Notes under the pieces: model-generated
What the model was told of the DNA's origin: nothing
Seen by the model: only the letters and a program-made list of their open reading frames with translations
Databases searched by the model: none
Program-made: the position numbers and the translations under genes
Origin: an uncultured Gemmatimonadales bacterium
GTDB lineage: Bacteria; Gemmatimonadota; Gemmatimonadetes; Gemmatimonadales; GWC2-71-9
Reading direction: 5' to 3'
Length of the DNA stretch: 64,000 nucleotides
NCBI GenBank assembly: GCA_963716055.1
Contig: CAVQSR010000001.1
Span: forward strand, 1,350,791-1,414,790
Shown: positions 1-64,000 of the stretch, piece after piece
Position numbering within the stretch: position 1 is the first letter of the stretch
Layout of the letters: each line of letters begins with the position of its first letter

Positions 1-3000
1 CCGATTCACTCCCGCTCCACGACATACTGCGGCCAAACGCCGCCTGCGCGATATCTGTTCCAGAGTATCCCACGTCGACAGCTGCTTCAGCTTTCACAGC
101 CCAGTCGGCCGGATTTGGGTAACCAGCCAGCGGCGCGAGATGCAGCTCCTTCAAGGTGTCCATCTGGAGCAACTCTCTGAGGAGTGTCGCATCATTGCCT
201 ACCAAGTGTTGGACGATTTCTGAGGGAAATAGGTCCCCGGGCAGAGTCGCCATGAGTCGCCGCCGATCATCGACGCTCAACCGCTCTAGCGCCGCACTAA
301 TCGTTTCCTCACAGCGCCAGAGCTCGGAATTCTGATGTAACCGCTCGGCCAGCCACTCCATCGCTAGCGATGGGTCTGCCTGGAGAATCTCACGGAGAGA
401 CCACTCGTCACATGGAACGCGCAGGACTGCCCGGTGCCACACCTCGCGCAGAGACTCTCGTACGGTGCCTTTGGGATCAGCAGTCCATTCACCAATCGCC
501 GCTGCCGAAGCGATGAACGGGTCCCGGTGGGATAGGAGCCGCCGGACGACTGCTTCGGGAAGCTCCAAGCGTAGACAGAGACTCTCGATCCACTGCGCGC
601 CGCCATCCAGGCGCTCCAGTGCAAGGTCGATCAGCTCTTCTGGCGTTGCCTCCTCCTGTAGCACCGTGATCGCCGCCATAAGACGCTGTCGACCATCATC
701 AAGGCAGAGTAGGGCAAGCTGGTGACTCGTCGAAGCCTTATCTCGAAGTAATCGCCGTAGAAAGGGCTGCAGGAGGTCGGACGATGCGTTTCCCGCAAGG
801 AACGCCTCAAGCCAGGGTGCGCAGTCGTCCGTTTGATCCGCAATCACCTGGCACACATGCGGGGTCCACCGCGGCCACGGGTTGCTAATGAGGCGACCTT
901 CTTCCTCATGGCGAAGCATCTCGGGAACTGAGAGACCGGGGCCGGCCTGTGCCCATCGTGTCGCCAGTGCTGTCGCTCGCTCTCGCTGTTCCTCTTCCTC
1001 GGCTCGCCAGTCCCCCCGCTCCCGGTGAGGGAAGAGCGTCTCGAAGTCAGCGTCGACCGAGGCGGACAAGTCGACGCCGAATCGATCCGCGACTGAGGCT
1101 ACCCAGTGAAGAAACCCTGAGTGACCTTTGCCTGCATCCGCAAGATCGCGCAACATCTCGCCGGCAAAGGAGGCGGCTTCAGCGGCAAGGGGCTCCGGTA
1201 GCGGTCGAGACGGACGCGGATGATAGGCCCACGCAGACACAACGTCTTGCACGGGTTTCCAGTGCTGTACCGGCTCGTTGGCAAGTCGCCCGCGAACTGC
1301 TGGCCACATTGCACGAATCGCTCGCGCCTCCTCAAGAGACACGAACCCGAATGAGAGCGTGAGATTTCGGCCACTGCCCGGTTCCGGCTCGGTGCGCTCG
1401 AATTCCGGGGACAGTGCCAATACGAGCGCATGCAGCCCGACTGCCGGGTTCCGACCTTCGTCCAACCAGTGCTGCGCAGTCTTCAGCAGCTGGGTTCGCC
1501 GTTCGAGCACGGACGGCGTGCCGGGCACTGCCGCATGGATCCAGTCGGCAACCTGTCGCAGCGCATGATCAGGATGCGAATGCAGCGCGCGGTTGTCTCC
1601 AATGGCACCGCCCAGCAGTATCGGGAGCGCGACCTCAGGCGCCGTCTCCAGCATGGTCCGACCGATTCGTCCGACCCATTCCGGATGCTCCGTCGCAATC
1701 CAAGTCGTCTCACGTCGGCCGAGTCGGGAATACAAAGCCCACAGGTCATGGGAGCCGCAACGCTCAATAAGGCTCCGCACCAAGTCCTCTGAAACCCGGG
1801 CGCCTCGATGTTGAGCCCGGACAACCGTAAGTGTCAGTTCCTCCACGTTCGGTGCGACCGAAAGCAGGGGTTCGATCGGCAGGGACGTAGGACCAGCGAA
1901 GAACACGTCCCGCACCAGTACATCGCGCAATGCTGGCGGTCGCACAGTGAGTCGTTCTCGATCGACCTCAACCAATACGCCGCCGGCCGCAAGGTGCGAG
2001 ACCCGTTCGCGAAGTCTGGAGGCAGGCTCCTCCAAGTAATCCGCCACGGCCTGCATGGCCATCCCTGCATCGCCGCCCGCTGCAAACACGGCGAGCAACG
2101 TCTTCGTGTCACCGCCAATAAGTCGGTTGAACACAAAGGCGATCTCTTGCGCCAGAGCATCGCCTTGTGCTACAGCCCTCACGTCTCCTCGCAAGCACAG
2201 ATTGGAAAGTGTGACGGCTAGGCCCGGCTTCCCTTCAGCCTGATTCACAATCTCTTGGATCAGTCCGCGCGGGCCGCCGATGCCCGCGCCTCTCACAACT
2301 GCCGCAATCTCATCCTGAGACAATAGGTCCAACCCACGCACTGATGCGGATGGTACATCCAAAGCTCGCGCGACGTCATCGCGGCTCCCGGGCCACGAGT
2401 CGGCGATGATACGGAACTCACCCCCCATCTCGGATCGCAGGCGACGCAGCTGCGGCAGGCGGTCGAGTTGTAGATGCGCGTTCTCGACAACGAGTGCAGA
2501 AGGATTCTCGCGACGAATACCCGCGGCTATCTCACCCAAGTCGGGCGTATGAGCAAAGAGGCCTCCCTGCTCCTTGGCGAAGTGGTAAAGCAGGAATGTC
2601 TTCCCCACGCCCGGTTGTCCAACGACCAGGAGATCGCCCGGAGTGTGCACCAGCCATAGCATGTCCTGCGAGCGCCCAACCAACACATCACCGATCACGG
2701 ACCGCCCGGGCTGCGGCATCACAGACAGTGGCGGAGGCCCCCCGACGATCCCGAGCAACTCTTGGCACCACTCGGGACGGCGATACAGAAGGTCTGTGAA
2801 CGCAGGGCGATCGTGAATCTGTGTTAGTGTGAAGCCTAGATCGCGCGCCACCTTCTCGAGGGCACTACGCCGCCGGGCAGAAACCGATTGTGAGGTAGCG
2901 AATACGACTGCTCTACGTGTTCCACCACGGGCTAGGTACGACTGGAGATTCCGACGCAGATTGCGACCGAGATCGGCGCCGATCGTCGTGACCAGCGGAA

Positions 3001-3181
3001 ACGGAAGTCCTGCGCCATCGGCAATGGCGCCGTCCATACCCGCGTCGTCGCCACCGCGGATCGGCACGAGGGTGGGGTGTACAGCACCGAGGAGGTCGGC
3101 TGCACAGCGTTCGAACAGCTCGGGGTCGAGCTTGCCGCCTAGTCCTGCTTCGATGTCACGATAAAACGAGTCGCGTATCAT
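1..3181 (-). CDS. Large P-loop NTPase (AAA/STAND-like) with Mrr-like N-terminal domain and long alpha-helical C-terminal region; 3' end runs off the window (>=1060 aa seen)
   Basis: Absent from the ORF track because it has no in-window stop. My translation of the minus strand from ATG 3181..3179 stays open to position 2. All listed minus ORFs in 1-3180 have starts congruent to 0 mod 3; this frame is 1 mod 3. Begins MIRDSFYRDIEAGLGG. Walker A VVGQPGVGKTFLL (Lys codon 2602..2600). Walker-B-like ALVVENAH about 40 aa later. N-term LFERCAADLLG..IRGGDDAGMDG resembles the start of Mrr_cat. Confidence 0.75.
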   Translation of the reverse strand, partial: MIRDSFYRDIEAGLGGKLDPELFERCAADLLGAVHPTLVPIRGGDDAGMDGAIADGAGLPFPLVTTIGADLGRNLRRNLQSYLARGGTRRAVVFATSQSVSARRRSALEKVARDLGFTLTQIHDRPAFTDLLYRRPEWCQELLGIVGGPPPLSVMPQPGRSVIGDVLVGRSQDMLWLVHTPGDLLVVGQPGVGKTFLLYHFAKEQGGLFAHTPDLGEIAAGIRRENPSALVVENAHLQLDRLPQLRRLRSEMGGEFRIIADSWPGSRDDVARALDVPSASVRGLDLLSQDEIAAVVRGAGIGGPRGLIQEIVNQAEGKPGLAVTLSNLCLRGDVRAVAQGDALAQEIAFVFNRLIGGDTKTLLAVFAAGGDAGMAMQAVADYLEEPASRLRERVSHLAAGGVLVEVDRERLTVRPPALRDVLVRDVFFAGPTSLPIEPLLSVAPNVEELTLTVVRAQHRGARVSEDLVRSLIERCGSHDLWALYSRLGRRETTWIATEHPEWVGRIGRTMLETAPEVALPILLGGAIGDNRALHSHPDHALRQVADWIHAAVPGTPSVLERRTQLLKTAQHWLDEGRNPAVGLHALVLALSPEFERTEPEPGSGRNLTLSFGFVSLEEARAIRAMWPAVRGRLANEPVQHWKPVQDVVSAWAYHPRPSRPLPEPLAAEAASFAGEMLRDLADAGKGHSGFLHWVASVADRFGVDLSASVDADFETLFPHRERGDWRAEEEEQRERATALATRWAQAGPGLSVPEMLRHEEEGRLISNPWPRWTPHVCQVIADQTDDCAPWLEAFLAGNASSDLLQPFLRRLLRDKASTSHQLALLCLDDGRQRLMAAITVLQEEATPEELIDLALERLDGGAQWIESLCLRLELPEAVVRRLLSHRDPFIASAAAIGEWTADPKGTVRESLREVWHRAVLRVPCDEWSLREILQADPSLAMEWLAERLHQNSELWRCEETISAALERLSVDDRRRLMATLPGDLFPSEIVQHLVGNDATLLRELLQMDTLKELHLAPLAGYPNPADWAVKAEAAVDVGYSGTDIAQAAFGRSMSWSGSES

Positions 3182-3407
3182 TCTTCAGAGCCTACCACCA
3201 ATGTCGGCCGCTTGGAAACAGCACCGCGACGACGCTAGTAACACTAGCAGAGCCGCACCCTTAGTCTGCGAGGTACTGGATTACGACGGCTCCGTCACCA
3301 GATCCACGATCATTTTGACCCGGGATTCGATCTCCTGGCGAGTAGGCTTCACCGTCTGAAAAACGAAGTTGATCGTCTTGGCCTCGCTGCTCCCTCACGC
3401 GGTCGCG

Positions 3408-3572
3408 CTAATGCGTATTGAAGTCGTTGTATGGTGCCTTGAGCGCTAACGCGACGTAGATCTCGAGAAGGGCTTGCCGGCATGGATCCGGCTCTTCTAC
3501 AAAACGGATCTTCATCTTTCGGATGCGCTTCCTAGCGAGGCGGAACGCAGTGACGAAGCCGTCATCCGTCAT
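3408..3572 (-). CDS. Small hypothetical ORF (54 aa), start overlaps the stop of the upstream hydrolase gene
   Basis: Below the ORF-track size cutoff. ATG 3572..3570 lies in GATGACGGATGA and overlaps the hydrolase stop (3564..3562). Reads MTDDGFVTAFRLARKRIRKMKIRFVEEPDPCRQALLEIYVALALKAPYNDFNTH*. No recognisable domain. Confidence 0.2.
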   Translation of the reverse strand: MTDDGFVTAFRLARKRIRKMKIRFVEEPDPCRQALLEIYVALALKAPYNDFNTH

Positions 3573-5691
3573 CAAGTGGGCGCGTGAACCGTCCGCTCTG
3601 TAGCTCGCTCACAACAGTCGAGATCCCAGCTAGCATAAGAATTATTGTGAACACAAGTAGTAGGTAGTTGAAGAGCCAGTCGGACGGCAGCCCTTCAAGG
3701 AGCAGCCACGAAAGACCGAAGACCATCCACACAATCATCGCCATGAAAAAGAGAGTGACTCGCATCCTACCGCGCGGAAGAACCCCGTTGCCTCCAGGCC
3801 ACTGGTTGGCCAGGACCCGATCCTGCTCCGCGCGGACCCAGAATCGCCATAAGCTGCGCAGGAGGCCGCAACTGGCCACGTGGATGAGGGCGATCCCCCC
3901 CAGAAGTACCGCGACCCGGGTAGCCTTTGACGCGACAGCGGGTAGCCAGGCTGGCAGTTTGAGTGGTTGCGGCACCAATTCTGAATATTTGAACCATACA
4001 GAGGCGCCCACAGTTAGCCAGGCAATCCCGACAGCGCGGCGCGCCAGCCGCAGCCAACCGACCCGCCAGGCCGCGCGCGCATCCACAGCAGGCGGGACCG
4101 GTGAAAGCTCGTCCCTCCAGGGGCTCATCGCTGTCTCCGCGCACTCCCTTAGGACGCGCAGAACGAAGCCATCGAGATTGTCCCAATAGGCAGAGTGGTC
4201 GGCAAGCCGCGAGCCAAGGTTCCAGATCCGGACCGATTCCGGTACGCCTGGTTCGGTGGTTCTCATGGGACCGTTCGGCACGGGGTCATGCGACGCGTAG
4301 AGGTCGATCCACCGATGCAAGCCCAGGGGTCTTCGTACTTGCTCGACGAGGCTCTTCATGCGCTGAGAGAGGATCCGGTATGAGAATATCCCTAGCACTA
4401 CGAATGCTGCGGCGAGGAATGTTACGCGATTTAAAGGCGCGTGCTTGAAGGGCACCGAACGGCTAAGGGATCCCCATGCGACGAGTGTTCCGAGAAGGAA
4501 CCCCGAGAGTAGCAAGAAGGATAGCAATGCGCTCAGGCGTTGCAACCACGGCTTCGAGACCAGCAAGGCAGCCGACCGTGTCCCCAGGTTGGGCCACAGC
4601 TTCAAAGCTAGGTAGATAATCAATCCAACGAATACTGCGACAGCCGAAGGAGCAAGCGCGACTCCGACGGCCTTCAGAATGTCCAGGAAGGTGATCCTTT
4701 GAGCTATGACATCTACAAACAGCCAGAGAGACAATCCGATGGCGATGACGATGGCTATGGTAGCAAGCAATGTGGGGTTCTTCTCTACCTTGGCAAATCT
4801 GGCTGACAAAACTTTCAGACTGACGAGCAGCGCCGTGCCAGCGCCGAATGTCACTAGGCTGTCTGGAACGACACGTGGCCCCAGGGGATCTTGGCGTGTC
4901 GCCTCACTAGTTTCTGCCGCTGTCCCGAGGATCCCACCCAGCGCGTCCATCGCGACGGCCGCGCCTTGCGAATGGGCGACGACGACCGTGGTCTCGCAGC
5001 ACTGCTTCAGTCGTGCGAGTCCCCCAAGGACCCGCGTGCGAATCAGCGCGGCCCGGATCGGACTCTTGACGAATGCGAGGCTATCGCCGACGATCGCCGC
5101 GAACCCTCCCCTCGCAGCGAGGATCCGGGTCCGCAGTTGCGGGATAGGGAGCAGTCCAGCGACTAGTCCGATTGCCAAAATGGCGATGTACAAGGGCGCG
5201 AACAGCAGAGCTATGGGGAGCCAGGCGTAGGTTTTGACTACCGAGACGATTTTATTGCTGACCTTGCCTGACTCGGCTGCGGTCCAGTACCTCTGCGCAA
5301 TGCGGAGGGCGATGGACCATGGCAGCGCCGTCACGCTCCAGGAAACAAGCTCTCGGTAGCTCGGAGCCAGGAAGGCGTCCGCCCACCACCCCTCGCAAAG
5401 CAGCCAACTCTCCTGACTTTCGCCCGCTCGTAGCCGAACAACCGCTTCCGCGCGACCCTCGTCATCTGGACCAGCCTGCAACGCGGTCGCGCTAACCCTG
5501 TAGTTCGTCGCTCGGCCGATTGTCTGCAATAGTACGTCGCCCCACCGAACGAGGGTTTCCCCGGACCGCTGTGAACCGATCCCATGTACGAGGAGCACAC
5601 CGAGCTGGTATTCCTTCGGCGCTTGGAGGGAAACACCAGAGAGGTCGTGGCCCCCCTCACTGTGATCGAGCCGACGGGTTGGTGTCATCAC
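3562..5691 (-). CDS. Membrane-embedded alpha/beta-hydrolase (lipase/esterase-like serine hydrolase), 709 aa
   Basis: ORF-track protein. Oxyanion-type LLVHGIGS (res 33-40), nucleophile elbow VVVAHSQGA (Ser241), then DLYASHDPV (Asp469) and LADHSAYW (His499). Hydrophobic helices at about 155-182, 307-441 (four) and 550-697 (about four). GGGAGA lies 5 nt upstream of the ATG. Confidence 0.75.
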   Translation of the reverse strand: MMTPTRRLDHSEGGHDLSGVSLQAPKEYQLGVLLVHGIGSQRSGETLVRWGDVLLQTIGRATNYRVSATALQAGPDDEGRAEAVVRLRAGESQESWLLCEGWWADAFLAPSYRELVSWSVTALPWSIALRIAQRYWTAAESGKVSNKIVSVVKTYAWLPIALLFAPLYIAILAIGLVAGLLPIPQLRTRILAARGGFAAIVGDSLAFVKSPIRAALIRTRVLGGLARLKQCCETTVVVAHSQGAAVAMDALGGILGTAAETSEATRQDPLGPRVVPDSLVTFGAGTALLVSLKVLSARFAKVEKNPTLLATIAIVIAIGLSLWLFVDVIAQRITFLDILKAVGVALAPSAVAVFVGLIIYLALKLWPNLGTRSAALLVSKPWLQRLSALLSFLLLSGFLLGTLVAWGSLSRSVPFKHAPLNRVTFLAAAFVVLGIFSYRILSQRMKSLVEQVRRPLGLHRWIDLYASHDPVPNGPMRTTEPGVPESVRIWNLGSRLADHSAYWDNLDGFVLRVLRECAETAMSPWRDELSPVPPAVDARAAWRVGWLRLARRAVGIAWLTVGASVWFKYSELVPQPLKLPAWLPAVASKATRVAVLLGGIALIHVASCGLLRSLWRFWVRAEQDRVLANQWPGGNGVLPRGRMRVTLFFMAMIVWMVFGLSWLLLEGLPSDWLFNYLLLVFTIILMLAGISTVVSELQSGRFTRPLDDG

Positions 5692-5807
5692 AGTCTCCCA
5701 GTGAACCGTTTCAGGTGGTGTGACTCATTCAACTAGTTATTTGACGTCCGAATGACTGCGCCGAGCGCATCAGCATCTGCGTGCCATGGACCGCCGGTAT
5801 GGCCCGT

Positions 5808-6068
5808 TTACTCTGGTCGTTCGTCTGGTGCTTCTGTAGCCTCGGCGGACAGGTCCTCGCGGAGGAGTCTGATGATCCCGGGGACGTGCCGGCGAGCTGG
5901 CGCTGTCCGATTTCTCTCCCAGTTGTAGACCGTTGTCTTGTCCACGGCAAGTCGCTCGGCCACCTCGCGCTGCAGTAACCCCAATTCGAGCCGCCGCCAG
6001 TGGAGCCGGTCCCCAAGGGTCTTGATCTCCTTCGGATAGCCTACCGGCAGCGGCTTCCGTCCCTTCAA
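5808..6068 (-). CDS. XRE-family helix-turn-helix transcriptional regulator (about 86 aa from TTG start)
   Basis: The C-terminal 86 aa of ORF 5808..6188 read KEIKTLGDRLHWRRLELGLLQREVAERLAVDKTTVYNWERNRTAP, a classic HTH_3/XRE pattern. The track's N-terminal extension is R/G-rich and overlaps the comM fragment. In-frame TTG at 6068..6066 chosen as start (uncertain). Confidence 0.6.
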   Translation of the reverse strand: MKGRKPLPVGYPKEIKTLGDRLHWRRLELGLLQREVAERLAVDKTTVYNWERNRTAPARRHVPGIIRLLREDLSAEATEAPDERPE

Positions 6069-6097
6069 AGTGGCATGGCAAAAAGGCAACGCAGGAA

Positions 6098-6619
6098 TGT
6101 CCCTACGGCTACGCGGGCGACCCCCACCACGACTGCACCTGCGGCCCCCCGGACGTGCAGCGTTACCTCGCGCGCGTCTCGGGGCCATTGCTCGACCGCA
6201 TCGACATCCACCTGGAGGTGCCGGCTGTGAAGTACCGCGAGCTGTCCGAGCGCGCGGCCGGGGAGCCGAGTGCCGCGATCCGCGCGCGGGTGGACCGGGC
6301 GCGGACCACGCAGCGCGCGCGGTTCGCCGGGCGGCCCGGCGTGTTCGCCAACGCGCACATGGGGCCGCGCGACATCCGGGCCCACTGCCGCGTGAGCGAC
6401 GGCGCGGAGGCGTTGCTGCGGACGGCGATCACCCGGCTTGGCCTTTCAGCGCGAGCGTATCACCGCATTCTCAAGATCGCCCGCACGATCGCGGATCTGG
6501 ACGGCGCCGCGGGCCTGGAGCCGAAGCATGTGAGCGAGGCGATTCAATACCGCAGTCTGGACCGGCGGGGCGGAATGACACCGGGTCCCGTCGTTCCCAT
6601 TTCGACACACGGGCGGTAA
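6098..6619 (+). pseudogene. comM: 3' fragment (C-terminal about 173 aa) of comM/yifB Mg-chelatase-like ATPase, 5'-truncated
   Basis: In-frame reading from 6098 gives CPYGYAGDPHHDCTCGPPDVQRYLARVSGPLLDRIDIHLEVP...SARAYHRILKIARTIADLDG...HVSEAIQYRSLDR. This is the conserved Cys cluster and C-terminal domain of the ComM/YifB family. The approximately 330 N-terminal residues (Lon-like and AAA+ parts) are missing, and upstream sequence in that frame (WHGKKATQE) is unrelated. Confidence 0.8.
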
Positions 6620-6663
6620 CGTCGGCCGCCGTCCCGACTCGCCCTGGTAACGTAACAGGCCAT

Positions 6664-6671
6664 TGTATAAT
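6664..6671 (+). promoter_or_regulatory. Extended -10 promoter element TGTATAAT
   Basis: Exact TGnTATAAT at 6664-6671 in a locally AT-rich patch of the 6620-6829 intergenic region, about 160 nt upstream of ORF 6830. Confidence 0.35.
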
Positions 6672-6829
6672 GATTTACGGAATTCACCACAGCCGGCACG
6701 GTCATTGCTTACTCCCGGTCCGGAGGATGGTCCTCCCACAACGACAAGAGCACACCCGGGGCGACCCGGGGTCGCAAAGCCAGGGGTCTCTCCGAGACAG
6801 CCCAGCTGCCGAAAGTGAGATGAGCGCGC

Positions 6830-7186
6830 ATGAACAGCTTCGATTCAGGGCCCGCGGCCGTACGATCGGCCGCCCGCCAATCCCAGCAGCTGGTGACCTA
6901 CCTCCTCAACGGACCGGATGACCCCGCGGCGTGGGCCGAGCTCGCGCGCCTCGCGGACGGCATCCGGGCCGAAGCCGCCGCGCAGTCGCTCAGTGAGCTG
7001 GAGGGGGTCGCCGCGAGCATCGCGGCCATGGCGGACGTCGCCGTGCTCGACGCGCACACCACGATGGAGCTCGACGCCGCGGCGGACCGACTCCTCGTCC
7101 TCACGGACCGGGCCTCGCAGTCCCTGGAGGCGCTGACGCTGCCGGAGGAAGACGCTGTCGCGGGGCCCTACTCGGATGCCGGGTAG
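6830..7186 (+). CDS. Hypothetical protein (118 aa), Ala/Leu-rich helical
   Basis: ORF-track ORF in an otherwise empty interval. No recognisable motif, and coding status not verified. Confidence 0.35.
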   Translation: MNSFDSGPAAVRSAARQSQQLVTYLLNGPDDPAAWAELARLADGIRAEAAAQSLSELEGVAASIAAMADVAVLDAHTTMELDAAADRLLVLTDRASQSLEALTLPEEDAVAGPYSDAG

Positions 7187-7214
7187 CGCCGCGGCCCCGC
7201 CCGGTCGGAAAGTC

Positions 7215-8270
7215 TCAGGCGCGGCCGACCTCGGGCCTACCGCTCAGGTCGGGATGGTGATCTCGCAGCCACGCGACCGAGTCCGATAGCGTCACGCGGC
7301 CGTCGCGGCTGCGATAGTCGAGCTCCGCCGCGGCGTAGCGCGACGTCACGGCCCAGTGGTGCCGCGCCATCTCGATCACGACCGGGTCGGGCAGAGCGGA
7401 CGTCGGTCGCCCGACGAGCCGGCTGAGCCGGTCCGCCAGCGCCGCGAGCGCCCACGCGAGGTGGTAGGGCAGCACGCGCCGCGGCGCCGGCAGGCCCGCT
7501 ACGTCTCCCGCCAGGGCGAAGAACTCCTCCACGCCGCACACCGTGCCCGGCAGGTGGTACACCGGCCGGGCCGCGGGCCGCTCCATGATGCGCACGAGCG
7601 CCGCGGCCACGTCGCGCACGTCGGCGAAGTGCATCCCGCCGCGAATCACGAACGGGAGCCGGCCCCGCAGGTAGCGCACCAGGTGTCCCGTGGAGCGGAA
7701 GCGGTGGTCACCCGGTCCGAGCAGCATCGGTGGGCGCACGATCACGAGGTCCACGCCCAGCTCCTCCGCCAACGCCCGCGCCCCGCGCTCCGCCAGGATC
7801 TTCGAGTGGTAATAGGGCCAGCGGGCGACGCGCTCCTCGCAATAGGGCGCGTCCTCGTCCGCCCACTCGGCGGCGCCGCGAAAGCAGCCGACGGTCCCGG
7901 TGCTCGACACGACCACCAGCCGGCAGCGATGGACCGCGGCGAGGCGCACCGCCGCGCGCGTGCCCGCGACGTTGGTGTGGTACATGTCGCCCGGCTCGCG
8001 CCGGCTGTGGCGGACGACGGCCGCCAGGTGGAAGATGCCGCCGAGGCCGTGCACGCCGGCGTCCGCCGACCACGCCTCGGGTTCCGTGACGGATCCCGCG
8101 AGCACCGTGACCGCGGCGAGTGGTCGCGTCCACTCCATCCGGTGCCAGGCGTCGGGGGAGCGCGCGAGCGCGATCACGCGACGCTGAGGGTCGCCGCGCC
8201 GGAGGGTGAGCAGCAGGTGGCGTCCGAGGAAGCCACCGGCGCCGGTGACGAGATACGGACCGTCGGTCAG
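7215..8270 (-). CDS. NAD-dependent epimerase/dehydratase-family SDR (candidate acyl/alkyl-DHAP reductase)
   Basis: C-terminal 351 aa of ORF 7215..9689: YLVTGAGGFLGRHL (Rossmann GxxGxxG), YYHSKILAE (YxxxK). The upstream part of that ORF is R/P/A junk antisense-overlapping the next gene. Start is uncertain: only CTG 8270 sits next to the upstream stop, with no ATG/GTG/TTG nearby. Confidence 0.75.
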   Translation of the reverse strand: MTDGPYLVTGAGGFLGRHLLLTLRRGDPQRRVIALARSPDAWHRMEWTRPLAAVTVLAGSVTEPEAWSADAGVHGLGGIFHLAAVVRHSRREPGDMYHTNVAGTRAAVRLAAVHRCRLVVVSSTGTVGCFRGAAEWADEDAPYCEERVARWPYYHSKILAERGARALAEELGVDLVIVRPPMLLGPGDHRFRSTGHLVRYLRGRLPFVIRGGMHFADVRDVAAALVRIMERPAARPVYHLPGTVCGVEEFFALAGDVAGLPAPRRVLPYHLAWALAALADRLSRLVGRPTSALPDPVVIEMARHHWAVTSRYAAAELDYRSRDGRVTLSDSVAWLRDHHPDLSGRPEVGRA

Positions 8271-10630
8271 GCCACGGGCTCCGGGGCGCGCCCGGGATCG
8301 CCCACGGCATGGCCGGGCGCGGCGCGCAGCGCCCCGAGCCGCTGCTCGAGCGGCTCGTCCCCCGCACCCGTCTCGAACAGGTGGGCGAACTGGTTCCCGA
8401 GCGAGCGCGCGATCTCCGGATCGAGGTCGGGGGGCAGACTCAACGCGCTTTCGAGCACCCGCCCGCCGCGCTGCTCGATCGCGCGGCGGAGCCATGCCGC
8501 ATCGACGCCGGGGACCGGATGCCGGTCGAGGAAGCCTCGCAGGTGGTACGTCGTCGTGACGGTGGCGCGCGCCAGGCGCGCGAGCACCTCCTGGCTCGCG
8601 GCGTAGACGTCGTCCGCTGGGTCGAGCGGAATCGGAGCGCCGCAGGCGATGTGGATCCGTCCCAGATCGATCCGGCCGAGGAACACGCGCACCGTCCAGG
8701 CGAGCAGCGCGCCGAGGCGCATCTTCGGCTTCGGCGCCCCGGCCAGCTCGCGGGCGAAGCTCGCTTCTTCGGGCACGCGCTCGTAGGACAGCGCCACCGG
8801 GAGCAGCGCGCAGGGCTCGCCCGTGGCTTGCACCGAGCGCAGCAGGCCGCGCTTGGGCGGCAGGAACCGGCGCGAGCGGCTCCGCTGTCCCTCGATGAAC
8901 ACCTCGAGCGCCCGGCGCTCGCGCACGAGCGCGCGCACCCGGGCCGTCACGGCCGGGTCCTCGCGCCCCTCCCCCCGGGTCACGTAGAACGCCTGCAGGC
9001 GGGTGGCGAGCCACCCCACGACGGGAATACGCGCGAAGTCGACGGCCGCGGCCACGTAGGGAATGGGGACGCCGAGGTCGCGCCGCGCGAAGAAGAGATA
9101 GGAGCACAGGATGAAATCGAGATAGCTGCGGTGCGACGGCACGATCACGAGCGGGCAGTCCGGGGGCACGGCCCGGCGGGCTGCTTCGAACGACGGCAGG
9201 TCCACCGTGATTCGCTCGCAGCAGCGGCGCAGCACCTTCGTCACGAGCCAGGCCGCGGCGCGGAGCAGGCCGGTCCCGTCGGGTTGCCGTCGGGCCCAGC
9301 GCAGGTCGCCGCCGTGGCCCGGATGGCGCCGGCCGGCGAGGCACCACTGCGTGTCGTCGCGCCGCAGAAGGTACCGATACACCCCGCGGCTCACCGTGGC
9401 GACGTACCCCCCGGGATCGAACCCCGCGTCGAGCGGTGCCGCCGAGCGGAAGTCGAAGGTATGCCGGGTGAAGTAGCGAAACACGCGGTTGGCGTGGGTG
9501 AGGCGCGCCCGCAGCTGGGCGGCCGCGCGGCGCGCGCGCGGCGTGCGCATCCCGGCCGCCGCGATGGGCAGCCGGTGGTGCATCGCGTCCGCGACGCCGA
9601 AGGCCAATCCCGGCGGCCCGAGGTAGCGCATGGCGGGCGGCCGCTCGACGGGATGCACGGCGAAGAAATCCTGGATGCGCGTCCAGCATTCCCGCACGGT
9701 GGCGCTGCGCGCGACGCCCGCCACCGCGTGCTGAATCAACGGCTCGCTCCCGGCGGGAGGCGCTCCGTTACAGGCGAGCAGGATGCGGGTGGCCACTTCG
9801 TCCACCGGGATCAGGTCGAGGCGCGCGTCGGGGTCGCCCACCACGGCGCGCAGGTGCCCCGATCCCAGCAGCATCACGAAGGTGGCGAACCCGGCCGCGC
9901 TGTCGATCCACCCGGGAAAGGGATAGCGCCAGCTCGCCGAAATGATGCTGGGGCGCACGATCGCGAGCGGCACCCCGCCGCTCCGCGCCACCAGCAGATG
10001 CTCGGCCAGGGACTTGGTGAACGTGTAGGTGTTCGGGTGACCGGAGCGCCGGAACAGCTCGGCGGCGCGGGCGCCGCCGTTCAGGATGTCCCCGTAGAGC
10101 TCCTCGGCGGGCGCCGGGAGCGGCGCGAGCGTTTCGCCGGCGGACGTGTGCGCCCCGGCGGCGGGCGTCACGTACGCGGTCGACACGTACACGAGCCGCT
10201 CGAGTCCGGCGCACGCCCGCGCCAACTCGAGCAGGTTGAGGCTCGCGGCCACGTTCCACCGCGCGGCGTCGGCCAGCGGATGATCGAACTCCACCGAGGC
10301 AGCGGCGTGGAGCGCGTGGGTGGTCGTGCCCGTGATCGCGTCCCGCGCCGCGGGGTCGAGAGCGAGACCCGGGTGCTCGAGGGTGCCCTCGACCACCCGA
10401 ACCAACCGGGTCCAGTCCCGCGGCAGCCCGACGAAGCACGCCGAGGGGGCCACCTCGCGGCGGAACCGCTCGTCGGCGCCGCGCGCACCCTTGCGGCGGA
10501 TCACCACGGTCACCTGGGTGGTCTCGAGCTCGTCGCGCCGGCGCAGTAGCTCCTCGAGCAGCACCTTTCCCAGGAAGCCCGTGACGCCCGTCAGCAGATA
10601 GGCCCGCCCCGCGCCTCCCCCCTCCCGCAT
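8267..10630 (-). CDS. Fusion protein: fatty acyl-CoA reductase (FAR) domain + PlsB/GNPAT-type acyltransferase (DHAPAT-like) domain, 787 aa
   Basis: From internal ATG 10630 (MREGGGAGRAYLLTGVTGFLGKVLLEELL). FAR motifs TGxTGFLGK and NTYTFTKSLAE. C-terminal half has acyltransferase blocks VPSHRSYLDFIL (HxxxxD) and FIEGQRSRSRRFLPPKRG. Confidence 0.85.
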   Translation of the reverse strand: MREGGGAGRAYLLTGVTGFLGKVLLEELLRRRDELETTQVTVVIRRKGARGADERFRREVAPSACFVGLPRDWTRLVRVVEGTLEHPGLALDPAARDAITGTTTHALHAAASVEFDHPLADAARWNVAASLNLLELARACAGLERLVYVSTAYVTPAAGAHTSAGETLAPLPAPAEELYGDILNGGARAAELFRRSGHPNTYTFTKSLAEHLLVARSGGVPLAIVRPSIISASWRYPFPGWIDSAAGFATFVMLLGSGHLRAVVGDPDARLDLIPVDEVATRILLACNGAPPAGSEPLIQHAVAGVARSATVRECWTRIQDFFAVHPVERPPAMRYLGPPGLAFGVADAMHHRLPIAAAGMRTPRARRAAAQLRARLTHANRVFRYFTRHTFDFRSAAPLDAGFDPGGYVATVSRGVYRYLLRRDDTQWCLAGRRHPGHGGDLRWARRQPDGTGLLRAAAWLVTKVLRRCCERITVDLPSFEAARRAVPPDCPLVIVPSHRSYLDFILCSYLFFARRDLGVPIPYVAAAVDFARIPVVGWLATRLQAFYVTRGEGREDPAVTARVRALVRERRALEVFIEGQRSRSRRFLPPKRGLLRSVQATGEPCALLPVALSYERVPEEASFARELAGAPKPKMRLGALLAWTVRVFLGRIDLGRIHIACGAPIPLDPADDVYAASQEVLARLARATVTTTYHLRGFLDRHPVPGVDAAWLRRAIEQRGGRVLESALSLPPDLDPEIARSLGNQFAHLFETGAGDEPLEQRLGALRAAPGHAVGDPGRAPEPVA

Positions 10631-10646
10631 GCGATTCACGGCGCTC

Positions 10647-12462
10647 TCAGGACCGGAGCCGCGCGGCCGGCGGTCCGGCCACCAGCTGATTGCCGGCTCC
10701 GAAGACGTTGGCCGGATCGATCGCCCGCTTGACCTCCGCGGCCCACTCGAGGGCGGCGGGCGACATGATGCGGGGCAGGAACGCACGCCGCAGCTTGCCG
10801 ACGCCGTGGTGGTGCGAGAGCGATCCGCCGGAGTGCAGAATCTCGTCGCGAGCCGACCGCTCGAGTTCGGCGAAGACCGCGCTCGGCTGCTCCACTCCCT
10901 TGTGGTAGAACGCCAGGTAGAAATAGACGCACACGCCCGTCTGGTAGACCTGCGTCACCCGGCAGCTGATGAAAGGTGTACCGGGCAGGCCGCGCGCCGC
11001 GTGCTCGGCGGCGATCCGCCGCTTCACGTTGTCGCACAACGACAATGCCTGGCTCCACGGCACCGACGTCTCGAACGACTCGCCCAGGATGTAATGCCGC
11101 ATGACGAAGTCGCGGATGTAGGCGATGCCGAAGGTCAGCTGGTACCCGCGGCGCCCGTTCTCCGCGCCCGCGCCCATGCCGCCGTGGCGCCGCGCGAGGC
11201 GGCTCACGGCGCGCCGCTCGGTCCGGACCTCGTCGGCGGCCGCCTTCGAAGACCAGCGTGCAGGCGACCATGCGGTCCGGATCGAAGCCGCGCAGCCGCG
11301 TGACGAAGAACTTCTCGGCCTGCCGCTTGAGCGCCGCCAGGCCCTCGGCCGGGCTTGAGCGTCATGCTCAGCTGGAACTGGAGGTTGTCCACCAGCCGCA
11401 CGCTGGCGGGCGGCGTCGCCTCCCGCGTGAGATCGTACAGAAAGCCGACGCCCGCCTCGAAGGACGGGAAGATGAGCGAGTCGTAGCGCGTGACCTCGGG
11501 CAGCGGGAAGATCTTCACCACCGCCCGGGTGATGATGCCGAGGGTGCCCTCGGAGCCGAAGATCCAGCGCCGCGCGTCGACGCCGACCGACTCGCGCGGC
11601 GCGACCGCGGGTCGCGACACCGGGCCGCGCGCCGTGACCACGTCGACGTCCAGCACCAGGTCCTCGATGTTGCCGTAGCGGTTCTTCTTCATGCCGCTGC
11701 AGTGGGTCGCGATCCAGCCGCCCAGCGTCGAGAACTCGACGCTGTCGGGCTCGTGGCCCAGGGTGAAGCCGTGGGCCCCGAGCTGCTCCTCGATGTGGCG
11801 CCCCACGGCGCCCGCCTCGATGCAGGCCATGAGGTTCGTCGGGTCGATCCACAGGATCCGGTTCAGCCGTTCGCATGTCCACCGACACGATCGTCCGCTC
11901 CTCGTCGCTCGGGCAGCGGAGCGCGTCGGTGACGTTCGTGCCGCCGCCGTAGGGCACGAGGCAGACGTCGTGGCGCGCCGCCGCCTCCACCAGCGCGACG
12001 ACGTCGTCCTCGGTGCGGGGGTACACCACGAGATCGGGCAGCCGTTCGAGGCGCCCGTACTTGATGAGCGTACATCTCCTCCAGCGTGTGGCCGTGGCCG
12101 TGGCGCAGGCGGATCGCGGCGTCGGTGGTGACGGCGTCCGCGGTCAGGAAGGTCCGCAGCTCCGCCACGAACAGCGGGTGCGCGCGCGGCGCGGGCACGT
12201 CCGGGGGATACGCGGAGTCGTGCGTGTCGCGGGGATCGAGCGCGACCCCGAGGACGCGGCTGGTCCACGGGAGCAGATCGGGCAATTCGGCGCCGCTCAA
12301 GGGGTAGCGGGAGCCCGTCAGCGTGACGTGCCCGTTGGGCAGCACCGTGAATGCCGAGTCGCGAAAGCCCCACACGTCGAGGCTTTCCTCGTCGCCGGCG
12401 TGGTGGGGCGGATCGCCCGGCACGATGCGGTCATCGGCGTCGAGCGCGAAGCGGGGGGCCAT
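10647..12462 (-). pseudogene. Alkyldihydroxyacetonephosphate synthase (AGPS, FAD-linked oxidase) interrupted by four frameshifts
   Basis: Homology runs through four track ORFs in three frames. 12462->~12066: WGFRDSAF..GHTLEEMY. ~12066->~11872: IKYGRLERLPDLVVYPRTEDDVV..PYGGGTNV. ~11870->~11350: LNRILWIDPTNLMACIEAG..GWIATHCSGMKKNRYGNIEDL. ~11350->~11240: EGLAALKRQAEKFFVTRLRGFDPDRMVACTLVFEG. ~11240->10647: AADEVR..GYQLTFGIAYIRDF..HHHGVGK. Length is 1816 nt, not a multiple of 3. Confidence 0.8.
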
Positions 12463-12664
12463 GGAACGCTCCGGGTAGCGGCGCGGTAACGATACAGGCA
12501 GGGGGCGGGGCAGGCCAGCGCGGCGCGCGGAGGCAGGGATTGCCGAAGAACCGCCGAAAGGCGGCTATCCGGGACGCGCAAAGGTGTGCCGACATCTCCG
12601 TTTCCGGACGAGTCCGCTCTGTCCGTCGCAGACCGCCTCCGACCGCCATCTTTTCGACCGCGTC

Positions 12665-13702
12665 TCAAAACCCCGGCAGTGCCACCATCCCCACCGGCTC
12701 CCCCGCGTTCATCGCCGGCGTGGGGACCACGTACATCATGACGCCGCCGATCGGTGCCCGCAGCACCGCCAGAGTGTCGCCGAAGAAGTCCGTGACGGCG
12801 CCCAGCGTCGCCCCCGCCGCGACGGCCTGACCCTCGACGACCTGGGGATACCACAGGCCGGTGACCGGGCTGCGGACGACCTCGGTGCGCGCGAACTCCA
12901 CGGCAGCGGGCAGCGGGTCGGGATCGCCCGGCAGCATGCGCAGATACCGCAGCAGGCGAAACACCCCGCGCAGGTTGTGCTGGACCATGTCTTCGTCCGC
13001 CAGGCCCAGGAATCCCGCCTCGCTCGTGATGGCTGGCGTGCCGCGCAGGTGCGCGGTGTTCTGGGTGTACACCCCGATGCGCAAATCCGGCGGGCGTAGC
13101 GTGTCGATCACGATGCGGGTGTGGCCCCAGGCGAGCGCCAGCTCGCGCGCCAGTGAATCGGCGCGCGCATCGAGTCCGAGCCGGGCGGCGTAGGCGTAGG
13201 GGCGCAGCATCTCGTTGCCATCCCCCGAGTGCATGTCCACCAGATAATCGGCCCGGTCGATGATCGCGGTCGTGATCGCCTGCGCGATGCGCTCGGAGAC
13301 GGTACCGTCGGCGCGGCCCGGATACATCCGGTTCAGGTTCTTCCCGTCGATCGGGCTGTAATAGACCGTCCGCTTGAGAAAGGACGGCAGGTTGGCCACG
13401 TGCACCATGAGCACGGTGCCGGAGAGCGCCGCCGGATCGAGCTGCGCCCGGGCGCGCTGGAGTGCCACGATCGGAGCGACCTCGGCACCGTGCGTGCCCG
13501 CGATCAGCGCGAGCGTGGGCCCGGGCCGCGCGCCCCGGATCACGGTGATGGGGATGCGCGTGCCGGAATCGGCGCCGGCCGGCACGACGAGATACCCTGA
13601 GACTTTTTCTCCCGCGCGCGCCGTGACCGGGCCGACGGTGAGCGGCGCGGGCTGCTGCAGCGTCATGGCGAGCGTGAGGGCGGTCAGCGTGAGCACGGGC
13701 AT
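12665..13702 (-). CDS. Succinylglutamate desuccinylase/aspartoacylase (AstE/AspA, M14-like) family protein, secreted
   Basis: Start reset to ATG 13702, preceded by AGGAGA. Signal-like MPVLTLTALTLAMTLQ. Family-typical GTHGAEVAP, NLNRMYPG and DMHSGD motifs. Confidence 0.8.
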   Translation of the reverse strand: MPVLTLTALTLAMTLQQPAPLTVGPVTARAGEKVSGYLVVPAGADSGTRIPITVIRGARPGPTLALIAGTHGAEVAPIVALQRARAQLDPAALSGTVLMVHVANLPSFLKRTVYYSPIDGKNLNRMYPGRADGTVSERIAQAITTAIIDRADYLVDMHSGDGNEMLRPYAYAARLGLDARADSLARELALAWGHTRIVIDTLRPPDLRIGVYTQNTAHLRGTPAITSEAGFLGLADEDMVQHNLRGVFRLLRYLRMLPGDPDPLPAAVEFARTEVVRSPVTGLWYPQVVEGQAVAAGATLGAVTDFFGDTLAVLRAPIGGVMMYVVPTPAMNAGEPVGMVALPGF

Positions 13703-13933
13703 TCTCCTGAGCGGGAAGGAAGCCGCGGCCAATCTACGCCGGCGCCGCGGGCGCGCGAGCGCCGCGCCTCGTCCATCATCCTCACGACTGTCACCGACAT
13801 CGTGGGGTTCCTGAGCTTCCTCGGCTTGGCGACGGCCGCGGCGGGCGTGTTGTGACCGGCCGGCCGCGTTTGCGCCGGGCACGATCGCGGCCTATGATTC
13901 GCCCAACCCCCTACTCGTTTCCCCGGAGGCCGA

Positions 13934-15220
13934 ATGTTCCGACGCGCGATCCCGGCGCTCGTCGTCGCCGCGACCCTGTCATCCGCGCCACTCGGTGCCC
14001 AGAATCTGCAGGACGAGATCGGGCAGCTGTTCAGCTTCGGGACTTGCGGCGCGCCGCTGTGCCTCGAGGGCGCGCTGCTGGGCCACGGGAATCACTTCGT
14101 TCCCGCCACGGTGGCCGGCACCGGCAGCATGATCTCGTTCGTCACCAACGCGATCGGCACGGCCGTGGGCGAGCTGCCGCTGAGCGCCTCGTCGGGCGGC
14201 ACCAGCTTCCGGTTCGAGGGCGGTATCCCCGTCGCGACCACCACGTCGGCCGGCCCGATCTTCGCGGAGCGCGCCCAGACGCTCGGGCGCGGCCGGTTTT
14301 TCCTCGGCCTCAACGTCACCGGGCAGCAATTCTCCCGCCTGCGCGGCGTGCCCATGGAGAATCTGCGGTTCAATTTCGCGCACGAGGACACCGACCCGGC
14401 CGACTCGCTCGGCGAGCCCGTGTTCGAGAACGAGCTGATCACCGTACAGGCCGCGCTGAACGTCAATCTCCTCGTCACCACCGCGTTCGCGAGCTGGGGC
14501 ATCGTGGATGGTGTGGATATCGGGGTCGCCGTGCCGCTGGTCCACACGTCCCTGACCGGTACGAGTGTGGCGCAGATCCTGCCGTTCGGCGCCGGCACGC
14601 CGCACCGCTTCGGCACCGACGTGAACGGCGACCCGATCCTCACGGCCGTGTCGAGCGCCGACGCGTCGGCCACGGGAATCGGTGACATCGCCGCCCGCGT
14701 CAAGATCAACATCGCCCAGACGAGCACGGTCGGCGTGTCGGTGCTGGCGGACGCCCGATTTCCCACGGGGGACGAGAAGAACCTGCTCGGGGCCGGAGCC
14801 TTCTCGGGGCGCGGATTCGGCATCCTGTCGCTGCGGTTCGGCGGATTCTCCCCGCACGCGAACGTGGGCTACGTGTTCCGCGACGATTCCCTACAGAGCG
14901 ACGGGATCCTCGCCGTCGCCGGCTTCGATCACCTCCTCGCCTCGTGGGCGACGTTCGCGCTGGACTTCCTCTCGGAGTGGCAGGTGGGCGGCGCGAAACT
15001 CCAGGTGCCGCCCCCCATCGTGTACGACACGCCCTACCGCCGGACGGTGGCCTCCACCGACATCCCGAACCAGCGGGACAACATCCTGGCGGCGTCCGTC
15101 GGGATCAAGTTCACCACCACGCGCGGCATGACGATCGTGGCCAACACGCTGTTCCCGCTGAAGGACGCCGGCGTGCAATCGGCGGTGGTGTGGGCGATGG
15201 GGCTGGAGTACAACTTCTAG
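13934..15220 (+). CDS. Outer-membrane beta-barrel protein (MetA/phenol-degradation-like transporter family, tentative)
   Basis: Signal peptide MFRRAIPALVVAATLSSAPLGAQ. Alternating beta-strand pattern and C-terminal ...GLEYNF aromatic terminus. Confidence 0.65.
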   Translation: MFRRAIPALVVAATLSSAPLGAQNLQDEIGQLFSFGTCGAPLCLEGALLGHGNHFVPATVAGTGSMISFVTNAIGTAVGELPLSASSGGTSFRFEGGIPVATTTSAGPIFAERAQTLGRGRFFLGLNVTGQQFSRLRGVPMENLRFNFAHEDTDPADSLGEPVFENELITVQAALNVNLLVTTAFASWGIVDGVDIGVAVPLVHTSLTGTSVAQILPFGAGTPHRFGTDVNGDPILTAVSSADASATGIGDIAARVKINIAQTSTVGVSVLADARFPTGDEKNLLGAGAFSGRGFGILSLRFGGFSPHANVGYVFRDDSLQSDGILAVAGFDHLLASWATFALDFLSEWQVGGAKLQVPPPIVYDTPYRRTVASTDIPNQRDNILAASVGIKFTTTRGMTIVANTLFPLKDAGVQSAVVWAMGLEYNF

Positions 15221-15224
15221 AACA

Positions 15225-15260
15225 GACGGACGAGACGGACGAGACGGACGAGACGGATGG
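15225..15260. repeat. 9-bp tandem repeat GACGGACGA x3 plus one degenerate copy (GACGGATGG)
   Basis: Read directly between convergent stops 15220 (+) and 15278 (-). Followed by the imperfectly complementary TGTCCGCCTCGTCCGCCTC at 15261-15279. Confidence 0.9.
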
Positions 15261-15277
15261 TGTCCGCCTCGTCCGCC

Positions 15278-18200
15278 TCAGTTGTTTTGCCCCCCGTTGT
15301 TGATCCAGGCGCGCACGATCTTGAGCTGGGTGGCCGTCAACTGGGGCGACGGCGCCGTGGGCATGTTGCTGCCGCATGGGGCCGGCCAGTTGATCTTCTG
15401 ATAGACGAGGCTGGTGGCTGCACTCCCCGCGACCACCAGCGTACGACCGGGGCAGGAACCGGTGCCGCTCGACGCCACGCCCACGATGTTGTTGGGGTTG
15501 CGCTGAAAGCCGTGGCATCCGGCGCAGCCGCTGGTGGACCCTACCACTGCGTTGGCATCTCCGGACCAGGTGTAGATGGCCGAAGCCGTGAAGGTGGCGC
15601 TCGTGGCGCCGGACGCCGAGGCGCTCAGCGTATTCGCCATCGTGCCGTCCGCCGCATCGGCTGACGTTCCCCCCAGGGTCCAGCTCGTGACGGTCGCGAT
15701 GCCGCTCGCATTCGTGGTCTGCGAGCCCCCGGTAACGCTCCCGCCGCCCGCGGTTGGGGTGAAGGTGACCGTCGCGCCCAGGACGGGATTGAGGAACGCG
15801 TCGCGCACCAGCGCTGACGGGCCGACCGCGACCACGGTCCCCACACGCGCCGTCTGGCCGCTGCCACCGTTCACTGCGACTGTCGCCGCCGCGGCGGCGG
15901 TGACCGTCACGCCCGCCGTCTGACTGATGTCGCCCACGCTCGTCGCCGTGCCCCGAATGGTCTTCGCCTGGGCCAGCGTCGAGTTGAAGGTCGAGCTGAA
16001 CTGTCCGGTCGCGTTCGTCGTGCCGGACGCGGGGCTGAACGCGCAGCTCGAGCCCACCGCGCAGGACACGCTCACCGCCTGGCCGGCGATCGGATTGCTG
16101 AACCCGTCCCGTACCGTCACGGTGATCACCGAGGCCGTGTTACCGCCCGTGGTGCACGAGCTGCTGCAGGCGGCGATCGAGTTGTCGCTGGCCGCCACGA
16201 GCGAATTGCTGAGGCTCACCGCTCCGGGGTTCACGACCACGGACCCGGTCGGTGTGATCGCCACGCTGCCGTTGATCGTGGCGCTGATCGTCTTGGTCTG
16301 CGCCGCGGTCGAGCTGAGGCGTCCCGCGTTGAACACGCCGCCCGCGTCCGTCGTGCCCGACGTGCCCGTGGCCGTGTTGGCCGAGCCCGACGCCGACCAG
16401 GTCACGCCCGCGCCGCTGATCGGGTTCCCGAACGCGTCCCGCACGGTGATCGTCACAGTCGCCTGCGTGCCGCCACCCGTCGTGCAGCCCGACGCGCAAG
16501 CGGTGATCGGGCCCGTCGTGGCGATGGCCGACACGGAGCCGCTCGGTGGGCCCGCGGTGCCCGTCGCGGCGAACCCCACCGGACTGCCGGTCAGCCCGGT
16601 CGCGCTCGCCTGCAACGCGTTGGGGCCCGCGCCCGTGCCCAGGGTCCAGCTGCCGACGGCGGCGATGCCGCCCGGGCCCGAAGTCGCGTTGCCGCCCGCG
16701 AGCGAGCCGCCGCCACCCGTCACCGCGAACGTCACCCCGTGGCCCTGCACGGGGTTGTTGAACGCGTCGCGTACCAGGACCGACGGCGCGACGGGCACCG
16801 CCGTGTTGACGGTCGTCGTCTGGTTGTTGCCCCCGTTGAGCGACATCTGGGTCGCGGGCCCCGCCGTGGCGCTCGCCGTGAACGTGACCGGGCTCCCCGT
16901 GAGCGCCGCGGTCGCCTGGAGCGCGTTGTTCGCGGTGCCCGCCGCCGTGCCGAGGCGCCAGCTGCCGACGGTGGCGCGGCCGTTCCCGTCCGCCGTCGGG
17001 GTCGCCGCGGTGACCACGCCGCCGCCGGCCGTCACGGCGAACGTCACGACGCTACCTCCGCGCGGGTTGCCGAACTGGTCACGCACGATCACCGCCGGGG
17101 CGACGGCGACGGTGGTGTTCACGGTGGCCGTCTGGTTGTTCCCCACGTCCAGCGCCATCTGGGTGGCGGTGCCCGCGGTCGCGGTGGCCGTGAACTGCAC
17201 GGGGGACCCGGCCAGGCCGCCGACCGACGCGGTGGCGGTTTGTGTCCCGGCGCCGGTGCCGAGCGTGCGGGTGGCCGCCGCGATGCCGCTCGCGTTGGTG
17301 GTGGACGCCGCCGGAGACACCGACCCGCCGCCGCCGGTCACCGTCCACGACACCGAGATCCCCGGGACCGGATTTGCCGCGTTGTCGGTGACGAGCACCG
17401 TGTAGGCGACGGGCAGCGTCGCGCCCACCGTGTCGGTCTGCGCGTTGCCGCCCGCGAGGGCGATGTTCGCAGCCGAGCCCGAGATTCCGGTGGCCGCGAA
17501 GGTGAGGGGCGAGCCGGCGAGGCCCGGGGCAGTGGCGGTGAGCGAGTTGGGTCCGGGCGCGGGGCCGAGGGTCCAGGATCCGATCACCGCGAGTCCGTCC
17601 GTGCCCGACACCGGGGCGGCGCCCGTGACGCTGCCGCCGCCGGACGCGACGGCGTAGCTGACCGTGATGCCCGCCACGGGGTTGTTGAACTGGTCGCCGA
17701 CGAGGACGGCGGGAGCCACGGGCAGGGTGCTGCCCGCCGTGGCGCTCTGGTTATCGCCCGCCGCCTTGCTGATCTGGGTGGCGGGGCCCGCCGTGCCCGT
17801 GGCGGTGAACGTCACGGGTGAGCCCGCGAGCCCCGTCGCCGTGGCCGTCAGCGTGTTCGCGCCGGCGCCGGTGCCGAGCCGCCAGCTCCCCACGGCGGCC
17901 ACGCCGTTGGTTCCCGTCGTCGCCGTCCCGCCGGTGAGCGACCCGCCGCCCGACGCGATGGCGAAGGTGACCCCGACGTTCGCTACGGCGTTGTTGAATT
18001 GATCGCGCACGAGGACCGCGGGGGCCACCGCGACGGTGCCGTTGACGGGCGCGGTCTGGTTGTTGCCCGCGCTCACGGTGATCTGACTCGCGTTGCCGGG
18101 CGCGGCGCTCGCGGTGAAGGTGACCGGGCTGCCGGTGAGACCGGCGGCCGTCGCCTGGAGCGTGTTGTTGTTGGTGCCGGCGGCTGTGCCGAGCGTCCAG

Positions 18201-19699
18201 CTGGTGGGCGCCGCGACGCCCGCGGGCCCGGTGGTGGCGCCGCCGCCGGCCACGCTGCCGCCGCCTGCCGTCACCTGGAAGGTCACTCCGACGTTGGCGA
18301 CGGGGTTGCCGAACTGGTCGCGCGCTACCACCGAGGGGACGACGGGCACGGCGCTGTTGACGGGAGCGGTCTGGTTGTTCCCGGCGTTCAAGGCCAGCTG
18401 GGTCGCCGCTCCGGCGGTGGCGCTGGCGGTGAACGTCACCGGGCTGCCCGTGAGGCCGGTCGCCGTCGCCTGAAGCGCGTTGTTGCTCGTGCCGGCGGTC
18501 GTGCCGAGCCGCCAGCTGCCGACCGCCGCCGTGCCGGTCGGGTCCGTGGTCGCCGTCCCACCGGTGACCGCGCCGCCCCCCGCGGTCACGGCGAACGTCA
18601 CGGTGACGTTGGGCACCGGGTTGCCGAACTGATCGCGCACGCCCACCGAGGGATTGCTGGCCACGGTGGTGTTCACGGTCGCAACCTGGCCGTTGCCGCC
18701 GTTCAGGACCATCTGCGTCGCCGCGCCCGCCGCCGCCGTCGCGACGAACGTGACGGGCGAGCCGGCGAGGCCGGCGGCGGTTGCGGTGAGCGTGTTCTGT
18801 CCGGTGGTCGTGCCCAGGGTCCAGCTGCCGACACTCGCGACGCCGGTCACGTCCGATGTGTCGACTGCGCCCGCGACGCTGCCGCCGCCCGCCGCGACGG
18901 CGAAGGTGACGACGGCCCCGGGCGCCGGGTTGCCGTACTGGTCGCGCACCATGACGGCCGGTGCCACGGGAACGGCGCTGCCGACCGGCGCGGTCTGTCC
19001 GTCACCGGTGCCGATCGCCATCGCGGCCGGCGGGCCCGCCGCGAGCGTGAACGTGACGGTGACGTGCTGCGGGCTGTTGGCGGCCCGGGGCGAGCGGACG
19101 GGGACGGTGGCGGTGTGGGCGCCCTGCGGCAGCGACCCCGTGGCGGCGGACAGGGTCAGCGTCGCCGGCGCCGTCGTGCCGCCGAGCGAGGCGGTGAGCC
19201 AGTCGAGCGGGCCGCTGCCGTAGTCGATCGGGTCGAGCGCGAGCTCGGTCAGCGCGACGCCGCCGGTGTTCGTGATGGTGACCGAATCGGTGGCGGGGTC
19301 GGGCCCGCCCGCGACGGCCGCGAAGGCCACGCTGGCGGCCGACAGGGCGATTTCCGCCGGGGACCGCACGGTGACGTCGGCCGTGGCGGTGAAGTCCCGC
19401 ACCGTGGCGGTGACGCGGGTCATGCCGACCGCGACGCCCGTGACGATGCCATCCGGGCTGATCATCACGACGGTGGAGTCGTCGGACGTCCAGGCCGTCG
19501 CGACCCCGATGAACGGCGCGCCGTTCTCGTCGCGGGCGACGGCGATGAGCACGCGCGTTTCGCCCACGCCGAGCTCGATCGCGGTGGGTGAGACGGCCAG
19601 CGAGGAGATGGCGCCGGGCCCGATCGTGTAGTCGGTGAGGCAACCGGCCACCACTGCGGCGGCGAGCGCGGCGTGCCCGGACCGGGGCCAGGGGGGCAT
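15278..19699 (-). CDS. Giant surface lipoprotein: Big_2 domain + 11 invasin/intimin-type Ig-like (Big_1-like) repeats + C-terminal PSCyt-type cytochrome-c-like domain (1473 aa)
   Basis: Lipobox AAVVAGC (Cys20). Big_2-like res ~30-112. Repeats of about 95 aa with VRDQFGNPV...GGGS..G...TT...G.A.V.SWTLGT..G.N.L.A...GL.GSPVTF. C-terminal 99 aa contain CAGCH (codons 15526..15512) and ...MPT....LT..QL.IVRAWI..G. Confidence 0.85.
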   Translation of the reverse strand: MPPWPRSGHAALAAAVVAGCLTDYTIGPGAISSLAVSPTAIELGVGETRVLIAVARDENGAPFIGVATAWTSDDSTVVMISPDGIVTGVAVGMTRVTATVRDFTATADVTVRSPAEIALSAASVAFAAVAGGPDPATDSVTITNTGGVALTELALDPIDYGSGPLDWLTASLGGTTAPATLTLSAATGSLPQGAHTATVPVRSPRAANSPQHVTVTFTLAAGPPAAMAIGTGDGQTAPVGSAVPVAPAVMVRDQYGNPAPGAVVTFAVAAGGGSVAGAVDTSDVTGVASVGSWTLGTTTGQNTLTATAAGLAGSPVTFVATAAAGAATQMVLNGGNGQVATVNTTVASNPSVGVRDQFGNPVPNVTVTFAVTAGGGAVTGGTATTDPTGTAAVGSWRLGTTAGTSNNALQATATGLTGSPVTFTASATAGAATQLALNAGNNQTAPVNSAVPVVPSVVARDQFGNPVANVGVTFQVTAGGGSVAGGGATTGPAGVAAPTSWTLGTAAGTNNNTLQATAAGLTGSPVTFTASAAPGNASQITVSAGNNQTAPVNGTVAVAPAVLVRDQFNNAVANVGVTFAIASGGGSLTGGTATTGTNGVAAVGSWRLGTGAGANTLTATATGLAGSPVTFTATGTAGPATQISKAAGDNQSATAGSTLPVAPAVLVGDQFNNPVAGITVSYAVASGGGSVTGAAPVSGTDGLAVIGSWTLGPAPGPNSLTATAPGLAGSPLTFAATGISGSAANIALAGGNAQTDTVGATLPVAYTVLVTDNAANPVPGISVSWTVTGGGGSVSPAASTTNASGIAAATRTLGTGAGTQTATASVGGLAGSPVQFTATATAGTATQMALDVGNNQTATVNTTVAVAPAVIVRDQFGNPRGGSVVTFAVTAGGGVVTAATPTADGNGRATVGSWRLGTAAGTANNALQATAALTGSPVTFTASATAGPATQMSLNGGNNQTTTVNTAVPVAPSVLVRDAFNNPVQGHGVTFAVTGGGGSLAGGNATSGPGGIAAVGSWTLGTGAGPNALQASATGLTGSPVGFAATGTAGPPSGSVSAIATTGPITACASGCTTGGGTQATVTITVRDAFGNPISGAGVTWSASGSANTATGTSGTTDAGGVFNAGRLSSTAAQTKTISATINGSVAITPTGSVVVNPGAVSLSNSLVAASDNSIAACSSSCTTGGNTASVITVTVRDGFSNPIAGQAVSVSCAVGSSCAFSPASGTTNATGQFSSTFNSTLAQAKTIRGTATSVGDISQTAGVTVTAAAAATVAVNGGSGQTARVGTVVAVGPSALVRDAFLNPVLGATVTFTPTAGGGSVTGGSQTTNASGIATVTSWTLGGTSADAADGTMANTLSASASGATSATFTASAIYTWSGDANAVVGSTSGCAGCHGFQRNPNNIVGVASSGTGSCPGRTLVVAGSAATSLVYQKINWPAPCGSNMPTAPSPQLTATQLKIVRAWINNGGQNN
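15580..19042 (-). repeat. Tandem array of about 285-300-nt coding repeats (Ig-like units) inside the lipoprotein gene
   Basis: Eleven consecutive protein repeats seen in the translation. Units 2-8 share long near-identical strings (e.g. TAGPATQ..NGGNNQT..VNT.V.VAPSVLVRD.FNNPV). Confidence 0.7.
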
Positions 19700-19703
19700 G
19701 GCG

Positions 19704-22004
<2,301 letters not shown>

Positions 22005-22094
22005 TCGGTAATCGCCCAATATACAGGCGGGCCAAGACTTGCACAGCGACGGCCATCACACGACGAGGCCCGCAGCGCGGCCGGCGCCCCGGGA

Positions 22095-23069
22095 TCACGT
22101 GGGGCCTGCGGCCTCCTGGGTGGCCACCGCGGCAGGGCCCGTGTCCCGCTCTGGGATGGTCAGGCCGGGCCGGCGGGTGGGGGTCGGGTGCGCGACCTGG
22201 ATCCAGGTGACCGCGCCCAGGATCAGGACCATGGCCGCGATCATCCGGGGCGCGATCGCCTCATCGAGCACCGCCCACCCCAGCACCACGGCGATGACGG
22301 GGTTCACGTAGGCGTAGGTGCCGACGATCGTCGGGGGCGCGTGCCGCAGGGCGTAGAAATACGCGCTGTACGCGATGATCGAGCCGAACACGATCAGGTA
22401 CGCGGTCGCGCCGATGCCGGCGGCGGTGAAGCGCCACCGGGCCGCCTCCCCGAGCGCGAGGCCGATGAGCGTGACCGCGACGCCGCCGGTCAGCATCTGC
22501 AGGCTCACAGCGACGTACGGGTTCGCGCCCGTGGCCGGCTGCCGCTTGTAATAGACGGATCCGAACGCCCAGCTGGCGCTCGCGAAGGTCAGCGCCACCG
22601 GGCCCCGGAGATCGGCCGCGAGGATCTCGCGTGGGTTGACACCCACGAGCAGCAGCGTGCCCGCGAGCCCCAGCGCGAGCCCCGCCAGCACCCGTCCGCT
22701 CGGCCGGCCGCCGCCGCCGGGCACGATCGCGTCGAACAGCGCCATCCACAGGGCCACGGTGACGACGAAGATGGACGCGACGCCCGACGGCGTGTACTGC
22801 TCCGCCCACACGACCGCCGAGTTGCCACCGAGCAGCAGGAAGAGACCCACCACGCCCTGCGTGCGCCACGTGGGCCAGTCGCGGGGCAGGCGACCGCCGA
22901 AGGCGAGCGCCAGCGCCAGCAGCAGCACGCCTGCGACCACGAAGCGGGTCCCGGCGAACAGGAACGGGGGCAGGTCCGCCACGCCGATCCTGATGGCCAG
23001 ATAGGTCGAGCCCCACAGCACGCACACAATGAGGTACGCGGCGAGGGCCTTGCCGCTCAGGACCGCCAT
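22095..23069 (-). CDS. EamA/DMT-superfamily transporter
   Basis: 324 aa with about 10 hydrophobic helices. N-terminus YLIVCVLWGSTYLAIRIGV is typical of EamA repeats. Confidence 0.85.
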   Translation of the reverse strand: MAVLSGKALAAYLIVCVLWGSTYLAIRIGVADLPPFLFAGTRFVVAGVLLLALALAFGGRLPRDWPTWRTQGVVGLFLLLGGNSAVVWAEQYTPSGVASIFVVTVALWMALFDAIVPGGGGRPSGRVLAGLALGLAGTLLLVGVNPREILAADLRGPVALTFASASWAFGSVYYKRQPATGANPYVAVSLQMLTGGVAVTLIGLALGEAARWRFTAAGIGATAYLIVFGSIIAYSAYFYALRHAPPTIVGTYAYVNPVIAVVLGWAVLDEAIAPRMIAAMVLILGAVTWIQVAHPTPTRRPGLTIPERDTGPAAVATQEAAGPT

Positions 23070-23105
23070 GTGCCGACGCCGCCTCCTTCGCGGTCAACCT
23101 GTCCT

Positions 23106-23134
23106 TTGATTGGGACACCCGAACTCGCTACTAT
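23106..23134 (+). promoter_or_regulatory. Sigma-70-type promoter TTGATT-N17-TACTAT, with the -10 ending 7 nt before the ATG (leaderless arrangement)
   Basis: TTGATT 23106-23111, 17-nt spacer, TACTAT 23129-23134, ATG at 23142. No Shine-Dalgarno is possible in the 7-nt gap. Confidence 0.4.
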
Positions 23135-23141
23135 CCGGGTC

Positions 23142-23957
23142 ATGTCCGCGCCCACCGCCCTCTCCAAACTGCGCGATGTGGTCCGCCGGTTCCCGTCGGC
23201 GCTCCTCGGGTACTCGGGCGGGGTGGATTCCGCCCTGCTGGCGGTGGTGCTGCGCCAGGAGCTCGGACCCCAGCGGATGCTCGCGGCGATCGGCCGCAGC
23301 GCTTCCTACCCCGCTGCGCAATACGCGATCGCGCGGGCTGTGGCTTCACAGTTCGACGTGCCGCTGCTCGAGGTGGCGACGCGCGAGCTCGAGGACCCGG
23401 CCTACCTCGCCAACCCCACGAACCGGTGCTTCTACTGCAAGACGGAGCTGTGGGCCAGTCTGGGCGCGGTGGCGCGCGAGCGGGGCCTCGCGGTGGTGTG
23501 CGATGGGAGCAACGCCGACGATCTCGCCCCCGGAGAGCATCGCCCAGGACACGCCGCGGGCGTCGGGGCGGGCGTGCGCAGCCCGCTCGCCGAGGTGGGA
23601 ATGACCAAGGCCGCGGTCCGGGAGGCGGCGCGGGCGCTCGACGTGCCGAGCTGGGACGCGCCGGCGGCGCCGTGTCTGTCGAGCCGGGTCCAATACGGCG
23701 TGCAGATCACCCCCGCGCGGCTGCGGCAGGTCGAGGAAGCCGAGGAGTTCCTGCGCGCGTTGGGTGTCGCCGGAGACCTCCGGGTGCGCCACCACGGCGA
23801 CCGGGCGCGCGTCGAAGTCGGGCCGGCGTGGATCGCCTTCGTCGCCACTCGGTGGGCCGAGGTCGAGGCGCGACTGCGGGCCCTCGGGTTCTCCACCGTG
23901 GAGCTCGATCCGCGGGGATACCGGCGCGGCGGTCTCCTCGCCGCCACGGGATCGTGA
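23142..23957 (+). CDS. larE: PP-loop ATP-pyrophosphatase, LarE-like (TIGR00268-type) sulfur-transferase family
   Basis: C-terminal 271 aa of the 1002-aa track ORF, from ATG 23142: LLGYSGGVDSALLA (SGGxDS PP-loop), NRCFYCK, APCLSSRVQYG. Confidence 0.75.
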   Translation: MSAPTALSKLRDVVRRFPSALLGYSGGVDSALLAVVLRQELGPQRMLAAIGRSASYPAAQYAIARAVASQFDVPLLEVATRELEDPAYLANPTNRCFYCKTELWASLGAVARERGLAVVCDGSNADDLAPGEHRPGHAAGVGAGVRSPLAEVGMTKAAVREAARALDVPSWDAPAAPCLSSRVQYGVQITPARLRQVEEAEEFLRALGVAGDLRVRHHGDRARVEVGPAWIAFVATRWAEVEARLRALGFSTVELDPRGYRRGGLLAATGS

Positions 23958-24511
23958 GGCTGTTCGTCGCGGTGAACCTGCCGGAGGCGCTGCGGGACAC
24001 GCTGTGGGCGGCGGGGGAACCCGCGCGCCGCGGGTCGCCGCCGGTGCGGTGGGTGCGCCCTGACGGGATTCACGTGACGCTGAAGTTCCTGGGCGAGGTG
24101 GCCGAAGACCGGCTGGGGGAAATGCGTGCGGCGCTGGGTCGCGCGGCCGACGGCCTGCGGCCCTTCGACCTCGTGGTCGAGGGCGGGGGGGTGTTTCCGG
24201 ATCCGGCCCGACCGCGCGTGTTCTGGGCCGGGATCGTCCCCGGGCCGCAGCTCGAGCTGTTGCAGCACGCGGTGGAGCGCGAGATCGCGCCGCTCGGATT
24301 CCCCCCGGAGGCCCGGCCGTTTCGGCCGCACCTGACGCTGGGGCGCGCCGAGCGGGGTGCGGACGCCGCGGGGCTGCGGCGCGCGGCGGAGCGAATCGCC
24401 GGCGTCCGGTTCGCGGGATCGGCGCTGGTCGAGACCGTGGACCTGATGCGCAGCACGGTGTCGCGCGACGGCGCGTCGTACGACGCCGTCCACCGCCAGC
24501 CCCTCGGATAG
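23954..24511 (+). CDS. thpR: RNA 2',3'-cyclic phosphodiesterase (2H family, ThpR/LigT)
   Basis: GTG 23954 overlaps the upstream stop (GTGA). Two HxT/S motifs, HVTLKF and HLTLGR. Confidence 0.8.
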   Translation: MRLFVAVNLPEALRDTLWAAGEPARRGSPPVRWVRPDGIHVTLKFLGEVAEDRLGEMRAALGRAADGLRPFDLVVEGGGVFPDPARPRVFWAGIVPGPQLELLQHAVEREIAPLGFPPEARPFRPHLTLGRAERGADAAGLRRAAERIAGVRFAGSALVETVDLMRSTVSRDGASYDAVHRQPLG

Positions 24512-24515
24512 CGGC

Positions 24516-25147
24516 ATGGCGCGCTTGGGTTGCCTCGTCATGCTGGGCGCCGTCGCCCTCGCGGCCTGGTGGTTCCGGGCGCCGCTGGTGCGCGGCGCCG
24601 GCGGCATGTTCGGGCGCCGGCCGCCGCTGCCGCGGATCGCCGAATCGATCGGAGCGCCGACCCCCGCCGCGGTGGCGAGCGCCCAGGCGAAGCTCGACGC
24701 CATGCACCGCGCCGGGGGACCGGACTCGGTCGTGCTGACGGCGAACGAAGTCGCCTCGTGGGTCGGCGGCGGAATCGACTGGACGGTGCGGCAGACCTTC
24801 GACTCGTTGCGCGTGGAGCTGCGCCCGGACACGCTGGTGCTCCACGCGCGGCTCGACACCCGCGCCCTGCCGCCCGAGGCCCTGGGGCCGTTCGGCGGCA
24901 TGGTCGAGCCGCGCGAGCCGCTGCGCATCGCCGGGCCGGTGTCGGTCGCGGCGCCGGGCGTGGCCGAGTTCCGGGTGAGCACCCTGGTACTGCGGGACTT
25001 CGAGTTTCCGGGCGTCGCCGTCCGGCGGATCGCCGAGCGCGTGGCCGGGGCGAACGAGAACGGCGGGTTCTTCGTGCCGATCCCCGTGGAGGCGCGCGAC
25101 CTGGCGCTGGGCCCCGGGGGACTGGTGCTCTACCGGAGTCCGCGGCG

Positions 25148-25151
<4 letters not shown>
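24516..25151 (+). CDS. Hypothetical membrane-anchored protein
   Basis: N-terminal TM MARLGCLVMLGAVALAAWWF. No known motif. Its stop overlaps the next start (ATGA). Confidence 0.5.
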
Positions 25152-26523
<1,372 letters not shown>

Positions 26524-26524
<1 letters not shown>

Positions 26525-26964
26525 TGGCGGAAAAGGAGCAGCGGCGGGACTGGGACAAGGAGCTGGCCGAGGTGGACAAGCTGCTGGCCAAGCTGCCGAA
26601 CGCCGATCCCACGCTGGGGCGGGGCGCTCCCACCCGCGCGCCGCAGGGAGCGGTGCCGGCGCCGCGGACCGGTGGCGCGCTCGGCACCTGGGTGCGCGTC
26701 GGCCTCGCGGTCGCGCTCGGCGTCGGCATGACCCTGTGGCCGTATCCCCACACCTGCGGCCTGCAGCTCGCGTACTACGCCGGCGGTGTCGGGATGCTCG
26801 TCGTCGCGGGCATCTGGGGCGCCGTGTCGTCGTGGCAACGCCACCGCGCCCTGGCCCACGTGCTGTCCCTGGCCGCGCTGTTCTGGGGGCTCGCCCTCGC
26901 TGCGGCGGTGATCCTGCCGCGCGCCGGGTACACCCAACCGGCCGCGACGTGGCTGTGCCCGTGA
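26524..26964 (+). CDS. Hypothetical membrane protein (146 aa, 3-4 TM)
   Basis: ORF-track ORF whose start overlaps the upstream stop (TGATG). Hydrophobic C-terminal two-thirds. Confidence 0.5.
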
Positions 26965-26996
26965 CGTACCACCCACCACTCACCACGCACTGAGCC

Positions 26997-28490
26997 ATGA
27001 CCACGACCTTCGAGAACTTCATCGCCGGCGAGTGGGTGGCTCCCGCGACCGGCGAGTACTTCGAGAACCGCAACCCCGCGGACTGGAACGACCTGATCGG
27101 GCGGTTTCCGCGCTCGGGGCCGGCCGACGTCGCCCGTGCGGTGGAGTCGGCCCGGCGCGGGTTCGCGCGCTGGTCCAAGACCCCCGCGCCGCTCCGCGGG
27201 CAGGTCCTCCAGCGGGTGGGCGACCTGCTCGTCCAGAAGAAGGAAGAGATCGCCCGGGCCATGACCCGCGAGATGGGCAAGGTCCTGGCCGAGACCCGGG
27301 GCGACGTGCAGGAGGGCATCGACACGGCGTTCTACGCCGCCACCGAGGGCCGGCGGCTCTTCGGCCGCGTGGTGCCCTCCGAGCTGCGGGACAAATGGGC
27401 GATGACCTACCGACGGCCGATCGGCGTCGCCGGGCTCATCACCCCGTTCAACTTCCCGATGGCGATCCCCACGTGGAAGGCGTTTCCGGCCCTGCTCTGC
27501 GGCAATGCGGTGATCTTCAAGCCGGCCGAGGACGTGCCGCACACGGCGCACCTGCTGGTCGAGATCCTGCTCGAGGCCGGGCTGCCCCCGGAGGTGATTC
27601 AGCTGCTGCACGGTCAGGGGTCGGTCGTGGGCCGGGCGGTGGTCGAGCACCCCGACGTCCCGATCATCTCGTTCACCGGCTCCACGGAGACGGGGTCGGT
27701 CATCGGGGCCACGTGCGGCCGCATGCACAAGCGCCTGTCTCTGGAGATGGGCGGCAAGAACGCCATGATCGTGCTGGACGACGCCGACCTCGACCTGGCG
27801 CTGGACGGCATCCTGTGGGGCGCGTTTGGCACGACGGGGCAGCGCTGCACGGCGACGAGCCGGCTCATCCTGCAGGCGGGCATTCACGATCGGTTTCTGC
27901 AGCAGGTCTGCGACCGGGCCGCGGCGCTGCGCCTGGGGGCGGGGCTCGAGCCGTCCACGGAGGTCGGCCCGCTGATTCACGAGGAGGCGCGCGACAAGGT
28001 GGACCAGTACGTGGGCGTGGCCCGGGACGAGGGTGCGTCCGTGGCGATCGGCGGGGCGCGGCCGTCGGGTCCGGGGCTCGCCGCCGGGTGGTTCTATCAG
28101 CCCACCGTGTTCGCCGGGGTGAAGCCCGGCATGCGGGTGGAGCAGGAGGAGATCTTCGGGCCCGCGCTCGCGGTCCTGAAGGTGCGGGACCTGGACGACG
28201 CGATCCGCGTCAATAACGGCGTGAAGTACGGCCTGTCGAGCGCGCTCTACACGCGGGACGTGAACGCCGCCTTCCGGGCGATGACCGATCTCGATAACGG
28301 CATCACCTACGTGAACGCGCCGACCATCGGCGCCGAGGCGCATCTGCCGTTCGGCGGGGTGAAGCAGACGGGGAACGGTCACCGCGAGGGGGGCTGGGAG
28401 GTCTACGACTTCTACTCGGAGACCAAGGTCCTCTACGTGGACTACTCCGGCACCCTGCAGCGGGCGCAGATCGACACCTACGGCGGATAG
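26997..28490 (+). CDS. NAD(P)+-dependent aldehyde dehydrogenase
   Basis: 497 aa. ALDH signatures FTGSTETG, LEMGGKN and GQRCTA (catalytic Cys), EEIFGP. Confidence 0.9.
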   Translation: MTTTFENFIAGEWVAPATGEYFENRNPADWNDLIGRFPRSGPADVARAVESARRGFARWSKTPAPLRGQVLQRVGDLLVQKKEEIARAMTREMGKVLAETRGDVQEGIDTAFYAATEGRRLFGRVVPSELRDKWAMTYRRPIGVAGLITPFNFPMAIPTWKAFPALLCGNAVIFKPAEDVPHTAHLLVEILLEAGLPPEVIQLLHGQGSVVGRAVVEHPDVPIISFTGSTETGSVIGATCGRMHKRLSLEMGGKNAMIVLDDADLDLALDGILWGAFGTTGQRCTATSRLILQAGIHDRFLQQVCDRAAALRLGAGLEPSTEVGPLIHEEARDKVDQYVGVARDEGASVAIGGARPSGPGLAAGWFYQPTVFAGVKPGMRVEQEEIFGPALAVLKVRDLDDAIRVNNGVKYGLSSALYTRDVNAAFRAMTDLDNGITYVNAPTIGAEAHLPFGGVKQTGNGHREGGWEVYDFYSETKVLYVDYSGTLQRAQIDTYGG

Positions 28491-28529
28491 CCGGGGGGGC
28501 CGGCACCTCGGAGCCCGCGGGCAGCGGAG

Positions 28530-28646
28530 CACAGCGTCGTCTTTCGCGATCGCCTGTGGCTATTCGGCGGGAAGGGCCTCGAAGCCGACGGGCGGGGCGG
28601 GTACGCCAGCGACGTGTGGTACCTCGCCCTGACCCCCGACCCCTGA
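28530..28646 (+). pseudogene. Possible remnant of a Kelch-repeat protein C-terminus
   Basis: Reads ..VVFRDRLWLFGGKGLEADGRGGYASDVWYLALTPDP*. The Kelch-type hallmarks are present: hydrophobic strand, GG, then ..DvW.l. No start codon, and only 51 codons open after the ALDH stop. Confidence 0.25.
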
Positions 28647-28973
28647 GCGCGAGAATCGATACCTCCGTGCGATGATCGGATGACGGCGCTCGTCCACCGG
28701 GCCGTTAGGATCGCGGCGTGGTGCACGAGTCGCTCGTCATCATTCTCTCGGCCGGCGGGTCGCCGATCGACGCCGACACCCTCGGTGCCGTCGCCGGCGT
28801 CGAGGTCACGTGGCAACGGTTCGAGCAGGAGGGGACCGCGGCGTGCCTCGCGGCCCGGGTGCGCCACCGCGATCAGCCGGTCGAGTTGGGTGCCCGGTTG
28901 CGCCGGTGGGGTGCCGCCCGGGGGTGGGGGGTGACTGTTGCGCCCGCAGGGCCGCTCTGCTAAGGTACGACGC

Positions 28974-29747
28974 ATGCATCACTTGGGGGCCACCCCGAAG
29001 CAGGACGGCGCGCCGCTCGCGCCCGGGCCCGCTTCCCCCCCAGAACCGACCCGGGTGCGTCTGGCGCGCTGGTTCGACAGTTGGATGCGCTCGCTCGGCA
29101 TGGCGTTCGTCCTGTTCCTCGTCGTTCGCACTTTTCTCCTCGAAGCGTTCCAGATTCCGTCGGGCAGCATGGAGCGCACGCTGCTCGCCGGTGATTTTCT
29201 GTTTGTCAACAAGGCGGTGTACGGCGCGCAGATTCCGGGCACCGCCGCGCGACTGCCGGCGTTCGGCGAGCCGGCGCGGGGAGACATCATCGTCTTCTCG
29301 TACCCGCGCAACCCCACGCTGAACTACGTCAAACGTGTCATCGGCATGCCGGGAGACACGGTGGCGATGCGCGCCGGGCGCGTGTGGCTCAACGGCCACG
29401 CCCTCGACGAACCGTACGTGCAACGGACGGATCCGGCGCACGACGTCACGGATCCGCAGTTCGATTGGCAGCGCAGCCATCTGGTGGACCGCTCGGTCGA
29501 TACGCGGCGACGCTACCGACCCACCCGCGACACGTGGGGTCCGCTCGTCATCCCACCCGACCGGTTTTTTGTGCTCGGCGACAACCGCGACAACTCCGCG
29601 GACTCACGCTATTGGGGATTCGTCGAGCGGGGGGCCGTCAAGGGCCAGCCGCTCGTCGTGTACTTCAGTTTCAATCGGGATGCGGGCGACCCGCTGTCCT
29701 GGCTCACCGACATCCGGTGGAGCCGGCTCGGGTCGCTGATTCGGTGA
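28974..29747 (+). CDS. lepB: Signal peptidase I
   Basis: IPSGSMERTL (catalytic Ser), YVKRVIGMPGD (Lys), GDNRDNSADSRYWGFV. ATG 28974 preferred over the track's TTG 28938; start uncertain. Confidence 0.85.
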   Translation: MHHLGATPKQDGAPLAPGPASPPEPTRVRLARWFDSWMRSLGMAFVLFLVVRTFLLEAFQIPSGSMERTLLAGDFLFVNKAVYGAQIPGTAARLPAFGEPARGDIIVFSYPRNPTLNYVKRVIGMPGDTVAMRAGRVWLNGHALDEPYVQRTDPAHDVTDPQFDWQRSHLVDRSVDTRRRYRPTRDTWGPLVIPPDRFFVLGDNRDNSADSRYWGFVERGAVKGQPLVVYFSFNRDAGDPLSWLTDIRWSRLGSLIR

Positions 29748-29839
29748 GCGCCCCGGAAGGCGCTTCGGGGCGGGGCCGTCCGGCTCCCGCCCGTCGTCCG
29801 ACGTCCGACTTCGTGCCTGCACGGAGAGGTAATCGCGCC

Positions 29840-30697
29840 ATGCGTTCCAACGCTGCGAAGCGAGTGTCATCCGATGAGGGATCCCTGGACCAGTACCTCC
29901 GGGAGATCAGTCAGTACCCCCTCATCACCCGCGAAGAGGAGGTCACGCTCGCCCAGCGCATCAAGCAGGCGGACCCGGAGGCCCTCGACAAACTGGTCCG
30001 ATCCAACCTGCGCTTCGTGGTGTCGGTCGCGAAGAAATACCAGAATCAGGGCGTCTCGCTGTCGGATCTGATCAACGAGGGCAACCTCGGACTGATCCGC
30101 GCCGCGCACAAGTTCGACGAGACCAAGGGGATCAAGTTCATCTCCTACGCGGTGTGGTGGATTCGCCAGGCGATCCTCCAGGCCCTCGCCGAGCAGTCCC
30201 GCATCGTGCGGGTGCCCCTCAACCGGGCCGGGACGCTCCACCGCATCGGCAAGCGCTCGTCCGCGCTGCTGCAGGAGCTCGGCCGGGAACCCACGGTCGA
30301 GGAGATCGCCGAGGGCATGGACATCTCCGAAGAGGAAGTCGCCAAGACCCTGTCCATCTCCCAGGCCCATCTTTCCCTCGACGCACCGCTCACGCCGGGG
30401 GAGGACAACAAGCTGCTGGACTACCTCCCCGACCTGAACCGCCCCGGGCCCGACGAAGAGATCTTCGAGCACGCCCTGACGGAGTCGATCGAGGAAGTGC
30501 TCGGCACGCTCAAGGAGCGGGAAGCGAAGATCCTGCGCCTCTACTTCGGCCTCGACGAACAGGACCCCAAGACGCTGGAGGAGATCGGCACCGAGCTGGG
30601 GATCACGCGCGAGCGCGTCCGCCAAATCAAGGAAAAGGCGCTGGCCCGACTGCGCCACGTGTCGCGCGCCCGGGCGCTGGAAAGCTTCCTCCTGTAG
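29840..30697 (+). CDS. RNA polymerase sigma-70 family factor, short primary-like type (285 aa, no region 1.1)
   Basis: ATG 29840 preceded by GGAGAGG. Regions 1.2 through 4.2 are present: LDQYLREISQYPLITREEE, NLRFVVSVAKKY, GNLGLIRAAHKFD, YAVWWIRQAI, TLEEIGTELGITRERVRQIKEKAL. Confidence 0.85.
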   Translation: MRSNAAKRVSSDEGSLDQYLREISQYPLITREEEVTLAQRIKQADPEALDKLVRSNLRFVVSVAKKYQNQGVSLSDLINEGNLGLIRAAHKFDETKGIKFISYAVWWIRQAILQALAEQSRIVRVPLNRAGTLHRIGKRSSALLQELGREPTVEEIAEGMDISEEEVAKTLSISQAHLSLDAPLTPGEDNKLLDYLPDLNRPGPDEEIFEHALTESIEEVLGTLKEREAKILRLYFGLDEQDPKTLEEIGTELGITRERVRQIKEKALARLRHVSRARALESFLL

Positions 30698-30709
30698 ACG
30701 GGGAGCCGC

Positions 30710-30757
30710 GAGAGGGGAGAGGTGCACTCCCGGCGCGGAGCGCACCTCTCCCCTCTC
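30710..30757 (+). terminator. Strong hairpin (perfect 16-bp inverted repeat) downstream of the sigma-factor gene
   Basis: GAGAGGGGAGAGGTGC (30710-30725) pairs with GCACCTCTCCCCTCTC (30742-30757). Four more pairs are possible inside the 16-nt spacer. Only a weak T tract (CCTTTG) follows. Confidence 0.45.
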
Positions 30758-30782
30758 CCTTTGCCCTGTCTATATTGGCCCC

Positions 30783-31286
30783 ATGGCCGCTCTTTCTTCC
30801 TTCGACATCTCCACGGGCGCGGATCTCCAGGAAGTCGACAACGCCGTGAACCAGGCGGCCCGCGAAGTCGGTCAGCGATACGACTTCAAGGGCTCCAAGG
30901 CGTCGATCGCCTTCGATCGCGAGCAGGCGCTCCTCACCCTCGTGGCGGACGACGACTTCAAAATGAAGGCGTTGTTCGACGTCCTGCAGGCAAAGCTCAT
31001 CAAGCGCGGCGTGCCCGTGAAGAACCTGGATCTGGGCGCCGTCACGCCGGCCGCGGGCGATACCGTGCGGCGGGAGATCCGCCTGACGCAGGGCATTCCC
31101 CAGGAGACGGCGAAGGCCATCGTGAAAGCGATCAAGGACCGCAAGTTCAAGAAAGCGCAGGCGTCCATCCAGGGCGACGAGATCCGCGTGCAGGCGCCCT
31201 CCAAGGACGACCTCCAGGCGGTCATCGCCTTCCTCCGGGAAGGCGACTGGGGCATCGAGTTGAAGTTCGGGAACTACCGCGGATGA
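30783..31286 (+). CDS. yajQ: YajQ-family nucleotide (c-di-GMP)-binding protein
   Basis: 167 aa. SFDISTGADLQEVDNAVNQAAREVGQRYDFKGS matches the UPF0234/YajQ N-terminus. Confidence 0.85.
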   Translation: MAALSSFDISTGADLQEVDNAVNQAAREVGQRYDFKGSKASIAFDREQALLTLVADDDFKMKALFDVLQAKLIKRGVPVKNLDLGAVTPAAGDTVRREIRLTQGIPQETAKAIVKAIKDRKFKKAQASIQGDEIRVQAPSKDDLQAVIAFLREGDWGIELKFGNYRG

Positions 31287-32608
31287 AGCTCGGTGTCGTT
31301 TCCCTGGGGTGTGACAAGGCGACCGTGGACTCCGAGCGCCTCGTCGGCGACCTCGTCGGTCATGGCGCCGTCGTCACCGACGATCTGCCGTCGGCCGACG
31401 TCATACTCGTCAACACCTGCGGCTTCATCGACGCCGCGAAGCAGGAGTCGGTGGACGCGATCCTCGCGGCCGCGCGGCTCAAGGCGGAGGGCGGTGTGCG
31501 CGCGGTGGTCGCCGTCGGCTGCCTGGTCCAGCGCTACCGGACGGAGCTCGAGGCGGAGATGCCGGAGGTGGACCTGTTTCTCGGCTTCTCCGACCTGCAC
31601 CGCCTCGTGCCCGCGCTCGCCGAGCGGGGTCTCATCGAGGACCCAGTCGCCGGCCACCCCGGCGTCCGCCAGTTCCTGGGCGGCAGCCCGCACGTGCGCT
31701 ATCTCAAGATCTCGGAGGGGTGCGACCATACCTGCGCGTTCTGCGCCATACCGCTGATGCGCGGGCGGCACCGCTCCGAGCCGCTCGAGCGCCTGGTCCG
31801 CGAGGCGCAGCAGCTCGAGGCGCAGGGCGCCCGCGAGATCAACCTCGTCGCCCAGGACCTCGGACACTTCGGGCGGGACCTCGGTCGGGGCGGTCCCCGC
31901 CTGCCCGACCTCCTCGCCGCGCTCCTCGGCGGGACGGCCGTGCCGTGGTATCGGCTGCTCTACGTGTACTCCGCCGGACTGACCGACCGGTTGGTCGAGC
32001 TCCTGGCGAGCGAACCGCGCATCGTGCCGTACCTCGACATGCCGATCCAGCATGCCAGTGACCGCATGCTCGAGCGGATGCGGCGGCCCGAGCGGCGCGA
32101 CACGCTTCGCCGCAAGCTCGCCTGGCTGCGAGACACCGTTCCGGACCTCGCCATCCGCACGACGTGCCTCGTCGGGTTCCCCGGCGAGACCGACGACGAT
32201 TTCCGCGCCCTCCTCGAATTCCTGGAGGAAGCGCAGTTCGACCGCCTCGGCGCGTTCGCCTACTCGCCCCAGGAGGGCACGCGCGGCGCGGCGTATCCCG
32301 ACGACGTCCCCGACGAAACGAAGCGCGAGCGGCTCGAGGAGCTGCTGGAAGTCCAGCGCGCCATTTCGGGCGAGCGGCTGGCCCGCTTTGTCGGCCGGGA
32401 GACCCGCGCCCTGGTGGACGTCGTGACCGATCCATCGGATCCGTCCCAGGCGGGGGCGACCCACGTGGCGCGGGTGCCCTGGCAGGCGGACGACGTGGAC
32501 GGCGTCACCTACGTGACGAACGGCGGCTGGGCGGCGCCGGGCACGTTTCTCGACGTGCGGATCACGGAGGCGGAAGACTACGATTTCCGCGCGGTGTCGC
32601 TGACGTGA
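31283..32608 (+). CDS. rimO: Ribosomal protein S12 methylthiotransferase
   Basis: From ATG 31283 (ATGA overlap). MTTase N-domain LGCDKATVDSE..VNTCGFI, radical-SAM CDHTCAFC, C-terminal TRAM. Confidence 0.9.
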   Translation: MKLGVVSLGCDKATVDSERLVGDLVGHGAVVTDDLPSADVILVNTCGFIDAAKQESVDAILAAARLKAEGGVRAVVAVGCLVQRYRTELEAEMPEVDLFLGFSDLHRLVPALAERGLIEDPVAGHPGVRQFLGGSPHVRYLKISEGCDHTCAFCAIPLMRGRHRSEPLERLVREAQQLEAQGAREINLVAQDLGHFGRDLGRGGPRLPDLLAALLGGTAVPWYRLLYVYSAGLTDRLVELLASEPRIVPYLDMPIQHASDRMLERMRRPERRDTLRRKLAWLRDTVPDLAIRTTCLVGFPGETDDDFRALLEFLEEAQFDRLGAFAYSPQEGTRGAAYPDDVPDETKRERLEELLEVQRAISGERLARFVGRETRALVDVVTDPSDPSQAGATHVARVPWQADDVDGVTYVTNGGWAAPGTFLDVRITEAEDYDFRAVSLT

Positions 32609-33888
32609 CGGAGCGCCGCGACACCGCGGGCGGTGGACGGGCGTTTCGCGCGGTCGGCGGAGCGCCCGTTTTCGTTGCGGCGGTCGCGCTCGGGCTCGCG
32701 GCCTGCCCCAGGTCCGCGCCGGACACGGATCTCCCCCGGGAGCCCGAGATGCGGATCGGGCTGGCCGTGGGCCGGGACAGCATCGCGCTGGGCGGCGACG
32801 GGGAGCTGCTGTTGACCGACCAGGCCCGGGGTGCCCCGGTGGGCACCGTCCCGGCGGGACGCCGCTGGTGGGTCGTGCCGGACACGGGCGGCCTGCGGCT
32901 GGTGCGCGCGGACGGCACGACCTCGCTCCGGCTCGGCCGGATCGTCGCGGTCAACCTGTCGGAGGGACGGTTCGTCATGGTCGCCGGCCGCCGGTACCGC
33001 GGGCGGGTCGCCGTGTCCCGCGACGCGGTCGGGCTGACCGCGGTCAACGAGGTGGCGACCGAAAGCTACCTGGCCGGCGTGATCGGCCACGAGCTGGGAC
33101 CTCGGCGGGCCGAGGAGCGGGAGGCGCTGGTCGCGCAGGCGGTCGTGTCGCGCACCTACGCGCTGCGCAACCGCGGCCGGTGGTCGGCGTTGGGGTTCGA
33201 TGCCCATGCCGATGTGCGCGATCAGGTGTATACCGGCGTGAGCGGGGAAACCCCCGCGGTCTGGGAGGCACTGCGCCGCTCGGCGGGCCAGGTGGTGCGC
33301 TACCGGGGCGACATCATCGACGCGTTCTATCACTCCACGTGCGGGTTCCGCACGGCGAGCGCCGCGGACGCGTTCCGCACCGTGCGTGACCGGCCCTACC
33401 TGCGCTCGGTGTCGGACGCCGCGGGCGGCGGGCGGTACTACTGCGAGCAGTCGCCGCGGTTCCGGTGGCGGGAGGAGTGGGACGGCCCCGCGCTGCGCGC
33501 TATATTGTCGCGAACGCTCGCGCCGTACGCGGATTTTTCGGCCGGCGGCATGCCGCCGGTGCGCAACGTGGAGGTGGCGCAGCTGACGTCCTCCGGCCGC
33601 GTGCGCGAGCTCCGCATCGCGTTCGCGCGTGGCGACGTTCGCGTCCCGGGGCATGCCGTGCGCGATGTGTTGCGGTCGCCCGAGCGCCCCCTGTGGAGCG
33701 CGGCGTTTCAAGTGCACGTCACCCGGACCGGGAACGACGTGACGAAACTCGTGGTGACGGGCGCCGGCTCAGGGCACGGTGTGGGGCTGTGCCAGTGGGG
33801 GGCCATCGGGCGGGCACGGGCCGGGCAGGACCATCGGCGCATCCTCGAGACCTACTACCCGGGGACCAGGGTTGACCGGATCTATTAG
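32605..33888 (+). CDS. SpoIID/LytB-domain protein (peptidoglycan amidase enhancer/lytic transglycosylase family)
   Basis: GTG 32605 (GTGA overlap). Lipoprotein-like AAVALGLAAC. ESYLAGVIGHE..AQAVVSRTYAL..DQVY.G, and HGVGLCQWGA at the C-terminus. Confidence 0.8.
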   Translation: MTERRDTAGGGRAFRAVGGAPVFVAAVALGLAACPRSAPDTDLPREPEMRIGLAVGRDSIALGGDGELLLTDQARGAPVGTVPAGRRWWVVPDTGGLRLVRADGTTSLRLGRIVAVNLSEGRFVMVAGRRYRGRVAVSRDAVGLTAVNEVATESYLAGVIGHELGPRRAEEREALVAQAVVSRTYALRNRGRWSALGFDAHADVRDQVYTGVSGETPAVWEALRRSAGQVVRYRGDIIDAFYHSTCGFRTASAADAFRTVRDRPYLRSVSDAAGGGRYYCEQSPRFRWREEWDGPALRAILSRTLAPYADFSAGGMPPVRNVEVAQLTSSGRVRELRIAFARGDVRVPGHAVRDVLRSPERPLWSAAFQVHVTRTGNDVTKLVVTGAGSGHGVGLCQWGAIGRARAGQDHRRILETYYPGTRVDRIY

Positions 33889-34522
33889 GAAGCTGGTCTG
33901 GCTCACGCTCGCGGCGGCCTTCCCGTCCACCGCCCGCGCGCAGACCATGCTCGACGAATTCTCCTACGAGCACCTCCGGGCGTCCGGCATCCAGCTGGAC
34001 GCGGGCATCCTCGGATCGACGGATCTCGAGCCCACGATGGCGGGCGGCGTGCGCCTCGACTACGGACGGTTCGCGCCGCGCGTGCGGGTGTTGCTCGGGC
34101 TGTCCTACTACCGCTCCGATTTCGACGCCGCCGCGACGGCCCGCTTCGAGCGCCGCGTGCGCGGTATCGTCATCGACCCGTCGGGCGACGATACCATCAG
34201 CGTCGGCCGCGTCTCCTGGGCCGACATCGTGGCGGAGGTCGACCTGCAGTACGCGGTGGCGGAGTCGCGGGTCGGCGCGCTGTTCGCGGGCGTCGGGTTG
34301 GGCGTGCATTTCCGTAATGGCAGCGGAGCCGCCATTGCGGGGACCTTCGTGGAAGACGCACTGGACGACGTAGCGGCGGGCCTCAATGCGACCCTGGGCG
34401 GTGAGCTGCGGCTCGCCGATGCGTGGCGCGCCACGGCGGAGGCGCGCGGCGTGCTCTCGAGCGGCCTCTCGACGGCCTCCGTGCGGGTGGGTGTCGCGTA
34501 TCGCTTTCAGGGGGCGCGGTGA
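33872..34522 (+). CDS. Hypothetical outer-membrane beta-barrel-like protein
   Basis: TTG 33872 gives signal peptide MTGSIRKLVWLTLAAAFPSTARAQ. Alternating pattern and C-terminal ..VRVGVAYRF. Start and function are tentative. Confidence 0.45.
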   Translation: MTGSIRKLVWLTLAAAFPSTARAQTMLDEFSYEHLRASGIQLDAGILGSTDLEPTMAGGVRLDYGRFAPRVRVLLGLSYYRSDFDAAATARFERRVRGIVIDPSGDDTISVGRVSWADIVAEVDLQYAVAESRVGALFAGVGLGVHFRNGSGAAIAGTFVEDALDDVAAGLNATLGGELRLADAWRATAEARGVLSSGLSTASVRVGVAYRFQGAR

Positions 34523-35526
34523 CGGCCCCGGTCCGGGTCGCCGTCATCGGCGCGGGGGCCATTGCCCAGGTCGCGCACCTCCCCGTGCTGCGGCGCCTGC
34601 CCGGCGTCGAGATCACCGCGATCTGCGATCCCGACGTCGGCAAGGCCCAGGCGCTCGCCGCGCGGTTCGAGGTCGCCGAGCACTACGACGACATCGAGGA
34701 AGTGCTGCGGCACGCGCACGTGGACGCGCTCGCCCTGTGCACACCCAACCACCTGCACGAGATCCACGTGCTCGCCGCGCTGTCGGCGGGCAAGCACGTG
34801 TTGTGCGAGCGCCCACTCGCGCTCTCGGTGGAGGGAGTCGAGCGCATCCTCGCGGCGAGTGAGAAGTACGGACGGCGGGCCATGGTGGGGATGAACCACC
34901 GCTTCCGCTCCGACGTCCAGGCGGTGCGCGGCTTCCTGGCCGGCGGGGATATCGGCACGATCCAGGCGGTGCGCGGCGGCTGGTACACGTTCCAGTCCAG
35001 CCGGCAGGAGCTGAGCTGGCGCCTGCGCCGCCAGCAGGCGGGTGGCGGCGCGCTGCTGGACCTCGGGCTGCCGATCCTCGACCTGGGCCTCTGGATCGCG
35101 GGCTGGCCCGGCGTGCGGCGCGTGTCGGCGCATCTGCCCGGCCGTTCCGGCGATGCCACCGAGATGATGGGTACGGCGATCGTGGTGTGCGACACGGGCA
35201 TGTCGATCCTGCTCGACGTCAGCTGGTCGCACATCGGCGAGGGTGAGCGCTTCTGGCTCGAGATGGTCGGGACCAAAGGATCGGCGACGATCAATCCGCT
35301 CCGCGTGTTCAAGGAGTCGCACGGTGCCGTGACGGACCTGACGCCGCGCGGCGCGAGCGGGCGGGAAACCCAGTTCACGCAATCCTACCGGGCCGAGTGG
35401 ACGTACTTCCTCGCGGTGATCCGCGGGGACGTGAACGCGCCGCCGCCGCGCGACCAGCTGGCGTTGCACCGCGTGCTCGACGCCATCTACCGTTCGGCCG
35501 ACACAGGGCGCGACGTCGAGCTGTGA
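34519..35526 (+). CDS. Gfo/Idh/MocA-family oxidoreductase
   Basis: GTG 34519 (GTGA overlap). VRVAVIGAGAIAQVAHLPVL Rossmann fold, and the family motif GKHVLCERPLA. Confidence 0.85.
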   Translation: MTAPVRVAVIGAGAIAQVAHLPVLRRLPGVEITAICDPDVGKAQALAARFEVAEHYDDIEEVLRHAHVDALALCTPNHLHEIHVLAALSAGKHVLCERPLALSVEGVERILAASEKYGRRAMVGMNHRFRSDVQAVRGFLAGGDIGTIQAVRGGWYTFQSSRQELSWRLRRQQAGGGALLDLGLPILDLGLWIAGWPGVRRVSAHLPGRSGDATEMMGTAIVVCDTGMSILLDVSWSHIGEGERFWLEMVGTKGSATINPLRVFKESHGAVTDLTPRGASGRETQFTQSYRAEWTYFLAVIRGDVNAPPPRDQLALHRVLDAIYRSADTGRDVEL

Positions 35527-37052
35527 GCGGCCGCCGGGCCGCGCTGTTGGTCGCCGCCGGCGCGGCGCTCCTCGCGGCGAGCTATCCCCCCTTCGAGCTG
35601 CCGGTGCTGTCGCTGATCGCGATCGCCCCCGCGGTCGTGTTGCTACGGTCCGCCGTCGCGGCGCACGATCCCCGCCAGGCGCTGCGCTGGGGCTTCGCCT
35701 ACGGAGCCGCGAGCCAGGGGCTGGTGCTGTACTGGATCGTGGTCGCCCTGTGGCATTTCACGCCCCTCGCCGCGCTGGGGTACGTCGCCACCGTCCTCTG
35801 TCTCGGCATCTTCACCGCCGGCCTGTTCTGGCTGGTCGCGCACGCCGTGTCGGGCGGCCGGGTGCCGCTCTGGGCGGCGCTCCCCCTCGCCTGGACCGCG
35901 CTCGAGTGGGGGATCGGGCACCTCAGCGACGTGCGCTTCCCCTGGCTCGGTCTGGGCACGTCGCTCGCCGACGCGCCCGTGCTCATCCAGTGGGCGGACG
36001 TGGCGGGCGCCCGCGGGGTCACGCTGTGGCTCGTGTGGGTCAACGTGGTGCTCGTCGAGGCGGCTGCGGAGTGGAGAACCGGACGACGAGCGGGGCGGCG
36101 GGTCGCGCTCGTGACCGCGACCGTCCTGCTCGCGGTCGGCTACGGCGCGTGGCGGATGCGCACCCTCCCCGTCCGCGACATCGGCACGGTGGGGATGGTC
36201 CAGCCCAACGAGGGGTTCCGCGAGAAGTGGGAGCGACCGGCCGATAGCGTCATGGCGCGGCTGCTCGACCTGACGCAACGGGTGTACGCGGTGTCCCGAC
36301 CCGACCTCATCATCTGGCCGGAAGCGGCCGTCCCGGGATACCTGCAGACCCGTCCCGACTGGGAGGCGGCGATCACGGAGGCGGCCCGCGACCACCACAC
36401 CGCGCTGCTCGCCGGCGGCCTCATCGCGGACTTCCATCCCGACGGATCGTACGACTATTTCAACGCCGCGTTCTTCTTCGATTCGACCGGGGCGTGGCGG
36501 CCACACCCGGTGTACCGCAAGCGTTACCTCGTGCCGGTCACCGAGCGCGTGCCATTCGTTCCGGTGCGCTGGTTCCGCAAAGTCCCGTCCCTCGAGCAGT
36601 GGTCGGGGGGGTTTTCCGCCGGACGCGCGCTCCCGGTGTACTCGAGCGGCATCGGTGCGTTCGGCGTCGTGATCTGCTACGAGTCGGCGTTCGAGGACTT
36701 GCCCCGGCGCTACCGGCGGGCCGGCGCGGACTTCCTGGTGAACATCACGAACGACGCATGGTTCGGGCGCACCGCCGCGCCGTCCCAGCACGCGAGCCAT
36801 CTCGTGCTCCGGGCGATCGAGACCCGCCTGGGCGTCGCCCGCGCGGCCAACAGCGGCATCAGCCAGTTCGTCGATCCGCTGGGCCGGGCCTACGGGTCGA
36901 CGGCCCTCGAGACGGAGGCGCTGGTCGTGGACCGGCTGCGCACGAGCGACGTCACCACCCTGTACGTCCGCCTGGGCGACTGGGTCGGCACGCTCAGCGT
37001 CGTCGGCACGCTCGCGCTGGTCGCCCTGGTCTGGTTGCGCCGCCGCGCATGA
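35523..37052 (+). CDS. lnt: Apolipoprotein N-acyltransferase
   Basis: GTG 35523 (GTGA overlap). N-terminal multi-TM region plus CN-hydrolase domain: IIWPEAA (Glu), YRKRYLVP (Lys), VVICYES (Cys). Confidence 0.85.
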   Translation: MSGRRAALLVAAGAALLAASYPPFELPVLSLIAIAPAVVLLRSAVAAHDPRQALRWGFAYGAASQGLVLYWIVVALWHFTPLAALGYVATVLCLGIFTAGLFWLVAHAVSGGRVPLWAALPLAWTALEWGIGHLSDVRFPWLGLGTSLADAPVLIQWADVAGARGVTLWLVWVNVVLVEAAAEWRTGRRAGRRVALVTATVLLAVGYGAWRMRTLPVRDIGTVGMVQPNEGFREKWERPADSVMARLLDLTQRVYAVSRPDLIIWPEAAVPGYLQTRPDWEAAITEAARDHHTALLAGGLIADFHPDGSYDYFNAAFFFDSTGAWRPHPVYRKRYLVPVTERVPFVPVRWFRKVPSLEQWSGGFSAGRALPVYSSGIGAFGVVICYESAFEDLPRRYRRAGADFLVNITNDAWFGRTAAPSQHASHLVLRAIETRLGVARAANSGISQFVDPLGRAYGSTALETEALVVDRLRTSDVTTLYVRLGDWVGTLSVVGTLALVALVWLRRRA

Positions 37053-39016
37053 CGGGCCGGATCGGCGTGGACGTGGGCGGCACCTTCACCGACCTGGTGG
37101 TCCTGGGCGCCGACGGCAGCGTCGCGGTCCGCAAGGTCCCCACGACCGCCGACGACCCCGCCCGCGGCGTGCTGGCGGCGCTCGCGGCGGTGCCTGTTGA
37201 CGTTCTGGTCCACGGCACCACCGTCGCGACGAACGCGCTGCTCGAGCGCACCGGCGCGCGCATCGCGCTCGTGACGACGGCGGGCTTCGAGGACCTGCTG
37301 TGGCTGCGGCGTCAGGATCGCGCGTCGCTGTACGATCTGGCGCTCGATCATCCGCCGCCGCTCGTCAGCCGCGACGACGTCGTCGGAGTGGCCGAGCGGA
37401 TGGGGCCCACGGGCGTGGTGACGCGCCTGAGCGACGCGGCCATCGCCGCCGCCGTCCACCGGGTGCGCGCGCTCGCGCCCGAGGCGGTGGCGGTCTGCCT
37501 GCTGTTCGCGTTCCGCCACCCCGCGCACGAGCGCGCCCTCGCCCGGGCGCTGGCGCAGGCCCTGCCGGACGTGCCGGTGGTGGCGAGCCACGAGGTGCTG
37601 CCCGTATTCCGCGAGTACGAACGGTTCGCGACGACCACCGCCGAAGCGTTCCTGCGACCCCGGGTCGGGGCCTACGTCGCCCGGACGGCCACGGCGCTCG
37701 CGGGCCGCGGCGAATCGGCCGTGCGCGTGATGACGTCCGCGGGTGGGACGCTAGCGCCGGCGGCCGCGGCGCGCTGCACGGCCGCCCTCGCGCTGTCCGG
37801 CCCGGCGGGCGGCGTGGTCGGTGCCCGCCTCGCCGGCCTGGCCGTCGGCGAGCGTGACTTGCTGACGCTGGACATGGGCGGCACCAGCGCCGACGCGGGA
37901 CTCGTGATGGATGGCGCGGTGTTGACGGAAACGACGAACTCGGTGGGTGGGGCGCCGTTGGCGTTGCCCGCGGTGCTGGTGCAAACGGTCAGCGCGGGCG
38001 GCGGCAGCATTGCCTGGGTGGATGAGGGCGGGGCCCTGCGGGTGGGACCGCGCAGCGCGGGCGCCGTCCCGGGTCCGGCGTGCTACGGCCGCGGCGGAAC
38101 CTCGCCCACCGTGACCGACGCCTGCGTCGTCCTGGGCTGGCTCGACCAGCACCACCCGCTGGCCGGCGTGCGGCTCGATGGCGGGCTGGCGCGCACCGCC
38201 GTCGCGTCGCTGAGCGCGGCGGTCGGACGCGACGCAGTGGGCACGGCGGCGGGCGTGGTGGCGGTGGCGGCGGCGGTGATGGCGCGCGCGCTGAAGCGCG
38301 TGAGCGCCGCGCGGGGCGTCGACCCGCGGCGCCTGACGCTCGTCCCGTTCGGCGGCGCCGGTCCGATGTTCGGCTGCGCCCTGGCGGATGCCCTCGGCAT
38401 GCGCCGCGTGGTGGTGCCACCCCATCCCGGTGCGCTCAGCGCGCTCGGCCTCGCGGCGGCCCCCGAGCGCGTGGAACGGATCGCCTCGCTCCACCGGCCG
38501 GTGGACGACCTCGACCGTGACGCGCTGTCCCGGGCGTTCGAGCCGCTCGACGCCGCCGCGATGGCGGATTTGCCGGGTGCCGACCTCACGCGCTTGGCCG
38601 ACTGCCGGTTCGCGGGCCAGGGGTACGAAGTGACCGTCACGGTCGTGGACCTGGAGCCGGCCGCGCTGCGTGCCGCGTTCCGCGATGCGCACGCGGCGCG
38701 CTACGGACACGCGGACTCCGGTGGCGACGTGGAGGTCGTGAACCTGCGGGCGGTGGCGCAGCGGGCGGTGGCAGCGCCACGCCTCGCCGCCACGCCGCCC
38801 GGCGGGGGCCGCCCGGCGGTCCGGGCGATCACCATGGGCGGCCGAGCGGTGGATGCCGCCGCCTGGCCCCTCGAGGGGCTGCCGCCCGGCCTCACCGTCG
38901 CCGGCCCCGCCGTGTTCGACGGGGCGGACGCGACGGCGCTGCTCGAGCCCGGCTGGCAGGCGGTGGTGCACTCCACCGGCGCGCTGGTGGTGACCCGGGA
39001 CGGCGCGCCGCCATGA
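37049..39016 (+). CDS. Hydantoinase/oxoprolinase family protein, A subunit
   Basis: ATG 37049 (ATGA overlap). MTGRIGVDVGGTFTDLVV is typical of the HyuA N-terminus. Confidence 0.85.
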   Translation: MTGRIGVDVGGTFTDLVVLGADGSVAVRKVPTTADDPARGVLAALAAVPVDVLVHGTTVATNALLERTGARIALVTTAGFEDLLWLRRQDRASLYDLALDHPPPLVSRDDVVGVAERMGPTGVVTRLSDAAIAAAVHRVRALAPEAVAVCLLFAFRHPAHERALARALAQALPDVPVVASHEVLPVFREYERFATTTAEAFLRPRVGAYVARTATALAGRGESAVRVMTSAGGTLAPAAAARCTAALALSGPAGGVVGARLAGLAVGERDLLTLDMGGTSADAGLVMDGAVLTETTNSVGGAPLALPAVLVQTVSAGGGSIAWVDEGGALRVGPRSAGAVPGPACYGRGGTSPTVTDACVVLGWLDQHHPLAGVRLDGGLARTAVASLSAAVGRDAVGTAAGVVAVAAAVMARALKRVSAARGVDPRRLTLVPFGGAGPMFGCALADALGMRRVVVPPHPGALSALGLAAAPERVERIASLHRPVDDLDRDALSRAFEPLDAAAMADLPGADLTRLADCRFAGQGYEVTVTVVDLEPAALRAAFRDAHAARYGHADSGGDVEVVNLRAVAQRAVAAPRLAATPPGGGRPAVRAITMGGRAVDAAAWPLEGLPPGLTVAGPAVFDGADATALLEPGWQAVVHSTGALVVTRDGAPP

Positions 39017-40560
39017 CGCTGGACGCCGTCGGCCTCGAGATCATGGCGGAGACCTTCGCCGGGGTGGCCGAGGAGATGGGGCTGGTCCTCGTGTACAGCG
39101 CCCGCTCCCCCAACATCCGGGAGCGACGCGACGCCTCGGCCGCCCTGTTCGACGCGGGTGGGGAGATGATCGCGCAGGCGGCACATATTCCCGTGCACCT
39201 GGGCGCGCTCGCGGGCGCGGTGGCGGCGGTACGCGCCCTCGATCCGCGCCCGGGCGAGCAGTTCCTGCTCAACGATCCCTACCACGGCGGCTCGCATCTG
39301 CCCGATCTGACGGTGATCGAAGCGATCGAGGTCGAGGGGCGGGTCGGCGGATTCGCCGCGGTGCGGGCGCATCACGCCGACGTGGGCGGGGCGTGGCCCG
39401 GCTCGATGCCGGCCGGCGCGCGCGAGCTGTTCGCCGAGGGGATCGTCGTTCCGCCGGTCCGCTGGACGGCGGAAGTGGAGCAGATCCTGCTCGCGAACGT
39501 GCGGACCCCCGGCATGCGGCGCGGCGATCTCGCGGCGCAGCGGGCCGCGGTGGCGCGGGGGGCGGCCGGCGTACGGGACCTCGCCCGGCGTCACGGCTGG
39601 AGCGCGCTCCAGGCCGCCGCCCGCGATCTGCTCGACTATGCCGAGCGGCGCACGCGAACTGCCCTGGCGGCCGTGCCGGCGCGGGGATGCGAGGCGACGG
39701 ACTGGATGGAGGGGGACGGGGTGCGCGATGAGGATCTCGCGATCACCGTGCGGGTCGCCGTGGCAAACGGAACGCTGCACGCGGACTTTACGGGAACGGC
39801 CCCCGCCGCGGCGGGCAACGTGAATTGCCCGCTCGCGGTCACGCGCTCGGCGGTCCTGTTCGTGGTGCGGGCCCTGCTGCCCGACGACGTCCCGATGAAC
39901 GGCGGCGTCGAACGGGCGGTGCGGGTGACGGCGCCCCCCGGGTGCCTGGTCCATGCGCAGCACCCCGCCGCGGTCGCGGCGGGGAACGTCGAAACGTCGC
40001 AGCGCATCGCCGACACCGTGTTCCGCGCGCTCGCGGCGGGCGGCGTCGCGGTGGCGGCGCAGGGACAGGGGACGATGAACAATGTGACCTTCGGGGGGAC
40101 GGGGGCCCGGGGAGCGGGGACGGGTGGGTGGACGTACTACGAGACCATCGGTGGGGGTCAAGGAGCGAGCGCGGGCGCCGCCGGACCGTCGGGGGTACAC
40201 GTGGGCATGTCGAACACGCGGAATACGCCGATCGAGGTGATCGAAATGGAGACGCCGATCCGGGTGCGGCGCTACGGCTTGCGGCGGGGCAGCGGGGGAT
40301 CCGGGACGTGGGCCGGGGGCGCGGGGGTGGTGCGGGAATACGAGGCCCTGGCGCCGATGGAGGTCAGCGTGCTCACCGAGCGCCGGCGCCACGCCCCGGC
40401 GGGTGCAGCCGGGGGCGGTCCGGGGGCAGCGGGGGCGAACCAGTTGAACGGGCGGCCGGTGCCCGCGATGGCGACGTTGCGGCTCGTGGCGGGTGACGTA
40501 GTGCGCATCGAGACGCCCGGTGGCGGCGGATACGGCGAACCTCTCGTGGAGGCGCGATGA
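39013..40560 (+). CDS. Hydantoinase B/oxoprolinase family protein
   Basis: 515 aa. LNDPYHGGSHLPDLTV, and GGGYG near the C-terminus. ATGA overlap with the A subunit. Confidence 0.85.
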   Translation: MTLDAVGLEIMAETFAGVAEEMGLVLVYSARSPNIRERRDASAALFDAGGEMIAQAAHIPVHLGALAGAVAAVRALDPRPGEQFLLNDPYHGGSHLPDLTVIEAIEVEGRVGGFAAVRAHHADVGGAWPGSMPAGARELFAEGIVVPPVRWTAEVEQILLANVRTPGMRRGDLAAQRAAVARGAAGVRDLARRHGWSALQAAARDLLDYAERRTRTALAAVPARGCEATDWMEGDGVRDEDLAITVRVAVANGTLHADFTGTAPAAAGNVNCPLAVTRSAVLFVVRALLPDDVPMNGGVERAVRVTAPPGCLVHAQHPAAVAAGNVETSQRIADTVFRALAAGGVAVAAQGQGTMNNVTFGGTGARGAGTGGWTYYETIGGGQGASAGAAGPSGVHVGMSNTRNTPIEVIEMETPIRVRRYGLRRGSGGSGTWAGGAGVVREYEALAPMEVSVLTERRRHAPAGAAGGGPGAAGANQLNGRPVPAMATLRLVAGDVVRIETPGGGGYGEPLVEAR

Positions 40561-40913
40561 ACTACGTGCTCGTGGGGATCCTGGGGGTGGTGACGGGCGT
40601 GCTGTCGGGGCTGTTCGGCATCGGCGGCGGAGTGGTGATCGTGCCCGCGCTGGTGCTGCTGGTGCGGCTCGACCAGCACCTCGCGACGGGCACGTCGCTC
40701 GCGGCGTTGCTGCTGCCGGTAGGTCTGATGGGGGTGCTCGAGTATCACCGGCGGGGGCAGGTCAATTTCGCGTACGCGATCCTGCTCGCGCTCGGGCTGC
40801 TGCTGGGCGCGTGGCTCGGCGCCAAGCTGGCGGGCGACGTGTCGGGGCTGGCGTTGCGGCGGGGACTGGGGGCGTTGCTGCTGCTGGTCTCGGTGAAGCT
40901 GCTCGTGGCCTAG
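40557..40913 (+). CDS. Short TauE/SafE (TSUP)-family membrane protein (118 aa, half-size)
   Basis: GVLSGLFGIGGGVVIVPALV motif with four predicted helices. ATGA overlap with the upstream gene. Confidence 0.6.
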   Translation: MNYVLVGILGVVTGVLSGLFGIGGGVVIVPALVLLVRLDQHLATGTSLAALLLPVGLMGVLEYHRRGQVNFAYAILLALGLLLGAWLGAKLAGDVSGLALRRGLGALLLLVSVKLLVA

Positions 40914-40914
40914 G

Positions 40915-42933
40915 TCACCCCGCCTTTTCGAACACCTGCCCCGCGATGAAGAGCTGGAACAGGTCGGCATCGAGCTGGCCGGCCTTGACCTCGGCGCCGA
41001 GGATGTCGAGGGCCCGATCGCGGGCGACCGCCGCCTTGTACGGCCGGTCCCGCGCCGTCAGCGCGTCGTAGATATCCGAGATCGTCATCATCTTGCTCTG
41101 CAGCGGAATGGTCTCGCCCCGGATCCCCCGCGGGTACCCGCGGCCGTCGAGCTTCTCGTGGTGCCCGTACGCGATGTCGGGGACGTCGGTCAGCTCCCGA
41201 GTCCAGGGAATGTCCTTGAGGAAGTTGTAGGTGTGCGTGACGTGGCTCTCGATCTCGCGGCGCTCGGCCTCGTCGAGCGAGCCCTTGGGAATGCTGAGAA
41301 AGCGGATCTCGTCGGGCTCGAGGAACGGGCGTGGCTCGCCGGACACGGTTTCGTAGGTCCGCTGGGCGAGCGCCTGTAATCCCTCGGCGATCTCGCCCGG
41401 CAGGATCGAGGGCTCGTTGGCCCGCAACACGACTTCGAGAAAACGATCCAGCTCGGCGAGCTCCGCGCGGTACGCCGCGTCCAGGTCCTTCAGATACGCC
41501 GGGTACCCGTCCTGTCCCCGTTGCTCGAGGTACTCGGCCCGCTGACGCCAGAACGTGCGCTCGACCGTGCGCCGGATGAACGCATGCCGCTGGTGCAGCA
41601 GATCGAGTGACGGTGGGTAGAGCTTCTTGGCCTTCACGAGCACGTGTTCGCGCACCCCGACCTTGCCGAAATCGTGGAGCAGGCCGGCGTACTTGATCTC
41701 GCGAATCTGCTCGGTGGTGAAGGAGATGTCGCGGTACGGTCCATCACCCGCCCGGTCCACGACCTGGGCCAGACCGACGGTCATATCCGCCACCCGGCGC
41801 GAGTGTCCCGAGGTGGTGGGGTCGCGCTGCTCGATGGCGCGCACCGCGGCGTCCACGAAGCCCTCGAACAGCTGCTCGATCTCCGCGTAGAGTTTGCTGT
41901 TCTCGATGGCGACGCCGGCCTGACCGGCGAGCGCGGTCACCAGCTCCACGGCGCGTCTCGAGTACGGCACCACTTCCCGCGCCACATCCTCCGGCGTGGC
42001 GAGCACCGCCTCGAAGTTGCGCTTGCGGTTGATCAGTTGGAGCACCCCGATGACGTCTTCCTGGTGGTCGCGCATCGGGATCACGAGCAGCGACTTCGTG
42101 TGGTAGCCGTAGCGCTCGTCGATCGCGCGGTTGATCGTGTACTCGACGTCGGGCGGTTGGTTGTAGGCGTCCTCGATCACGAGCGGCTCGCCCGTCGTCG
42201 CCGTGTAGCCAGCGAGGCTCAAACGATCCACGGGGATCGTGAACTCGACGAATGGGATGTCGGGTCGAGAGTGGTTCTGGGCACGCAGGAACCGGAGTCG
42301 CTTGCGGCTCGGCGCGCCTGGCTCGACGGGGCTCAGCGGGCGGGGGTCGGGTGTCCCTGTCGCCGCCGGTGGGTCGGCGGTCTTGGCCTGACGGGTCGCG
42401 GACGATTCGACGAGATACAGGCTCCCGGCGTCGGAGGACGTGATCTGCCGGGCGAGGGTCAGGATCTTGTCGAGGAGAATGCCCAAGTCGCGCTCCGTGC
42501 CGAGCGCCACGCCGATGCGGGTGAGCTCCTCGATCTCGCGGCTGCGCTGCGCCGCTTCAGCGCGCGCCCGGGCGGTCTCCATGCGCGCCGCCGCCTCGCG
42601 GTAGCCCGCCCGCACCGACACCAGCACCTGCCGCGCCGCCGCCGGGTGGCGGACGAAGCCGGAGAGCAGCTCGCCGGGCAGCGTGTCGGGCACGTCCGCC
42701 TCCCCGGGCGCGCCCAGGGCCACGATCGCCCCGCCGGCATCCACGTAGGCCCGCAGGATGTCCAGGGGGAACACGCCACGGCTCGCGGCGTCCAGCACGA
42801 ATACCGTGGGCCGGTCGTCCTCCACGAGCTCCCGGGCCTGGCTGATCTCTTTGACCTCGATGCGGGGATCGGGCAGCAGGGCGACCAGCTCGTGGGGCGA
42901 CCAGGTCGCGGGATGGAGCAGGACGTAATTCAC
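40915..42933 (-). CDS. HD-GYP-domain phosphodiesterase with GAF domain and N-terminal receiver-like domain
   Basis: 672 aa. HDFGKVGV and HHEKLDGRGYPRG (HD-GYP). GAF-like central region, with a coiled coil before it. Confidence 0.85.
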   Translation of the reverse strand: MNYVLLHPATWSPHELVALLPDPRIEVKEISQARELVEDDRPTVFVLDAASRGVFPLDILRAYVDAGGAIVALGAPGEADVPDTLPGELLSGFVRHPAAARQVLVSVRAGYREAAARMETARARAEAAQRSREIEELTRIGVALGTERDLGILLDKILTLARQITSSDAGSLYLVESSATRQAKTADPPAATGTPDPRPLSPVEPGAPSRKRLRFLRAQNHSRPDIPFVEFTIPVDRLSLAGYTATTGEPLVIEDAYNQPPDVEYTINRAIDERYGYHTKSLLVIPMRDHQEDVIGVLQLINRKRNFEAVLATPEDVAREVVPYSRRAVELVTALAGQAGVAIENSKLYAEIEQLFEGFVDAAVRAIEQRDPTTSGHSRRVADMTVGLAQVVDRAGDGPYRDISFTTEQIREIKYAGLLHDFGKVGVREHVLVKAKKLYPPSLDLLHQRHAFIRRTVERTFWRQRAEYLEQRGQDGYPAYLKDLDAAYRAELAELDRFLEVVLRANEPSILPGEIAEGLQALAQRTYETVSGEPRPFLEPDEIRFLSIPKGSLDEAERREIESHVTHTYNFLKDIPWTRELTDVPDIAYGHHEKLDGRGYPRGIRGETIPLQSKMMTISDIYDALTARDRPYKAAVARDRALDILGAEVKAGQLDADLFQLFIAGQVFEKAG

Positions 42934-43847
42934 GGCTGGTCGTCCGGTGGTTTGGGGGCGGCGGTGGTGTCGCTGGGTAGCGGTCGGACCCCCGTCAACA
43001 ACCGGTAGGGGCGGCGCGATGCCTCGTCCAGGAAGTGGTTCAGCTGCCGGCTGGCTACCAGCAGGTTGGCCACCGTGCCCTGCATCGCGACGCGATTCTC
43101 CGCGACCATGGACTGCGCGTCCACCGTGAGCGAGTCGAGCCGCCGCACGAGCCGGTTGGCGGACGCGATGGTCGCGGTCACCGAGTCGGGCAGCGCGTTC
43201 TCGTGCATGTCGGCGAGCAGGGCCTCGACATGGCCCATGGTACGGCTCGCGCTCGCGACCGCTCCCTGCACCTCGGGCAGCAGGGCCACCACGGTGGTGT
43301 CGACCGTGGCGAGCGTGCCCTGCAGCCGGACGAGGGTGCGGGTGGTCTGCTGCAGCACGTGCTTGACCTCCTCGGACAACTCGCCGGCCACGGCGGTGAT
43401 CGTCTCGAGCGCCGAGCCGCGCCGCGTCGCGGACACCGTGTCTCCCGCCGCGAGCGTCTCGGCGAGCCGGCCCACGGTGTCCGGGAGCAGCAGCTGGATG
43501 TCCACGCCGGTCGAGATCTGGCTCACCTGGACGAGCTCGGCGCGGGTGCCCACGGGGAATCGCAGCTCCGAGCCGTCCGGAAAGCGCTCGCGGATCGACA
43601 GCCGGGCGAGGAACGAAACCTGGCGGCTGGAGGAATCCACCCGCGGCGCGATCGTGCGGACGCGGCCGACCTCGAGCCCCTGGAGGATCACCCGCGAATC
43701 CGGTGTGATGCCCTCCGCGCTGGCGGTGCGCAGAAACAGCTCGTAGCGCTTCTCACCCCAGCCGCTCGTGGCGATCAGCGTCCCGAGCAGGATGCCGACG
43801 GCCCCCACGATCACCACCCCGACGATGAAGTCTTGGCGCGTCTGCAC
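42930..43847 (-). CDS. MlaD/MCE-family substrate-binding protein
   Basis: N-terminal TM IVGVVIVGAVGILLGTLI followed by an MCE fold (GLEVGRVRTI). Confidence 0.8.
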   Translation of the reverse strand: MQTRQDFIVGVVIVGAVGILLGTLIATSGWGEKRYELFLRTASAEGITPDSRVILQGLEVGRVRTIAPRVDSSSRQVSFLARLSIRERFPDGSELRFPVGTRAELVQVSQISTGVDIQLLLPDTVGRLAETLAAGDTVSATRRGSALETITAVAGELSEEVKHVLQQTTRTLVRLQGTLATVDTTVVALLPEVQGAVASASRTMGHVEALLADMHENALPDSVTATIASANRLVRRLDSLTVDAQSMVAENRVAMQGTVANLLVASRQLNHFLDEASRRPYRLLTGVRPLPSDTTAAPKPPDDQP

Positions 43848-43854
43848 GGAGCCC

Positions 43855-44550
43855 TCAGTGCGCCGGCTCGAGCTCGAGCACGCCGGCGCGCGTCACGCGG
43901 TACACCTGCTCGATCCGGCGCTGGATCACGGCGGGCAGGTCCTGTGCGGTGATCACGACGGTTCGCCGGCCTCCCTGCGTCGTCTCACCGCCCCGCACGA
44001 ACTCGAGCAGCTCGGTGGCTGCGCGCGGGGTCAGGCCGTCGAACGGCTGCTCGAGAATGACGAGCGGCGGGTCGAACGCGATGGCGCGGGCGACGGCCGC
44101 CCGACGCCGTTCTTCCTCGTTCACCTGCGCCGGCCGGCGATCGGCGACAGCGGCGATCCGCGCCGCCGCGAGCATCACGCTGACTCGTCCGTCGATCGTT
44201 CGGGGCGCGGCGGTGCTCCCGAACCGCAGGGGCAGCGCGACGTTGTCCCGCAGGGTGAGATTGTGCAAGAGGCCGTCGCCCGCGGGAAGGTAGCCGACCC
44301 GCCGGCGGAAGGCCAACCGCTCGGTGGGCGGCAGATCCGCCGCTCGCGTGCCGTACACCAGCACGTGCCCCGTGGGCGGGGTCTCGAGCCCGAGGGCCCA
44401 GCCGCCGATCTGCCCGACCCCGGAATCCTCGGCGCCCAGCAGTGCCACGCTCCGATGGACCGGCAGCTCGAGCGTGACCGTCGTCTCGCCCATCAGCACA
44501 CCGGCGAGCACGAGCGGGGTCGGGTGGGCGGCGCTGGGACGCTCGAGCAT
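43855..44550 (-). CDS. ABC-ATPase-like protein (MlaF position) with all catalytic motifs degenerate
   Basis: Positional and fold-level resemblance to MlaF, but every motif is altered. Walker A is LLGAEDSGVGQI (no Lys). The signature is VNEEERRRAAVARA instead of LSGGQ. Walker B is LVILEQPFDGL (no DE). The H-loop is VVITAQD (no His). Confidence 0.65.
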   Translation of the reverse strand: MLERPSAAHPTPLVLAGVLMGETTVTLELPVHRSVALLGAEDSGVGQIGGWALGLETPPTGHVLVYGTRAADLPPTERLAFRRRVGYLPAGDGLLHNLTLRDNVALPLRFGSTAAPRTIDGRVSVMLAAARIAAVADRRPAQVNEEERRRAAVARAIAFDPPLVILEQPFDGLTPRAATELLEFVRGGETTQGGRRTVVITAQDLPAVIQRRIEQVYRVTRAGVLELEPAH

Positions 44551-44553
44551 CGG

Positions 44554-45333
44554 TCAGCGCAGGACGACGAACAGCGCCGAACACACGAAGACGCCGACGA
44601 TGCTCGCGACGGTGGCCCGGCTGGCGGCGATCGGGATTTCGGTCGGCGCGCGGCGCACCGAGAGGCCGTAGAAGCTCGGGACGATTCCCAGGATGGCGCC
44701 GAAGGCGCCCGCCTTGGCCGCCGACAGCCACACGTCGCCTGCGCTGAGCGACCGCAGCACGATCTCGAAGTACCGGACGCCGCTCATGCCATTGAGGGAT
44801 GCGGCGGCGTACCCCGTCGCCACGGCGACGGTATCGCACAGCACCATCAGCACGAACACGCTGATCACCGCGGCGGCGAAGCGAGGCAGGACGAGGTACT
44901 GGCGCGGGTCGATGCCCATCGCTTCCAGCGCCCGCACTTCGCCGAGGACCGAATTGGTGGCGAGCTCGGCCGCGATCGCGTTGCCCGAGCGCCCCGCGAC
45001 CACGAGCGCGGTCAGCAGGGGACCGAGCTCCCGCACGATGGCTACGACCATCAGCGTACCGAGCAGCTCCGTCACGCCGTATTGCCCCAGCTCCCGGACG
45101 GCCTGCGAAATGACGAGGAACGACAGGATCCCCGACAGCAGCGTGACGAGCCCCATGGCGTGCACCGCCGTGAATCGGATCTGCTGGATCGTCACCTGGA
45201 GGGCCACCGCGCGCCCCGCCGCCGTCAGGGTCGTGGCCGCGCCCGCGGCCCCAAAACCGAAGCGCGCCAGCGCTCCCAGCTGGGAGAGCCGGCGCGCCGC
45301 CGCAGCCCCGAGACGACCCAGCGGGTCGGCCAC
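44554..45333 (-). CDS. MlaE-family ABC transporter permease
   Basis: 259 aa. GRSGNAIAAELATNSVLGEVRALEAMGIDP matches the MlaE/Ttg2B conserved core. Confidence 0.85.
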   Translation of the reverse strand: MADPLGRLGAAAARRLSQLGALARFGFGAAGAATTLTAAGRAVALQVTIQQIRFTAVHAMGLVTLLSGILSFLVISQAVRELGQYGVTELLGTLMVVAIVRELGPLLTALVVAGRSGNAIAAELATNSVLGEVRALEAMGIDPRQYLVLPRFAAAVISVFVLMVLCDTVAVATGYAAASLNGMSGVRYFEIVLRSLSAGDVWLSAAKAGAFGAILGIVPSFYGLSVRRAPTEIPIAASRATVASIVGVFVCSALFVVLR

Positions 45334-45337
45334 GCCG

Positions 45338-46030
45338 TCAGGAACGCTGGACCCGCTGCAGTCCTTCCTTGGCTTCCGCGTAGTCCGGGAAGACGGCGAG
45401 GGCCCGGTTGTACATGTCGATGGCCCGTTCCTTCTGCCCGCGGTCGGAGTACAGCAGGGCGCGCGAGTAGTACGTCAGGGCCTCGGTCGGCACTTGGCGC
45501 GTCTGGCGCTCCTCGGACGCCTGCCGCGGCAAGGCCGGCAGGTTCGCGCCGCGCATCAGTTTCGCGGCCACGTTGCGGATGATGTCGAACATGTGATCCC
45601 GCTGGGCGCGTTCGGACTCGGTCTTCACGACTTCGCTCGTCTCGACGCTGACCAGGCGGACGTCGACGCGGAAATCGCCGTAGAAATCGATGAATGTGCC
45701 CATCACCATGTACCGGGCGCCGACGAGCTTGCCCACCCGCGCCGCCGTCTGGGGATCGACCCGGCCCGACGTGCCGAGATTCTGCTCGTCGAGGATGCGC
45801 TGCACCTGCTCGCGCTCCACGACCCGCGCCGCCGGGTTGGCGGCGAGCTCGGAAATCAGCATCCCCGCGATGCCGCGCTGCAGGGCATCGAAATTTTCCT
45901 TGTCCTGCCCGTACGACCCGCCGTTGTCGAACGGCAGGACGGCGATCCCCGGGCGGGTATCCTGCGACGCTGCTCCTGGCGGCACGGCAAGCGCCAGGGC
46001 CAGCACGGGCAACCAGATGCGCGAGGTCAT
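45338..46030 (-). CDS. Secreted CsgG/LpoB-like domain protein with C-terminal TPR
   Basis: Signal peptide MTSRIWLPVLALALAVPPGAASQ. IAVLPFDN...GARYMVMGTF pattern, and TPR-like YYSRALLYSDRGQKERAIDMYNRALAVFPDYAEA. Confidence 0.55.
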   Translation of the reverse strand: MTSRIWLPVLALALAVPPGAASQDTRPGIAVLPFDNGGSYGQDKENFDALQRGIAGMLISELAANPAARVVEREQVQRILDEQNLGTSGRVDPQTAARVGKLVGARYMVMGTFIDFYGDFRVDVRLVSVETSEVVKTESERAQRDHMFDIIRNVAAKLMRGANLPALPRQASEERQTRQVPTEALTYYSRALLYSDRGQKERAIDMYNRALAVFPDYAEAKEGLQRVQRS

Positions 46031-46044
46031 GTCTACTCCTTGGC

Positions 46045-46920
46045 TCAGAGAGTCAGTTGCATTCCTTCTTGCGCCGCCACCACGTCGGTCGGCGTCGCGA
46101 GCTTGCCGGCGAGCCGGCGGGCTTCCGCCGTCACGCGGTCCATCGCGTCGTCATCATGCTCGGGCTCGTGATGAAACAGCACGAGCCGCCGCACCCCGGC
46201 GTCCGCGACCACGGCCAGGGCTTCCTCGTACGTCGAATGCCCCCAGCCGCGGTGGCGCTCCAGCTGTGCGGGCGTGTACATCGCGTCGTGCACGACGACG
46301 TCCGCTCCCGCGAGGAACGCCACAAAGTCACGGCGCCACGTCGGCGGCACGTCGTAGTTCCCGCCGGGGCCCAGCTCGTTATCCGTGACATATGCAAGGC
46401 TCGCGCCCCCGGTGCGGGGCGTGAGCCGGAACCCCAGGGTCGTCCCCGGATGCCGCAGCCGCATGGCCCGCACGACGAACGGCCCCACCTCGAACTCCCC
46501 CGGCTCGACTTGGTCGACCGTCAGCCGGGCCGACAGGGCCTCCAGGGGCACCGGGAACACCGCCGGGTGCATCTGGAGACGCAGAATCGTATCGAGCGTG
46601 GCCGCCCCCTGGCGCGACGCCCGGATCCGTAACTCGTTGCCCCCCGAAAAGAACGGCTTGAAATGGGGGAGCCCCTGGATGTGATCCCAGTGCGTATGCG
46701 ACAGCAGGATCTCGGCCCGTATTTGCCCGTTGTCACGCTCGGCGAGCTGCGCGCCCAGGGCCCGGATCCCCGTGCCGGCGTCGAGAATCACCAGCTGCCC
46801 GCCGCCCTCCACGGCGACGCACGCCGTATTCCCGCCGTAGCGGACGGTGTGGGCCCCCGGGGTTGGGATCGATCCTCTAGTACCCCAGAACGTGACCGTA
46901 TACGGCATCCGCGCCGGCAA
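46045..46920 (-). CDS. MBL-fold metallo-hydrolase
   Basis: LSHTHWDHIQG (HxHxDH) and the downstream His/Asp ligands. Confidence 0.8.
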   Translation of the reverse strand: MPARMPYTVTFWGTRGSIPTPGAHTVRYGGNTACVAVEGGGQLVILDAGTGIRALGAQLAERDNGQIRAEILLSHTHWDHIQGLPHFKPFFSGGNELRIRASRQGAATLDTILRLQMHPAVFPVPLEALSARLTVDQVEPGEFEVGPFVVRAMRLRHPGTTLGFRLTPRTGGASLAYVTDNELGPGGNYDVPPTWRRDFVAFLAGADVVVHDAMYTPAQLERHRGWGHSTYEEALAVVADAGVRRLVLFHHEPEHDDDAMDRVTAEARRLAGKLATPTDVVAAQEGMQLTL

Positions 46921-46996
46921 GCCAAAGCCTCGCTAAGTTACGGTATTTCCAGCATGTAGAACAAGCGCGCGCCTCACGGCGGGGTCGTGAGCCGCC

Positions 46997-47668
46997 TCAC
47001 ATCCGGCCAGCGGCGGTCTGGAGCGCCCCCCGGTCGCGGATCTGTATCTCCCGACGGCTTACGGTGATATGGCCTTTGGAGACGAACTCCCGCATGGTGC
47101 GGCTGACCGTCTCGCGGGAGGACCCGACCATTTGGGCGATCGTATGGTGCGTCAGGCGGCGGGTGATATGCTCGCTGCCCGAGTCGTCCGCCAGCTCGAG
47201 CAGCAGCCGAGCCACGCGGCCCGTGACGTCGAGCAGGACCAGCGAACCCACCTTTTCGTCGGCCCGCCGGAGGCGCCGGGTCAGCTCCCGCAACAGGGCG
47301 AGCGCAATCTGCGGGCTCTGCGTGAGGATGCCCTCGAAATCCTCCCGCCGGAGCACCAGCAGGTCCGAGTCCTCCATGGCGATCACGTGCGCGGATCGCG
47401 GCTCGTCGTCGAGCAGCGACATCTCTCCGAAGAAGTCGCCCTCCCCCAGCACCGAGAGAATCACCTCGCGCCCGTCGTCGCCGATGAGCACGACTTTCAC
47501 CTGCCCGGACGCCACGACGTACAGTGCATCGCCCGGATCGTCCTCGAACAGGATCACCGAGTTCTTGGGGTAGCTCTTCTCGCGGGCGACCGCGACCACC
47601 CGCTGGAGGTCAACGGGCGACAGCTGGCTGAAGAGCGGGACACGCTGCAGGACCGCCGTTACCGACAC
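46997..47668 (-). CDS. Crp/Fnr-family transcriptional regulator
   Basis: cNMP-binding domain (GDALYVVASGQVKV..FFGEMSLL) and C-terminal HTH (TIAQMVGSSRETVSRTMREF). Start reset to GTG 47668, with GGGGAAAGG upstream, because the track start overlaps the predicted -10. Confidence 0.85.
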   Translation of the reverse strand: MSVTAVLQRVPLFSQLSPVDLQRVVAVAREKSYPKNSVILFEDDPGDALYVVASGQVKVVLIGDDGREVILSVLGEGDFFGEMSLLDDEPRSAHVIAMEDSDLLVLRREDFEGILTQSPQIALALLRELTRRLRRADEKVGSLVLLDVTGRVARLLLELADDSGSEHITRRLTHHTIAQMVGSSRETVSRTMREFVSKGHITVSRREIQIRDRGALQTAAGRM

Positions 47669-47700
47669 GTTGACCTTTCCCCGGGTCCTGGAGGTCCGCA

Positions 47701-47729
47701 ACGATACGCCTAAGCTGGCTTCCTGTCAA
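47701..47729 (-). promoter_or_regulatory. Sigma-70-type promoter TTGACA-N17-TATCGT for the Crp/Fnr gene
   Basis: On the minus strand: TTGACA (47729..47724), 17-nt spacer, TATCGT (47706..47701). Confidence 0.4.
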
Positions 47730-47749
47730 TCTTTAGGCCGTTGCGGGCC

Positions 47750-47779
47750 TTGCCGCGAGCGCCGGCTTCCCTCTATATT
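47750..47779 (+). promoter_or_regulatory. Sigma-70-type promoter TTGCCG-N18-TATATT for the rpmE-prfA-prmC operon
   Basis: TTGCCG 47750-47755, 18-nt spacer, TATATT 47774-47779 (followed by G), 46 nt upstream of the rpmE GTG. Confidence 0.4.
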
Positions 47780-47825
47780 GCTCCGCTTACCGCCCCCAAC
47801 CCCCGAGAACGTCGAGGACCGAGCA

Positions 47826-48038
47826 GTGAAATCCGGCATTCACCCCACGTACCGTCGGAGCACGGTGACCTGCGCGTGCGGCAACCAGTTCGTCACGCGC
47901 TCCACGATGCCCGAGATCCACCTCGAGATCTGCGCCCGCTGCCACCCGTTCTTCACCGGGAAGCAGAAACTGATCGACACCGCGGGCCGGGTCGAGCGCT
48001 TCCGCCAAAAGTACGGCCGGGAGAAGGTCGCAGGCTGA
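47826..48038 (+). CDS. rpmE: 50S ribosomal protein L31
   Basis: GTG 47826. KSGIHPTYRRSTVTCACGNQF..CARCHPFFTGKQK matches L31 type A. Confidence 0.9.
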   Translation: MKSGIHPTYRRSTVTCACGNQFVTRSTMPEIHLEICARCHPFFTGKQKLIDTAGRVERFRQKYGREKVAG

Positions 48039-48041
48039 GCG

Positions 48042-49103
48042 GTGGACGCCCGACTCCGCCAGGCGCTCGCGCGGGCGGAGGAGGTCGCCCAGGAGTTGGC
48101 CGACCCCGACACCGCGCGGCAGCCGGCCCGGCTCAAGGCGCTGGGACGCGAGCACGCCCGGCTGGACCAAGTGCGGCGCGTCGCGGCTCGGCTCGAGGAG
48201 CTGCAGGACCAGCTCGGGCAGGCCCGTGATCTGGCGCGGGACACCGACGCCGGCTTGGCGGAGCTGGCTCGCGCGGATCTCGAGCGCCTCACGCCCGAGG
48301 TCGAACGACTGGAGCACACCCTCGACGAGCTGCTGACCCCCACCGATCCGCTGGACGATCGCGATGCCATCGTCGAGGTCCGCGCCGGCACCGGCGGCGA
48401 CGAAGCGGCGCTGTTCGCCGCGGAGCTGTTCCGCATGTACAGCCGATTCTGCGAGGCTCAAGGGTGGAAGGTCGAAGTGCTCAGCCTGTCGGAGGGCGCG
48501 CTCGGCGGGCTCAAGGAAGCGATCGTCGCGGCCCGCGGCGCCAAGGTGTTTGGCACGCTGCGCTACGAATCCGGCGTCCACCGCGTGCAGCGCGTCCCCG
48601 TCACGGAAGCGCAGGGCCGCATTCACACGTCGGCCGCGACGGTGGCGGTGCTGCCGGAGGCCGAGGACGTGGACGTCCGCCTCGAGGAGAAGGATCTCCG
48701 CATCGACGTGTTCCGCTCGTCGGGGCCGGGGGGGCAGAGCGTGAATACCACCGACAGCGCGGTGCGCGTCACCCACGTTCCGACCGGGCTCGTGGTGCAG
48801 TGCCAGGACCAGAAGTCCCAGCTGCAGAACAAGACCAAGGCGCTCGAGATCCTGCGGGCGCGGCTGCTCGATCGCATGCTGGCCGAGCAGGAGGCCGCGC
48901 GGGCGCGCGAGCGCCGGGCCCTGGTGGGCACGGGCGACCGCTCGGCCAAGATCCGCACCTACAATTTCCCGCAGAACCGCGTGACCGATCATCGCATTCA
49001 TCTCACGGTGCACAATCTCGCCGAGGTGCTGGACGGCCGCCTCGACGAGCTGATCGGTGCGCTGCGGGCGGCCGGGCGCGAGGAGCAGCGGGCCAGTGCC
49101 TGA
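48042..49103 (+). CDS. prfA: Peptide chain release factor 1
   Basis: 353 aa. PVT tripeptide region ([14 protein letters not shown]) and [16 protein letters not shown] (GGQ). Confidence 0.95.
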
Positions 49104-49965
49104 CGGCGCCGTGGCGACCTGTGGCGACGCGCTGCGCGGGGCGGAGCGCATACTGGCGGAGGCCGGCTGGGCCGAGGCGCGGCACGAGGCCCTGCGGCTC
49201 GCCGCCGCCGCGCTCGATCGGTCTCCCGGCGTCGTGTGGCTCGGACGGGATCGACCGCTCGATCCCGCCCTCGCCCGGCGCGTCGCCGGCGCCGCGGCGG
49301 CGCGCGCGCGCGGCGTCCCGGCGGCCTACGCCACGGGCCGCGTCGCGTTCCGGACCCTGACGCTCGCGAGCGATCCGCGCGCCCTCATCCCCCGTCCGGA
49401 AACCGAAGGCCTGATCGATCTGGTTCTGCGGCACGGGGCGCGTCCGGGGGGGCTGGCTGCCGATCTCGGGACCGGTACCGGGTGCCTGGCGCTCGCCCTG
49501 GCGGTCGAAGGTGCGTTCGACCGGGTGATTGCCGTGGACCAGGACCCGGGGGCGGCGGCGCTGGCACGGGAGAACGTCGCCCGCGTCCAGCCCCCGACGC
49601 CGGTCGAGGTGCGGGAGGGCGACTGGGTGGCGCCGCTCGGTGACGCCCGTTACCGCGCCATCGTGGCCAATCCGCCATATCTCACGGCCGCCGAATGGGA
49701 CGCTCTGGATCCGACGGTCCGCGAGCACGAGCCCAAGATGGCGCTCGCGAGCGGTCCGGACGGCCTCGAGGCCACGCGCGCCGTGCTCGCCGGTGCGCGG
49801 CCCCGCCTCGAAGCGGGGGGCGTGCTCGCGATCGAGATCGACGAACGGCGCGGGCCCGCCGTCGCCCTGCTGGCGCGGCGACTCGGGTGGTCGCGCGTCA
49901 CCATCCACGACGACCTGTTCGGACGGCCGCGCTATGCCGTGGCCGTCGCGGAGGAAGCGAAGTGA
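49096..49965 (+). CDS. prmC: Release-factor glutamine N5-methyltransferase
   Basis: GTG 49096 overlaps the prfA end. [13 protein letters not shown] (SAM binding) and IVANPPYL (NPPY). Confidence 0.85.
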
Positions 49966-50315
49966 TCGAAACGAAGGCGATCGAGCTGGGTCGACTGCTC
50001 GGCCAGACGGACGAATACAAGGCGCTGAAGCGGGCGGGCGAGCGCCTCAAGGAGGACTCCGACACCCAGCGGCAGCTGGCGGACGTCGAGCGGCTCGCGA
50101 TGGAACTCGACCGCACGGCCCGCTCGGGTGGTGAGCCCAAGCGCGAGGATGTCGAGCGCTACGAGACGATGGCCGCAACCGTTCAGGGGAGCCCGGTGTA
50201 TCAGTCCGTGGTGGCCGCGCAGGCCAACTTCGAGAAGCTGATGGGGCGCGTCAACGAGAAGATCTACGAGGGCATCCAGAAGGGTGCCGCGAGTCCCATC
50301 ATCACCCTGACCTGA
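49962..50315 (+). CDS. YlbF/YmcA-family (UPF0342-like) protein
   Basis: GTG 49962 (GTGA overlap). AIELGRLLGQTDEYKALKRAGERLKEDSDTQ fits the family's helical N-terminus. Assignment is tentative. Confidence 0.55.
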   Translation: MIETKAIELGRLLGQTDEYKALKRAGERLKEDSDTQRQLADVERLAMELDRTARSGGEPKREDVERYETMAATVQGSPVYQSVVAAQANFEKLMGRVNEKIYEGIQKGAASPIITLT

Positions 50316-50318
50316 CGC

Positions 50319-50951
50319 GTGCCGGGAGCCTTCATCCTCGTCGAGGGGCCGGAAGGCGCCGGCAAGACCTCGCTCGCGCGGTGGATCTCCGCGCGTCTGT
50401 TGGCGGACGGCCGCTCCGTGGTGAGCGTGCGAGAGCCGGGCGGCACGCCGGTGGCGGAGGCGGCGCGCAAGATCGCGCTGAAGTCCACGCACGATCTCGC
50501 GCCCGCCGCCGAGTTGTTCCTGATCTTGGCCGCCCGCGCGGACCTGGTGACGCGGGTGATCCAGCCCGCGCTCGACGCGGGGGACATCGTGGTGGCCGAT
50601 CGGTTCGGGCTGTCCACCCTGTGCTATCAGGTCGCGGGCCGCGGGTTGCCGCGCGCCGAAGTGACGGCGGCGCTGCAGCTGGCGATCCAGGGTGTGACGC
50701 CGGACCTCACCCTGGTGCTCGACGTCCCGGTCGCGGTGGGACGCACGCGCCAGCAGCGGGCCCGAAAAATGCAGGACCGCTTCGAGAGCGCCGACGACGC
50801 GTTTCACGAACGGGTGCGGCAGGCGTACCTTGCACATCGGGGGCCGGGCGTCGTGCACCTCGACGCCACCCAGCCCAAGCGGACGGTGCGGGAGGCCGCG
50901 TGGCAGGAAGTGGCCGCCGCGACAGATCTTTCCTTGCGAGGCAGCGCATGA
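50319..50951 (+). CDS. tmk: Thymidylate (dTMP) kinase
   Basis: FILVEGPEGAGKTS (P-loop), REPGGTP, DRF. Confidence 0.9.
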   Translation: MPGAFILVEGPEGAGKTSLARWISARLLADGRSVVSVREPGGTPVAEAARKIALKSTHDLAPAAELFLILAARADLVTRVIQPALDAGDIVVADRFGLSTLCYQVAGRGLPRAEVTAALQLAIQGVTPDLTLVLDVPVAVGRTRQQRARKMQDRFESADDAFHERVRQAYLAHRGPGVVHLDATQPKRTVREAAWQEVAAATDLSLRGSA

Positions 50952-52573
50952 GACGACAGCGGCTTTTCGTGGTGACCGGCATCGCAGCCGTGGCGCTCGC
51001 CTCGGGCGCGTGGTTCCTGCAGCGCGGCCAACCCGCGGCCGGGACCGTGTACCAGCAGGCCCGGTTGTTCGACGAGGTGCTGGCGCACGTCGCCGATTAC
51101 TACGTCGATTCCCTGGACGAGCGCCAGCTGTACCAGATGGCGATCAATGGCCTCCTGGCGCAGCTCAAGGATCCCTATTCGGAGTACCTCGAGCCCGACG
51201 ATTTCCGATCGCTGTCCGAACAGACCACGGGCAACTACGGCGGCCTGGGCATCCAGATCGACGTGCGCGACGGCTGGATTACCGTGGTGGCGCCGCTGCC
51301 GGACACGCCGGCCGAGCGGGCCGGCGTCCAGACCGGCGACCAGATCATCGCGATCGACGGGCGCTCGACCGAGGGGTACAAAAGCGACCAGGCGGTGAAA
51401 GAGCTGCGGGGCGCGCCCGGGAGCAAGATTCAGATCCGGATCCGCCGCGCCGGCGTCGAGCAGCCGCTCGAGTACGGACTGACGCGCGCGACGATCCACG
51501 TGCGCTCGGTGCAGGTGGCGCTGATGCTGAACGGCGGCGTGGGATACGTGTCCCTCAGCCCGGTGTCGAGCTCCTCCGCGCAGGAGGTCACCGAGGCGAT
51601 CACCCGGCTCCAGGGACAAGGGCTCAAGGCGCTCATCTTCGACCTGCGCGGCAACCCTGGTGGACTGCTCGACCAGGGCGTGGCCGTGACCGATCTGTTC
51701 CTCGACCGGGGTGACGCGATCGTGGCGACGCGGGGCCGCGCGCCCGGCGCGAGCGAGACCTACCGCGACAAGCAGGCGCAGCGGTGGCCCAATCTGCCGA
51801 TTGTCGTGCTGGTGAACGGCGGCTCGGCCAGCGCCGCCGAGATCATCGCCGGCGCGCTCCAGGACCACGACCGGGCGCTCCTGGTGGGCACGCCCTCTTT
51901 CGGCAAGGGCTTGGTGCAGTCGTTCTGGCGGCTCACGCCCGAGACGGGCCTGAAGCTGACCACCGCGCGCTGGTATACGCCGAGCGGGCGGACGATTCAG
52001 CGGCGCTTCACGTCCGAGTCCGAGGTCGATACCCAGTTGATCGCCGCGGCGCGCGGCGGCGACTCGCTGGCTGTCGATTCGACGGAGTTGTACCGCACGA
52101 CGGCGGGCCGCACCGTGCAGGGCGGGGGCGGCATCCGGCCCGACCTGGTGGTCGTGGCCGACACGTTCACGAGCGCCGAGCGCGCCTTCATGCGCGGGCT
52201 GGGCGCCCGAATTCCCGTGTATCGCGACGTGATCGCCTCCTACGCGCTGGAGCTGAAGGCGCAGGGCGCGGTGACGGACCCCGCGTTCACGGTCTCGGCC
52301 GCGATGGTGAGCGAGGTGCTGCGGCGCCTGGCTGCCCGCGACGCGCCGGTGGCTTCCGACGTTGCCGCCGCGGCCCGCGTGCTGATCGCGCAGGATCTGG
52401 GATACGAGACCGCGCGCTACGTGTTCGGGCGCGAGGCCGAATTCCGCCGTCGCATGGGTGACGACCGGCAGATTCAGGAGGCGCTCCGCCTCGCCGGCCG
52501 CGCCCGGACGCCGCAGGAGCTGTTGACCTTCGCCGGGGCGTCCGCCGGCGGGTCCGCGCCGGAGCGCAACTAG
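50948..52573 (+). CDS. Carboxy-terminal processing peptidase, S41 family, with PDZ domain
   Basis: ATG 50948 (ATGA overlap). PDZ (GVQTGDQIIAIDG), GGSASAAEIIAGALQD (Ser), FGKGLVQ (Lys). Confidence 0.9.
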   Translation: MRRQRLFVVTGIAAVALASGAWFLQRGQPAAGTVYQQARLFDEVLAHVADYYVDSLDERQLYQMAINGLLAQLKDPYSEYLEPDDFRSLSEQTTGNYGGLGIQIDVRDGWITVVAPLPDTPAERAGVQTGDQIIAIDGRSTEGYKSDQAVKELRGAPGSKIQIRIRRAGVEQPLEYGLTRATIHVRSVQVALMLNGGVGYVSLSPVSSSSAQEVTEAITRLQGQGLKALIFDLRGNPGGLLDQGVAVTDLFLDRGDAIVATRGRAPGASETYRDKQAQRWPNLPIVVLVNGGSASAAEIIAGALQDHDRALLVGTPSFGKGLVQSFWRLTPETGLKLTTARWYTPSGRTIQRRFTSESEVDTQLIAAARGGDSLAVDSTELYRTTAGRTVQGGGGIRPDLVVVADTFTSAERAFMRGLGARIPVYRDVIASYALELKAQGAVTDPAFTVSAAMVSEVLRRLAARDAPVASDVAAAARVLIAQDLGYETARYVFGREAEFRRRMGDDRQIQEALRLAGRARTPQELLTFAGASAGGSAPERN

Positions 52574-52580
52574 CGCGCGC

Positions 52581-53480
52581 ATGACCGGGCCCGCCGCGCC
52601 GCCCATCGGCATCATCGGCGCCGGTCGGGCGGGGACCGGCCTCGGGCTGGCGCTCGCCGGGGCGGGCTACCGGGTTCTGCTGCACGGACGGCGGGCCGCG
52701 CGGGTGCCCCCGCCGCTCACTCTCACCCTCGCCGCCGACGGCGCGCCGCCCTCCTGGGTGCCCGACGTCGGCGTGTTGCTACTCGCCGTGCGGGACGACG
52801 CGATCGGGCCGCTGGCCAAGTCCCTGTTCGCCGCCGGGTTGGTGCGCGAGTCGCATACGCTGCTGCATCTCTCGGGCGTGCTGGGGCAGGAGGCGCTCGG
52901 GCCCCTCGTGACAACCGGCGCAGCGCTCGGGTCGCTGCATCCGCTCCAGACGATCGCCGAGCCCGAGCGCGCGCCGGACCGGCTGCGGGGCGCGTGGGCG
53001 GCGGTCGAGGGCATGCCCCGCGCCGTGGCCGTGGCGGAAGACCTGGCCCGGGCGGTCGGGCTCCGCCCCTTTCGCCTCCCGGCGCGCGTCAAGCCGGTGT
53101 ACCATGCGGGCGCGGTATTCGCGTCGAACTACTTCGTGGTGGTGGAGGCGGTGGCGCAGCGGTTGCTGCGGCACGCGGGGCTCAGTGACGCCGAGGCGTG
53201 GCAGGCGCTCCTGCCGCTCGTGCAGGGGACGCTCGACAATCTCGCGCGCGACGGCCCGGCGGGGGCGCTGACCGGTCCCGTGGCCCGCGGGGACGTGGCG
53301 ACCATCGCCCGGCACCTCGAGTCGCTCACGCTCGACGACGCCAATCTGTATCGCGCGCTGGGGGCGGCGGCGCTCGAGCTGGCCCGGAAGCGGGGGATGG
53401 ACGACGCGACGGCGACTGCGATGGCCGCCGGCCTGGCGACCGATCTCCCGGTCGTGTTGCGGTCCGCGCCGCGGCCCTGA
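52581..53480 (+). CDS. Rossmann-fold / DUF2520-domain oxidoreductase-like protein
   Basis: IGIIGAGRAGTGLGLAL dinucleotide-binding motif. C-terminal ..LTGPVARGDV.. is typical of DUF2520. Confidence 0.65.
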   Translation: MTGPAAPPIGIIGAGRAGTGLGLALAGAGYRVLLHGRRAARVPPPLTLTLAADGAPPSWVPDVGVLLLAVRDDAIGPLAKSLFAAGLVRESHTLLHLSGVLGQEALGPLVTTGAALGSLHPLQTIAEPERAPDRLRGAWAAVEGMPRAVAVAEDLARAVGLRPFRLPARVKPVYHAGAVFASNYFVVVEAVAQRLLRHAGLSDAEAWQALLPLVQGTLDNLARDGPAGALTGPVARGDVATIARHLESLTLDDANLYRALGAAALELARKRGMDDATATAMAAGLATDLPVVLRSAPRP

Positions 53481-53501
53481 GCGGGTGCGCGCGGCTGCGC
53501 G

Positions 53502-54170
53502 TTACTGGTCGACGATGCGCACACCACTGGGGGGCGTGAACGTGAGCTCGCGTCCCGGCACGGCCGCGTTGGCCCGCACGCCCCGCAGCGCGACGGTCCG
53601 CCCCTGTCCGGTCCGTTCCGTGATCTCCACCCGGGCCAGCAGTCCGCTCGCCCGGTCGATCCAGATCGTCGCGTTGCGGTAGGGCGCCTCGGGATCGAGG
53701 GGTTGCAGGGCGAGCACGTCCGCGGCTCCCCCGCCGGCGAGCCGCTCCTCCCGTACCCAGCGCGCCTGGTAGCGCTCGCGGGGCCGGTCCACGAACTGGC
53801 CGATGAGATTCGGGCTGAGGCCGCCGCTTGCCGGGATGCGCGTGCGGATCACCTGGCCCGGCGTGGTGCTGGGCGTGTACAGCCACAGGTAGCGCCCGTC
53901 GGCGACGATGCGATCACCCGCGGGGTCGCTGAATCGCATCGCGAAGCGGCCGGGCGGCCGCAGGTAGAGGCGGCCATGCGTCGTGTCGGGGTCGCCGAAC
54001 AGCGGGTTGTCGACGATTTGGACGAAGTCGGCCGCCAGGGTCTCGAGCGCGGCGTAGGCGGCTGCGGCCCGGTCCAACGCCGGCCACGGGTCCTGGCCCG
54101 CGACCGGCGCCGCGCTGCCGAGGGCCAGCAGGGTGAGGGCCGCGCACACGGCCGGTCGGCGGGCGCTCAC
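53502..54170 (-). CDS. LolA-like outer-membrane lipoprotein carrier family protein
   Basis: GTG 54170 (GTGA overlap). Signal peptide, F.Q......G..YL.RPG.FRM..-type motif (FVQIVDNPLFGDPDTTHGRLYLRPPGRFAMRF), DG..LW.Y. Confidence 0.7.
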   Translation of the reverse strand: MSARRPAVCAALTLLALGSAAPVAGQDPWPALDRAAAAYAALETLAADFVQIVDNPLFGDPDTTHGRLYLRPPGRFAMRFSDPAGDRIVADGRYLWLYTPSTTPGQVIRTRIPASGGLSPNLIGQFVDRPRERYQARWVREERLAGGGAADVLALQPLDPEAPYRNATIWIDRASGLLARVEITERTGQGRTVALRGVRANAAVPGRELTFTPPSGVRIVDQ

Positions 54171-55207
54171 GCGGCGACCGGCGCCGGCTCCGCCACCCGC
54201 CGGCCGATCACCTCGGCGATGACGCGCAGCTCGCGCATCAGCTGGACGAACTGCTCGGGGTAGAGGGACTGCGCGCCGTCGGAGAGGGCCGCATCGGGCG
54301 TGGGGTGCACCTCCACCATGATCCCGTCCGCACCGGCGGCCACCGCGGCCCGCGCGATCGGCACGACCTTGTCGCGCAGCCCGGTACCGTGCGACGGATC
54401 GGCGATGATCGGCAGGTGCGACAGCTTGTGCACCACCGGAATGGCGGCGATGTCGAACAGGTTGCGCGTGGCGGTGTCGAACCCCCGCACCCCGCGCTCG
54501 CACAGGATCACGTCGCGATTGCCCTCGGCGAGTAGGTATTCCGCGGACAACAGCAGCTCCGTCACGGTCGCCGCGAGACCGCGCTTGAGCAGGACCGGCT
54601 TGCCGGCGCGCCCGGCCGCCTTGAGGAGCGAGAAGTTCTGCATGTTGCGGGCGCCGATTTGCACGATGTCCGCCACCTCGGCCACCCAGCCCACGCCGTC
54701 GGGATCGACCGCTTCGGTGCAGATGAGCAGGCCGGTTTCGTCGCGGGCGCGTGCCAGCAGCTGCAGGCCGGGACGCCCCAGCCCCTGAAACGAGTACGGT
54801 GAGCTGCGCGGTTTGAACGCCCCCCCGCGGAGGATCACGGCGCCGGCCTCCCTGACCCGTCGCGCCGCCTCCACGATCTGGTGCTCGCTCTCGACGGCAC
54901 AGGGCCCCGCGATGGCGACGATCTCCGTGTCCCCGATCGCCACCCCGCCGGGCAGGCGCACGACCGTTGCGTCGTCCTGCCACTCGCGGCTGACTTGCTT
55001 GTAGGGTTTGGAGACGTGGATGATCTCCTGCACGCCAGGCAAGGCTTCGAGGCGGGACGCGTCCACGCGGCCGTCGTTGCCGACCAGGCCGACTGCCGTC
55101 CGCTGCTTGCCCGGCATCGGCCGGGCGTGGTATCCCAGCTCCTCGATCGCGGCCACGACGCGCTTGATCTCGTCCGGCGTCGCGCCGTGCCGCATCACGA
55201 TCAGCAC
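54167..55207 (-). CDS. aroF: 3-deoxy-7-phosphoheptulonate (DAHP) synthase, class I-beta, with N-terminal regulatory domain
   Basis: Start reset to GTG 55207 (MLIVMRHGATPDEIKRVV). GPCAVES, RGGAFKPRSSPYSFQG, KRG, DPSHG. Confidence 0.85.
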   Translation of the reverse strand: MLIVMRHGATPDEIKRVVAAIEELGYHARPMPGKQRTAVGLVGNDGRVDASRLEALPGVQEIIHVSKPYKQVSREWQDDATVVRLPGGVAIGDTEIVAIAGPCAVESEHQIVEAARRVREAGAVILRGGAFKPRSSPYSFQGLGRPGLQLLARARDETGLLICTEAVDPDGVGWVAEVADIVQIGARNMQNFSLLKAAGRAGKPVLLKRGLAATVTELLLSAEYLLAEGNRDVILCERGVRGFDTATRNLFDIAAIPVVHKLSHLPIIADPSHGTGLRDKVVPIARAAVAAGADGIMVEVHPTPDAALSDGAQSLYPEQFVQLMRELRVIAEVIGRRVAEPAPVAA

Positions 55208-55977
55208 CCGGCAGCTCCTCCAATCACGAATCGGTCGCCGTCCCGGGCCGCCTGGACGGGTCCCGCAAAACGGGTCGCGGCCACTCGGGCCGGGTCCGTA
55301 GTTTCGACAGGCGGATAGAAGTGCGTCAAGACGAGGCGCTTCGTGCCCGCCGCGCGGGCCAGATCGCCTGCCCGCTCGGGGGTCAGGTGCGTGTCCATCG
55401 CCAGCGCCTCGGGCAGCGAGCACTCGGCGAGCAGCAGGTCGCAACCGGCGGCCCACGCCGCCAGCTCGTCCGATGGGCCGGTGTCACCGGTGTACACGAG
55501 GCGCCCTTCGGGTCCCGTCAGGCCGATGGCGACGCTCTCGGCGGTGTGCGGGACCGGGCACGTCTCGAGGACCACGTCGGGCCCCAGCGGAAACGGCTCA
55601 CCATGCCGGATGTCGAGGATGCCGATGCGGAATCCAGGATCCAGCAGCCACGGCCCGTACCCCTCGGCCAGCGCCCGCATCAGCTGCACCACGCCGGGCG
55701 GTCCGAGGATCACGAGCGGTTCGCGGCGCGGCGGGACCGTCGTGTACTTGAGGGCGTAGACCAGCATGGGCACTTCGGCATAGTGGTCCGGATGGAAGTG
55801 CGAGAGCACGACGTGCGTGATGGTGGACCACGGCAGGCCGAGCTGCGCGAGGCGGTGCAGCGAGCCCGGGCCGCAGTCGAGCAGGATCCGGAGGTCACCG
55901 CGCTCCACCCACTGGCAGGAGGCGGTGCGGTCTGCCGACGGCGCCACGGTTCCCGTTCCCACGGTCACGATTTGCAC
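55201..55977 (-). CDS. MBL-fold metallo-hydrolase (RNase Z/BN-like)
   Basis: GTG 55977. VQIVTVGTGT.., LSHFHPDHY (HxHxDH), C-terminal LVLTHF. Confidence 0.75.
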   Translation of the reverse strand: MQIVTVGTGTVAPSADRTASCQWVERGDLRILLDCGPGSLHRLAQLGLPWSTITHVVLSHFHPDHYAEVPMLVYALKYTTVPPRREPLVILGPPGVVQLMRALAEGYGPWLLDPGFRIGILDIRHGEPFPLGPDVVLETCPVPHTAESVAIGLTGPEGRLVYTGDTGPSDELAAWAAGCDLLLAECSLPEALAMDTHLTPERAGDLARAAGTKRLVLTHFYPPVETTDPARVAATRFAGPVQAARDGDRFVIGGAAGC

Positions 55978-58253
55978 TACGGGCCCCCTCCACGGTAGAC
56001 GATGCGCTTGAATTGCACGGTCGCGCTTGTACGCAATCTGCACAGGTAGACCCCGGCTGGCACGGGCCTGCCGTCGTCCGCCCGCCCGTCCCAGGCAAAC
56101 CGGGGGTCGCAGGTGGCGGTGCCGGCCGCCCCGCGCCCATATCGCCCCGGCGGGAGCACACCCCCGACCCCGGGAGCCGGGATCAGCGACCGCACGCGGC
56201 GGCCGCGCAGGTCGAGGATCTCGAGCTGTACCAGGCTCACGGTCGCGAGATCGAACCACACGCATGTCGGCTCGCCCGCGGGACCGGGAAACGGATTCGG
56301 GAAGTTCTGGTAGAGCAGGGTGGTCGGCGGCACGCTCGGGTCGAGGACGAGGAAGGTGCCGGCGCTCCGGGTCACGCTCGAATCCGGGCCCAACCGGCTC
56401 ACCACCCCCCACCGATAGGTCACGTTGCGCTCGAGCGGCTGCGGCACTAGGAGCGCCGTGTCGGCGAGGTCGGTGATCACCACGTCCGGTATCGAGGCAG
56501 CAGTGCGCTGAATGAATACGTCGTAGCGGAACGGCCCCGGGGGTGCGGCGACCTGGGGCGACGACCACCGTAGCGTCGGTTGCGAGTCCAGCGTGGTCTC
56601 GCCGGCCGGTGCGCTCAAGGTCCGCAGCGTGGCCCACGGCGGTACCGTCACGGGTCCGGCGGGGCCGCTCGATGCCCGCTGACCGGTCGCCGCCGTCGCG
56701 TCCACGTGCCACCACACGGGTCCGGGCGGGAGCGCGCGCGTCACCGTGGCCGAGGTCGCGTCGAGCGTGGTGTCGACGAGCGGCGCGGCGAGCGCCGAAT
56801 CGGCGGCGACGCGGAGGCGGGAGCGGACCGGGCTGGCGAACGCCGGGGTCACGCCGGCTGTCCAGTCGAACGTCGGCGTGACGGTCGCGATCGGTCCCGG
56901 GGGCGGGGCGTGCGCCACGACGCCGATCGGGAAGACGACCGAGGCGGTGACGTCCGGGCGCCCGTGGCCGCGCACGCTGTCGGGAGCCGCGCGGTTCGCG
57001 GCGTGCCGGCGCAATGCCGCGGCGAGGCCGGCCGCGCGGAGGGTCGGGTGTGCCTGCCGCAGGAGGGCGGTGGCGGCGGCGACGAGCGGCGTGGCGAACG
57101 AGGTCCCGTTGAGGCGCCGGACGGTCCCGCCGCCCGTGACGGCGCACACCGCGGCGCCGGGGGCGGTGAGATCCGGTTTCAGGCGGCCGTCGGCCGTCGG
57201 GCCGCGGGACGAGAAGCCCGCCACGGACCCGAGCGAGTCTTCGGCGCCGATCGCGAGGCCGGAATCGGCATCGGCCGGCGTGACGAGCGTACGGAAGCCC
57301 GGACCGCCGTTACCAGCGGCGCTGAGGACGAGGAGCCCGCGCGCGGCGGCGCTGTCGACGGCGACCGTCGTGACCGCGACGTCGCCGTTGAGCTCGGACG
57401 GCAGGTAGCCGAACCCGTTGTCGAAGCTGAGGTACCCGAGACTGGCCGACGCGAGATCGGCGCCGAGCGAGTCGGCCCATTCGAGCGCGGCGACGAAGTG
57501 GTCCTCCTCGATGCGGGTCTCGGAGCGGACGTCCTCGGTCTTGGCGAGCAGATAGGCGGCGTCCCGCGCGACGCCGCGGAGTCGCCCGGGCACGTCGCCC
57601 GCGAGAAGCGACCAGACCGCCGTGCCGTGGCCGTGCGCCCCAGGCTGGTCCGCGGGCTCGTCACGCACCACGCCGTCCGCGAACACGAAATCGCGTTGGG
57701 CGTCGACCACGACGCCGGCGAAGGCGGGATCGGCGGTATCGAAGCCGGTGTCGAGCAGCGCGATGCGGACGCCGGCGCCGGCGAAGCCCTGCTCGGCGAG
57801 GGCGATCAGGTTGAGCTGCCGGTACGGCATCGCGGACGGACCGTACACCGGATCGGCCGTGGGGCCGCAGGTGTCGTCGGCGGCGGTGATGGCGAACGGG
57901 AGGGGCAGGGTATCGGCGGGTGCCGCCCGGCGGCGCCAGCGACCGAGCGGCTGGATGCGCCGCAGGTCCCGGTCCTGCGCCAGGGTGCGCAGGGCCGCGG
58001 CCGGGGCAGCGGCGGAGACCGCGTGGAGCCAGCGGCTCCGCGTGCGGACGCGCGCGCCTGCCCGGGCGGCGCGGATGGCGACGCTGTCGAGCGGAGCGCC
58101 GGGCCGGGCGAAGAGCCAGACGGTGAACACGGTGTCGCGGTGCCAGGCAGCGGGGAGAGCGGCCGACACGGCGGGTTGCTGCGCGCGAACCGCGTGCGGC
58201 GCCACGGGTCCGAGCAGCGCCGCGAGCAGGGCGGCGCGCCGGACGGCGCTCAC
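55977..58253 (-). CDS. Secreted S8 (subtilisin-like) serine peptidase with T9SS-type C-terminal sorting/FlgD-Ig-like domain
   Basis: GTG 58253 (GTGA overlap with the smc stop). Signal peptide. Catalytic residues LLDTGFD (Asp), HGHGTAV (His), NGTSFATP (Ser). C-terminus LLYQNFPNPFP...GVYLCRL. Confidence 0.85.
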   Translation of the reverse strand: MSAVRRAALLAALLGPVAPHAVRAQQPAVSAALPAAWHRDTVFTVWLFARPGAPLDSVAIRAARAGARVRTRSRWLHAVSAAAPAAALRTLAQDRDLRRIQPLGRWRRRAAPADTLPLPFAITAADDTCGPTADPVYGPSAMPYRQLNLIALAEQGFAGAGVRIALLDTGFDTADPAFAGVVVDAQRDFVFADGVVRDEPADQPGAHGHGTAVWSLLAGDVPGRLRGVARDAAYLLAKTEDVRSETRIEEDHFVAALEWADSLGADLASASLGYLSFDNGFGYLPSELNGDVAVTTVAVDSAAARGLLVLSAAGNGGPGFRTLVTPADADSGLAIGAEDSLGSVAGFSSRGPTADGRLKPDLTAPGAAVCAVTGGGTVRRLNGTSFATPLVAAATALLRQAHPTLRAAGLAAALRRHAANRAAPDSVRGHGRPDVTASVVFPIGVVAHAPPPGPIATVTPTFDWTAGVTPAFASPVRSRLRVAADSALAAPLVDTTLDATSATVTRALPPGPVWWHVDATAATGQRASSGPAGPVTVPPWATLRTLSAPAGETTLDSQPTLRWSSPQVAAPPGPFRYDVFIQRTAASIPDVVITDLADTALLVPQPLERNVTYRWGVVSRLGPDSSVTRSAGTFLVLDPSVPPTTLLYQNFPNPFPGPAGEPTCVWFDLATVSLVQLEILDLRGRRVRSLIPAPGVGGVLPPGRYGRGAAGTATCDPRFAWDGRADDGRPVPAGVYLCRLRTSATVQFKRIVYRGGGP

Positions 58254-61200
58254 ACCGTTTCCAGGTGACCCAGGCGGACTCCGACGATCGTGGACACGCC
58301 GGGTTCCTGCATCGTGACTCCGTACACGGCGTCGGTCGCCTGCATCGTGCGCGGGTTGTGGGTGATCACGATGAACTGGGTCTGGTCCTTGAACTCCTGG
58401 AGCAGGCGGACGTAGCGGCCGACGTTGGCGTCGTCGAGCGGTGCGTCCACTTCGTCGAGCAGGCAGAAGGGGCTGGGTTTGGCGAGGAAGATCGCGAACA
58501 GCAGGGAGACGGCGACGAGGGTGCGCTCGCCCGACGACAGCAAGTGTATCCGCTGGGTGCGCTTTCCGCGGGGCGCGGCGTGAATCTCGATCTCGCTGTC
58601 GAGCGGCTCGTCCTCGTTCGCCAGCCGCACGTCGCATTCGCCGCCGCCGAACAACGTCTGGAACACGGACCGGAAGTGCTCGCGGACGTGGGCGAAGGAA
58701 TCGAGGAACAGGGCCTTGGCCGTCTGGTCGATCTCGCGCACGGCCTGCTGGAGCGAGCCGCGGGCGGCGATCAGATCGTCGCGCTGGGTCTGCAGGAAGT
58801 CGAGCCGCTTTTGCTCCTCGGCGTGCTCCTCGACGGCGAGCGCGTTCACCGGTCCCATCTGATCGATGGCGTCGCGCAGCCGGTCGTTCTCCTGGCGCAG
58901 CCACTCGACGTCGCCGGGCACTTCCGGGGCGTCGGCGAGGAGGCGGTCGAGCGGTTTGCGCCACTCGGCGGTGACGCGCTCGACGAGCGCGCGCTTGCGG
59001 CCTTCGAGCTCGGTGCGCTCGAGGGCCAGGCGGTGCTCGGTCTCGGCGAGCCCCTCGAGCGCCCGGCGCGCCTCGCTCATGGTACCCTCGGCCTGGGCGA
59101 GGTCCGCTTCGGCGATGTGGACCTGCCGCTCGGCGTCGCGGGCGGCTTCCTCCAGCGCCGTCAGGGCGAGGCGGCGGTCCTTGAGCCCGTCGTCCCATTG
59201 CGCGCGCTGGGCGCTCACCGTCGCGGTTTCGCGCTCGAGCAGACCAATCTCTTCGGCGAGGCCCGCGGCGTGGCGCCGGGCCTCGGCCGCGTCCGCCGCC
59301 GTGCGGTCGGCGCGCTCCCGCGCCGCCGCCAACCGGGCATCGACCTGCGCCGCCTCAACCTGCCAGTGCACGCGCTGCTCGCGCGCCGCCTCCTGGTGCG
59401 CCTCGGTTTCTTGCAGGCGGGCACGCGCCGCTCCGAGCTGCTCGTCGAGCCGGACGCGCTCCACGTCGAGCTGCTGGAGCGCGACGGCGATTTCTTCCAG
59501 CCGGGCATCGACTTCGGCCAGACGACCCGTGACGCGCTGCACGAGCGCCGTGCCCTCGGCGGCGTCGCGCCGCGTGTGCGCCACGGCGCGATCCGCCTCA
59601 CCGCGGGCCGCCGCGGCTTCGAGCTCGGCCTGGCGCGCCTGCTGGGCCGCGTCCTCGGCGGTCACAAACGCGGCTTCGGCCGCGGCGAGCGCGCGGGTGG
59701 TTTCGTCGAGGCCCGCCCGGGCGGCGGCACCGGCGGCATCCGCCTCGGCCACGTCGCGCGCCAGCCCCTCGAGCTCCGCACGCCGTTGCAGTGGCCCGCT
59801 CGCCGGCGCGACGTCGAGCAGCACCGCCCCGTTCGCCCGCCGCACCGTGCGCCCGTCGTCCAAGACCTCGTGACCCGCCAGCAGGGCGCGGACCCAGGCT
59901 ACGGCGGGCCCGTCCACCCGTACCGCGTCCTCGAGCGGGTGCCCGTCCGCACCGAGGCGCGGCCCGGGGATGCAGGGCAGGAGCACGAGCGGGCCGGGCT
60001 GCGCGGCGGCGTGCCACGACCGGATGGCGGGAATCGCGGACTCGTCGCGCACCAGCACGGCGTGCAGCCACTCGCCGAACAGGCGCTCGGCCAACTCGGC
60101 GTCCTGACGGCCGGTGCGCACGAAGTCGGAGAGGGGGCCGAGGACGGTCCCGTCGAAGCGGTCGCGTTCGCGCAGCAGCGCCTGCGCCGCCGGCGCGAGG
60201 CCCACGCGCTCGCGGTCGAGCTCGGCCAGGGCGTCGCGACGCGCGGCGAGGTGCGCGAGCGTCTCCTCCGCCCGCCGGCGGCTGGCGCGCCCATGCGTCT
60301 CCGCCTCGCGCAGCGCCGCCACCCGGCTGCGCGCCGCCTCCTGCGCATCGCCGGCGGCCTGCGCGGCCCGGCTCGTCTCCGTGGCGCGGAGCGCGCGCCG
60401 CTCGAGCTCCGCCGCCGCCGCTCGCTCGGCCGTCTCCCGGCGGGCCCGCTCCGTCGTGGCGTGCGCGGCCTCGTCCTGGCGCTCGCTGCGCTCCCGCCCC
60501 AGCGCGGTCCGCTCGGCGTCCAGCGCGTGCTGCGCTTCGGCGTGACGCTGGATGCGCTCCTCGAGCTCGCGCACGGCCACCCGCTGGGCGGCGAGCCGGT
60601 CGCGGATCTCCTGCTCCACCGTGGTGCGCTGGGTGAGCTCGCCTTGCACGGCGGTGAGATCGCTTCCGGCGGCGGCGCATTCGGCATCCGCGGCCGCATG
60701 GGCGCGGTCGGCTTCCGAGGCCCGCTGCTCGGCGGTGGTCCGCTCATCCGCCGCCTGCGCGCGCCGTTTGCCGGCGTTCGCGAGTCGTTCCGCCGCCAGC
60801 GCCAGATCGCCCTCGAGCCGTCCGATATCGAGTCGCGCGCCCGACAGCTGGCGCTCGACCTCGGTGCGGCGGGCTTCCGCCGCCTGCCGCCCCTGACCGG
60901 CGTCCTCGCGGCGGCGCTCGGCATCCGCCAGGCGTTCGCGGGCCACCGGCAGCGCTTCGGCCACCTCACGGCCCCGCGCACCGACGCTGCCCAGGGCGAG
61001 GTCGAAGTCCTCCAGCTCGCGGCGCACCAGGGTGATCGCGATCCCGAAGCGCTCGTCGACGGCCTTGGCGTAGCGCTCCGCCTTGCCCCGCTGGCGCGCC
61101 AGGCTGCGGACCTGCGTCTGCACTTCCGCCACCAGGTCTCCGAGGCGGGCCAGGTCGACGGCGGTTTCCTCGAGCCGGCGCTCGGTGCTGCGCTTGCGGT

Positions 61201-61714
61201 CCCGATACAGGCCGATGCCCGCCGCTTCCTCGAACAGCGACCGGCGCTCCTCGGCCTTCTCCGAGAGGAGGGCGTCGATCATCCGTGCTTCCATGACGAC
61301 CGCGGCGTCGGCGCCCAGCCCCGTTCCGCGCAGCAGGTCCTGGATGTCGCGCAGGCGGACGGGCGAGCGGTTGAGCAGGTACTCGCTCTGTCCCGATCGC
61401 GACAGACGCCGGGTGACCGCGACCTCCCGATAGGCGATCGGCAGCGTCCCGTCGGCGTTGTCGAACACGAGCGACACTTCGGCCACGTTCACCGGACGGC
61501 GGCCGGTCGAGCCCTGAAAGATCACGTCTTCCATCTTTCCGCCGCGCAGCAGCCGGGGCGATTGCTCGCCCAGCACCCAGCGCACGGCGTCCGAGATGTT
61601 GGACTTCCCGCAGCCGTTCGGCCCCACGATCGCCGTGACACCCGCTTCGAACGGGAGCTCGACGGCGCCCGCGAACGACTTGAAGCCCGACAGCTCGAGC
61701 CGGATCAGCCTCAT
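58250..61714 (-). CDS. smc: Chromosome segregation protein SMC
   Basis: Start reset to ATG 61714 (MRLIRLELSGFKSFAG..IVGPNGCGKSNISDA). Long coiled coils, a hinge, C-terminal LSSGERTLVAVSLLFAIF and FCLLDEVDAPLD. Confidence 0.95.
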   Translation of the reverse strand: MRLIRLELSGFKSFAGAVELPFEAGVTAIVGPNGCGKSNISDAVRWVLGEQSPRLLRGGKMEDVIFQGSTGRRPVNVAEVSLVFDNADGTLPIAYREVAVTRRLSRSGQSEYLLNRSPVRLRDIQDLLRGTGLGADAAVVMEARMIDALLSEKAEERRSLFEEAAGIGLYRDRKRSTERRLEETAVDLARLGDLVAEVQTQVRSLARQRGKAERYAKAVDERFGIAITLVRRELEDFDLALGSVGARGREVAEALPVARERLADAERRREDAGQGRQAAEARRTEVERQLSGARLDIGRLEGDLALAAERLANAGKRRAQAADERTTAEQRASEADRAHAAADAECAAAGSDLTAVQGELTQRTTVEQEIRDRLAAQRVAVRELEERIQRHAEAQHALDAERTALGRERSERQDEAAHATTERARRETAERAAAAELERRALRATETSRAAQAAGDAQEAARSRVAALREAETHGRASRRRAEETLAHLAARRDALAELDRERVGLAPAAQALLRERDRFDGTVLGPLSDFVRTGRQDAELAERLFGEWLHAVLVRDESAIPAIRSWHAAAQPGPLVLLPCIPGPRLGADGHPLEDAVRVDGPAVAWVRALLAGHEVLDDGRTVRRANGAVLLDVAPASGPLQRRAELEGLARDVAEADAAGAAARAGLDETTRALAAAEAAFVTAEDAAQQARQAELEAAAARGEADRAVAHTRRDAAEGTALVQRVTGRLAEVDARLEEIAVALQQLDVERVRLDEQLGAARARLQETEAHQEAAREQRVHWQVEAAQVDARLAAARERADRTAADAAEARRHAAGLAEEIGLLERETATVSAQRAQWDDGLKDRRLALTALEEAARDAERQVHIAEADLAQAEGTMSEARRALEGLAETEHRLALERTELEGRKRALVERVTAEWRKPLDRLLADAPEVPGDVEWLRQENDRLRDAIDQMGPVNALAVEEHAEEQKRLDFLQTQRDDLIAARGSLQQAVREIDQTAKALFLDSFAHVREHFRSVFQTLFGGGECDVRLANEDEPLDSEIEIHAAPRGKRTQRIHLLSSGERTLVAVSLLFAIFLAKPSPFCLLDEVDAPLDDANVGRYVRLLQEFKDQTQFIVITHNPRTMQATDAVYGVTMQEPGVSTIVGVRLGHLETV

Positions 61715-63000
61715 GGAGTGCGCTCCCGACGGTGGACGAGATCGGCGGGCACACCGGCCCGCGTGAGCAGCTCGCGCGCGTACGCCGCCTGCTCGGCGCT
61801 TTCGAACGCGCCGACCGCCAGGCGGCCGCCCGACAACACGACCGGGATGCCGCGGCGCAGCAGGGCCGTGCTGTCCGAGTTGCGGACCCGTGGGACCAGC
61901 GTGAGCGGCGCCCGGACGAGCTCGCCCTGGCCGCGCCGCGCTACGCCACGCGACCAGAGGCTGTCGCGGCCGGCGATCGCCCGAGCCTGGTCGCCCCAAC
62001 CCCCGGCGAGCACGCGATACCACACGGCCGCGCCGCTGCCCGCGGTGACCGGCGCCACCACGGCTTCGGTCCCGCCCGCGCGCAGCTCGGTCGCGTGGGT
62101 CAGCGCGTTCGCCACGTTGGCGTAGGCCGCGAGCTGGATGACCCACGCCAGCGTGTCCGCCGCGGCGACCGGGGCGGGCGGCTCGGGCACCGGATCGGCC
62201 GGGCGCTCGACCGGGGCCGCGGCCCGGATCGCGGGCGCCTCGGGCGTCGGAGACGGGGCGGCGCGGCTCCGGAGCAGCACCATGCCCGCCGCGCCGCCGC
62301 CGAGCACCACGAGCGCGCCGGCCGCGATCGCCACGCGCCGGCCGCGGCCCGACGGCCGGGCCGGCCGCGCGGGTGCCTCTGGCATCGGCGCCCACTCTTC
62401 GTCCTGGATAGCCGCCGTGGGCGGGGGCGTCCAGCGGTCGCGCACCACGCCCAGGAGCATCGCGCCATCCACCTGCGCCGCGCGCACGTCACGGGCCACC
62501 GGTGACTCGAGATCGAATCCGCCGGGCGCCAGCACGATGACGCCGTCGGGAATGACGGACAGACTGGCGAGCGCCCCCGCGGGAACGTACGCCAGCAGCA
62601 GCGCCCGCTCCGCGCGGAAGCCGGCGTGGAGCTTCCGCCAGCGTGGGTGAGCCAGCACGAACTCCGGTGCCGCGGTGCGGGCACCGGCCGGAATGAAGAA
62701 TACGCCGCCGACGTCGTGGGCGACCGAGTTCAGCTCGGCGTTACGCTCGAACACGTCCACGATCCCGGCCGCATCGGGTGCGACGCCGGCCCCGCGGAAC
62801 AACTGCGGCTCTTCCATCGACAGATCCACCAGGGCCACGCGGCGGCCGCCGGCCCGAGCGGCGCGCGCCACCGCCCACGCCGCGTCGGCCGCCCACCGGT
62901 CTTCCCCCGTGCCCGCCACCAGCGCGACGAGCGCGTGCTCCTGCACGAGAGACGGCACGAGGCCGTCGAGCCGTGACCGCGGCAGGGGGCGGAGCGTCAC
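61711..63000 (-). CDS. SPOR-domain membrane protein with N-terminal ParA/MinD-like domain lacking Walker A
   Basis: GTG 63000 (GTGA overlap). N-domain VALVAGTGEDRW..RVALVDLS..VFFIPAG..LLLAYVP. TM IAAGALVVLGGGAAGMVLL. Two C-terminal SPOR-like units (WVIQLAAYAN.., RLAVGAFES..). Confidence 0.65.
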   Translation of the reverse strand: MTLRPLPRSRLDGLVPSLVQEHALVALVAGTGEDRWAADAAWAVARAARAGGRRVALVDLSMEEPQLFRGAGVAPDAAGIVDVFERNAELNSVAHDVGGVFFIPAGARTAAPEFVLAHPRWRKLHAGFRAERALLLAYVPAGALASLSVIPDGVIVLAPGGFDLESPVARDVRAAQVDGAMLLGVVRDRWTPPPTAAIQDEEWAPMPEAPARPARPSGRGRRVAIAAGALVVLGGGAAGMVLLRSRAAPSPTPEAPAIRAAAPVERPADPVPEPPAPVAAADTLAWVIQLAAYANVANALTHATELRAGGTEAVVAPVTAGSGAAVWYRVLAGGWGDQARAIAGRDSLWSRGVARRGQGELVRAPLTLVPRVRNSDSTALLRRGIPVVLSGGRLAVGAFESAEQAAYARELLTRAGVPADLVHRRERTP

Positions 63001-63983
63001 CGGCCACCCCCCGCCTGGTAGATCCAGAACGGACGCCCCAGCTTGCGTCCCATCGCTTCGGCGTCCGCCCGGTTGGGGTAGGGGCCGAGCACCACGCGGT
63101 AGCCATCGTCCGCGGCGCGGGGCGGCAGCACCCGCGCCTGTAAGCCGGCCCGCACCAGCTGCTGCGCGTTCTCGGCGGACCATTCCCGGTTCTGGGACAC
63201 GGACACCTGCACGTACAGCGGGCCCTCGGCGCCCACCGAGTCGGCGCCGGACGGGGCGTCGGCGGTCTGCGTCGGCAGGCCCCGCGGTCGCCACGCGGAG
63301 GCCAGCCAGCGATCGCGCGCGCCACCCGCGATCCGTCCCCGCACCACGCCCGGCGAATCCACCGCGACCGCCACGACGTCGTCACCGCGGCGGAATAGCA
63401 GGGTGCCGTCCGGCGCGATCGTGGGCAGGTCCGCCTCCCACGGCGCGGCGATCGTACCCCGCAAGGTGCGGGTCGGCAGATCCACGATCCACACCGAGTC
63501 CGCGCCCTCGACCGAACGCGCCAGCAGCCAGCGTCCCAGGGGATCGATCCGCAGCGCGGCGGCCGGGCCCGGCAGCGGGACGTCATCGAGGGGACGGCGC
63601 CGGAAGCGGTCGATCGTCGCGAGGCCGGGCCGCCCGCTGCGGGCGACGTACAGCCGGTGCCCCGAGGGGGAAAACGCCACCGCTCGCGGCTGGCCACGGA
63701 GGCGGACGAAAGACGGTGCCCGTCGGGCCAGCGGATCCAGCACGAGGACGCCCGAATCGGTGGCGACCGCGACGACGTCGCCCCACAGCGTCGCGGCGAC
63801 CTCTCCCACGGTGGGTAGCGCGGCCGGCTCGCCGCTCTTGTCGGCCGTGGCGGCCAGGAGCCGGGGCGGGTCGCCGCGCACGACGGCGAGCAGGCGCTGG
63901 TCGGTCGCCCCGAACACCAGGGCGGGCGCGCCGGGGAGGGGGGTGGTCCACTGGCGGCGGGAGCGCCGCTTGAGCGCGGTCAC
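62997..63983 (-). CDS. Beta-propeller-like repeat protein with C-terminal SPOR domain; may extend beyond the window
   Basis: Repeats such as AVAFSPSGHRLYVA / LRIDPLGRWLLA / PTIAPDGTLLF. C-terminal SPOR (LYVQVSVSQNREWSAENAQQLVRAGL..YRVVLGPY). The frame remains open upstream of GTG 63983 to position 64000. Confidence 0.6.
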   Translation of the reverse strand: MTALKRRSRRQWTTPLPGAPALVFGATDQRLLAVVRGDPPRLLAATADKSGEPAALPTVGEVAATLWGDVVAVATDSGVLVLDPLARRAPSFVRLRGQPRAVAFSPSGHRLYVARSGRPGLATIDRFRRRPLDDVPLPGPAAALRIDPLGRWLLARSVEGADSVWIVDLPTRTLRGTIAAPWEADLPTIAPDGTLLFRRGDDVVAVAVDSPGVVRGRIAGGARDRWLASAWRPRGLPTQTADAPSGADSVGAEGPLYVQVSVSQNREWSAENAQQLVRAGLQARVLPPRAADDGYRVVLGPYPNRADAEAMGRKLGRPFWIYQAGGGR

Positions 63984-64000
63984 CCGGTGTTGTCCGTCCA

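Follow-up and report, generated by a model that had tools for sequence, protein, structure and literature searches.

Probably independent cargo, including a STAND-type NTPase and a membrane hydrolase-like protein, at the end of a probable genomic island interrupting comM

Positions 1 to 6097 of the window, by which we mean the whole 64,000-nucleotide stretch of an uncultured Gemmatimonadales genome analyzed here, probably form the right end of a genomic island that was gained by horizontal transfer, is at least 11 kb long, and splits comM, and the genes on it appear to be independent cargo and not one system. The two large genes, encoding a STAND-type NTPase and a polytopic membrane protein with hydrolase motifs, were never found together in any other genome examined; they are therefore very unlikely to be parts of one four-gene defense system.

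Island boundary and gene content

A composition scan gave a GC content of 0.54 to 0.65 across positions 1 to 6000 and of 0.69 to 0.76 from position 6250 onward. The low-GC block, at 59 to 64% GC against 70 to 76% past its edge, is filled by four minus-strand open reading frames (ORFs), and this edge, at about 6097, lies against a 3' fragment of comM that was recognized in profile searches (TIGR00368, E = 1.4e-43; Mg_chelatase_C, E = 6.5e-33). The first recognizable ComM residues, ECPYGYAGDP, are encoded from about 6095 to 6098, so the boundary at 6097 is correct; a hairpin on the minus strand (6107..6090), together with a T-run, spans the junction. The left junction, the 5' half of comM, and any integrase or transposase lie outside both the window and an 11-kb public contig, and the window showed neither terminal repeats nor a target duplication, nor any gene for a transposase or integrase. 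Beyond the left end of the window, public annotation of the same sequence places a gene for a Shedu SduA_C protein directly after the NTPase gene, and because these two genes adjoin, they make a small defense cluster of this island end. An earlier reading made from the sequence only had described a lower-GC block halting at a truncated comM, four co-oriented minus-strand genes, a mobile island, and defense-type surroundings; of this, the GC step, the truncated comM, and the genes were confirmed, the last as ORFs at the positions in Table 1, and the defense-type setting on a horizontally acquired island abutting the truncated gene was supported.

Table 1. Features at the left end of the window and at the comM junction
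Feature	Position	Strand	Basis or remark
STAND-type NTPase, first 1060 codons of 1111 aa, ATG at 3181	1..3181	-	3' end past the window
NTPase C-terminal all-helical solenoid, residues ~430-1060 of 1111 in the window, presumed sensor	2..1894	-	Helix-only DSSP
NTPase nucleotide-binding oligomerization-type module, residues ~170-415	1937..2674	-	Walker A/B, GxP-type motif, winged helix
NTPase N-terminal domain, residues 1-147, Mrr-like PD-(D/E)xK-type fold with noncanonical active site	2741..3181	-	Invariant columns, weak profile matches
Spacer between hydrolase and NTPase, 380 nt, GC 0.56	3182..3561		Holds the unsupported small ORF
Small ORF (54 aa in the sequence-only reading)	3575/3572..3408	-	Overlaps hydrolase stop by 11-14 nt
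Polytopic membrane protein, 709/708 aa, alpha/beta-hydrolase motifs in canonical order	3562..5691	-	Invariant columns, AF2 model, hydropathy
XRE-family helix-turn-helix regulator, 86 aa, TTG start	6068..5808	-	HTH_3, HTH_31
Island/chromosome junction	6069..6097		GC step, end of comM homology, hairpin/T-run
comM/yifB 3' fragment, Mg-chelatase-like AAA+ ATPase	6098..6619	+	Residues 344-499 of 499 of TIGR00368 (YifB/ComM)

The four genes do not form a conserved module

The sequence-only reading had also taken the XRE gene, the hydrolase, the micro-ORF, and the NTPase as one new defense module, in which the STAND protein would sense, the membrane hydrolase would execute abortive infection, and the XRE protein would exert control. 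The genes are indeed co-oriented and contiguous on an island beside Shedu, a sensor paired with a membrane effector is common defense logic, and the micro-ORF has a coding-like GC content by codon position (GC1/2/3 = 0.55/0.36/0.70). However, the co-occurrence test largely refuted this arrangement. A hydrolase homolog was found near the NTPase at 0 of 67 loci from at least 10 phyla when 1.01 Mb of flanking sequence was searched with a hydrolase HMM, 58 of these loci having at least 3 kb of flank on the side that the hydrolase occupies here. In the reverse direction, no NTPase homolog lay near the hydrolase at any of 82 loci at an E value of ≤1e-3; downstream sequence extends for at least 1 kb at 52 of these loci and for at least 4 kb at 23. 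The partner gene was likewise missing from all five loci of the closest relatives, namely, L150 to L153 for the NTPase (55% and 50% identity) and L154 for the hydrolase (47% identity, the closest relative with genomic context). It further argues against a single module that the NTPase is architecturally self-sufficient and lacks a conserved partner, that hydrolase homologs are mostly flanked by housekeeping genes, that the two large genes lie 380 nt apart, and that the XRE gene and the micro-ORF, both proposed as parts of the module, recur beside neither of them. We regard a single module as highly improbable; functional coupling of adjacent island genes that is specific to this strain may exist and would be compatible with the comparative data.

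The XRE protein was confirmed as such by profile matches (HTH_3, E = 2.4e-7; HTH_31, E = 2.9e-7), and the identical gene call appears in the public annotation. It is the last gene of the island, its start lying about 29 nt from the junction, and no XRE homolog was found beside hydrolase or NTPase homologs elsewhere except for one weak match 5 kb away at a single locus (L068); we take it for a terminal regulator that serves the island or the neighboring gene, not for a conserved partner. As for the micro-ORF, earlier described as coupled to the hydrolase, the reading frame is present and does overlap the hydrolase stop codon, but the public annotation, made on the same sequence, leaves it uncalled, and it has no homolog among 5.8 billion proteins, and has no counterpart beside any hydrolase or NTPase homolog examined; most likely it is not a gene. 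The NTPase gene probably has a promoter of its own in the spacer that holds the micro-ORF, and a gap of this length fits two large genes that are transcribed separately; a consensus scan that included the spacer returned no convincing promoter or terminator.

Architecture of the NTPase

The complete NTPase is 1111 aa long (P0121, 100% identical), as fits the earlier description of a protein of at least 1060 aa running off the left end. Homologs are 1093 to 1146 aa in length and match the query from end to end (100% coverage) at 39 to 57% identity, and clustering at 50% identity divides the family into 831 clusters, 706 of them at E ≤ 1e-10. When the AF2 model (pLDDT, 88.5; pTM, 0.79) was compared with the PDB by Foldseek, a check proposed in the sequence-only reading, the best match was the TPR-repeat STAND protein 6mfv (E = 3e-6), followed by RuvB/Cdc6 AAA+ proteins and importin/HEAT solenoids.

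The central module contains a Walker A motif (GQPGVGKT, 2620..2597), a Walker B motif (hhhhDDAH, residues ~230 to 236), and a GxP-type motif (EGKPGLA, residues ~316 to 322) in a helical domain that is followed by a winged helix; this is the order of the STAND superfamily, and the order of strands and helices in the model fits it. Residues G188, P190, G193, K194, T195, Q314, G317, P319, and G320 are invariant in 35 homologs, including the Walker A lysine (Lys194) singled out from the sequence, and all three motifs are invariant or close to it. Profile matches to the module are weak (nSTAND3 in 13 of 35 members and nSTAND_NTPase5 in 7 of 35, all under the Pfam cutoffs, and also AAA_22 and AAA_16). 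The motifs, the AF2 model, and the match to 6mfv thus support a P-loop protein with a long helical tail of STAND/Avs-like layout. That tail (residues ~430 to 1111) gave ARM/HEAT/TPR-type Foldseek matches, as expected of an Avs-style C-terminal repeat region, and is unusually well conserved from end to end. Such conservation is unusual for an arms-race protein and counts against an Avs-like reading.

In the N-terminal domain, E24, D46, and D50 are invariant, and T66-T67 stand where QxK would be expected. Matches to Mrr_cat are weak (8 of 20 members; best E = 0.0017, below the Pfam threshold), the PADLOC Aga_REase model is matched by 16 of 35 members (best E = 2.8e-6), and where the domain was aligned locally to a bona fide Mrr with hhalign, the match was limited to the FE helix and the GDGGIDG loop. 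The domain keeps the Asp loop but has an invariant Thr at the xK position and so lacks the catalytic lysine of the canonical (E/Q)xK motif, so that of the nuclease-like head described earlier the Mrr-like fold stands and the canonical lysine does not. We considered the head as a canonical PD-(D/E)xK Mrr_cat nuclease and rejected this assignment on its catalytic motif, T-T in place of Q-x-K. The invariant acidic loop nevertheless indicates that the head is under selection, and the domain hardly occurs outside proteins of ~1100 to 1160 aa, the best 150 of the 831 clusters all being full-length proteins or fragments of them.

Distribution and possible role of the NTPase

The NTPase family stands alone, its 67 loci being scattered over at least 10 phyla; its 831 clusters are spread over Chloroflexota, Planctomycetota, Acidobacteriota, Gemmatimonadota, Myxococcota, and Bdellovibrionota. 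No neighbor family occurs at more than 7 of the 67 loci; an AbiEii gene abuts the NTPase start codon in 7. Of the close relatives, L153 has ThsB_TIR, two TIR_2 genes, and LD_cluster3 upstream, and L150 and L151 adjoin a large serine recombinase and a primase; Mrr_cat, mad2/mad3, NucC, RmrA, and PDC-S65 were seen among the 150 nearest neighbors of the family. Many neighbors are housekeeping genes, and PADLOC-positive nearest neighbors at 1e-10 make up ~8% for the NTPase versus ~7% for the hydrolase control, the latter mostly generic; the association with defense is no more than suggestive. In a PADLOC check, also proposed earlier, none of 35 family members matched any Avs/AVAST model at E ≤ 0.01 (PADLOC-DB v2, which the newer Avs6-21 families fall outside), and no NTPase homolog was present in 2.9 million IMG/VR viral contigs.

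By analogy with Avs proteins, the NTPase could be an unnamed Avs-like single-gene sensor, a reading to which we give about even credence. The protein is a self-contained STAND NTPase composed of an Mrr-derived head, a Walker A/B, GxP, and winged-helix module, and a helical solenoid. In this reading, the solenoid would bind a trigger, probably a phage protein, and ATP-dependent oligomerization would then gather the N-terminal domains, which would form the effector; as they lack the canonical catalytic lysine, they may act by a chemistry other than ordinary PD-(D/E)xK DNA cleavage. A bolder version, which we put forward tentatively, is that the NTPase founds an unnamed Avs-like antiviral family, in which loss of the PD-(D/E)xK lysine would imply an Mrr-derived effector with a new killing or signaling chemistry and the conserved solenoid would read a conserved phage component, and that, separately, the hydrolase represents a new alpha/beta-hydrolase class set in a bundle of ~10 transmembrane (TM) helices.

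Alternatively, the NTPase may be a non-defense STAND protein, such as a signaling or regulatory ATPase of the MalT/AfsR type or of another nonimmune clade, that is on the island by chance. According to PMC13581612, 198 of 589 prokaryotic STAND clades are associated with defense and most are not, and the fixed length, the high conservation throughout (tail included), the head without a nuclease lysine, the many housekeeping neighbors, a PADLOC enrichment no clearer than that of the hydrolase control, and the absence of the family from IMG/VR viral contigs would all suit such a protein. On the other hand, the NTPase has no DNA-binding output domain, its distribution is patchy across phyla at ~40% identity and without synteny, it repeatedly adjoins Shedu, TIR, AbiEii, MADS, Mrr, and recombinase genes, and its N-terminal acidic loop is invariant, and we consider a non-defense role unlikely.

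The membrane hydrolase-like protein

Public annotation starts the hydrolase at the second Met, giving 708 aa (P0001, 100% identical). Its AHSQG motif is encoded at 4977..4963, with the serine codon at 4971..4969, and this serine (Ser241 in the 709-aa numbering) is invariant in 35 homologs. HGIG (residues 35 to 38) follows a strand at 27 to 34, AHSQGA (238 to 243, with Ser240/241) a strand at 231 to 239, Asp 462/468 a strand at 459 to 465, and Asp-His 497-498 a strand at 484 to 488, all invariant; the oxyanion HG, nucleophile elbow, acid, and His thus each lie behind the expected strand in the alpha/beta-hydrolase order. The fold is interrupted by three inserted bundles of TM helices (AF2 model: pLDDT, 85.9; pTM, 0.84). 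Since a Kyte-Doolittle scan found 8 strong hydrophobic segments and the model adds 1 to 2 weaker ones, for 8 to 10 in all, the earlier estimate of about 9 TM helices was fair, and the 709-aa ORF, the serine-hydrolase motifs, and Ser241 held up equally well. No Pfam, NCBIfam, or PADLOC match was found, a fold search with the model, again a check proposed earlier, gave no significant match in the PDB or BFVD, and the only sequence link is that of the nucleophile elbow to the diacylglycerol (DAG) lipase 5xk2 (E = 0.5). From motif order and the model, we assign the protein as a predicted alpha/beta-hydrolase, putatively a stand-alone membrane-embedded enzyme with a Ser-Asp-His triad that would be a passenger on the island here.

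Homologs lie mostly amid housekeeping genes (rpsI-rplM/lepA; queF/queD/queC, Ada/AlkA, acyltransferases, thiC, and sigma factors). This bears on whether the hydrolase could be a single-gene defense protein or toxin, e.g., a phospholipase-type abortive-infection effector, under the adjacent XRE repressor. The gene is on the island directly downstream of the XRE gene, one relative has a contig that resembles a mobile element and carries Prim-Pol and resolvase genes, and another is on an IMG/VR contig. Against this, no XRE homolog adjoins any of the 82 hydrolase homologs, housekeeping genes dominate the neighborhoods, PADLOC matches are absent, and hydrolase activity is itself predicted from motifs and model; such a defense or toxin role is very unlikely.

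Comparison with known systems

Like Avs proteins (Avs1 to Avs5 and the at least 90 families surveyed in PMC13581612), the NTPase is one large polypeptide with an effector-like head, a STAND module, and a helical-repeat sensor, and it is solitary, horizontally spread, and sometimes within defense islands. The weak nSTAND3 similarity in the family recalls Avs5, whose NTPase is of this type (bioRxiv 10.1101/2025.07.08.663546). The NTPase differs from Avs proteins in being shorter (1111 aa), in matching no PADLOC Avs model, and in having an Mrr-like head without the (E/Q)xK lysine and a tail that is highly conserved instead of variable. With Mrr_cat (PF04471, type IV restriction endonuclease), the head shares the F-E helix, the first strand, and the G-D-x-G-x-D-G acidic loop, which align; it differs in that the third-strand Q-x-K is an invariant T-T, scores are under the Pfam threshold, and the domain is almost restricted to one protein architecture. 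The hydrolase resembles alpha/beta-hydrolase lipases and esterases (GxSxG; e.g., class-3/DAG lipase 5xk2) in its HG, AHSQG, and subsequent Asp and His, whereas its 8 to 10 TM helices inserted as three bundles and its lack of a significant Pfam, NCBIfam, PDB, or BFVD match set it apart.

Islands that interrupt comM include those of the AbaR/Tn6022 type in Acinetobacter. There, as here, lower-GC foreign DNA breaks the comM/yifB coding sequence and brings accessory cargo; the island end described here differs in that the window shows none of the integration features listed above and in carrying defense-type cargo where the Acinetobacter islands carry resistance genes.

Island edge and gene content

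ORF listing and translation of the window's left end gave four reading frames in the same orientation on the minus strand: an XRE-type regulator gene, a 709-aa membrane protein (the hydrolase), a micro-ORF, and a large STAND-type NTPase gene. They lie in a block whose GC content is 0.54 to 0.65 over positions 1 to 6000, against 0.69 to 0.76 past 6250. Directly right of the block is the last third of ComM/YifB, which matches positions 344 to 499 of the 499 in TIGR00368 (E = 1.4e-43) as well as Mg_chelatase_C (E = 6.5e-33). The first recognizable ComM residues, ECPYGYAGDP, fall at about 6095 to 6098, and the boundary at 6097 given in the sequence-only reading is therefore correct; the co-oriented genes, the lower-GC block, and its stop at a truncated comM were all found as that reading described them. 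The XRE gene begins about 29 nt in from this right junction, which is itself straddled by a hairpin and T-run. Neither terminal repeats nor att-like duplications turned up when the surroundings of the junction were searched for repeats, and a scan for consensus promoters and terminators gave counts at shuffle level. A Tn7-like end (terminal TGT/ACA) is not evident in the sequence. The best explanation is that comM is interrupted by an island, of which the window contains the edge with the right junction.

Past the comM fragment, a riboswitch aptamer scoring 59.8 bits (gathering score, 59; E = 1.3e-11) lies 120 nt beyond the comM stop and 16 nt ahead of a short ORF, and a gene fusing a fatty-acyl reductase domain (NAD_binding_4, E = 7e-56) to a glycerolipid acyltransferase domain (E = 1.5e-22) sits in 73 to 75% GC host DNA.

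Features of the island edge and of its two large proteins (nucleotide positions in the window; residue positions in the proteins)
Feature	Position	Strand	Description
NTPase ORF	ATG 3181, running off the window's left end	-	1060 codons inside the window
NTPase Walker A	2620..2597	-	GQPGVGKT
NTPase part (i)	residues 1-147		alpha/beta domain, Mrr-like first half
NTPase part (ii)	residues about 170-415		P-loop core, helical domain, winged helix
NTPase part (iii)	residues about 430-1111		all-helical solenoid, ARM/HEAT/TPR-like
Micro-ORF	3572/3575..3408	-	54/55 aa; overlaps stop of the 709-aa ORF
Hydrolase ORF	5691..3562	-	709 aa
Hydrolase AHSQG	4977..4963	-	nucleophile elbow
Hydrolase HGIG	after strand 27-34		invariant; oxyanion hole
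Hydrolase AHSQGA	after strand 231-239		invariant; nucleophile elbow
Hydrolase Asp462/468	after strand 459-465		invariant
Hydrolase Asp497-His498	after strand 484-488		invariant
XRE-type HTH gene	6068..5808	-	86 aa; HTH_3, E = 2.4e-7
Hairpin and T-run	6107..6090	-	straddles right junction
comM/yifB 3' fragment	6098..6619	+	last third of ComM/YifB
c-di-GMP-I-GGC riboswitch aptamer	6740..6814	+	RF03167
ORF	6830..7186		118 aa, no Pfam match
Reductase/acyltransferase fusion	8267..10786	-	838 aa

Database entries identical at 100% exist for both large proteins, one of 708 aa (P0001; this public call begins one Met later than the window's translation) and one of 1111 aa (P0121), carried by a 2.47-Mb contig as well as by an 11.2-kb (11,196-nt) Logan contig. 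Gene order on the latter is XRE (86 aa), 708 aa, 1111 aa, a 412-aa SduA_C (Shedu) protein, and then proteins of 216, 150, 155, and 483 aa. It follows from this gene table that only 51 residues of the NTPase are missing from the window, that the island reaches at least 5 kb past the window's left end, that the next gene after the NTPase encodes a known defense nuclease (Shedu), and that the micro-ORF was never called as a gene there. The micro-ORF has coding-like GC by codon position (0.55/0.36/0.70) and no homologue among 5.8 billion proteins; most likely it is spurious, with its coding-like GC arising by chance. The Logan contig ends about 125 nt past the island/comM junction (near window position 6220); the assembly may have broken there because the site is polymorphic, as would be consistent with a population in which some members lack the island.

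No co-occurrence of the large genes in the loci scanned

The sequence-only reading had taken the four genes for one undescribed defense-type module, and the co-localization test that it proposed failed. A scan of one genome per GTDB species with the 35-sequence NTPase family alignment (A1) yielded 67 loci with flanks of as much as 10 kb per side (total flank, 1.01 Mb; at least 3 kb on the hydrolase side in 58), from Chloroflexota, Planctomycetota, Acidobacteriota (Thermoanaerobaculia), Gemmatimonadota (Longimicrobiales), Myxococcota, Bdellovibrionota, and others, and the hydrolase-family HMM matched none of them. Conversely, no NTPase match at E ≤ 1e-3 was found in 82 hydrolase loci, comprising two contig look-ups and 80 metagenome loci, with at least 1 kb of downstream sequence in 52 and at least 4 kb in 23. 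The partner gene is also absent beside the closest relatives, namely, NTPases of 55% and 50% identity (L150 to L153) and a hydrolase of 47% identity (L154). A 712-aa gene without Pfam matches upstream of the NTPase in L153 was considered as a hydrolase relative and ruled out, having no HMM match at E ≤ 10. No XRE homologue lies beside either large-gene family, except for a weak match 5 kb away in one locus (L068), and the micro-ORF likewise has no homologue next to them. When every flanking ORF was clustered, no neighbor family recurred in over 7 of the 67 NTPase loci. On the island itself, the gap between the two large genes is 380 nt and is the lowest-GC sequence in the block. Given the lack of co-occurrence and of a conserved neighbor, and a gap of this size, our conclusion is that each of the four genes is independent cargo and that they do not make up one module. 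Adjacency on the island had resembled a new four-gene defense system, and comparative genomics thus removes a tempting false lead.

A putative membrane hydrolase family

More than 300 hydrolase homologues, mostly from soil metagenomes, share 37 to 51% identity, and the family has no Pfam, NCBIfam, or PADLOC annotation. Hydropathy analysis and the AF2 model (pLDDT 85.9, pTM 0.84) give 8 to 10 transmembrane helices, in line with the roughly nine proposed from sequence, and the two residues singled out at that stage, the AHSQG serine and Lys194 of the NTPase Walker A, are each invariant in 35-member family alignments. The invariant hydrolase residues sit exactly at alpha/beta-hydrolase positions, with long hydrophobic helices inserted between the motifs as three bundles (about 111 to 230, 305 to 439, and 533 to 701). 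The best relevant Foldseek match in the PDB had E = 1.6, the family profile reached E = 0.5 against PDB sequences (at the elbow of the DAG lipase 5xk2), and BFVD yielded no match. As none of these fold and sequence comparisons linked the protein significantly to a known hydrolase, "membrane serine hydrolase" is a well-motivated inference and not a demonstrated membership.

Nothing ties the hydrolase to defense, and elsewhere its neighbors are ordinary chromosomal genes: rpsI-rplM and lepA in L001, and queF/queD/queC, Ada/AlkA-AraC, acyltransferases, thiC, and sigma factors across 51 nonredundant loci. Mobile contexts are occasional (IS66 in L002, Prim-Pol and a resolvase in L154, and one IMG/VR contig, the single relative found in the IMG/VR scan). 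A soil subclade is syntenic with queuosine-precursor genes (e.g., L090, L114, L122, L125, and L130; matches to QueF in 5 cases, PTPS/QueD in 4, and QueC in 2), and Ada/AlkA-AraC regulators recur near other members.

A candidate STAND sensor beside Shedu

A word-indexed search returned 365 NTPase homologues, uniform in length (about 1105 to 1160 aa) and aligning end to end at 39 to 57% identity; the N-terminal domain alone gave 831 clusters at 50% identity. The AF2 model (pLDDT 88.5, pTM 0.79) has three parts. In the first, local hhalign against genuine Mrr (P = 1.7e-4) covers the F-E helix, the first strand, and the G-G-x-D-x-G-x-D-G loop; weak Mrr_cat matches occur in 8 of 20 members, and the PADLOC REase model matches 16 of 35. 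Mrr's third-strand Q-x-K is replaced by an invariant Thr66-Thr67, the acidic loop is invariant in sequence with low pLDDT, and the domain profile returned only noise against PDB sequences. The second part carries Walker A, Walker B (hhhhDDAH), and an invariant E-G-x-P-G-L-A (GxP-type) in the helical domain, a motif and domain order that is the STAND signature. Pfam matches are all subthreshold (AAA_22, AAA_16, nSTAND3 in 13/35, and nSTAND5 in 7/35), and among PDB folds the STAND-TPR protein 6mfv ranks first (E = 3e-6), ahead of RuvB and Cdc6.

Several neighbors of the NTPase are suggestive of a defense role and tell against the main rival reading, that it is a non-defense STAND protein. On the island it adjoins the Shedu gene; ThsB_TIR, two TIR_2 genes, and LD_cluster3 lie upstream of the 50%-identical homologue in L153 (1..4272); in L150 (5354..6931; homologue at 55%, primase DnaG-type) and L151 the NTPase gene has a large serine recombinase and a primase as neighbors; and its 150 nearest neighbors include Mrr_cat, MADS (mad2/mad3), NucC, RmrA, PDC-S65, and integrases. 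In seven loci, all from Thermoanaerobaculia/Acidobacteria (L011, L019, L031, L034, L036, L040, and L056), an AbiEii-type nucleotidyltransferase gene ends -4 to +39 nt from the NTPase start in an operon-like arrangement, which could reflect lineage synteny or functional pairing. The patchy and nonsyntenic distribution of the family across phyla was also counted for defense. The non-defense reading draws instead on the many housekeeping neighbors (cobU/cobS, ddl, and pantothenate kinase), on a PADLOC-positive share of neighbors of about 8% versus about 7% for the hydrolase control (mostly generic matches, with no clear separation), on the absence of an NTPase homologue from the IMG/VR scan, and on the unusually conserved tail and a head without the nuclease lysine; all of these points we counted as against or neutral to defense. 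On this evidence, we give an Avs-like antiviral protein roughly an even chance.

Two further arrangements were observed: an upstream ORF, conserved and about 100 aa long, occurs in four of the seven AbiEii loci and in others, and an AAA_14/DUF4143 ATPase (about 480 to 550 aa) directly abuts the NTPase in six loci, all Longimicrobiales/Gemmatimonadota (L045, L048, L051, L060, L066, and L069).

We propose that the edge of this comM-inserted island carries a stand-alone, possibly Avs-like STAND candidate sensor beside Shedu, with the alpha/beta-hydrolase-like membrane protein as an unrelated passenger, the XRE gene as a putative terminal regulator, and a micro-ORF that is probably spurious.

Comparison with known systems

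Antiviral STAND proteins share the tripartite layout of the NTPase, and Avs5 carries an nSTAND3-type NTPase (bioRxiv 10.1101/2025.07.08.663546). According to a 2026 survey, prokaryotic STANDs fall into 589 clades, 198 of which are defense associated, with at least 90 structurally distinct defense families (PMC13581612). No PADLOC Avs model matches any of 35 members of the NTPase family, which gives no support for placing it in a named Avs family. A cluster look-up returned neither names nor accessions for the two proteins. Two widespread and uncharacterized families remain, each modeled confidently by structure prediction and absent from database annotation: one a candidate STAND immune sensor encoded by a single gene, with an atypical head derived from Mrr, in environmental phyla that have received little study, the other a putative polytopic membrane alpha/beta-hydrolase. 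Neither is surprising in kind. Dozens of families of STAND sensors with nuclease-like heads exist, and genomic islands are known to land in comM, as the AbaR islands of Acinetobacter do.

What the first reader, a model, noticed from the sequence alone, without database searches (positions are those of the whole stretch)
1..3181. Largest gene of the island is invisible in the supplied ORF track
Translating the minus strand from ATG 3181 gives an uninterrupted, protein-like reading frame all the way to position 2 (>=1060 codons). The track omits it because there is no in-window stop. The approximately 100-aa ORFs listed at 364-2490 are all off-frame shadows of it. The first ~140 aa follow the Mrr_cat pattern (FE..aa.LL....v....gGDdaGmDG ... 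vvFATSqsvS..a...l.....g..l..I), but the position expected to hold the (E/Q)xK reads PLVTTIG. A minimal P-loop follows (GQPGVGKT, then ALVVENAH where AAA_22/TniB-like proteins have hhhhDEaH). After that come more than 800 aa of helical, HEAT/TPR-like sequence. A nuclease-like head with a non-canonical catalytic position and a DE->EN Walker B would be unusual for both known Avs proteins and Mrr-AAA fusions.
Basis: seen in the sequence. Interest (0 to 1): 0.8.

Follow-up and report, generated by a model that had tools for sequence, protein, structure and literature searches.

The report
Uncharacterised Avs-like STAND defence gene

Summary
The minus-strand frame from ATG 3181 to position 2 has 1060 codons and no stop; the other five frames have 18-35 stops. 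An identical database protein shows the full length is 1111 aa, so only 51 residues lie off-window.

The gene belongs to a family of at least 481-851 cluster representatives, about 1110 aa each, all annotated as hypothetical and spread over many uncultured bacterial phyla.

An AlphaFold model (pLDDT 90) shows four parts:
- an Mrr-like PD-(D/E)xK-fold head;
- a STAND NTPase module made of P-loop, helical and winged-helix domains;
- a conserved GxP motif within that module;
- an alpha-solenoid of about 680 aa.

The best solved-structure match is Avs3, and the head matches EcoT38I, MspJI and the Avs4 nuclease. There is no conserved partner gene. Neighbours are often defence or mobile-element genes, and some homologues carry a two-helix transmembrane head instead.

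Two claims separate. The missing (E/Q)xK is family-wide (0 of 238), while D46, D50, T66 and N74 are invariant, so the site is constrained rather than decayed. The Walker B "EN" occurs in 1 of 238 members (DD in 235), so it is private to this copy.

Verdict: a new variant of a known kind, of moderate interest.

The parts
2..3181 (-). Coding sequence for residues 1-1060 of a 1111-aa protein. The stop codon and last 51 residues lie beyond window position 1.
   Evidence: No stop in 1060 codons. 100% identical to the 1111-aa P0001. More than 365 homologues of about 1110 aa.
2747..3181 (-). N-terminal head, residues 1-145: Mrr-like PD-(D/E)xK fold (alpha-alpha-beta-beta-beta-alpha-beta-alpha-beta). 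Presumed effector domain.
   Evidence: AF2 secondary structure. Foldseek top hits are EcoT38I, MspJI and the Avs4 nuclease. Mrr_cat hit by 20 of 37 and PADLOC REase head by 32 of 37. hhalign against Mrr gives E 3.5e-4. Replaced by a 2-TM head in L016, L021 and L025.
3029..3055 (-). GGDDAGMDG (residues 43-51), aligned to Mrr GTGDGGIDG. D46 and D50 are the invariant acidic residues.
2978..2998 (-). PLVTTIG (residues 62-68) on strand beta3, where Mrr has VYVQAKRW. The family consensus is P-L-[VI]-[CTSAV]-T-[TIV]-x, with no (E/Q)xK in any member.
2282..2671 (-). P-loop nucleotide-binding domain of the STAND module (residues 171-300).
   Evidence: AF2 strand/helix pattern. Weak Pfam hits to AAA_16, AAA_22, nSTAND3 and NACHT. 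Foldseek hits to Avs3, Cdc6 and RuvB.
2597..2620 (-). Walker A motif GQPGVGKT (residues 188-195). Canonical.
   Evidence: GK[TS] in 238 of 238 members; coordinates.
2474..2497 (-). Walker B region ALVVENAH (residues 229-236). E233-N234 replaces the family's D-D.
   Evidence: DD in 235 of 238, with ED, DE and EN once each; EN only in this copy.
2162..2281 (-). Helical domain (residues 301-340) with the GxP-type motif EGKPGLA at 316-322 (window 2216-2236).
   Evidence: Q314, P319, G320 and A322 are invariant; helices in the model.
1892..2161 (-). Winged-helix domain (residues 341-430), ending in the conserved V-R-P-x-A-L-R motif.
   Evidence: Helix-helix-helix plus beta-hairpin in the model. Weak HTH_24 and MarR_2 hits at about 362-407 in relatives. 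P415 and L418 invariant.
2..1891 (-). C-terminal alpha-solenoid (residues 431-1060 in the window, continuing to 1111). Presumed sensor. Contains a beta-hairpin insert at residues 593-613 (window 1343-1405).
   Evidence: AF2 model, pLDDT mostly above 90. Foldseek hits to importins, CAND1 and PP2A-A at E 2e-4 to 1e-3. No Pfam repeat hit.
3182..3561 (-). 380-bp upstream intergenic region. A GGTGGTAGG Shine-Dalgarno-like stretch lies 8-16 nt before the ATG.
   Evidence: Read directly from the sequence. No minus-strand promoter-like site was found by the consensus scan.

Best explanation
The gene encodes a single-protein, NLR-like antiviral STAND NTPase (Avs-like) carried on a horizontally acquired island.

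By analogy with Avs3, Avs4 and Avs7, the proposed mechanism has three steps:
1. The roughly 680-aa C-terminal alpha-solenoid binds a phage protein.
2. This releases autoinhibition and drives nucleotide-dependent oligomerisation of the NBD, helical and winged-helix module.
3. Oligomerisation brings the N-terminal Mrr-fold heads together to execute the response, most likely DNA damage and abortive infection.

Shown here: the gene, the three-part architecture, the fold relationships, the head swapping, the lack of a partner gene and the defence or mobile-element context.

Inferred: the ligand, the oligomerisation and the head's activity.

The head is a non-canonical Mrr derivative. It keeps the helix-1 Glu and the GxDxGxDG acidic residues but has T66 where Mrr has its catalytic Q, and no lysine, in every member. 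Its chemistry is therefore either a variant of PD-(D/E)xK catalysis or not nucleolytic.

This particular copy also carries Walker B E233-N234 instead of D-D. That should preserve nucleotide binding (Walker A is intact) but impair hydrolysis.
For: Gene reality:
- The frame is open and unique.
- The full length is 1111 aa.

Family:
- Over 365 homologues at 38-57% identity were found by the word-index search.
- The exhaustive N-domain HMM search found 851 representatives, 481 of them at E<=1e-30.
- Members occur in Chloroflexota, Planctomycetota, Acidobacteriota, Verrucomicrobiota, Gemmatimonadota, Myxococcota and Saccharimonadales.

Architecture:
- The AF2 model has pLDDT 90.4 and pTM 0.79.
- The best PDB match is Avs3-terminase 8dgc at E 4.7e-9, followed by HEAT/ARM solenoids, Cdc6 and RuvB.
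- The GxP motif and winged helix are conserved.
- The head matches EcoT38I, MspJI and Avs4, Mrr_cat in 20 of 37, the PADLOC Mrr head in 32 of 37, and an Mrr profile at E 3.5e-4.

Effector logic:
- The same body carries a 2-TM head in L016, L021 and L025, and another head in L039.

Context:
- No conserved neighbour was found in 48 loci.
- Neighbours include Hma, RmrA, IetA, R-M, CBASS, MADS, PDC and PD-T4-6 genes, AbiEii and PIN toxins, and integrases.
- The closest relatives sit beside recombinases, integrases or Rep genes or a TIR_2 gene.
- In its own genome the gene sits between an HTH gene and a Shedu SduA_C gene, in a 60-62% GC patch of a 70-77% GC genome.

Hydrolysis is not essential in known Avs proteins:
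Against: - No PADLOC Avs/AVAST model and no Pfam STAND model reaches threshold.
- The head lacks the defining (E/Q)xK, so nuclease activity is unproven.
- N-domain fold matches are modest: E 2e-3 to 3e-2, none at or below 1e-3. hhalign probability is only 37%.
- TM-scores of the full-length match to Avs3 are low (0.21 and 0.14), as expected for flexible multidomain proteins, but this weakens the comparison.
- No experiment exists, and the phage trigger is unknown.
- The defence context is frequent but not universal; several loci have housekeeping neighbours.
- This copy deviates at 13 of 197 highly conserved columns against a median of 7, so it may not be fully functional.
Confidence: 0.68

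Rival explanations
1. The Mrr-fold head is catalytically dead across the whole family. It serves as a DNA-binding, oligomerisation or regulatory module, so the protein acts by something other than DNA cleavage, for example sequestration, scaffolding or recruiting a host factor.
For: No member has (E/Q)xK on beta3 (0 of 238), and no basic residue is conserved at the aligned K position, which is G, S, A or Q. Inactive PD-(D/E)xK domains are known in other proteins, such as EME1 in MUS81-EME1, which appears in the hit list.
Against: The head is the most conserved part of the protein. D46, T66 and N74 are invariant, and D50, D4 and E24 nearly so. That pattern of acidic and polar invariants is what a metal-dependent active site looks like, not a relaxed domain. 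The head is swapped for a transmembrane module in some relatives, as effectors are.
Confidence: 0.25
2. The window copy is a degenerating or already inactivated allele: an intact reading frame that no longer works. This applies to this copy only and is compatible with the family being functional.
For: Walker B EN occurs in 1 of 238 members. The copy deviates at 13 of 197 columns that are at least 90% conserved, against a median of 7, ranking 105 of 120. The changes include polar positions R32G, T67I, N107A, D233E, D234N and R289Q. It is cargo in a foreign island.
Against: - The 1111-codon frame is intact, with no frameshift or stop.
- All invariant head residues, Walker A, GxP and the WHD motifs are kept.
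- I67, G32 and Q289 occur in other members too.
- E at the first Walker B position is conservative, and N at the second gives the classical hydrolysis-deficient but nucleotide-binding type.
- Working Avs proteins tolerate loss of hydrolysis.
Confidence: 0.3
3. It is a non-defence STAND or AAA+ protein, for example a MalT/AfsR-type regulator or an ORC/Cdc6-like factor, that happens to sit in an island.
For: It has a winged helix with weak MarR/HTH_24 hits. Cdc6 and RuvB are among the fold hits. Some loci have only housekeeping neighbours. Defence and non-defence STAND clades are interspersed (PMC13581612).
Against: - There is no DNA-binding output domain of the LuxR or SARP type.
- The heads are REase-fold or transmembrane.
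- The phyletic spread is patchy and cross-phylum, and close relatives sit on integrative elements.
- Neighbours are frequently defence genes.
- The best structural match is Avs3.
Confidence: 0.06

Closest known systems
Avs3/Avs4 (antiviral STAND, AVAST types 3 and 4; PDB 8dgc and 8dgf)
   Same: It is a single polypeptide with the order N-terminal nuclease-fold head, STAND NTPase, long alpha-helical sensor. Avs3 is the best full-length fold match (E 4.7e-9), and the Avs4 nuclease head is among the top five N-domain matches. Heads are swappable and the context is a defence island.
   Different: No sequence-level match to any PADLOC Avs model. At 1111 aa it is much shorter than the 1534-aa and 2028-aa chains of 8dgf and 8dgc. 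The head lacks the (E/Q)xK that, to my knowledge, Mrr-type Avs4 heads have. The sensor has no detectable TPR signature. The trigger is unknown.
Mrr / Pfam Mrr_cat (PF04471), type IV restriction endonuclease catalytic domain
   Same: The same fold order, and the motifs FE (helix 1), GxDxGxDG and hhhTTS align one to one. Mrr_cat is the only Pfam family hit repeatedly by N-domains.
   Different: All hits are below the gathering score (best E 0.0027). The catalytic Q-x-K of Mrr (invariant Q70-A71-K72 in alignment A5) is replaced by T66-T67-x. There is no winged-helix N-terminal DNA reader as in EcoKMrr.
Mrr head of Mrr-TIR-APAZ proteins of short-pAgo (SPARTA-clade S2A) systems
   Same: This is the best sequence-level match of the head: PADLOC Aga_REase-TIR-PNTD1-PNTD2, hit by 32 of 37 members, best 6e-7, at profile positions about 8-124. 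It is annotated as an Mrr domain in PMC9097488.
   Different: That head is fused to TIR-APAZ and works with an Argonaute; this one is fused to a STAND NTPase. Whether those heads keep QxK was not examined.
nSTAND3 / nSTAND_NTPase5 / AAA_16 / NACHT (Pfam STAND NTPase families)
   Same: These give sub-threshold hits over the P-loop to strand 4 region in many members: AAA_16 26 of 44, nSTAND3 14 of 44, NACHT 5, NPHP3_N 4 and nSTAND5 3.
   Different: None reaches its gathering score, so the NTPase is a separate and so far unmodelled STAND lineage.
KpAvs8 (Avs with degenerate Walker motifs)
   Same: It is a precedent for an Avs sensor whose Walker A and B motifs are degenerate and which is presumed to lack ATPase activity (PMC13581612, Extended Data Fig. 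11 legend).
   Different: In the window copy only Walker B is altered and Walker A is intact, and the change is private to one copy rather than a feature of a lineage.

Membership tests
STAND NTPase superfamily | Walker A P-loop GxxxxGK[ST] | tested here: met
   GQPGVGKT at residues 188-195. GK[TS] is present in 238 of 238 members.
STAND NTPase superfamily | Walker B hhhhD[DE] | tested here: not met
   The window copy has VVEN. The family itself meets it, with DD in 235 of 238 members.
STAND NTPase superfamily | Tripartite NBD, helical domain (with GxP motif) and winged-helix domain | tested here: met
   The AF2 model shows the expected element order. EG[RK]PGLA has invariant P319 and G320. 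There is a wHTH with a beta-hairpin at 341-430, with weak HTH_24 and MarR_2 hits. The top fold hit is Avs3.
STAND NTPase superfamily | Match to a curated STAND sequence model at its threshold | tested here: not met
   AAA_16, nSTAND3, nSTAND_NTPase5, NACHT and NPHP3_N all score below their gathering scores.
Avs (antiviral STAND) as a functional class | Effector, STAND and large sensor in a single polypeptide, with modular heads | tested here: met
   Architecture. The head is replaced by a 2-TM module in L016, L021 and L025, and by another head in L039. There is no conserved partner gene.
Avs (antiviral STAND) as a functional class | Association with defence islands or mobile elements | tested here: met
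   PADLOC and Pfam hits among 137 neighbour ORFs of 46 loci. Further context. This is qualitative only; no formal enrichment statistic was computed.
Avs (antiviral STAND) as a functional class | Protection against phage, triggered by binding a phage protein | not testable with these tools
   This needs plaque assays and co-expression screens.
Named Avs families in PADLOC v2 (AVAST types I-V) | Sequence match to the family HMM | tested here: not met
   No Avs/AVAST model is hit at E<=1 by the 1060-aa protein.
STAND clades and sensor clusters of Lee et al. 2026 (PMC13581612) | Listed in Supplementary Tables 2-5 | not testable with these tools
   The supplementary files are not held. No paper text mentions the family's NCBI accessions.
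Mrr_cat / PD-(D/E)xK nuclease | alpha-beta-beta-beta-alpha-beta core fold | tested here: met
   Model elements are H20-31, E38-40, E51-53, E61-66, H71-84 and E91-96. The top five Foldseek hits are all PD-(D/E)xK enzymes, but with E 2e-3 to 3e-2.
Mrr_cat / PD-(D/E)xK nuclease | Acidic residues: Glu on helix 1 and Asp at beta2 (the GxDxGxDG motif in Mrr) | tested here: met
   E24 in 230 of 238 (Q in 6), D46 in 236 of 236 and D50 in 235 of 236. These align to the FE and GDGGIDG motifs of Mrr.
Mrr_cat / PD-(D/E)xK nuclease | (D/E/Q)xK on strand beta3 | tested here: not met
   0 of 238 members have [EQ]xK at residues 61-68. T66 is invariant and lies opposite Mrr's Q, and G, S, A or Q lies opposite the K.
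Mrr_cat / PD-(D/E)xK nuclease | Pfam gathering score for Mrr_cat | tested here: not met
   20 of 37 N-domains hit at E<=1 with a best E of 0.0027. The window copy itself does not hit.
Mrr_cat / PD-(D/E)xK nuclease | Metal-dependent nuclease activity | not testable with these tools
   This needs biochemistry.
HEAT/TPR repeat proteins | Sequence repeat signature (Pfam TPR, HEAT or ARM models) | tested here: not met
   No repeat family appears among hits at E<=0.01 in 44 full-length members.
HEAT/TPR repeat proteins | Alpha-solenoid of paired helices | tested here: met
   There are more than 40 helices from residue 431 to 1109. Foldseek hits importins, CAND1 and PP2A-A at E 2e-4 to 1e-3.
AAA_22 / TniB-like ATPases | Match across the AAA_22 domain | tested here: inconclusive
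   31 of 44 members hit at E<=0.01, but the listed best stretches cover only profile positions about 5-36 of 130, which is the P-loop. The window copy scores 15.7 bits against a cut-off of 27.

The most novel reading that the evidence does not exclude
The family's Mrr-derived head is an active effector with a new catalytic arrangement. It has an invariant D4/E24/D46/D50/T66/N74 constellation and no lysine in cis. Either the site works without the canonical Lys, or it is deliberately incomplete and is completed in trans by a basic residue of a neighbouring protomer only after sensor-driven oligomerisation. Candidates for that residue are R3 (R or K in 205 of 238), R32, and R89/R90. This would be a built-in safety catch for a toxic nuclease. 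The window copy's E-N Walker B would then be a natural hydrolysis-deficient allele of such a switch.
Probability: 0.22. Interest if true: 0.6.

Novelty: new variant of a known kind. Interest (0 to 1): 0.45.

Why it matters
Antiviral STAND proteins are the bacterial counterparts of NLR immune receptors, and at least 90 families are now recognised (PMC13581612). This gene points to a sizeable family that has no Pfam, NCBIfam or PADLOC model and no paper text mentioning its accessions. The family has 481-851 representative clusters at 50% identity and is confined to uncultured phyla.

Its head is the useful part. It is clearly derived from Mrr, yet it has replaced the catalytic QxK by an invariant Thr in every member while keeping the acidic residues. 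That makes it a clean natural test of whether PD-(D/E)xK effectors can work without the lysine, or of how an Avs head can act without cleaving DNA.

The Walker B change that drew attention is a private substitution. On its own it matters little, except as a ready-made hydrolysis-deficient allele for experiments.

Tried and rejected
- Profile HMM searches of PDB sequences found only P-loop matches for the full-length profile and nothing meaningful for the N-domain.
- A conserved partner gene was sought by all-against-all BLAST of ORFs from 50 loci. The recurrent clusters were shadow ORFs inside the gene, ABC ATPases at variable distance, and an AbiEii-like ORF abutting the start in six Thermoanaerobaculia loci only.
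- The 709-aa upstream neighbour was suspected as a partner because P0005's locus has a 712-aa ORF upstream. BLASTP shows no similarity, and it has no homologue in any family locus.
- A TIR reading of the head was suggested by hits to PADLOC 'Aga_TIR-PNTD1-PNTD2'. It was rejected because those hits fall on profile positions 7-104, the same N-terminal stretch as in the REase-TIR model.
- Apparent long extensions in L013 (1842 aa) and L023 (1371 aa) are Arg/Pro-rich read-through artefacts of my crude ORF calling in high-GC DNA.
- Searches of annotated plasmids and phages found nothing.
- The supplementary clade tables of the 2026 STAND survey are not held, so catalogue membership is undecided.
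- The host organism could not be named. The sources give no title for the 2.47-Mb contig, and the genome-collection scan did not return it.
- Three-dimensional inspection of the active site was not possible because model coordinates are not exposed.


Full report
**1. Observation**

Translating the minus strand from 3181 to 2 gives 1060 codons with no stop. My own six-frame count gives 0 stops in that frame and 18-35 in each of the other five. From the local base composition, the chance of 1060 stop-free codons is about 1e-14. GC by codon position is 0.73/0.48/0.64, a coding-type asymmetry.

The ORF lister does not report ORFs that run off an end, which explains the gap in the track. All 17 ORFs it lists between 364 and 3164 are on the + strand or in the other minus frame, so they are shadows.

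The start is right. ATG 3181 is preceded by GGTGGTAGG, and more than 100 homologues start with the same MIRDPFY. A protein 100% identical over all 1060 residues (P0001) is 1111 aa long, so only 51 residues are off-window.

**2. The family**

The word-index search returned 365 relatives. The best 120 are nearly all 1105-1135 aa, 38-57% identical, and named "hypothetical" or not at all. An exhaustive HMM search with the first 172 residues found 851 representative clusters at E<=1e-3 and 481 at E<=1e-30. The best 150 all had the same architecture or were fragments of it.

A scan of one genome per species found 48 loci. They come from Chloroflexota, Planctomycetota, Acidobacteriota, Verrucomicrobiota, Gemmatimonadota, Myxococcota, Bipolaricaulota, Rhodothermales, Bacteriovoracaceae and Saccharimonadales, and almost all are metagenome-assembled genomes. 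Nothing was found in annotated plasmids or phages.

Pfam, NCBIfam and PADLOC give only sub-threshold P-loop hits for the window protein, plus a weak PADLOC REase-head hit.

**3. Architecture**

AlphaFold2 with a 115-sequence alignment gives a confident model (pLDDT 90.4, pTM 0.79). The domains are:

| Residues | Feature |
|---|---|
| 1-145 | alpha-alpha-beta-beta-beta-alpha-beta-alpha-beta head |
| 146-170 | Pro-rich linker |
| 171-300 | P-loop domain |
| 301-340 | helical domain with the conserved EG[RK]PGLA (GxP-type) motif |
| 341-430 | winged helix |
| 431-1111 | alpha-solenoid with one beta-hairpin insert at 593-613 |

Foldseek against the PDB puts Avs3 bound to phage terminase first (8dgc, E 4.7e-9). 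HEAT/ARM solenoids (RanBP5, CAND1, PP2A-A, importins) follow, along with the AAA+ cores with winged helices of Cdc6 and RuvB.

Across 44 diverse members the Pfam majority vote is AAA_22 31, AAA_16 26, AAA_33 19, nSTAND3 14, NACHT 5, NPHP3_N 4 and nSTAND_NTPase5 3. None consistently reaches threshold, and no TPR/HEAT model hits at all. I read this as a STAND module from a lineage without a curated model, attached to a solenoid whose repeats are not detectable by sequence.

**4. The head**

A separate model of residues 1-172 (pLDDT 82.7) matches EcoT38I, MspJI and the nuclease head of Avs4 (8dgf_B) as its top five chains, with probability 0.97-1.0 but E only 2e-3 to 3e-2.

At the sequence level:
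- Mrr_cat is the only Pfam family hit repeatedly, by 20 of 37 N-domains with a best E of 0.0027.
- A PADLOC model of the Mrr head of Mrr-TIR-APAZ proteins is hit by 32 of 37, best 6e-7.
- Those hits fall on the extreme N-terminus of the PADLOC models, not on the TIR part.
- The domain in question is called Mrr in PMC9097488.

hhalign against E. coli Mrr alone gives E 0.0035. Against a 38-sequence Mrr profile it gives E 3.5e-4, probability 37%, over 82 columns.

Both alignments pair FE with FE, GGxDaGMDG with GsGDgGIDG, and ATSq with TTSg. Both put PLVxTT on Mrr's VYVQAKRW. The profile alignment sets the invariant T66 opposite the catalytic Q, and a variable G, S, A or Q residue opposite the K.

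The relationship to Mrr is distant, and the exact register on beta3 is uncertain by one or two residues.

**5. Family feature versus private feature**

| Position | Count among 238 full-length members |
|---|---|
| [EQ]xK at residues 61-68 | none |
| D46 | 236 of 236 |
| T66 | 236 of 236 |
| N74 | 236 of 236 |
| D50 | 235 |
| D4 | 231 |
| E24 | 230 (Q in 6) |
| Position 67 | T 214, I 13, V 5 |
| Walker A GK[TS] | all |
| Walker B | DD 235, ED 1, DE 1, EN 1 |

The 49 more divergent genomic copies (25-52% identity) show the same picture in the head. The head is therefore under strong constraint. Its site is non-canonical, not decayed, and the window's I67 is within the family's range.

The single EN is the window copy. 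Its nearest relative (57% identity) has DD.

The window copy departs from the consensus at 13 of 197 highly conserved columns, against a median of 7. The departures include R32G, N107A and R289Q. This suggests somewhat relaxed constraint, but the frame is intact and every invariant residue outside Walker B is kept.

**6. Context**

Window positions 1-6000 have 60-62% GC, against 70-77% for the remaining 58 kb.

A contig from another assembly of the same sequence shows the gene order HTH_3 (86 aa), a 708-aa protein, this gene, then a 412-aa SduA_C (Shedu) protein 140 bp downstream.

Across 50 loci no neighbour is conserved. The window's 709-aa neighbour has no homologue near any family member.

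Among 137 neighbour ORFs from 46 loci, PADLOC finds the following:
- HmaC, RmrA, IetA and DUF499, twice each;
- a type II R-M pair;
- CBASS parts (cyclase, 2TM effector, TRIP13, CapH);
- PDC-M05, PDC-S11, mad6 and PD-T4-6.

Pfam adds three integrases, AbiEii, PIN and Schlafen-AlbA_2, mixed with housekeeping genes.

The closest relatives lie next to mobile-element or defence genes:
- a serine recombinase plus a primase;
- a TIR_2 protein;
- a tyrosine integrase with an excisionase-like HTH, a Rep_1 replicase and a methylase.

Three Chloroflexota homologues carry a two-helix transmembrane head on the same body, and one Phycisphaerales homologue carries a different helical head. That is how effector domains behave in Avs-type proteins.

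**7. Mechanism**

The best-supported reading is a single-gene Avs-like receptor, in which:
- the solenoid binds a phage protein;
- the STAND module changes its nucleotide state and oligomerises;
- the heads are brought together and act.

Only the architecture, the fold relationships, the head swapping and the context are shown here. Ligand, oligomerisation and activity are inferred from Avs3, Avs4 and Avs7.

For the window copy, E233 can plausibly still coordinate Mg2+, and N234 removes the second acidic residue. From general P-loop knowledge, that predicts nucleotide binding without efficient hydrolysis. This need not abolish function. [quoted passage not shown]

**8. Comparison and novelty**

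The protein works like an Avs, but it is not a member of any Avs family with a model in PADLOC v2. Its head fails the defining (E/Q)xK test for Mrr_cat.

A 2026 survey defines 589 STAND clades and used Mrr-headed proteins among its seeds. The family may be in its tables, which I could not read. No paper text mentions the family's accessions.

I rate it a new variant of a known kind. The architecture is ordinary for the field. The invariant lysine-less Mrr head is the unusual part, and the Walker B change is a one-off.

**9. Limits**

- Fold searches were restricted to Foldseek against the PDB.
- Model coordinates could not be inspected.
- The defence association is qualitative.
- Nothing here is experimental.

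Noticed in passing
window 1-6000 versus 6001-64000: There is a sharp GC step, from 60-62% in the first 6 kb to 70-77% elsewhere. This marks the right-hand edge of a horizontally acquired island that continues off the left end of the window. No tRNA gene occurs anywhere in the window.
   Followed up: partly
window 3562-5691 (-): A 709-aa ORF immediately upstream has no Pfam or PADLOC hit. By eye it has a lipase/esterase-like N-terminal part (LLVHGIGSQRSG, VVAHSQGAA) followed by many hydrophobic, transmembrane-like segments. It is not found next to any other family member.
   Followed up: partly
window 5808-6188 (-): A small XRE-type HTH_3/HTH_31 protein, called as 86 aa on the Logan contig. It has weak PADLOC hits to mad1, capH and RmrA regulators, and may be a regulator of the island's cargo.
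   Followed up: no
Just outside the window, beyond position 1 (Logan contig of ERR12037370): A 412-aa SduA_C (Shedu nuclease) gene lies 140 bp downstream of the STAND gene on the same strand. Its DNA could not be retrieved, so it could not be compared with the 414-aa ORF downstream in L002.
   Followed up: partly
L016 9803-12922, L021 9788-12928, L025 9716-12352: These Chloroflexota homologues have the Mrr-like head replaced by about 90 aa with two predicted transmembrane helices on an otherwise collinear NTPase and solenoid body. L039 (9701-12964) has a third, helical head.
   Followed up: partly
L011 9384-10001, L020 9417-10007, L023 3493-4134, L027 4856-5692, L032 9306-9977, L048 9516-10001: In six Thermoanaerobaculia/Acidobacteriota loci, an ORF of about 200 aa ends at or overlaps the start codon of the family gene. 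It appears nucleotidyltransferase-like; two neighbour ORFs in the batch scan hit AbiEii. It may be a clade-specific partner or a toxin-antitoxin neighbour.
   Followed up: partly
L035 9989-13477; L045 9674-10819 and 10750-13356: L035 has both a deviant Walker A (GVGKRS) and a deviant Walker B (ED). L045 is split into two overlapping ORFs, which suggests a frameshift or pseudogene. Some copies of the family therefore do decay.
   Followed up: no
L017 9800-13372: The open frame extends about 67 codons upstream of the usual MIRDPFY start and encodes an XRE-like HTH (LGLTQKEFAETVG...SRWE). This is either a fused regulator or an in-frame upstream gene.
   Followed up: no
L052/L053 and L055/L056: The closest relatives of the window protein are cargo of small integrative elements. 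One carries a serine recombinase, a DnaG-like primase and a metallophosphatase. The other carries a tyrosine integrase, an HTH_17 excisionase-like gene, a Rep_1/IS91-type replicase and a C5 methylase, inserted next to groEL.
   Followed up: partly
window 7215-10786 (-): Long overlapping minus-strand ORFs of 824 and 839 aa carry NAD_binding_4/epimerase and acyltransferase domains, resembling a fatty-acyl reductase plus acyltransferase. An equally long + strand shadow ORF (8309-10549) has no domain hit. This illustrates how unreliable ORF length is in this 74% GC DNA.
   Followed up: no

What the first reader, a model, noticed from the sequence alone, without database searches (positions are those of the whole stretch)
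3562..5691. Alpha/beta-hydrolase whose catalytic triad is split by transmembrane insertions
The hydrolase elements are spread over 500 residues: HG oxyanion motif at 36-37 (LLVHGIGS), nucleophile elbow AHSQG (Ser241), DLYASHDPV (Asp469) and LADHSAYW (His499). A ~28-residue hydrophobic hairpin-length segment (155-182) sits between HG and Ser. Four helices (about 307-441) sit between Ser and Asp. About four more follow His. The even helix count between Ser and Asp/His would keep the triad on one side of the membrane, so the fold could be intact but embedded in the bilayer. That fits a lipid-directed or membrane-disrupting effector rather than a soluble esterase. I do not recognise a characterised family with this layout.
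Basis: partly seen in the sequence, partly recalled or inferred. Interest (0 to 1): 0.7.

Follow-up and report, generated by a model that had tools for sequence, protein, structure and literature searches.

The report
Membrane-embedded lipase-like hydrolase, split by helices
This gene encodes a real but unstudied type of lipase-like enzyme whose catalytic domain is interrupted by membrane-spanning helices, so its active site probably sits against the inner face of the cell membrane; it belongs to a large, unnamed bacterial family whose biological role is unknown.

Summary
The ORF lies on the minus strand (window 5691..3562, 709 codons; likely ATG start at 5688). It carries HG36-37, AHSQG (Ser241), Asp469 and His499 exactly as stated, separated by strongly hydrophobic helices.

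These residues are invariant or nearly so in 84 homologues down to about 26-30% identity. With the membrane inserts spliced out, an AlphaFold model (pLDDT 84) matches only alpha/beta-hydrolases in the PDB. A profile alignment to Bacillus LipA pairs Ser241 with Ser77 and Asp469 with Asp133.

The insert between Ser and Asp holds 4, 2 or 0 helices in 218 of 240 relatives. Charge distribution puts all three soluble pieces in the cytoplasm. The fold is therefore intact, with about 10 helices (2+4+4) taking the usual lid positions.

No Pfam, NCBIfam, PADLOC, PHROGs or PDB sequence match exists. The family has at least 2,250 clusters at 50% identity, spread patchily over many phyla.

The gene is solitary, with no conserved neighbour. 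In this window it lies on a GC-poor island inserted in comM, beside a nuclease-ATPase gene and a Shedu gene. One homologue is an opposite-strand cargo gene in a phage contig.

The most likely mechanism is lateral hydrolysis of a membrane lipid ester. A defence or "effector" role is possible but unproven.

The parts
3562..5691 (-). CDS of the membrane-embedded alpha/beta-hydrolase (709 codons from GTG 5691; likely start ATG 5688; stop 3564..3562)
   Evidence: identical database protein P0001 and more than 300 full-length homologues
5359..5610 (-). Core piece 1 (res 28-111): strand with the HG oxyanion motif, helix A, three-strand meander; ends in the conserved EGWWA
   Evidence: strands 28-35, 66-75, 81-89, 92-100 and helix 45-61; W96 and W103 invariant
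5572..5595 (-). LLVHGIGS (res 33-40), oxyanion-hole HG motif
   Evidence: H36 and G37 in 82 of 84 sequences, the other two gapped; G39 in 83 of 84, the other gapped
5065..5358 (-). Insert 1 (res 112-209): conserved interfacial helix 112-140 plus a hydrophobic helical hairpin (148-179, turn LLPIPQL, 187-209 with invariant G202-D203)
   Evidence: present in all relatives, including the Streptomyces-type variant
4792..5064 (-). Core piece 2 (res 210-300): helix B, strand 5, nucleophile elbow, helix C, strand 6 (TFGAG), helix D
4963..4977 (-). AHSQG nucleophile elbow (res 239-243; Ser241)
   Evidence: A, H, Q and G invariant and Ser in 83 of 84; aligns with LipA Ser77
4345..4791 (-). Insert 2 (res 301-449): four transmembrane helices in the canonical lid position between strand 6/helix D and strand 7
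   Evidence: helices 306-329, 335-368, 381-409, 420-440; hydropathy; 4, 2 or 0 helices across the family
4108..4344 (-). Core piece 3 (res 450-528): strand 7, Asp loop, strand 8, His loop, helix F
4285..4287 (-). Asp469 codon (catalytic acid)
   Evidence: invariant; aligns with LipA Asp133
4195..4197 (-). His499 codon (catalytic base)
   Evidence: D498-H499 invariant; lies in the loop after strand 485-489
3565..4107 (-). C-terminal membrane bundle (res 529-709): helices 534-572, 585-627, 637-666, 670-702, with invariant R543 and W615
5808..6068 (-). Context only: XRE-type HTH gene (86 aa) about 117 nt upstream; not conserved next to homologues
1..3181 (-). Context only: 1111-aa neighbour (5' 1060 codons in the window), nuclease-like N-terminus + P-loop NTPase + helical repeats; not conserved next to homologues
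6095..6619 (+). Context only: 3' fragment of comM/yifB (Mg-chelatase-like); marks the right-hand junction of the GC-poor island

Best explanation
The gene encodes a polytopic inner-membrane serine hydrolase of the alpha/beta-hydrolase fold, of the lipase/esterase type. The roughly 260-residue catalytic core is made of three cytoplasmic pieces (res 28-111, 210-300, 450-528) that reassemble into one sheet. A conserved helical hairpin follows strand 4. A variable bundle of 4 (elsewhere 2 or 0) transmembrane helices sits in the classical lid position between strand 6 and strand 7. Four further helices follow the core. Because lid inserts and catalytic loops all leave the same edge of the sheet, the active-site face must be pressed against the cytoplasmic surface of the membrane, with the helices acting as a membrane-embedded lid or substrate tunnel. 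The inferred chemistry is as follows. A membrane-embedded ester, most simply an acyl ester of an inner-leaflet phospholipid, enters laterally. It is attacked by Ser241, activated by His499-Asp469, with the oxyanion held by the backbone NH groups of Ile38 and Gln242. Shown here: the motifs, their conservation, the fold of the model, the even helix numbers and the charge bias. Inferred: the orientation of the active site, the lipid substrate and the hydrolysis itself. The gene works alone (no conserved partner) and is an accessory, horizontally moved gene. Its cellular role is unresolved between lipid turnover or repair and a conflict or defence function.
For: Motifs at the stated positions. HG, AHSQG (Ser in 83 of 84), D469 and DH498-499 are conserved in 84 homologues spanning two clades. 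The full-length model has pLDDT 86.3 and pTM 0.85, with 8 strands and canonical placement of HG, Ser, Asp and His. The spliced-core model has pLDDT 83.8 and pTM 0.86. Apart from a few lower-ranked unrelated folds, its Foldseek PDB hits are alpha/beta-hydrolases: brefeldin A esterase 3.9e-5, monoacylglycerol lipase 2.9e-4, Est2, LipS; probability about 1.0, TM 0.37-0.51. hhalign of the core profile to B. subtilis LipA gives E 1.8e-4 and pairs Ser241/Ser77, TFGAG/TLGGAN and Asp469/Asp133 (LipA sequence verified against 1I6W). Spliced cores give sub-threshold Abhydrolase_6 hits in 15 of 19 members. Helix count between Ser and Asp: 4 in 175, 2 in 38, 0 in 5 of 240 relatives, with trimodal insert lengths. 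K/R-rich flanks lie on the side of the soluble pieces (3.0-3.2 per flank, 1.6 before the first lid helix), against 0.1-0.8 in the short opposite loops, and there is no signal peptide, so the core is cytoplasmic. Invariant Trp residues (96, 103, 118, 461, 615; 503 nearly so) and invariant polar residues in the inserts (D203, R543) show the membrane parts are functional, not mere anchors. The gene is solitary: no neighbour cluster beyond 9 of 80 loci, and no Pfam family in more than 3 of 138 nearest neighbours.
Confidence: 0.6

Rival explanations
1. Same enzyme, but its role is a regulated suicide, anti-phage or superinfection-exclusion effector. It would be held inactive in the membrane and, on infection, degrade the cell's own inner-leaflet lipids (single-gene abortive infection). 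Long relatives would use a cytoplasmic TPR domain as the sensor.
For: In this window the gene lies on a GC 0.61 island (host 0.725) inserted in comM. It sits beside a nuclease-like/P-loop/repeat protein and, just outside the window, an SduA_C (Shedu) gene. One homologue (41% identity) is an opposite-strand cargo gene between the terminase/portal and primase/helicase modules of a viral contig. Other contexts hold IS66, DUF3987 or a terminase nearby. The phyletic spread is patchy. A clade carries C-terminal TPR repeats after 4 helices, hence cytoplasmic.
Against: No PADLOC or PHROGs match. Only 1 hit in 2.9 million viral contigs and none in 50,697 phage or 72,556 plasmid records. Nearest neighbours in 138 cases show only a handful of generic ATPase-type PADLOC hits. 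Several contexts look chromosomal and housekeeping-like, for example AhpC-DinB-hydrolase conserved on 16 contigs. The 709-aa form has no evident sensor domain.
Confidence: 0.2
2. The core acts as an acyltransferase, transacylase or thioesterase rather than a lipase. It would move an acyl group between a cytoplasmic donor (acyl-CoA or acyl-ACP) and a membrane acceptor held by the helices, or deacylate a lipidated protein.
For: Alpha/beta-hydrolases with the same triad include acyltransferases and thioesterases (established knowledge). Conserved polar residues inside the membrane inserts (D203, R543) could bind a specific head group. The core faces the cytoplasm, where acyl donors are found.
Against: The HGIG and A-H-S-x-G motifs and the best profile match are to true lipases (LipA). 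The best structural matches are esterases and monoacylglycerol lipases. No biosynthetic neighbour genes recur.
Confidence: 0.12
3. The hydrophobic segments are not membrane-spanning. They form a buried hydrophobic cap of a soluble or peripheral enzyme, or the protein is a catalytically dead scaffold.
For: Helix 545-566 and helix 187-209 are only moderately hydrophobic (KD 1.16 and 0.75). No dedicated topology predictor could be run.
Against: Eight segments of 19 or more residues reach KD 2.0-2.7. Charge bias follows the positive-inside rule at every loop. Insert size changes in steps of two helices. The triad and oxyanion motifs are essentially invariant, which argues against a pseudoenzyme.
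Confidence: 0.05

Closest known systems
Bacillus subtilis lipase A (LipA, PDB 1I6W; minimal lipases of family I.4, A-x-S-x-G type)
   Same: Shares HGIG just after the first core strand, an A-H-S-x-G nucleophile elbow, the T(F/L)G-G-(T/A)N strand-6 motif and a YxS(A/H)D acid loop. The profile alignment pairs Ser241/Ser77 and Asp469/Asp133.
   Different: LipA is a 181-residue secreted, lid-less soluble enzyme. This protein has 709 residues, no signal peptide, about 10 membrane helices inserted after strand 4, after strand 6/helix D and after helix F, and a three-strand meander after helix A. The similarity is sub-threshold (probability 48%), and Pfam Lipase_2 is not hit.
PGAP1/Bst1 GPI inositol deacylase (cryo-EM structures, PMC10761859)
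   Same: It works alike in principle. A lipase-type alpha/beta domain is docked on a 10-helix membrane domain, and domain and helices together form a lateral cavity that takes a membrane lipid to a Ser-Asp-His triad.
   Different: In PGAP1 the lipase domain is contiguous (S327, D407, H443), lies between TMH1 and a jelly-roll domain, and faces the ER lumen. Here the core is cut into three pieces by the helices and is predicted to be cytoplasmic. There is no sequence or Foldseek match.
PlaF of Pseudomonas aeruginosa (membrane-bound phospholipase A1, PMC9132575)
   Same: A bacterial inner-membrane alpha/beta-hydrolase that degrades the cell's own glycerophospholipids. Its active-site cleft is formed partly by a juxtamembrane helix.
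   Different: PlaF has one N-terminal helix, a soluble three-helix lid and a periplasmic catalytic domain. It did not appear among the sequence or structure matches.
Monoacylglycerol lipases and hormone-sensitive-lipase-type esterases (3RM3, 1JKM, 1EVQ, 4FBL)
   Same: These are the best structural matches of the spliced core (E 4e-5 to 1e-3, probability about 1.0). Their caps sit in the same lid position as the 4-helix insert.
   Different: They are soluble enzymes with soluble caps, 9-14% identity and TM-scores of only 0.37-0.51.

Membership tests
Alpha/beta-hydrolase fold superfamily | Central, mostly parallel sheet of about 8 strands flanked by helices | tested here: met
   8 strands in the full-length model. 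The spliced-core model's PDB matches are alpha/beta-hydrolases at probability about 1.0, apart from a few lower-ranked unrelated folds. This is model-level evidence only.
Alpha/beta-hydrolase fold superfamily | Nucleophile elbow (small-x-Ser-x-small) between strand 5 and helix C | tested here: met
   AHSQG directly after strand 232-240 and before helix 242-250; conserved in 84 homologues, with Ser in 83.
Alpha/beta-hydrolase fold superfamily | Order nucleophile-acid-His, with the acid after strand 7 and His after strand 8 | tested here: met
   D469 follows strand 460-466 and H499 follows strand 485-489. D469 aligns with LipA Asp133. Both are invariant.
Alpha/beta-hydrolase fold superfamily | Triad residues in hydrogen-bonding geometry | not testable with these tools
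Alpha/beta-hydrolase fold superfamily | Significant match to a curated sequence model of the clan | tested here: not met
   The full-length protein has no Pfam or NCBIfam hit at E<=10. Spliced cores give only sub-threshold hits (Abhydrolase_6 best E 0.0015, 15 of 19 members).
Lipase_2 / family I.4 minimal lipases (LipA-like) | A-x-S-x-G pentapeptide and an HG oxyanion motif near the N-terminus | tested here: met
   AHSQG and VHGIG; aligned to LipA.
Lipase_2 / family I.4 minimal lipases (LipA-like) | Small (about 180-aa) secreted, lid-less soluble enzyme, recognised by the family profile | tested here: not met
   709 aa, about 10 hydrophobic helices, no signal peptide. No Lipase_2 hit. hhalign probability is only 48%.
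PGAP1/Bst1 GPI inositol deacylase | Contiguous PGAP1 lipase domain facing the lumen or exterior, followed by jelly-roll and membrane domains | tested here: not met
   No PGAP1 Pfam hit. No PGAP1 chain among the Foldseek PDB matches of the full-length or core model. The core is split and predicted cytoplasmic. PGAP1 architecture taken from PMC10761859.
Known or candidate anti-phage defence proteins (PADLOC-DB 2.0) | Match to a defence-protein model | tested here: not met
   0 families at E<=1.
Known or candidate anti-phage defence proteins (PADLOC-DB 2.0) | Recurrent location in defence islands | tested here: inconclusive
   This holds for this window only. Among 138 nearest neighbours of homologues there are only a few generic ATPase-type hits, and no background control was run.
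T6SS Tle lipase effectors (Tle3) | Match to a Tle domain above threshold and linkage to T6SS or immunity genes | tested here: not met
   Tle3 scores 11.6 bits against a cut-off of 27, in 2 of 19 spliced cores. No recurrent T6SS neighbour exists; a single Hcp gene lies 4.4 kb away in L098. A 10-helix membrane protein is an unlikely secreted effector (inference).

The most novel reading that the evidence does not exclude
A self-contained, single-gene membrane 'fuse'. The enzyme is a lipase whose lid is a bundle of transmembrane helices, so the state of the bilayer itself (depolarisation, phage pore or holin insertion, lipid packing) opens the active site and triggers degradation of the inner leaflet. 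This would be a new type of abortive-infection or stress effector, with TPR-fused relatives sensing cytoplasmic proteins instead.
Probability: 0.12. Interest if true: 0.8.

Novelty: new variant of a known kind. Interest (0 to 1): 0.55.

Why it matters
Alpha/beta-hydrolases are among the best-studied enzyme folds, and their lids are normally soluble. In this case, membrane helices occupy the two classical lid-insertion sites and also follow the core. They are added or lost in pairs (0, 2 or 4), which is a natural experiment in how a soluble fold becomes an intramembrane-access enzyme.

The family is large (at least 2,250 clusters at 50% identity, 883 at E<=1e-30) and spans at least ten phyla. 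Yet it has no Pfam, NCBIfam, PDB or defence-database entry, so thousands of genes are currently annotated as 'hypothetical', or wrongly, for example as 'transposase' or 'fumarate reductase subunit D'.

Bacterial cytoplasm-facing phospholipases that act on the cell's own membrane are barely known. A characterised member would bear on lipid turnover, or on membrane-targeting immunity. The confident model makes S241A, D469N and H499A mutants and insert-deletion experiments easy to design.

Tried and rejected
Searches of the full-length protein found nothing:
- Pfam, NCBIfam (one spurious 6.9-bit hit), PADLOC, PHROGs and PDB by sequence, as single protein and as profile.
- Foldseek of the full-length model against PDB and BFVD (best E 0.024 and 0.25). 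The inserts swamp the core, which is why I built the spliced core.
A spliced first row aligned to full-length homologues was accepted.

Tests for a partner gene were also negative:
- A two-gene system with the 1111-aa nuclease/P-loop neighbour or the upstream HTH is rejected, because tblastn found neither in the 80 related genome loci then held.
- Clustering of all flanking ORFs, Pfam and PADLOC counts over 138 nearest neighbours and 12 annotated contexts found no conserved partner.
- Large SAM/cyclase/AAA_16 proteins occur near the gene in 9 of 80 loci. Such proteins are very common in these phyla, so I did not treat this as a link.

Other readings I rejected:
- Secreted lipase or T6SS Tle effector: there is no signal peptide, the protein is polytopic, and it has no T6SS context.
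- Plasmid or phage cargo in cultured collections: no tblastn match.

Dead ends:
- Promoter, terminator and repeat scans around the gene gave nothing beyond chance.
- Literature searches found no description of this architecture.
Full report
**1. Observation**

The ORF at 3562-5691 is real but lies on the minus strand.
- It has 709 codons from GTG. The next codon is ATG (5688), with GGGAGA 5 nt upstream, and the identical database protein P0001 has 708 residues.
- All four motifs sit where stated: LLVHGIGS 33-40, AHSQG 239-243, DLYASHDPV 463-471, LADHSAYW 496-503.
- Hydropathy confirms the segments. There is a 154-188 peak, four segments between Ser and Asp (304-334, 333-370, 385-410, 422-443), three strong segments after His (590-614, 642-670, 667-699) and one weaker one (545-566).

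**2. A conserved family without a name**

- The full-length protein has no hit in Pfam, NCBIfam, PADLOC, PHROGs or PDB sequences.
- It nevertheless has more than 300 full-length homologues at 37-51% identity.
- A profile search of 1.84 billion cluster representatives finds 2,252 clusters at E<=1e-3 and 883 at E<=1e-30.
- Species genomes with a member span Proteobacteria, Acidobacteriota, Verrucomicrobiota, Gemmatimonadota, Nitrospirota, Chloroflexota, Actinomycetota, Cyanobacteria and others. Only 107 of 185,579 species were recovered, although the search was limited by its patterns.
- In 29 close plus 55 distant members the following are invariant: A239, H240, Q242, G243, D463, D469, D498-H499 and Y502, together with W96, W103, W118, P124, P182, G202-D203, G283, W461, G474 and R543. 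S241 is Ser in 83 of 84 sequences, H36 and G37 are present in 82 and G39 and W615 in 83, the remaining sequences being gapped there.

**3. Fold**

- AlphaFold2 with 44 sequences gives pLDDT 86.3 and pTM 0.85.
- The model has eight strands. HG ends strand 28-35. Ser241 sits between strand 232-240 and helix 242-250. Asp469 follows strand 460-466, and His499 follows strand 485-489 and precedes helix 506-520. This is the canonical alpha/beta-hydrolase order.
- The full-length model finds nothing significant in the PDB, because long helices dominate it.
- I therefore spliced out the inserts (res 24-111 + 208-300 + 450-528).
  - The spliced sequences give sub-threshold but consistent alpha/beta-hydrolase Pfam hits: Abhydrolase_6 in 15 of 19, plus DUF900, Abhydrolase_2, Ser_hydrolase and Tle3.
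  - The spliced profile aligns to B. subtilis LipA (sequence checked against 1I6W) at E 1.8e-4 and probability 48%. It pairs Ser241/Ser77, TFGAG/TLGGAN and Asp469/Asp133, and the alignment stops one residue before LipA's His156, eight residues short of His499 in the query.
  - The spliced core, modelled with full-length homologues as its alignment, gives pLDDT 83.8 and pTM 0.86. Apart from a few lower-ranked unrelated folds, its PDB matches are alpha/beta-hydrolases: 1JKM 3.9e-5, 3RM3 2.9e-4, 5MII at TM 0.50, then Est2 and LipS.

**4. Membrane anatomy**

- Insert 1 (112-209) follows the strand-4 region. It is the best-conserved part outside the catalytic motifs and is present in every relative. 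It contains a conserved helix 112-140, then a hairpin 148-179 / LLPIPQL / 187-209 carrying the invariant G202-D203.
- Insert 2 (301-449) sits in the classical lid position. It is poorly conserved in sequence and varies in size.
  - In 240 relatives a simple hydropathy count gives 4 helices in 175, 2 in 38, 0 in 5, and odd numbers in 22.
  - Insert lengths cluster at 45-75, 108-133 and 180-240 residues.
  - The 0-helix (Streptomyces-type) variant instead has a soluble insert of about 130 residues between Asp and His.
  - Gain and loss in pairs is what a one-sided catalytic domain requires.
- Family-averaged K+R counts are high in every flank next to a soluble piece (3.0-3.2, or 1.6 before the first lid helix). 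They are near zero in the short opposite loops (0.1-0.8). With no signal peptide, this puts the core in the cytoplasm and gives 2+4+4 helices with the C-terminus inside.
- A distant clade (800-1167 aa) adds TPR repeats after the four C-terminal helices, so these too are cytoplasmic.

**5. Genomic context**

- Window 1-6090 has GC 0.61 against 0.725 for the rest, and the change is sharp at about 6100.
- At 6095-6619(+) lies only the 3' end of comM/yifB (Mg_chelatase profile positions 179-207 plus the C-terminal domain). The gene therefore sits on an island inserted in comM.
- Upstream is an XRE-type HTH gene (5808-6068).
- Downstream is a 1111-aa protein (window 3181..1 and beyond) with a nuclease-like N-terminus (weak PADLOC match to a nuclease (REase)-domain model), a Walker A motif, a weak AAA_16 match and helical repeats. 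Next, outside the window, comes an SduA_C (Shedu) gene.
- Neither neighbour recurs next to homologues.
- Across 80 genome loci and 12 annotated contexts, no partner is conserved.
- Contexts range widely. Some are ORFan-rich or linked to mobile elements: IS66 and DUF3987, or a terminase nearby. Others are plainly chromosomal: AhpC-DinB-hydrolase is identical on 16 contigs.
- One homologue is an opposite-strand cargo gene between the packaging and replication modules of a viral contig. That is the only hit in 2.9 million viral contigs. There is none in 50,697 phage or 72,556 plasmid records.

**6. Mechanism**

- Shown: an essentially invariant Ser-Asp-His/HG set on a confidently modelled alpha/beta core, even-numbered membrane inserts at lid positions, and a cytoplasmic charge bias.
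- Inferred from the established geometry of the fold: catalytic loops and lid inserts all leave the C-terminal edge of the sheet. The active-site face must therefore abut the inner leaflet, with the helices serving as lid and lateral substrate path. PGAP1 uses the same principle with a contiguous domain.
- The family occurs in both diderm and monoderm phyla. This argues for a generic membrane substrate such as phospholipid acyl esters, rather than LPS or mycolates (inference).
- I put 0.6 on 'integral-membrane lipid esterase/phospholipase acting from the cytoplasmic side'.
- The biological role is open. A defence or suicide-effector role gets about 0.2, resting on the island and phage-cargo contexts only. 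An acyltransferase or thioesterase variant gets about 0.12.

**7. Comparison and novelty**

- The protein belongs to the alpha/beta-hydrolase superfamily by fold and motifs, but to no curated family.
- Its closest sequence logic is LipA-type A-x-S-x-G lipases.
- Its closest working analogues are PGAP1 and PlaF. Both have contiguous, extracytoplasmic catalytic domains.
- Literature searches found no description of a core split by transmembrane lids.
- Verdict: a new variant of a known kind. It is real, widespread and unannotated, and its function is unknown.

Noticed in passing
window 1-6100: GC-poor island (0.61 against 0.725) whose right junction cuts comM/yifB. Only the last ~29 positions of the Mg_chelatase domain and the C-terminal domain remain, at 6095-6619(+). 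The left end, and any integrase, lie outside the window.
   Followed up: partly
window 1-3181 (-), continuing beyond the window start: 1111-aa protein with an Mrr/REase-like N-terminus (PADLOC Aga_REase model, E 0.0019), Walker A GQPGVGKT, a weak AAA_16 hit and long helical repeats. It looks like a STAND/Avs-like defence NTPase. The next gene, outside the window, carries SduA_C (Shedu).
   Followed up: partly
window 5808-6068 (-): 86-aa XRE-type HTH protein at the island edge, with weak PADLOC similarity to the defence-associated regulators mad1, CapH and RmrA. It is not conserved next to hydrolase homologues.
   Followed up: partly
L088 4786-7137 (+) (IMGVR_UViG_3300015371_003242): Full-length homologue (41% identity) sitting as an opposite-strand cargo gene. 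On one side are TerS/TerL/portal (259-4113, -). On the other are NusG-like, D5 primase-helicase and DnaG-type primase genes (7134-12103, -).
   Followed up: partly
P0215-P0230 (distant clade, 1071-1167 aa): Relatives carry C-terminal TPR repeats after the C-terminal membrane helices. This may be a cytoplasmic sensor or partner-binding module.
   Followed up: partly
L066 7914-10058 (+) (Streptomyces sp.); also L061, L065, L079: Actinomycete variant with no helices between Ser and Asp but a soluble insert of about 130 aa between Asp and His. L049 (Agromyces) has a 2-helix insert and many more C-terminal helices.
   Followed up: partly
L006, L007/L081, L018, L019, L021, L024, L045 and others: Large SAM/adenylate-guanylate cyclase/AAA_16 (STAND-type) proteins lie within about 0.6-3.3 kb of the hydrolase in 9 of 80 loci. 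This may be chance, given how common these proteins are in soil bacteria.
   Followed up: no
L093-L096 5863-8980: In a Solibacteraceae lineage the gene follows AhpC/Redoxin and DinB genes on the same strand, with a 33-nt gap, identically on 16 contigs. A peroxiredoxin gene also lies about 5 kb away in another context. This hints at oxidised-lipid repair but is untested.
   Followed up: no
P0048 (Bradyrhizobium jicamae WP_157088589.1), P0005, P0057, P0039, P0040: Public annotations of family members are wrong or misleading: 'transposase', 'fumarate reductase subunit D', 'HicB family nuclease', 'YidH'.
   Followed up: no
window 7215-9689 (-): 824-aa protein with a C-terminal NAD-dependent epimerase/NAD_binding_4 (terminal reductase-like) domain, in the high-GC host DNA just right of the island.
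   Followed up: no

Follow-up and report, generated by a model that had tools for sequence, protein, structure and literature searches.

Does a member of the Gemmatimonadota carry a peroxisome-style module for initiating the synthesis of 1-O-alkyl glycerolipids, and could that module work? The question is raised by three adjacent minus-strand genes in the window, the 64,000-nt stretch of an uncultured Gemmatimonadales genome that we analyzed. The initial annotation had read them as an alkyl-DHAP synthase (AGPS) homologue, a fatty-acyl-CoA reductase (FAR) fused to an acyltransferase in the order known from the FARAT protein of the ciliate Tetrahymena, and an SDR, and had regarded this compact arrangement as a noteworthy new version of the pathway. 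Pfam confirms the domains of all three genes, and Pfam, NCBIfam, and PDB matches agree on the order within the fusion (Table 1). The novelty does not hold up: this is the operon described as MXAN_1676-1674, and it is spread over several phyla. The module thus belongs to a known operon type and is unremarkable within it, save that its AGPS gene is broken in this sequence record.

Table 1. Positions of the genes, domains, junction, and indel sites in the window
Feature	Positions	Strand	Details
AGPS homologue	10647..12462	minus	ATG 12462; TGA 10649-10647; repaired product 603-604 aa
Indel site 1	12066..12069	minus	One extra nt, GCT-C-ATC; frame shifted after ~codon 131
Indel site 2	11870..11873	minus	One extra nt, CGA-A-CGG; frame HMM switch 11873/11874
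Indel site 3	11350..11351	minus	Two nt absent relative to all relatives; frame HMM switch 11347/11348
Indel site 4	11232..11234	minus	One extra nt, CGCCGA-C-GAG; frame HMM switch 11245/11246
FARAT (FAR plus PlsB/GPAT/GNPAT-type acyltransferase)	8267..10630	minus	Clean 787-aa ORF
FAR domain, residues 13-281	9788..10594	minus	NAD_binding_4, 6.2e-56; Rossmann TGVTGFLGK; catalytic Y202/K206
Acyltransferase domain, residues 487-614	8789..9172	minus	PF01553, 1.3e-22; HX4D H500-D505; FIEGQRSRS block
FARAT-SDR coupling junction	8267..8282	minus	GGAG 8282-8279; 8-nt spacer; CTG 8270-8268; overlapping TGA 8269-8267
Extended SDR	7215..8270	minus	351 aa; Rossmann GAGGFLG; YxxxK (YYHSK)

Synteny and orthology of the operon

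With a probability of roughly 0.8, the window locus represents in Gemmatimonadota the operon known from Myxococcus xanthus as MXAN_1676-MXAN_1675-MXAN_1674, to which it is orthologous. In bacteria, this operon corresponds to the peroxisomal steps that initiate 1-O-alkyl glycerolipid synthesis. Both have the same three genes in the same order on the same strand, with the same fusion architecture. The M. xanthus operon encodes AGPS (MXAN_1676), a FAR plus GNPAT-like protein (MXAN_1675), and an NAD epimerase/dehydratase (MXAN_1674), roles that were assigned by sequence analysis; deletion of MXAN_1676 contributes to the loss of alkyl ether lipids, while its disruption alone gives only a slight reduction (PMC9131029, PMC13012113). 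At the locus of M. xanthus AM003 (L029), AGPS is 57% identical to that of the window, FARAT 44% (residues 8-758), and the SDR 45%. The window differs in its phylum, in its predicted SDR start codon (CTG, where the M. xanthus type has GTG or ATG), and in the four indels of its AGPS gene.

The initial annotation had proposed a survey of the three-gene synteny in relatives, and the arrangement, with its tight spacing and single strand, proved to be strongly conserved. AGPS lies directly upstream of FARAT in 41 of the 42 genomic loci at which FARAT is complete; these come from Gemmatimonadota, Myxococcota, Binatia, Nitrospira, and other taxa and include M. xanthus AM003, Archangium, and Cystobacter. 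The SDR lies directly downstream in 26 of the 38 loci with enough sequence, and some loci have no SDR beside FARAT. A scan of positions 6600-13000 gave no informative promoter or terminator signals; the 64-kb window contains no rRNA or tRNA and has no plasmid match.

Judged from its sequence, the FAD enzyme of the window is a member of the AGPS clade (EC 2.5.1.26). After repair of the reading frame (see below), it aligns colinearly over residues 29-590 with guinea-pig AGPS (4bby) at ~50% identity and E = 5.7e-176, so the homology is far beyond chance; Dictyostelium AGPS (2uuu) follows at 3e-95. Equivalents of the mammalian HHH loop (615-617), Tyr578, and Arg419 (guinea-pig numbering) are present in the repaired translation only, in which SLSHHHGVG, CVYFYL, and PASVRLVDN align with guinea-pig AGPS motifs. 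A glycolate or lactate oxidase, the identity that might have overturned the initial assignment, can be discarded: the next families, D-lactate dehydrogenase and glycolate oxidase, match at ~1e-25, some 150 orders of magnitude behind AGPS, and the NCBIfam matches to GlcD fall far under the cut-offs. The AGPS homologue is therefore correctly named, but it is not the single intact gene that had been annotated, as four frameshifting indels interrupt it in the sequence record.

The eukaryotic peroxisomal route follows the same four-activity logic, with FARAT or separate FAR1 and GNPAT, then AGPS, then an acyl/alkyl-DHAP reductase. Eukaryotic FARATs (Tetrahymena TtFARAT, Dictyostelium, and Discoba) share the order of FAR followed by acyltransferase, although TtFARAT has 1,140 aa and the window protein 787. 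Furthermore, the eukaryotic genes are unlinked and their products peroxisome targeted, whereas those of the window are clustered. The ElbD/elbA-E cluster of myxobacteria and Acidobacteria SD4, which also yields alkyl ether lipids, likewise combines FAR-like and acyltransferase domains and has neighboring genes for NAD-dependent epimerases/dehydratases. ElbD, however, adds acyl-CoA synthetase and ACP domains, its acyltransferase is AGPAT-like, and it has no AGPS partner, while the window FARAT consists of FAR and a PlsB/GNPAT-type acyltransferase only. Bacterial sn-1 ether bonds are also formed by the anaerobic plasmalogen synthase PlsA/PlsR and glycerol ester reductase Ger, but these are unrelated enzymes that convert preformed ester lipids without DHAP or fatty alcohol chemistry; Pfam found no PlsA/PlsR- or Ger-like sequence in 7215-12462.

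FARAT and the coupled SDR

In an alignment of 24 sequences, the window FARAT retains every invariant column, among them G15, G18, G21, Y202, and K206 in the FAR domain and H500, D505, E580, G581, R583, and S584 in the acyltransferase domain, and it has no private substitution at conserved sites. Its PDB matches are the FAR structure 7eoz (7e-26) and GPAT1 (8e4y). Homologues number 762, the same architecture being found in all among the matches listed, and the nearest relative is 67% identical. Because of the obligate AGPS linkage and the eukaryotic FARAT literature, we predict that the acyltransferase domain uses DHAP (GNPAT activity) and that the FAR domain releases fatty alcohol.

The third gene is indeed an SDR, as annotated, but it is not homologous to the eukaryotic acyl/alkyl-DHAP reductase. 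That enzyme (PexRAP/DHRS7B or Ayr1 type; EC 1.1.1.101) is a classical SDR, and neither Pfam nor NCBIfam places the window protein in this family. It is instead an extended SDR of the epimerase/3beta-HSD/HpnA-like kind, with Pfam matches to Epimerase (6e-26), NAD_binding_4, and 3Beta_HSD. Among the NCBIfam models, it is matched best by HpnA, SdmB, and OleD, all of them lipid ketoreductase-like, and it carries one private substitution at conserved sites. Genomic context suggests a role as 1-alkyl-DHAP ketoreductase; in other words, the protein may catalyze the acyl/alkyl-DHAP reductase reaction even though it stands outside that family.

The SDR frame opens in an unusual manner. Its first codon is CTG rather than ATG, GTG, or TTG and overlaps the FARAT stop codon as CTGA. 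Ahead of the Rossmann motif, the closest canonical start in this frame is found within FARAT coding sequence, 226 nt before the FARAT stop. Relatives keep the position of the overlap and the GGAG ahead of it, and their junctions read ATGA, GTGA (as in M. xanthus L029), or TTGA; CTGA is found in the window and in L001, L002, and L081. In L001, the stretch from the preceding in-frame stop to the Rossmann motif holds no canonical start. The SDR of the window's subclade is thus predicted to initiate at the CTG that overlaps the FARAT stop. A -1 ribosomal frameshift joining FARAT to the SDR is not supported, as the junction lacks a slippery heptamer and a normal start stands exactly at the overlap in relatives.

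Four indels in the AGPS gene as recorded

The recorded AGPS gene spans 1816 nt, which is no multiple of 3, and covers more than one ORF. Its matches to FAD_binding_4 and FAD-oxidase_C, which give it a VAO/PCMH-type architecture, fall on separate ORF pieces that differ in frame, the homology being spread over three reading frames with four switches. An uninterrupted frame is absent, and translation from 12462 stops after 199 codons. We checked the frame breaks by GC3 frame plots and a frame HMM, which agree on the switches, and by nucleotide alignment with six relatives. The lesions are three 1-nt insertions and one 2-nt deletion, all inside 835 bp, and each is private to the window in that alignment. 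At site 1, the extra base lies near 12067 (frame HMM switch, 12069/12070), and its removal makes the protein alignment gap-free; at site 2, the insertion lies near 11871. At site 3, a 2-column gap follows 11351 and the K/R codon after a Lys-Pro is lost, the relatives being one residue longer there. At site 4, the extra base is 11233, and the reading FEGGRR|EVR agrees with the relative L052. AGPS is intact in all relatives examined; an apparent second case, in L082, turned out to be a split caused by a 10-N scaffold gap.

As sequenced, the cluster cannot make AGPS. The recorded gene is untranslatable as AGPS past about residue 131, and ether lipids may therefore not be made from this genome at all. 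Apart from the indels, however, the three genes look fully conserved, which suggests that the module was functional until very recently.

We lean towards the view that the four indels arose in sequencing or assembly, at a spot where a long-read assembly is of low quality, and that the organism itself has a functioning module with an undamaged AGPS. The repaired AGPS is pristine, with its catalytic residues kept and no private change at 175 otherwise invariant columns, and FARAT and the SDR are similarly unblemished (0 and 1 private changes). All four lesions are indels, without nonsense or missense changes, and they are clustered. We estimate that four indels without any substitution at a conserved site would have a probability of roughly 0.03-0.16 under neutral decay with usual substitution:indel ratios. 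The size of the source contig (2.47 Mb) is suggestive of long reads. Less easily reconciled with errors is that the sites lie outside long homopolymers and share no common motif. Moreover, neither the frame HMM nor GC3 detected a further internal frame switch in the ~45 other genes, ~58 kb of the window, and the Pfam results for 20 neighboring genes fit intact genes, several with full-length matches. Errors are therefore not general, and generalized sequencing error can be dismissed, AGPS alone showing frame switches among the genes covered.

This confinement of the frameshifts to AGPS speaks for a genuine, very recent pseudogene in a lineage that has just lost AGPS-type ether lipid synthesis, a possibility that we take seriously without favoring it. 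FARAT and the SDR would then not yet have decayed or would be kept for another use, e.g., fatty alcohol formation. The module also appears to be loosening in the window's clade, as seen from the predicted CTG start of the SDR and from L003 and L083, where the SDR does not adjoin FARAT. Against this, AGPS, FARAT, and the SDR show no sign of relaxed selection, and the relatives examined have an intact AGPS. In addition, bacterial gene decay is usually deletion biased, whereas three of the four lesions are insertions.

Programmed recoding, in which AGPS would be made through ribosomal frameshifting, is hardly credible: the net frame effect of all four events is identical (+1 nt or -2 nt), but the sites have no slippery motif in common, the events are absent from all six aligned close relatives, every locus with AGPS gives one unbroken match to it, and we know of no precedent for four consecutive efficient frameshifts.

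Proposed pathway and implications

With an intact AGPS, the family assignments suggest the following route. The FAR domain of FARAT would reduce acyl-CoA to a fatty alcohol, and its acyltransferase domain would form 1-acyl-DHAP. The flavoenzyme AGPS would exchange the acyl group for the alcohol, giving 1-O-alkyl-DHAP. Finally, the translationally coupled extended SDR would reduce the keto group to give 1-O-alkyl-G3P, which would enter ordinary phospholipid synthesis. The window genes that we scanned include neither an elbD-type second pathway nor a CarF/PEDS1 desaturase, so that the products would be plasmanyl lipids rather than plasmalogens. We found no report in the literature searched of AGPS or of AGPS-type ether lipids in Gemmatimonadota.

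Conceivably, the cluster does not serve ether lipid synthesis at all: the acyltransferase might acylate G3P and the SDR might be an aldehyde or other lipid reductase, FARAT and the SDR supplying fatty alcohols or ordinary lysophosphatidate. The acyltransferase domain is as close to the core of PlsB (NCBIfam, 6e-28) as to that of GPAT1, and its sequence is compatible with either DHAP or G3P as the acceptor; likewise, the SDR is unrelated to the PexRAP/Ayr1-type reductases. We nevertheless consider this quite improbable. The linkage of FARAT to AGPS is near-obligate, which makes acyl-DHAP and fatty alcohol the only sensible products, and the orthologous M. xanthus operon contributes to alkyl ether lipids. 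Furthermore, eukaryotic FARATs of the same architecture have been shown, according to work cited in PMC13012113, to supply both AGPS substrates.

Taken together, a combined picture in which Gemmatimonadota make 1-O-alkyl glycerolipids via this operon, the SDR of the subclade is translated from a conserved CUG by termination-reinitiation, and the present genome is a natural, very recent AGPS knock-out is unlikely to be right in every part. Given that AGPS is unreadable as recorded, any conclusion on the metabolism of this organism should first be confirmed at the level of the reads.

In summary, the documented myxobacterial and eukaryote-like ether lipid module extends to the Gemmatimonadota, an abundant soil phylum, and to several other phyla. 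The CTG codon conserved at the predicted start of the coupled SDR offers a small, testable case of noncanonical initiation. The spread of the module bears on the question of which bacteria in soil give rise to monoalkyl glycerol ethers and on the recent claim that eukaryotic FARAT originated from Myxococcota.

The AGPS homologue and its interrupted reading frame

[quoted passage not shown] AGPS homology is scattered across three reading frames, and GC3 frame plots with a seven-state frame HMM place the switches at 12069/70, 11873/74, 11347/48, and 11245/46. Nucleotide alignment with six relatives revealed exactly four indels found only in the window. Their removal yields a repaired AGPS of 603-604 aa that is gap-free at the indel sites against all homologues aligned, guinea-pig AGPS included. 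Among the loci scanned, AGPS is one unbroken match in every relative; an apparent second split, in the relative L082, is accounted for by a 10-N scaffold gap. Whichever the cause of the indels, AGPS is not encoded by the record as it stands.

Features of the module and its surroundings
Feature	Position	Strand	Remarks
P-loop protein, >1061 aa	2-3184	-	low-G+C island; extends past window edge
Membrane protein, 709 aa	3562-5691	-	low-G+C island; AHSQG motif; no Pfam or PADLOC match
XRE-type HTH gene	5808-6188	-	low-G+C island
comM/yifB Mg-chelatase-like gene	6155-6619	+	final ~150 codons only; adjoins island
c-di-GMP-I-GGC variant riboswitch	6740-6814	+	RF03167; 59.8 bits, gathering score 59
118-aa ORF	6830-7186	+	no Pfam match; riboswitch 16 nt upstream
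SDR	7215-8270	-	351 aa; extended SDR; Pfam Epimerase, NAD_binding_4, 3Beta_HSD; last gene
FARAT	8267-10630	-	uninterrupted 787-aa ORF; middle gene
AGPS homologue	12462..10647	-	1816 nt; first gene; no single ORF
AGPS indel	11233	-	+1 nt
AGPS indel	after 11351	-	-2 nt
AGPS indel	near 11871	-	+1 nt
AGPS indel	near 12067	-	+1 nt
Protein of 1473 aa	15278-19699	-	seven Big_1/invasin-like Ig repeats
TauE/SafE ORF	40557-40913	+	sulfite-exporter profile, positions 127-237 of 237 only

The repaired AGPS matches guinea-pig AGPS over residues 29-590 (E = 5.7e-176) and keeps equivalents of the HHH loop, Tyr578, and Arg419. By comparison, scores for D-lactate dehydrogenase, glycolate oxidase, and 2-hydroxyglutarate dehydrogenase are no better than about 1e-25, and the oxidase identity against which the initial annotation asked for a check can be set aside; judged by sequence, the FAD enzyme belongs unambiguously to the AGPS clade.

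We favor a local assembly artefact as the source of the four indels (probability about 0.55-0.6). The repaired AGPS carries no private substitutions at 175 otherwise invariant columns (0-14 in relatives), and FARAT and the SDR are in the same pristine state. Four indels without a conserved-site substitution would be improbable under neutral decay at usual substitution:indel ratios, at about 0.03-0.16 by our estimate. Together with this indel-only pattern and the pristine repaired gene, the excess of insertions (three of the four lesions) and the 2.47-Mb source contig, which suggests a long-read assembly, lead us to prefer an artefact over a pseudogene. Against an artefact speaks the confinement of the lesions to AGPS, evident because frame analysis found no internal frame switch elsewhere in the window across about 45 genes and because neighbors look intact: Pfam scans of 20 neighboring genes fit intact genes (e.g., Aldedh 1-460/461, Hydantoinase_B 1-519/519), and both large ORFs in the low-G+C island run without interruption, for 709 and more than 1061 codons. 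Such specificity would suit a very recent pseudogene, a possibility that we hold tentatively and rank below an artefact, given that none of the three genes shows conserved-site decay.

The FARAT fusion and the start of the SDR gene

The order of FAR and acyltransferase in one polypeptide had been recognized correctly: Pfam places NAD_binding_4 ('male sterility'/FAR) at residues 13-281 (6e-56) and PF01553 at residues 487-614 (1e-22). Among solved structures, the N-terminal half best matches the fatty acyl-CoA reductase 7eoz and the C-terminal half the GPAT-type enzymes 9vuq and 8e4y; NCBIfam matched the PlsB catalytic core alone, with a score falling far short of the PlsB cut-off. Across 24 aligned sequences, the window protein among them, the Rossmann motif, YxxxK, HX4D, and the FIEGxRSR block do not vary. 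Among the candidates scored, 762 homologues reached E <= 1e-10, and the Pfam architecture is common to 120/120 homologues listed. Named homologues among the matches listed are mostly labelled Gemmatimonadota or Gemmatimonadales. The nearest non-self homologue shares only 67% identity.

The third gene is indeed an SDR, of the extended type, but its probable CTG start codon had not been mentioned. Its nearest NCBIfam families (HpnA, SdmB, and OleD) are extended SDRs working on lipid ketones or alcohols; it is unrelated to the eukaryotic acyl/alkyl-DHAP reductases, which are classical SDRs. In most relatives the FARAT stop and SDR start overlap as ATGA, GTGA (as in Myxococcus xanthus), or TTGA, with GGAG 8 nt upstream, and because these start signals overlap the end of FARAT, its C terminus (...EPVA) is conserved. 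CTGA occupies this position in the window and in the relatives' loci L001, L002, and L081, all inside one neighbor-joining clade that also holds L082, L003, and L083. L001 has an in-frame stop upstream, and no canonical start codon follows it ahead of the Rossmann motif. The simplest reading is that the SDR would be initiated at CUG by tight translational coupling. A FARAT-SDR fusion by -1 frameshift is not supported because a slippery site is absent.

Synteny and surroundings

Species-representative genomes yielded 79 loci, 42 of them with a full-length FAR+AT match. AGPS lies directly upstream of FARAT in 41 of the 42, and the SDR directly downstream in 26 of the 38 whose sequence extends far enough, bearing out the anticipated synteny. 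Taxa represented include Gemmatimonadota, Myxococcota (including M. xanthus AM003, Archangium, and Cystobacter), Binatia, Nitrospira, Bacteroidetes, and Spirochaetes. AGPS-FARAT pairs without an adjoining downstream SDR occur in Gemmatimonadota and other taxa (L003, L083, L084, L015, L016, L040, L059, and others), and at L031 and L034 an SDR homologue sits about 5 kb upstream instead. Of the module's components, the reductase is thus linked least tightly. In Spirochaetes (L044, L046, L047, L049, L051, L054, L055, and L058) AGPS is followed by a protein that matches the FAR half of the fusion alone (roughly residues 1-530), which suggests split or otherwise organized versions. L001, the closest relative with long context, carries a B12-binding radical SAM gene (12182-13792) two genes 3' of the SDR that is absent from the window.

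The window has about 72% G+C, except for 60% at 1-6100. The low-G+C island (1-6619; 60%, against about 72% for the genome) has the appearance of a mobile island inserted into comM. The 118-aa ORF and the SDR gene are convergent, 3' end facing 3' end. The TauE/SafE ORF is probably what remains of a truncated gene; it directly adjoins a full-length hydantoinase B gene. Long plus-strand 'shadow' ORFs (15927-17405 and 17999-19591), antisense to the 1473-aa gene in the same third-codon phase, are probably not genes.

Known counterparts and the proposed pathway

M. xanthus carries the same three-gene operon, whose likeness to the eukaryotic enzymes was recorded already in 2006; its AGPS, MXAN_1676, is about 42% identical to human AGPS, and disruption causes a minor drop in ether lipids, the main route being ElbD (PMC9131029). 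A 2026 study names MXAN_1675 a FARAT, argues for a Myxococcota origin of eukaryotic FARAT, and, searching GTDB, finds individual genes in several bacterial phyla (PMC13012113). No link between Gemmatimonadota and AGPS-type ether lipids was found in the literature searched. Since the M. xanthus operon, with its three genes in common with the window, has been described, the module is of an already-known kind; the proposed ether-lipid assignment is reasonable, but not the view of it as a new compact version.

Architectures, catalytic motifs, orthology, and synteny are established for the module, and enzyme families and conserved gene linkage point to a four-step route. The FAR domain would convert acyl-CoA to fatty alcohol and the acyltransferase domain would form 1-acyl-DHAP from DHAP and acyl-CoA; AGPS would then exchange acyl for alkyl, and the SDR may convert 1-alkyl-DHAP to 1-alkyl-G3P.
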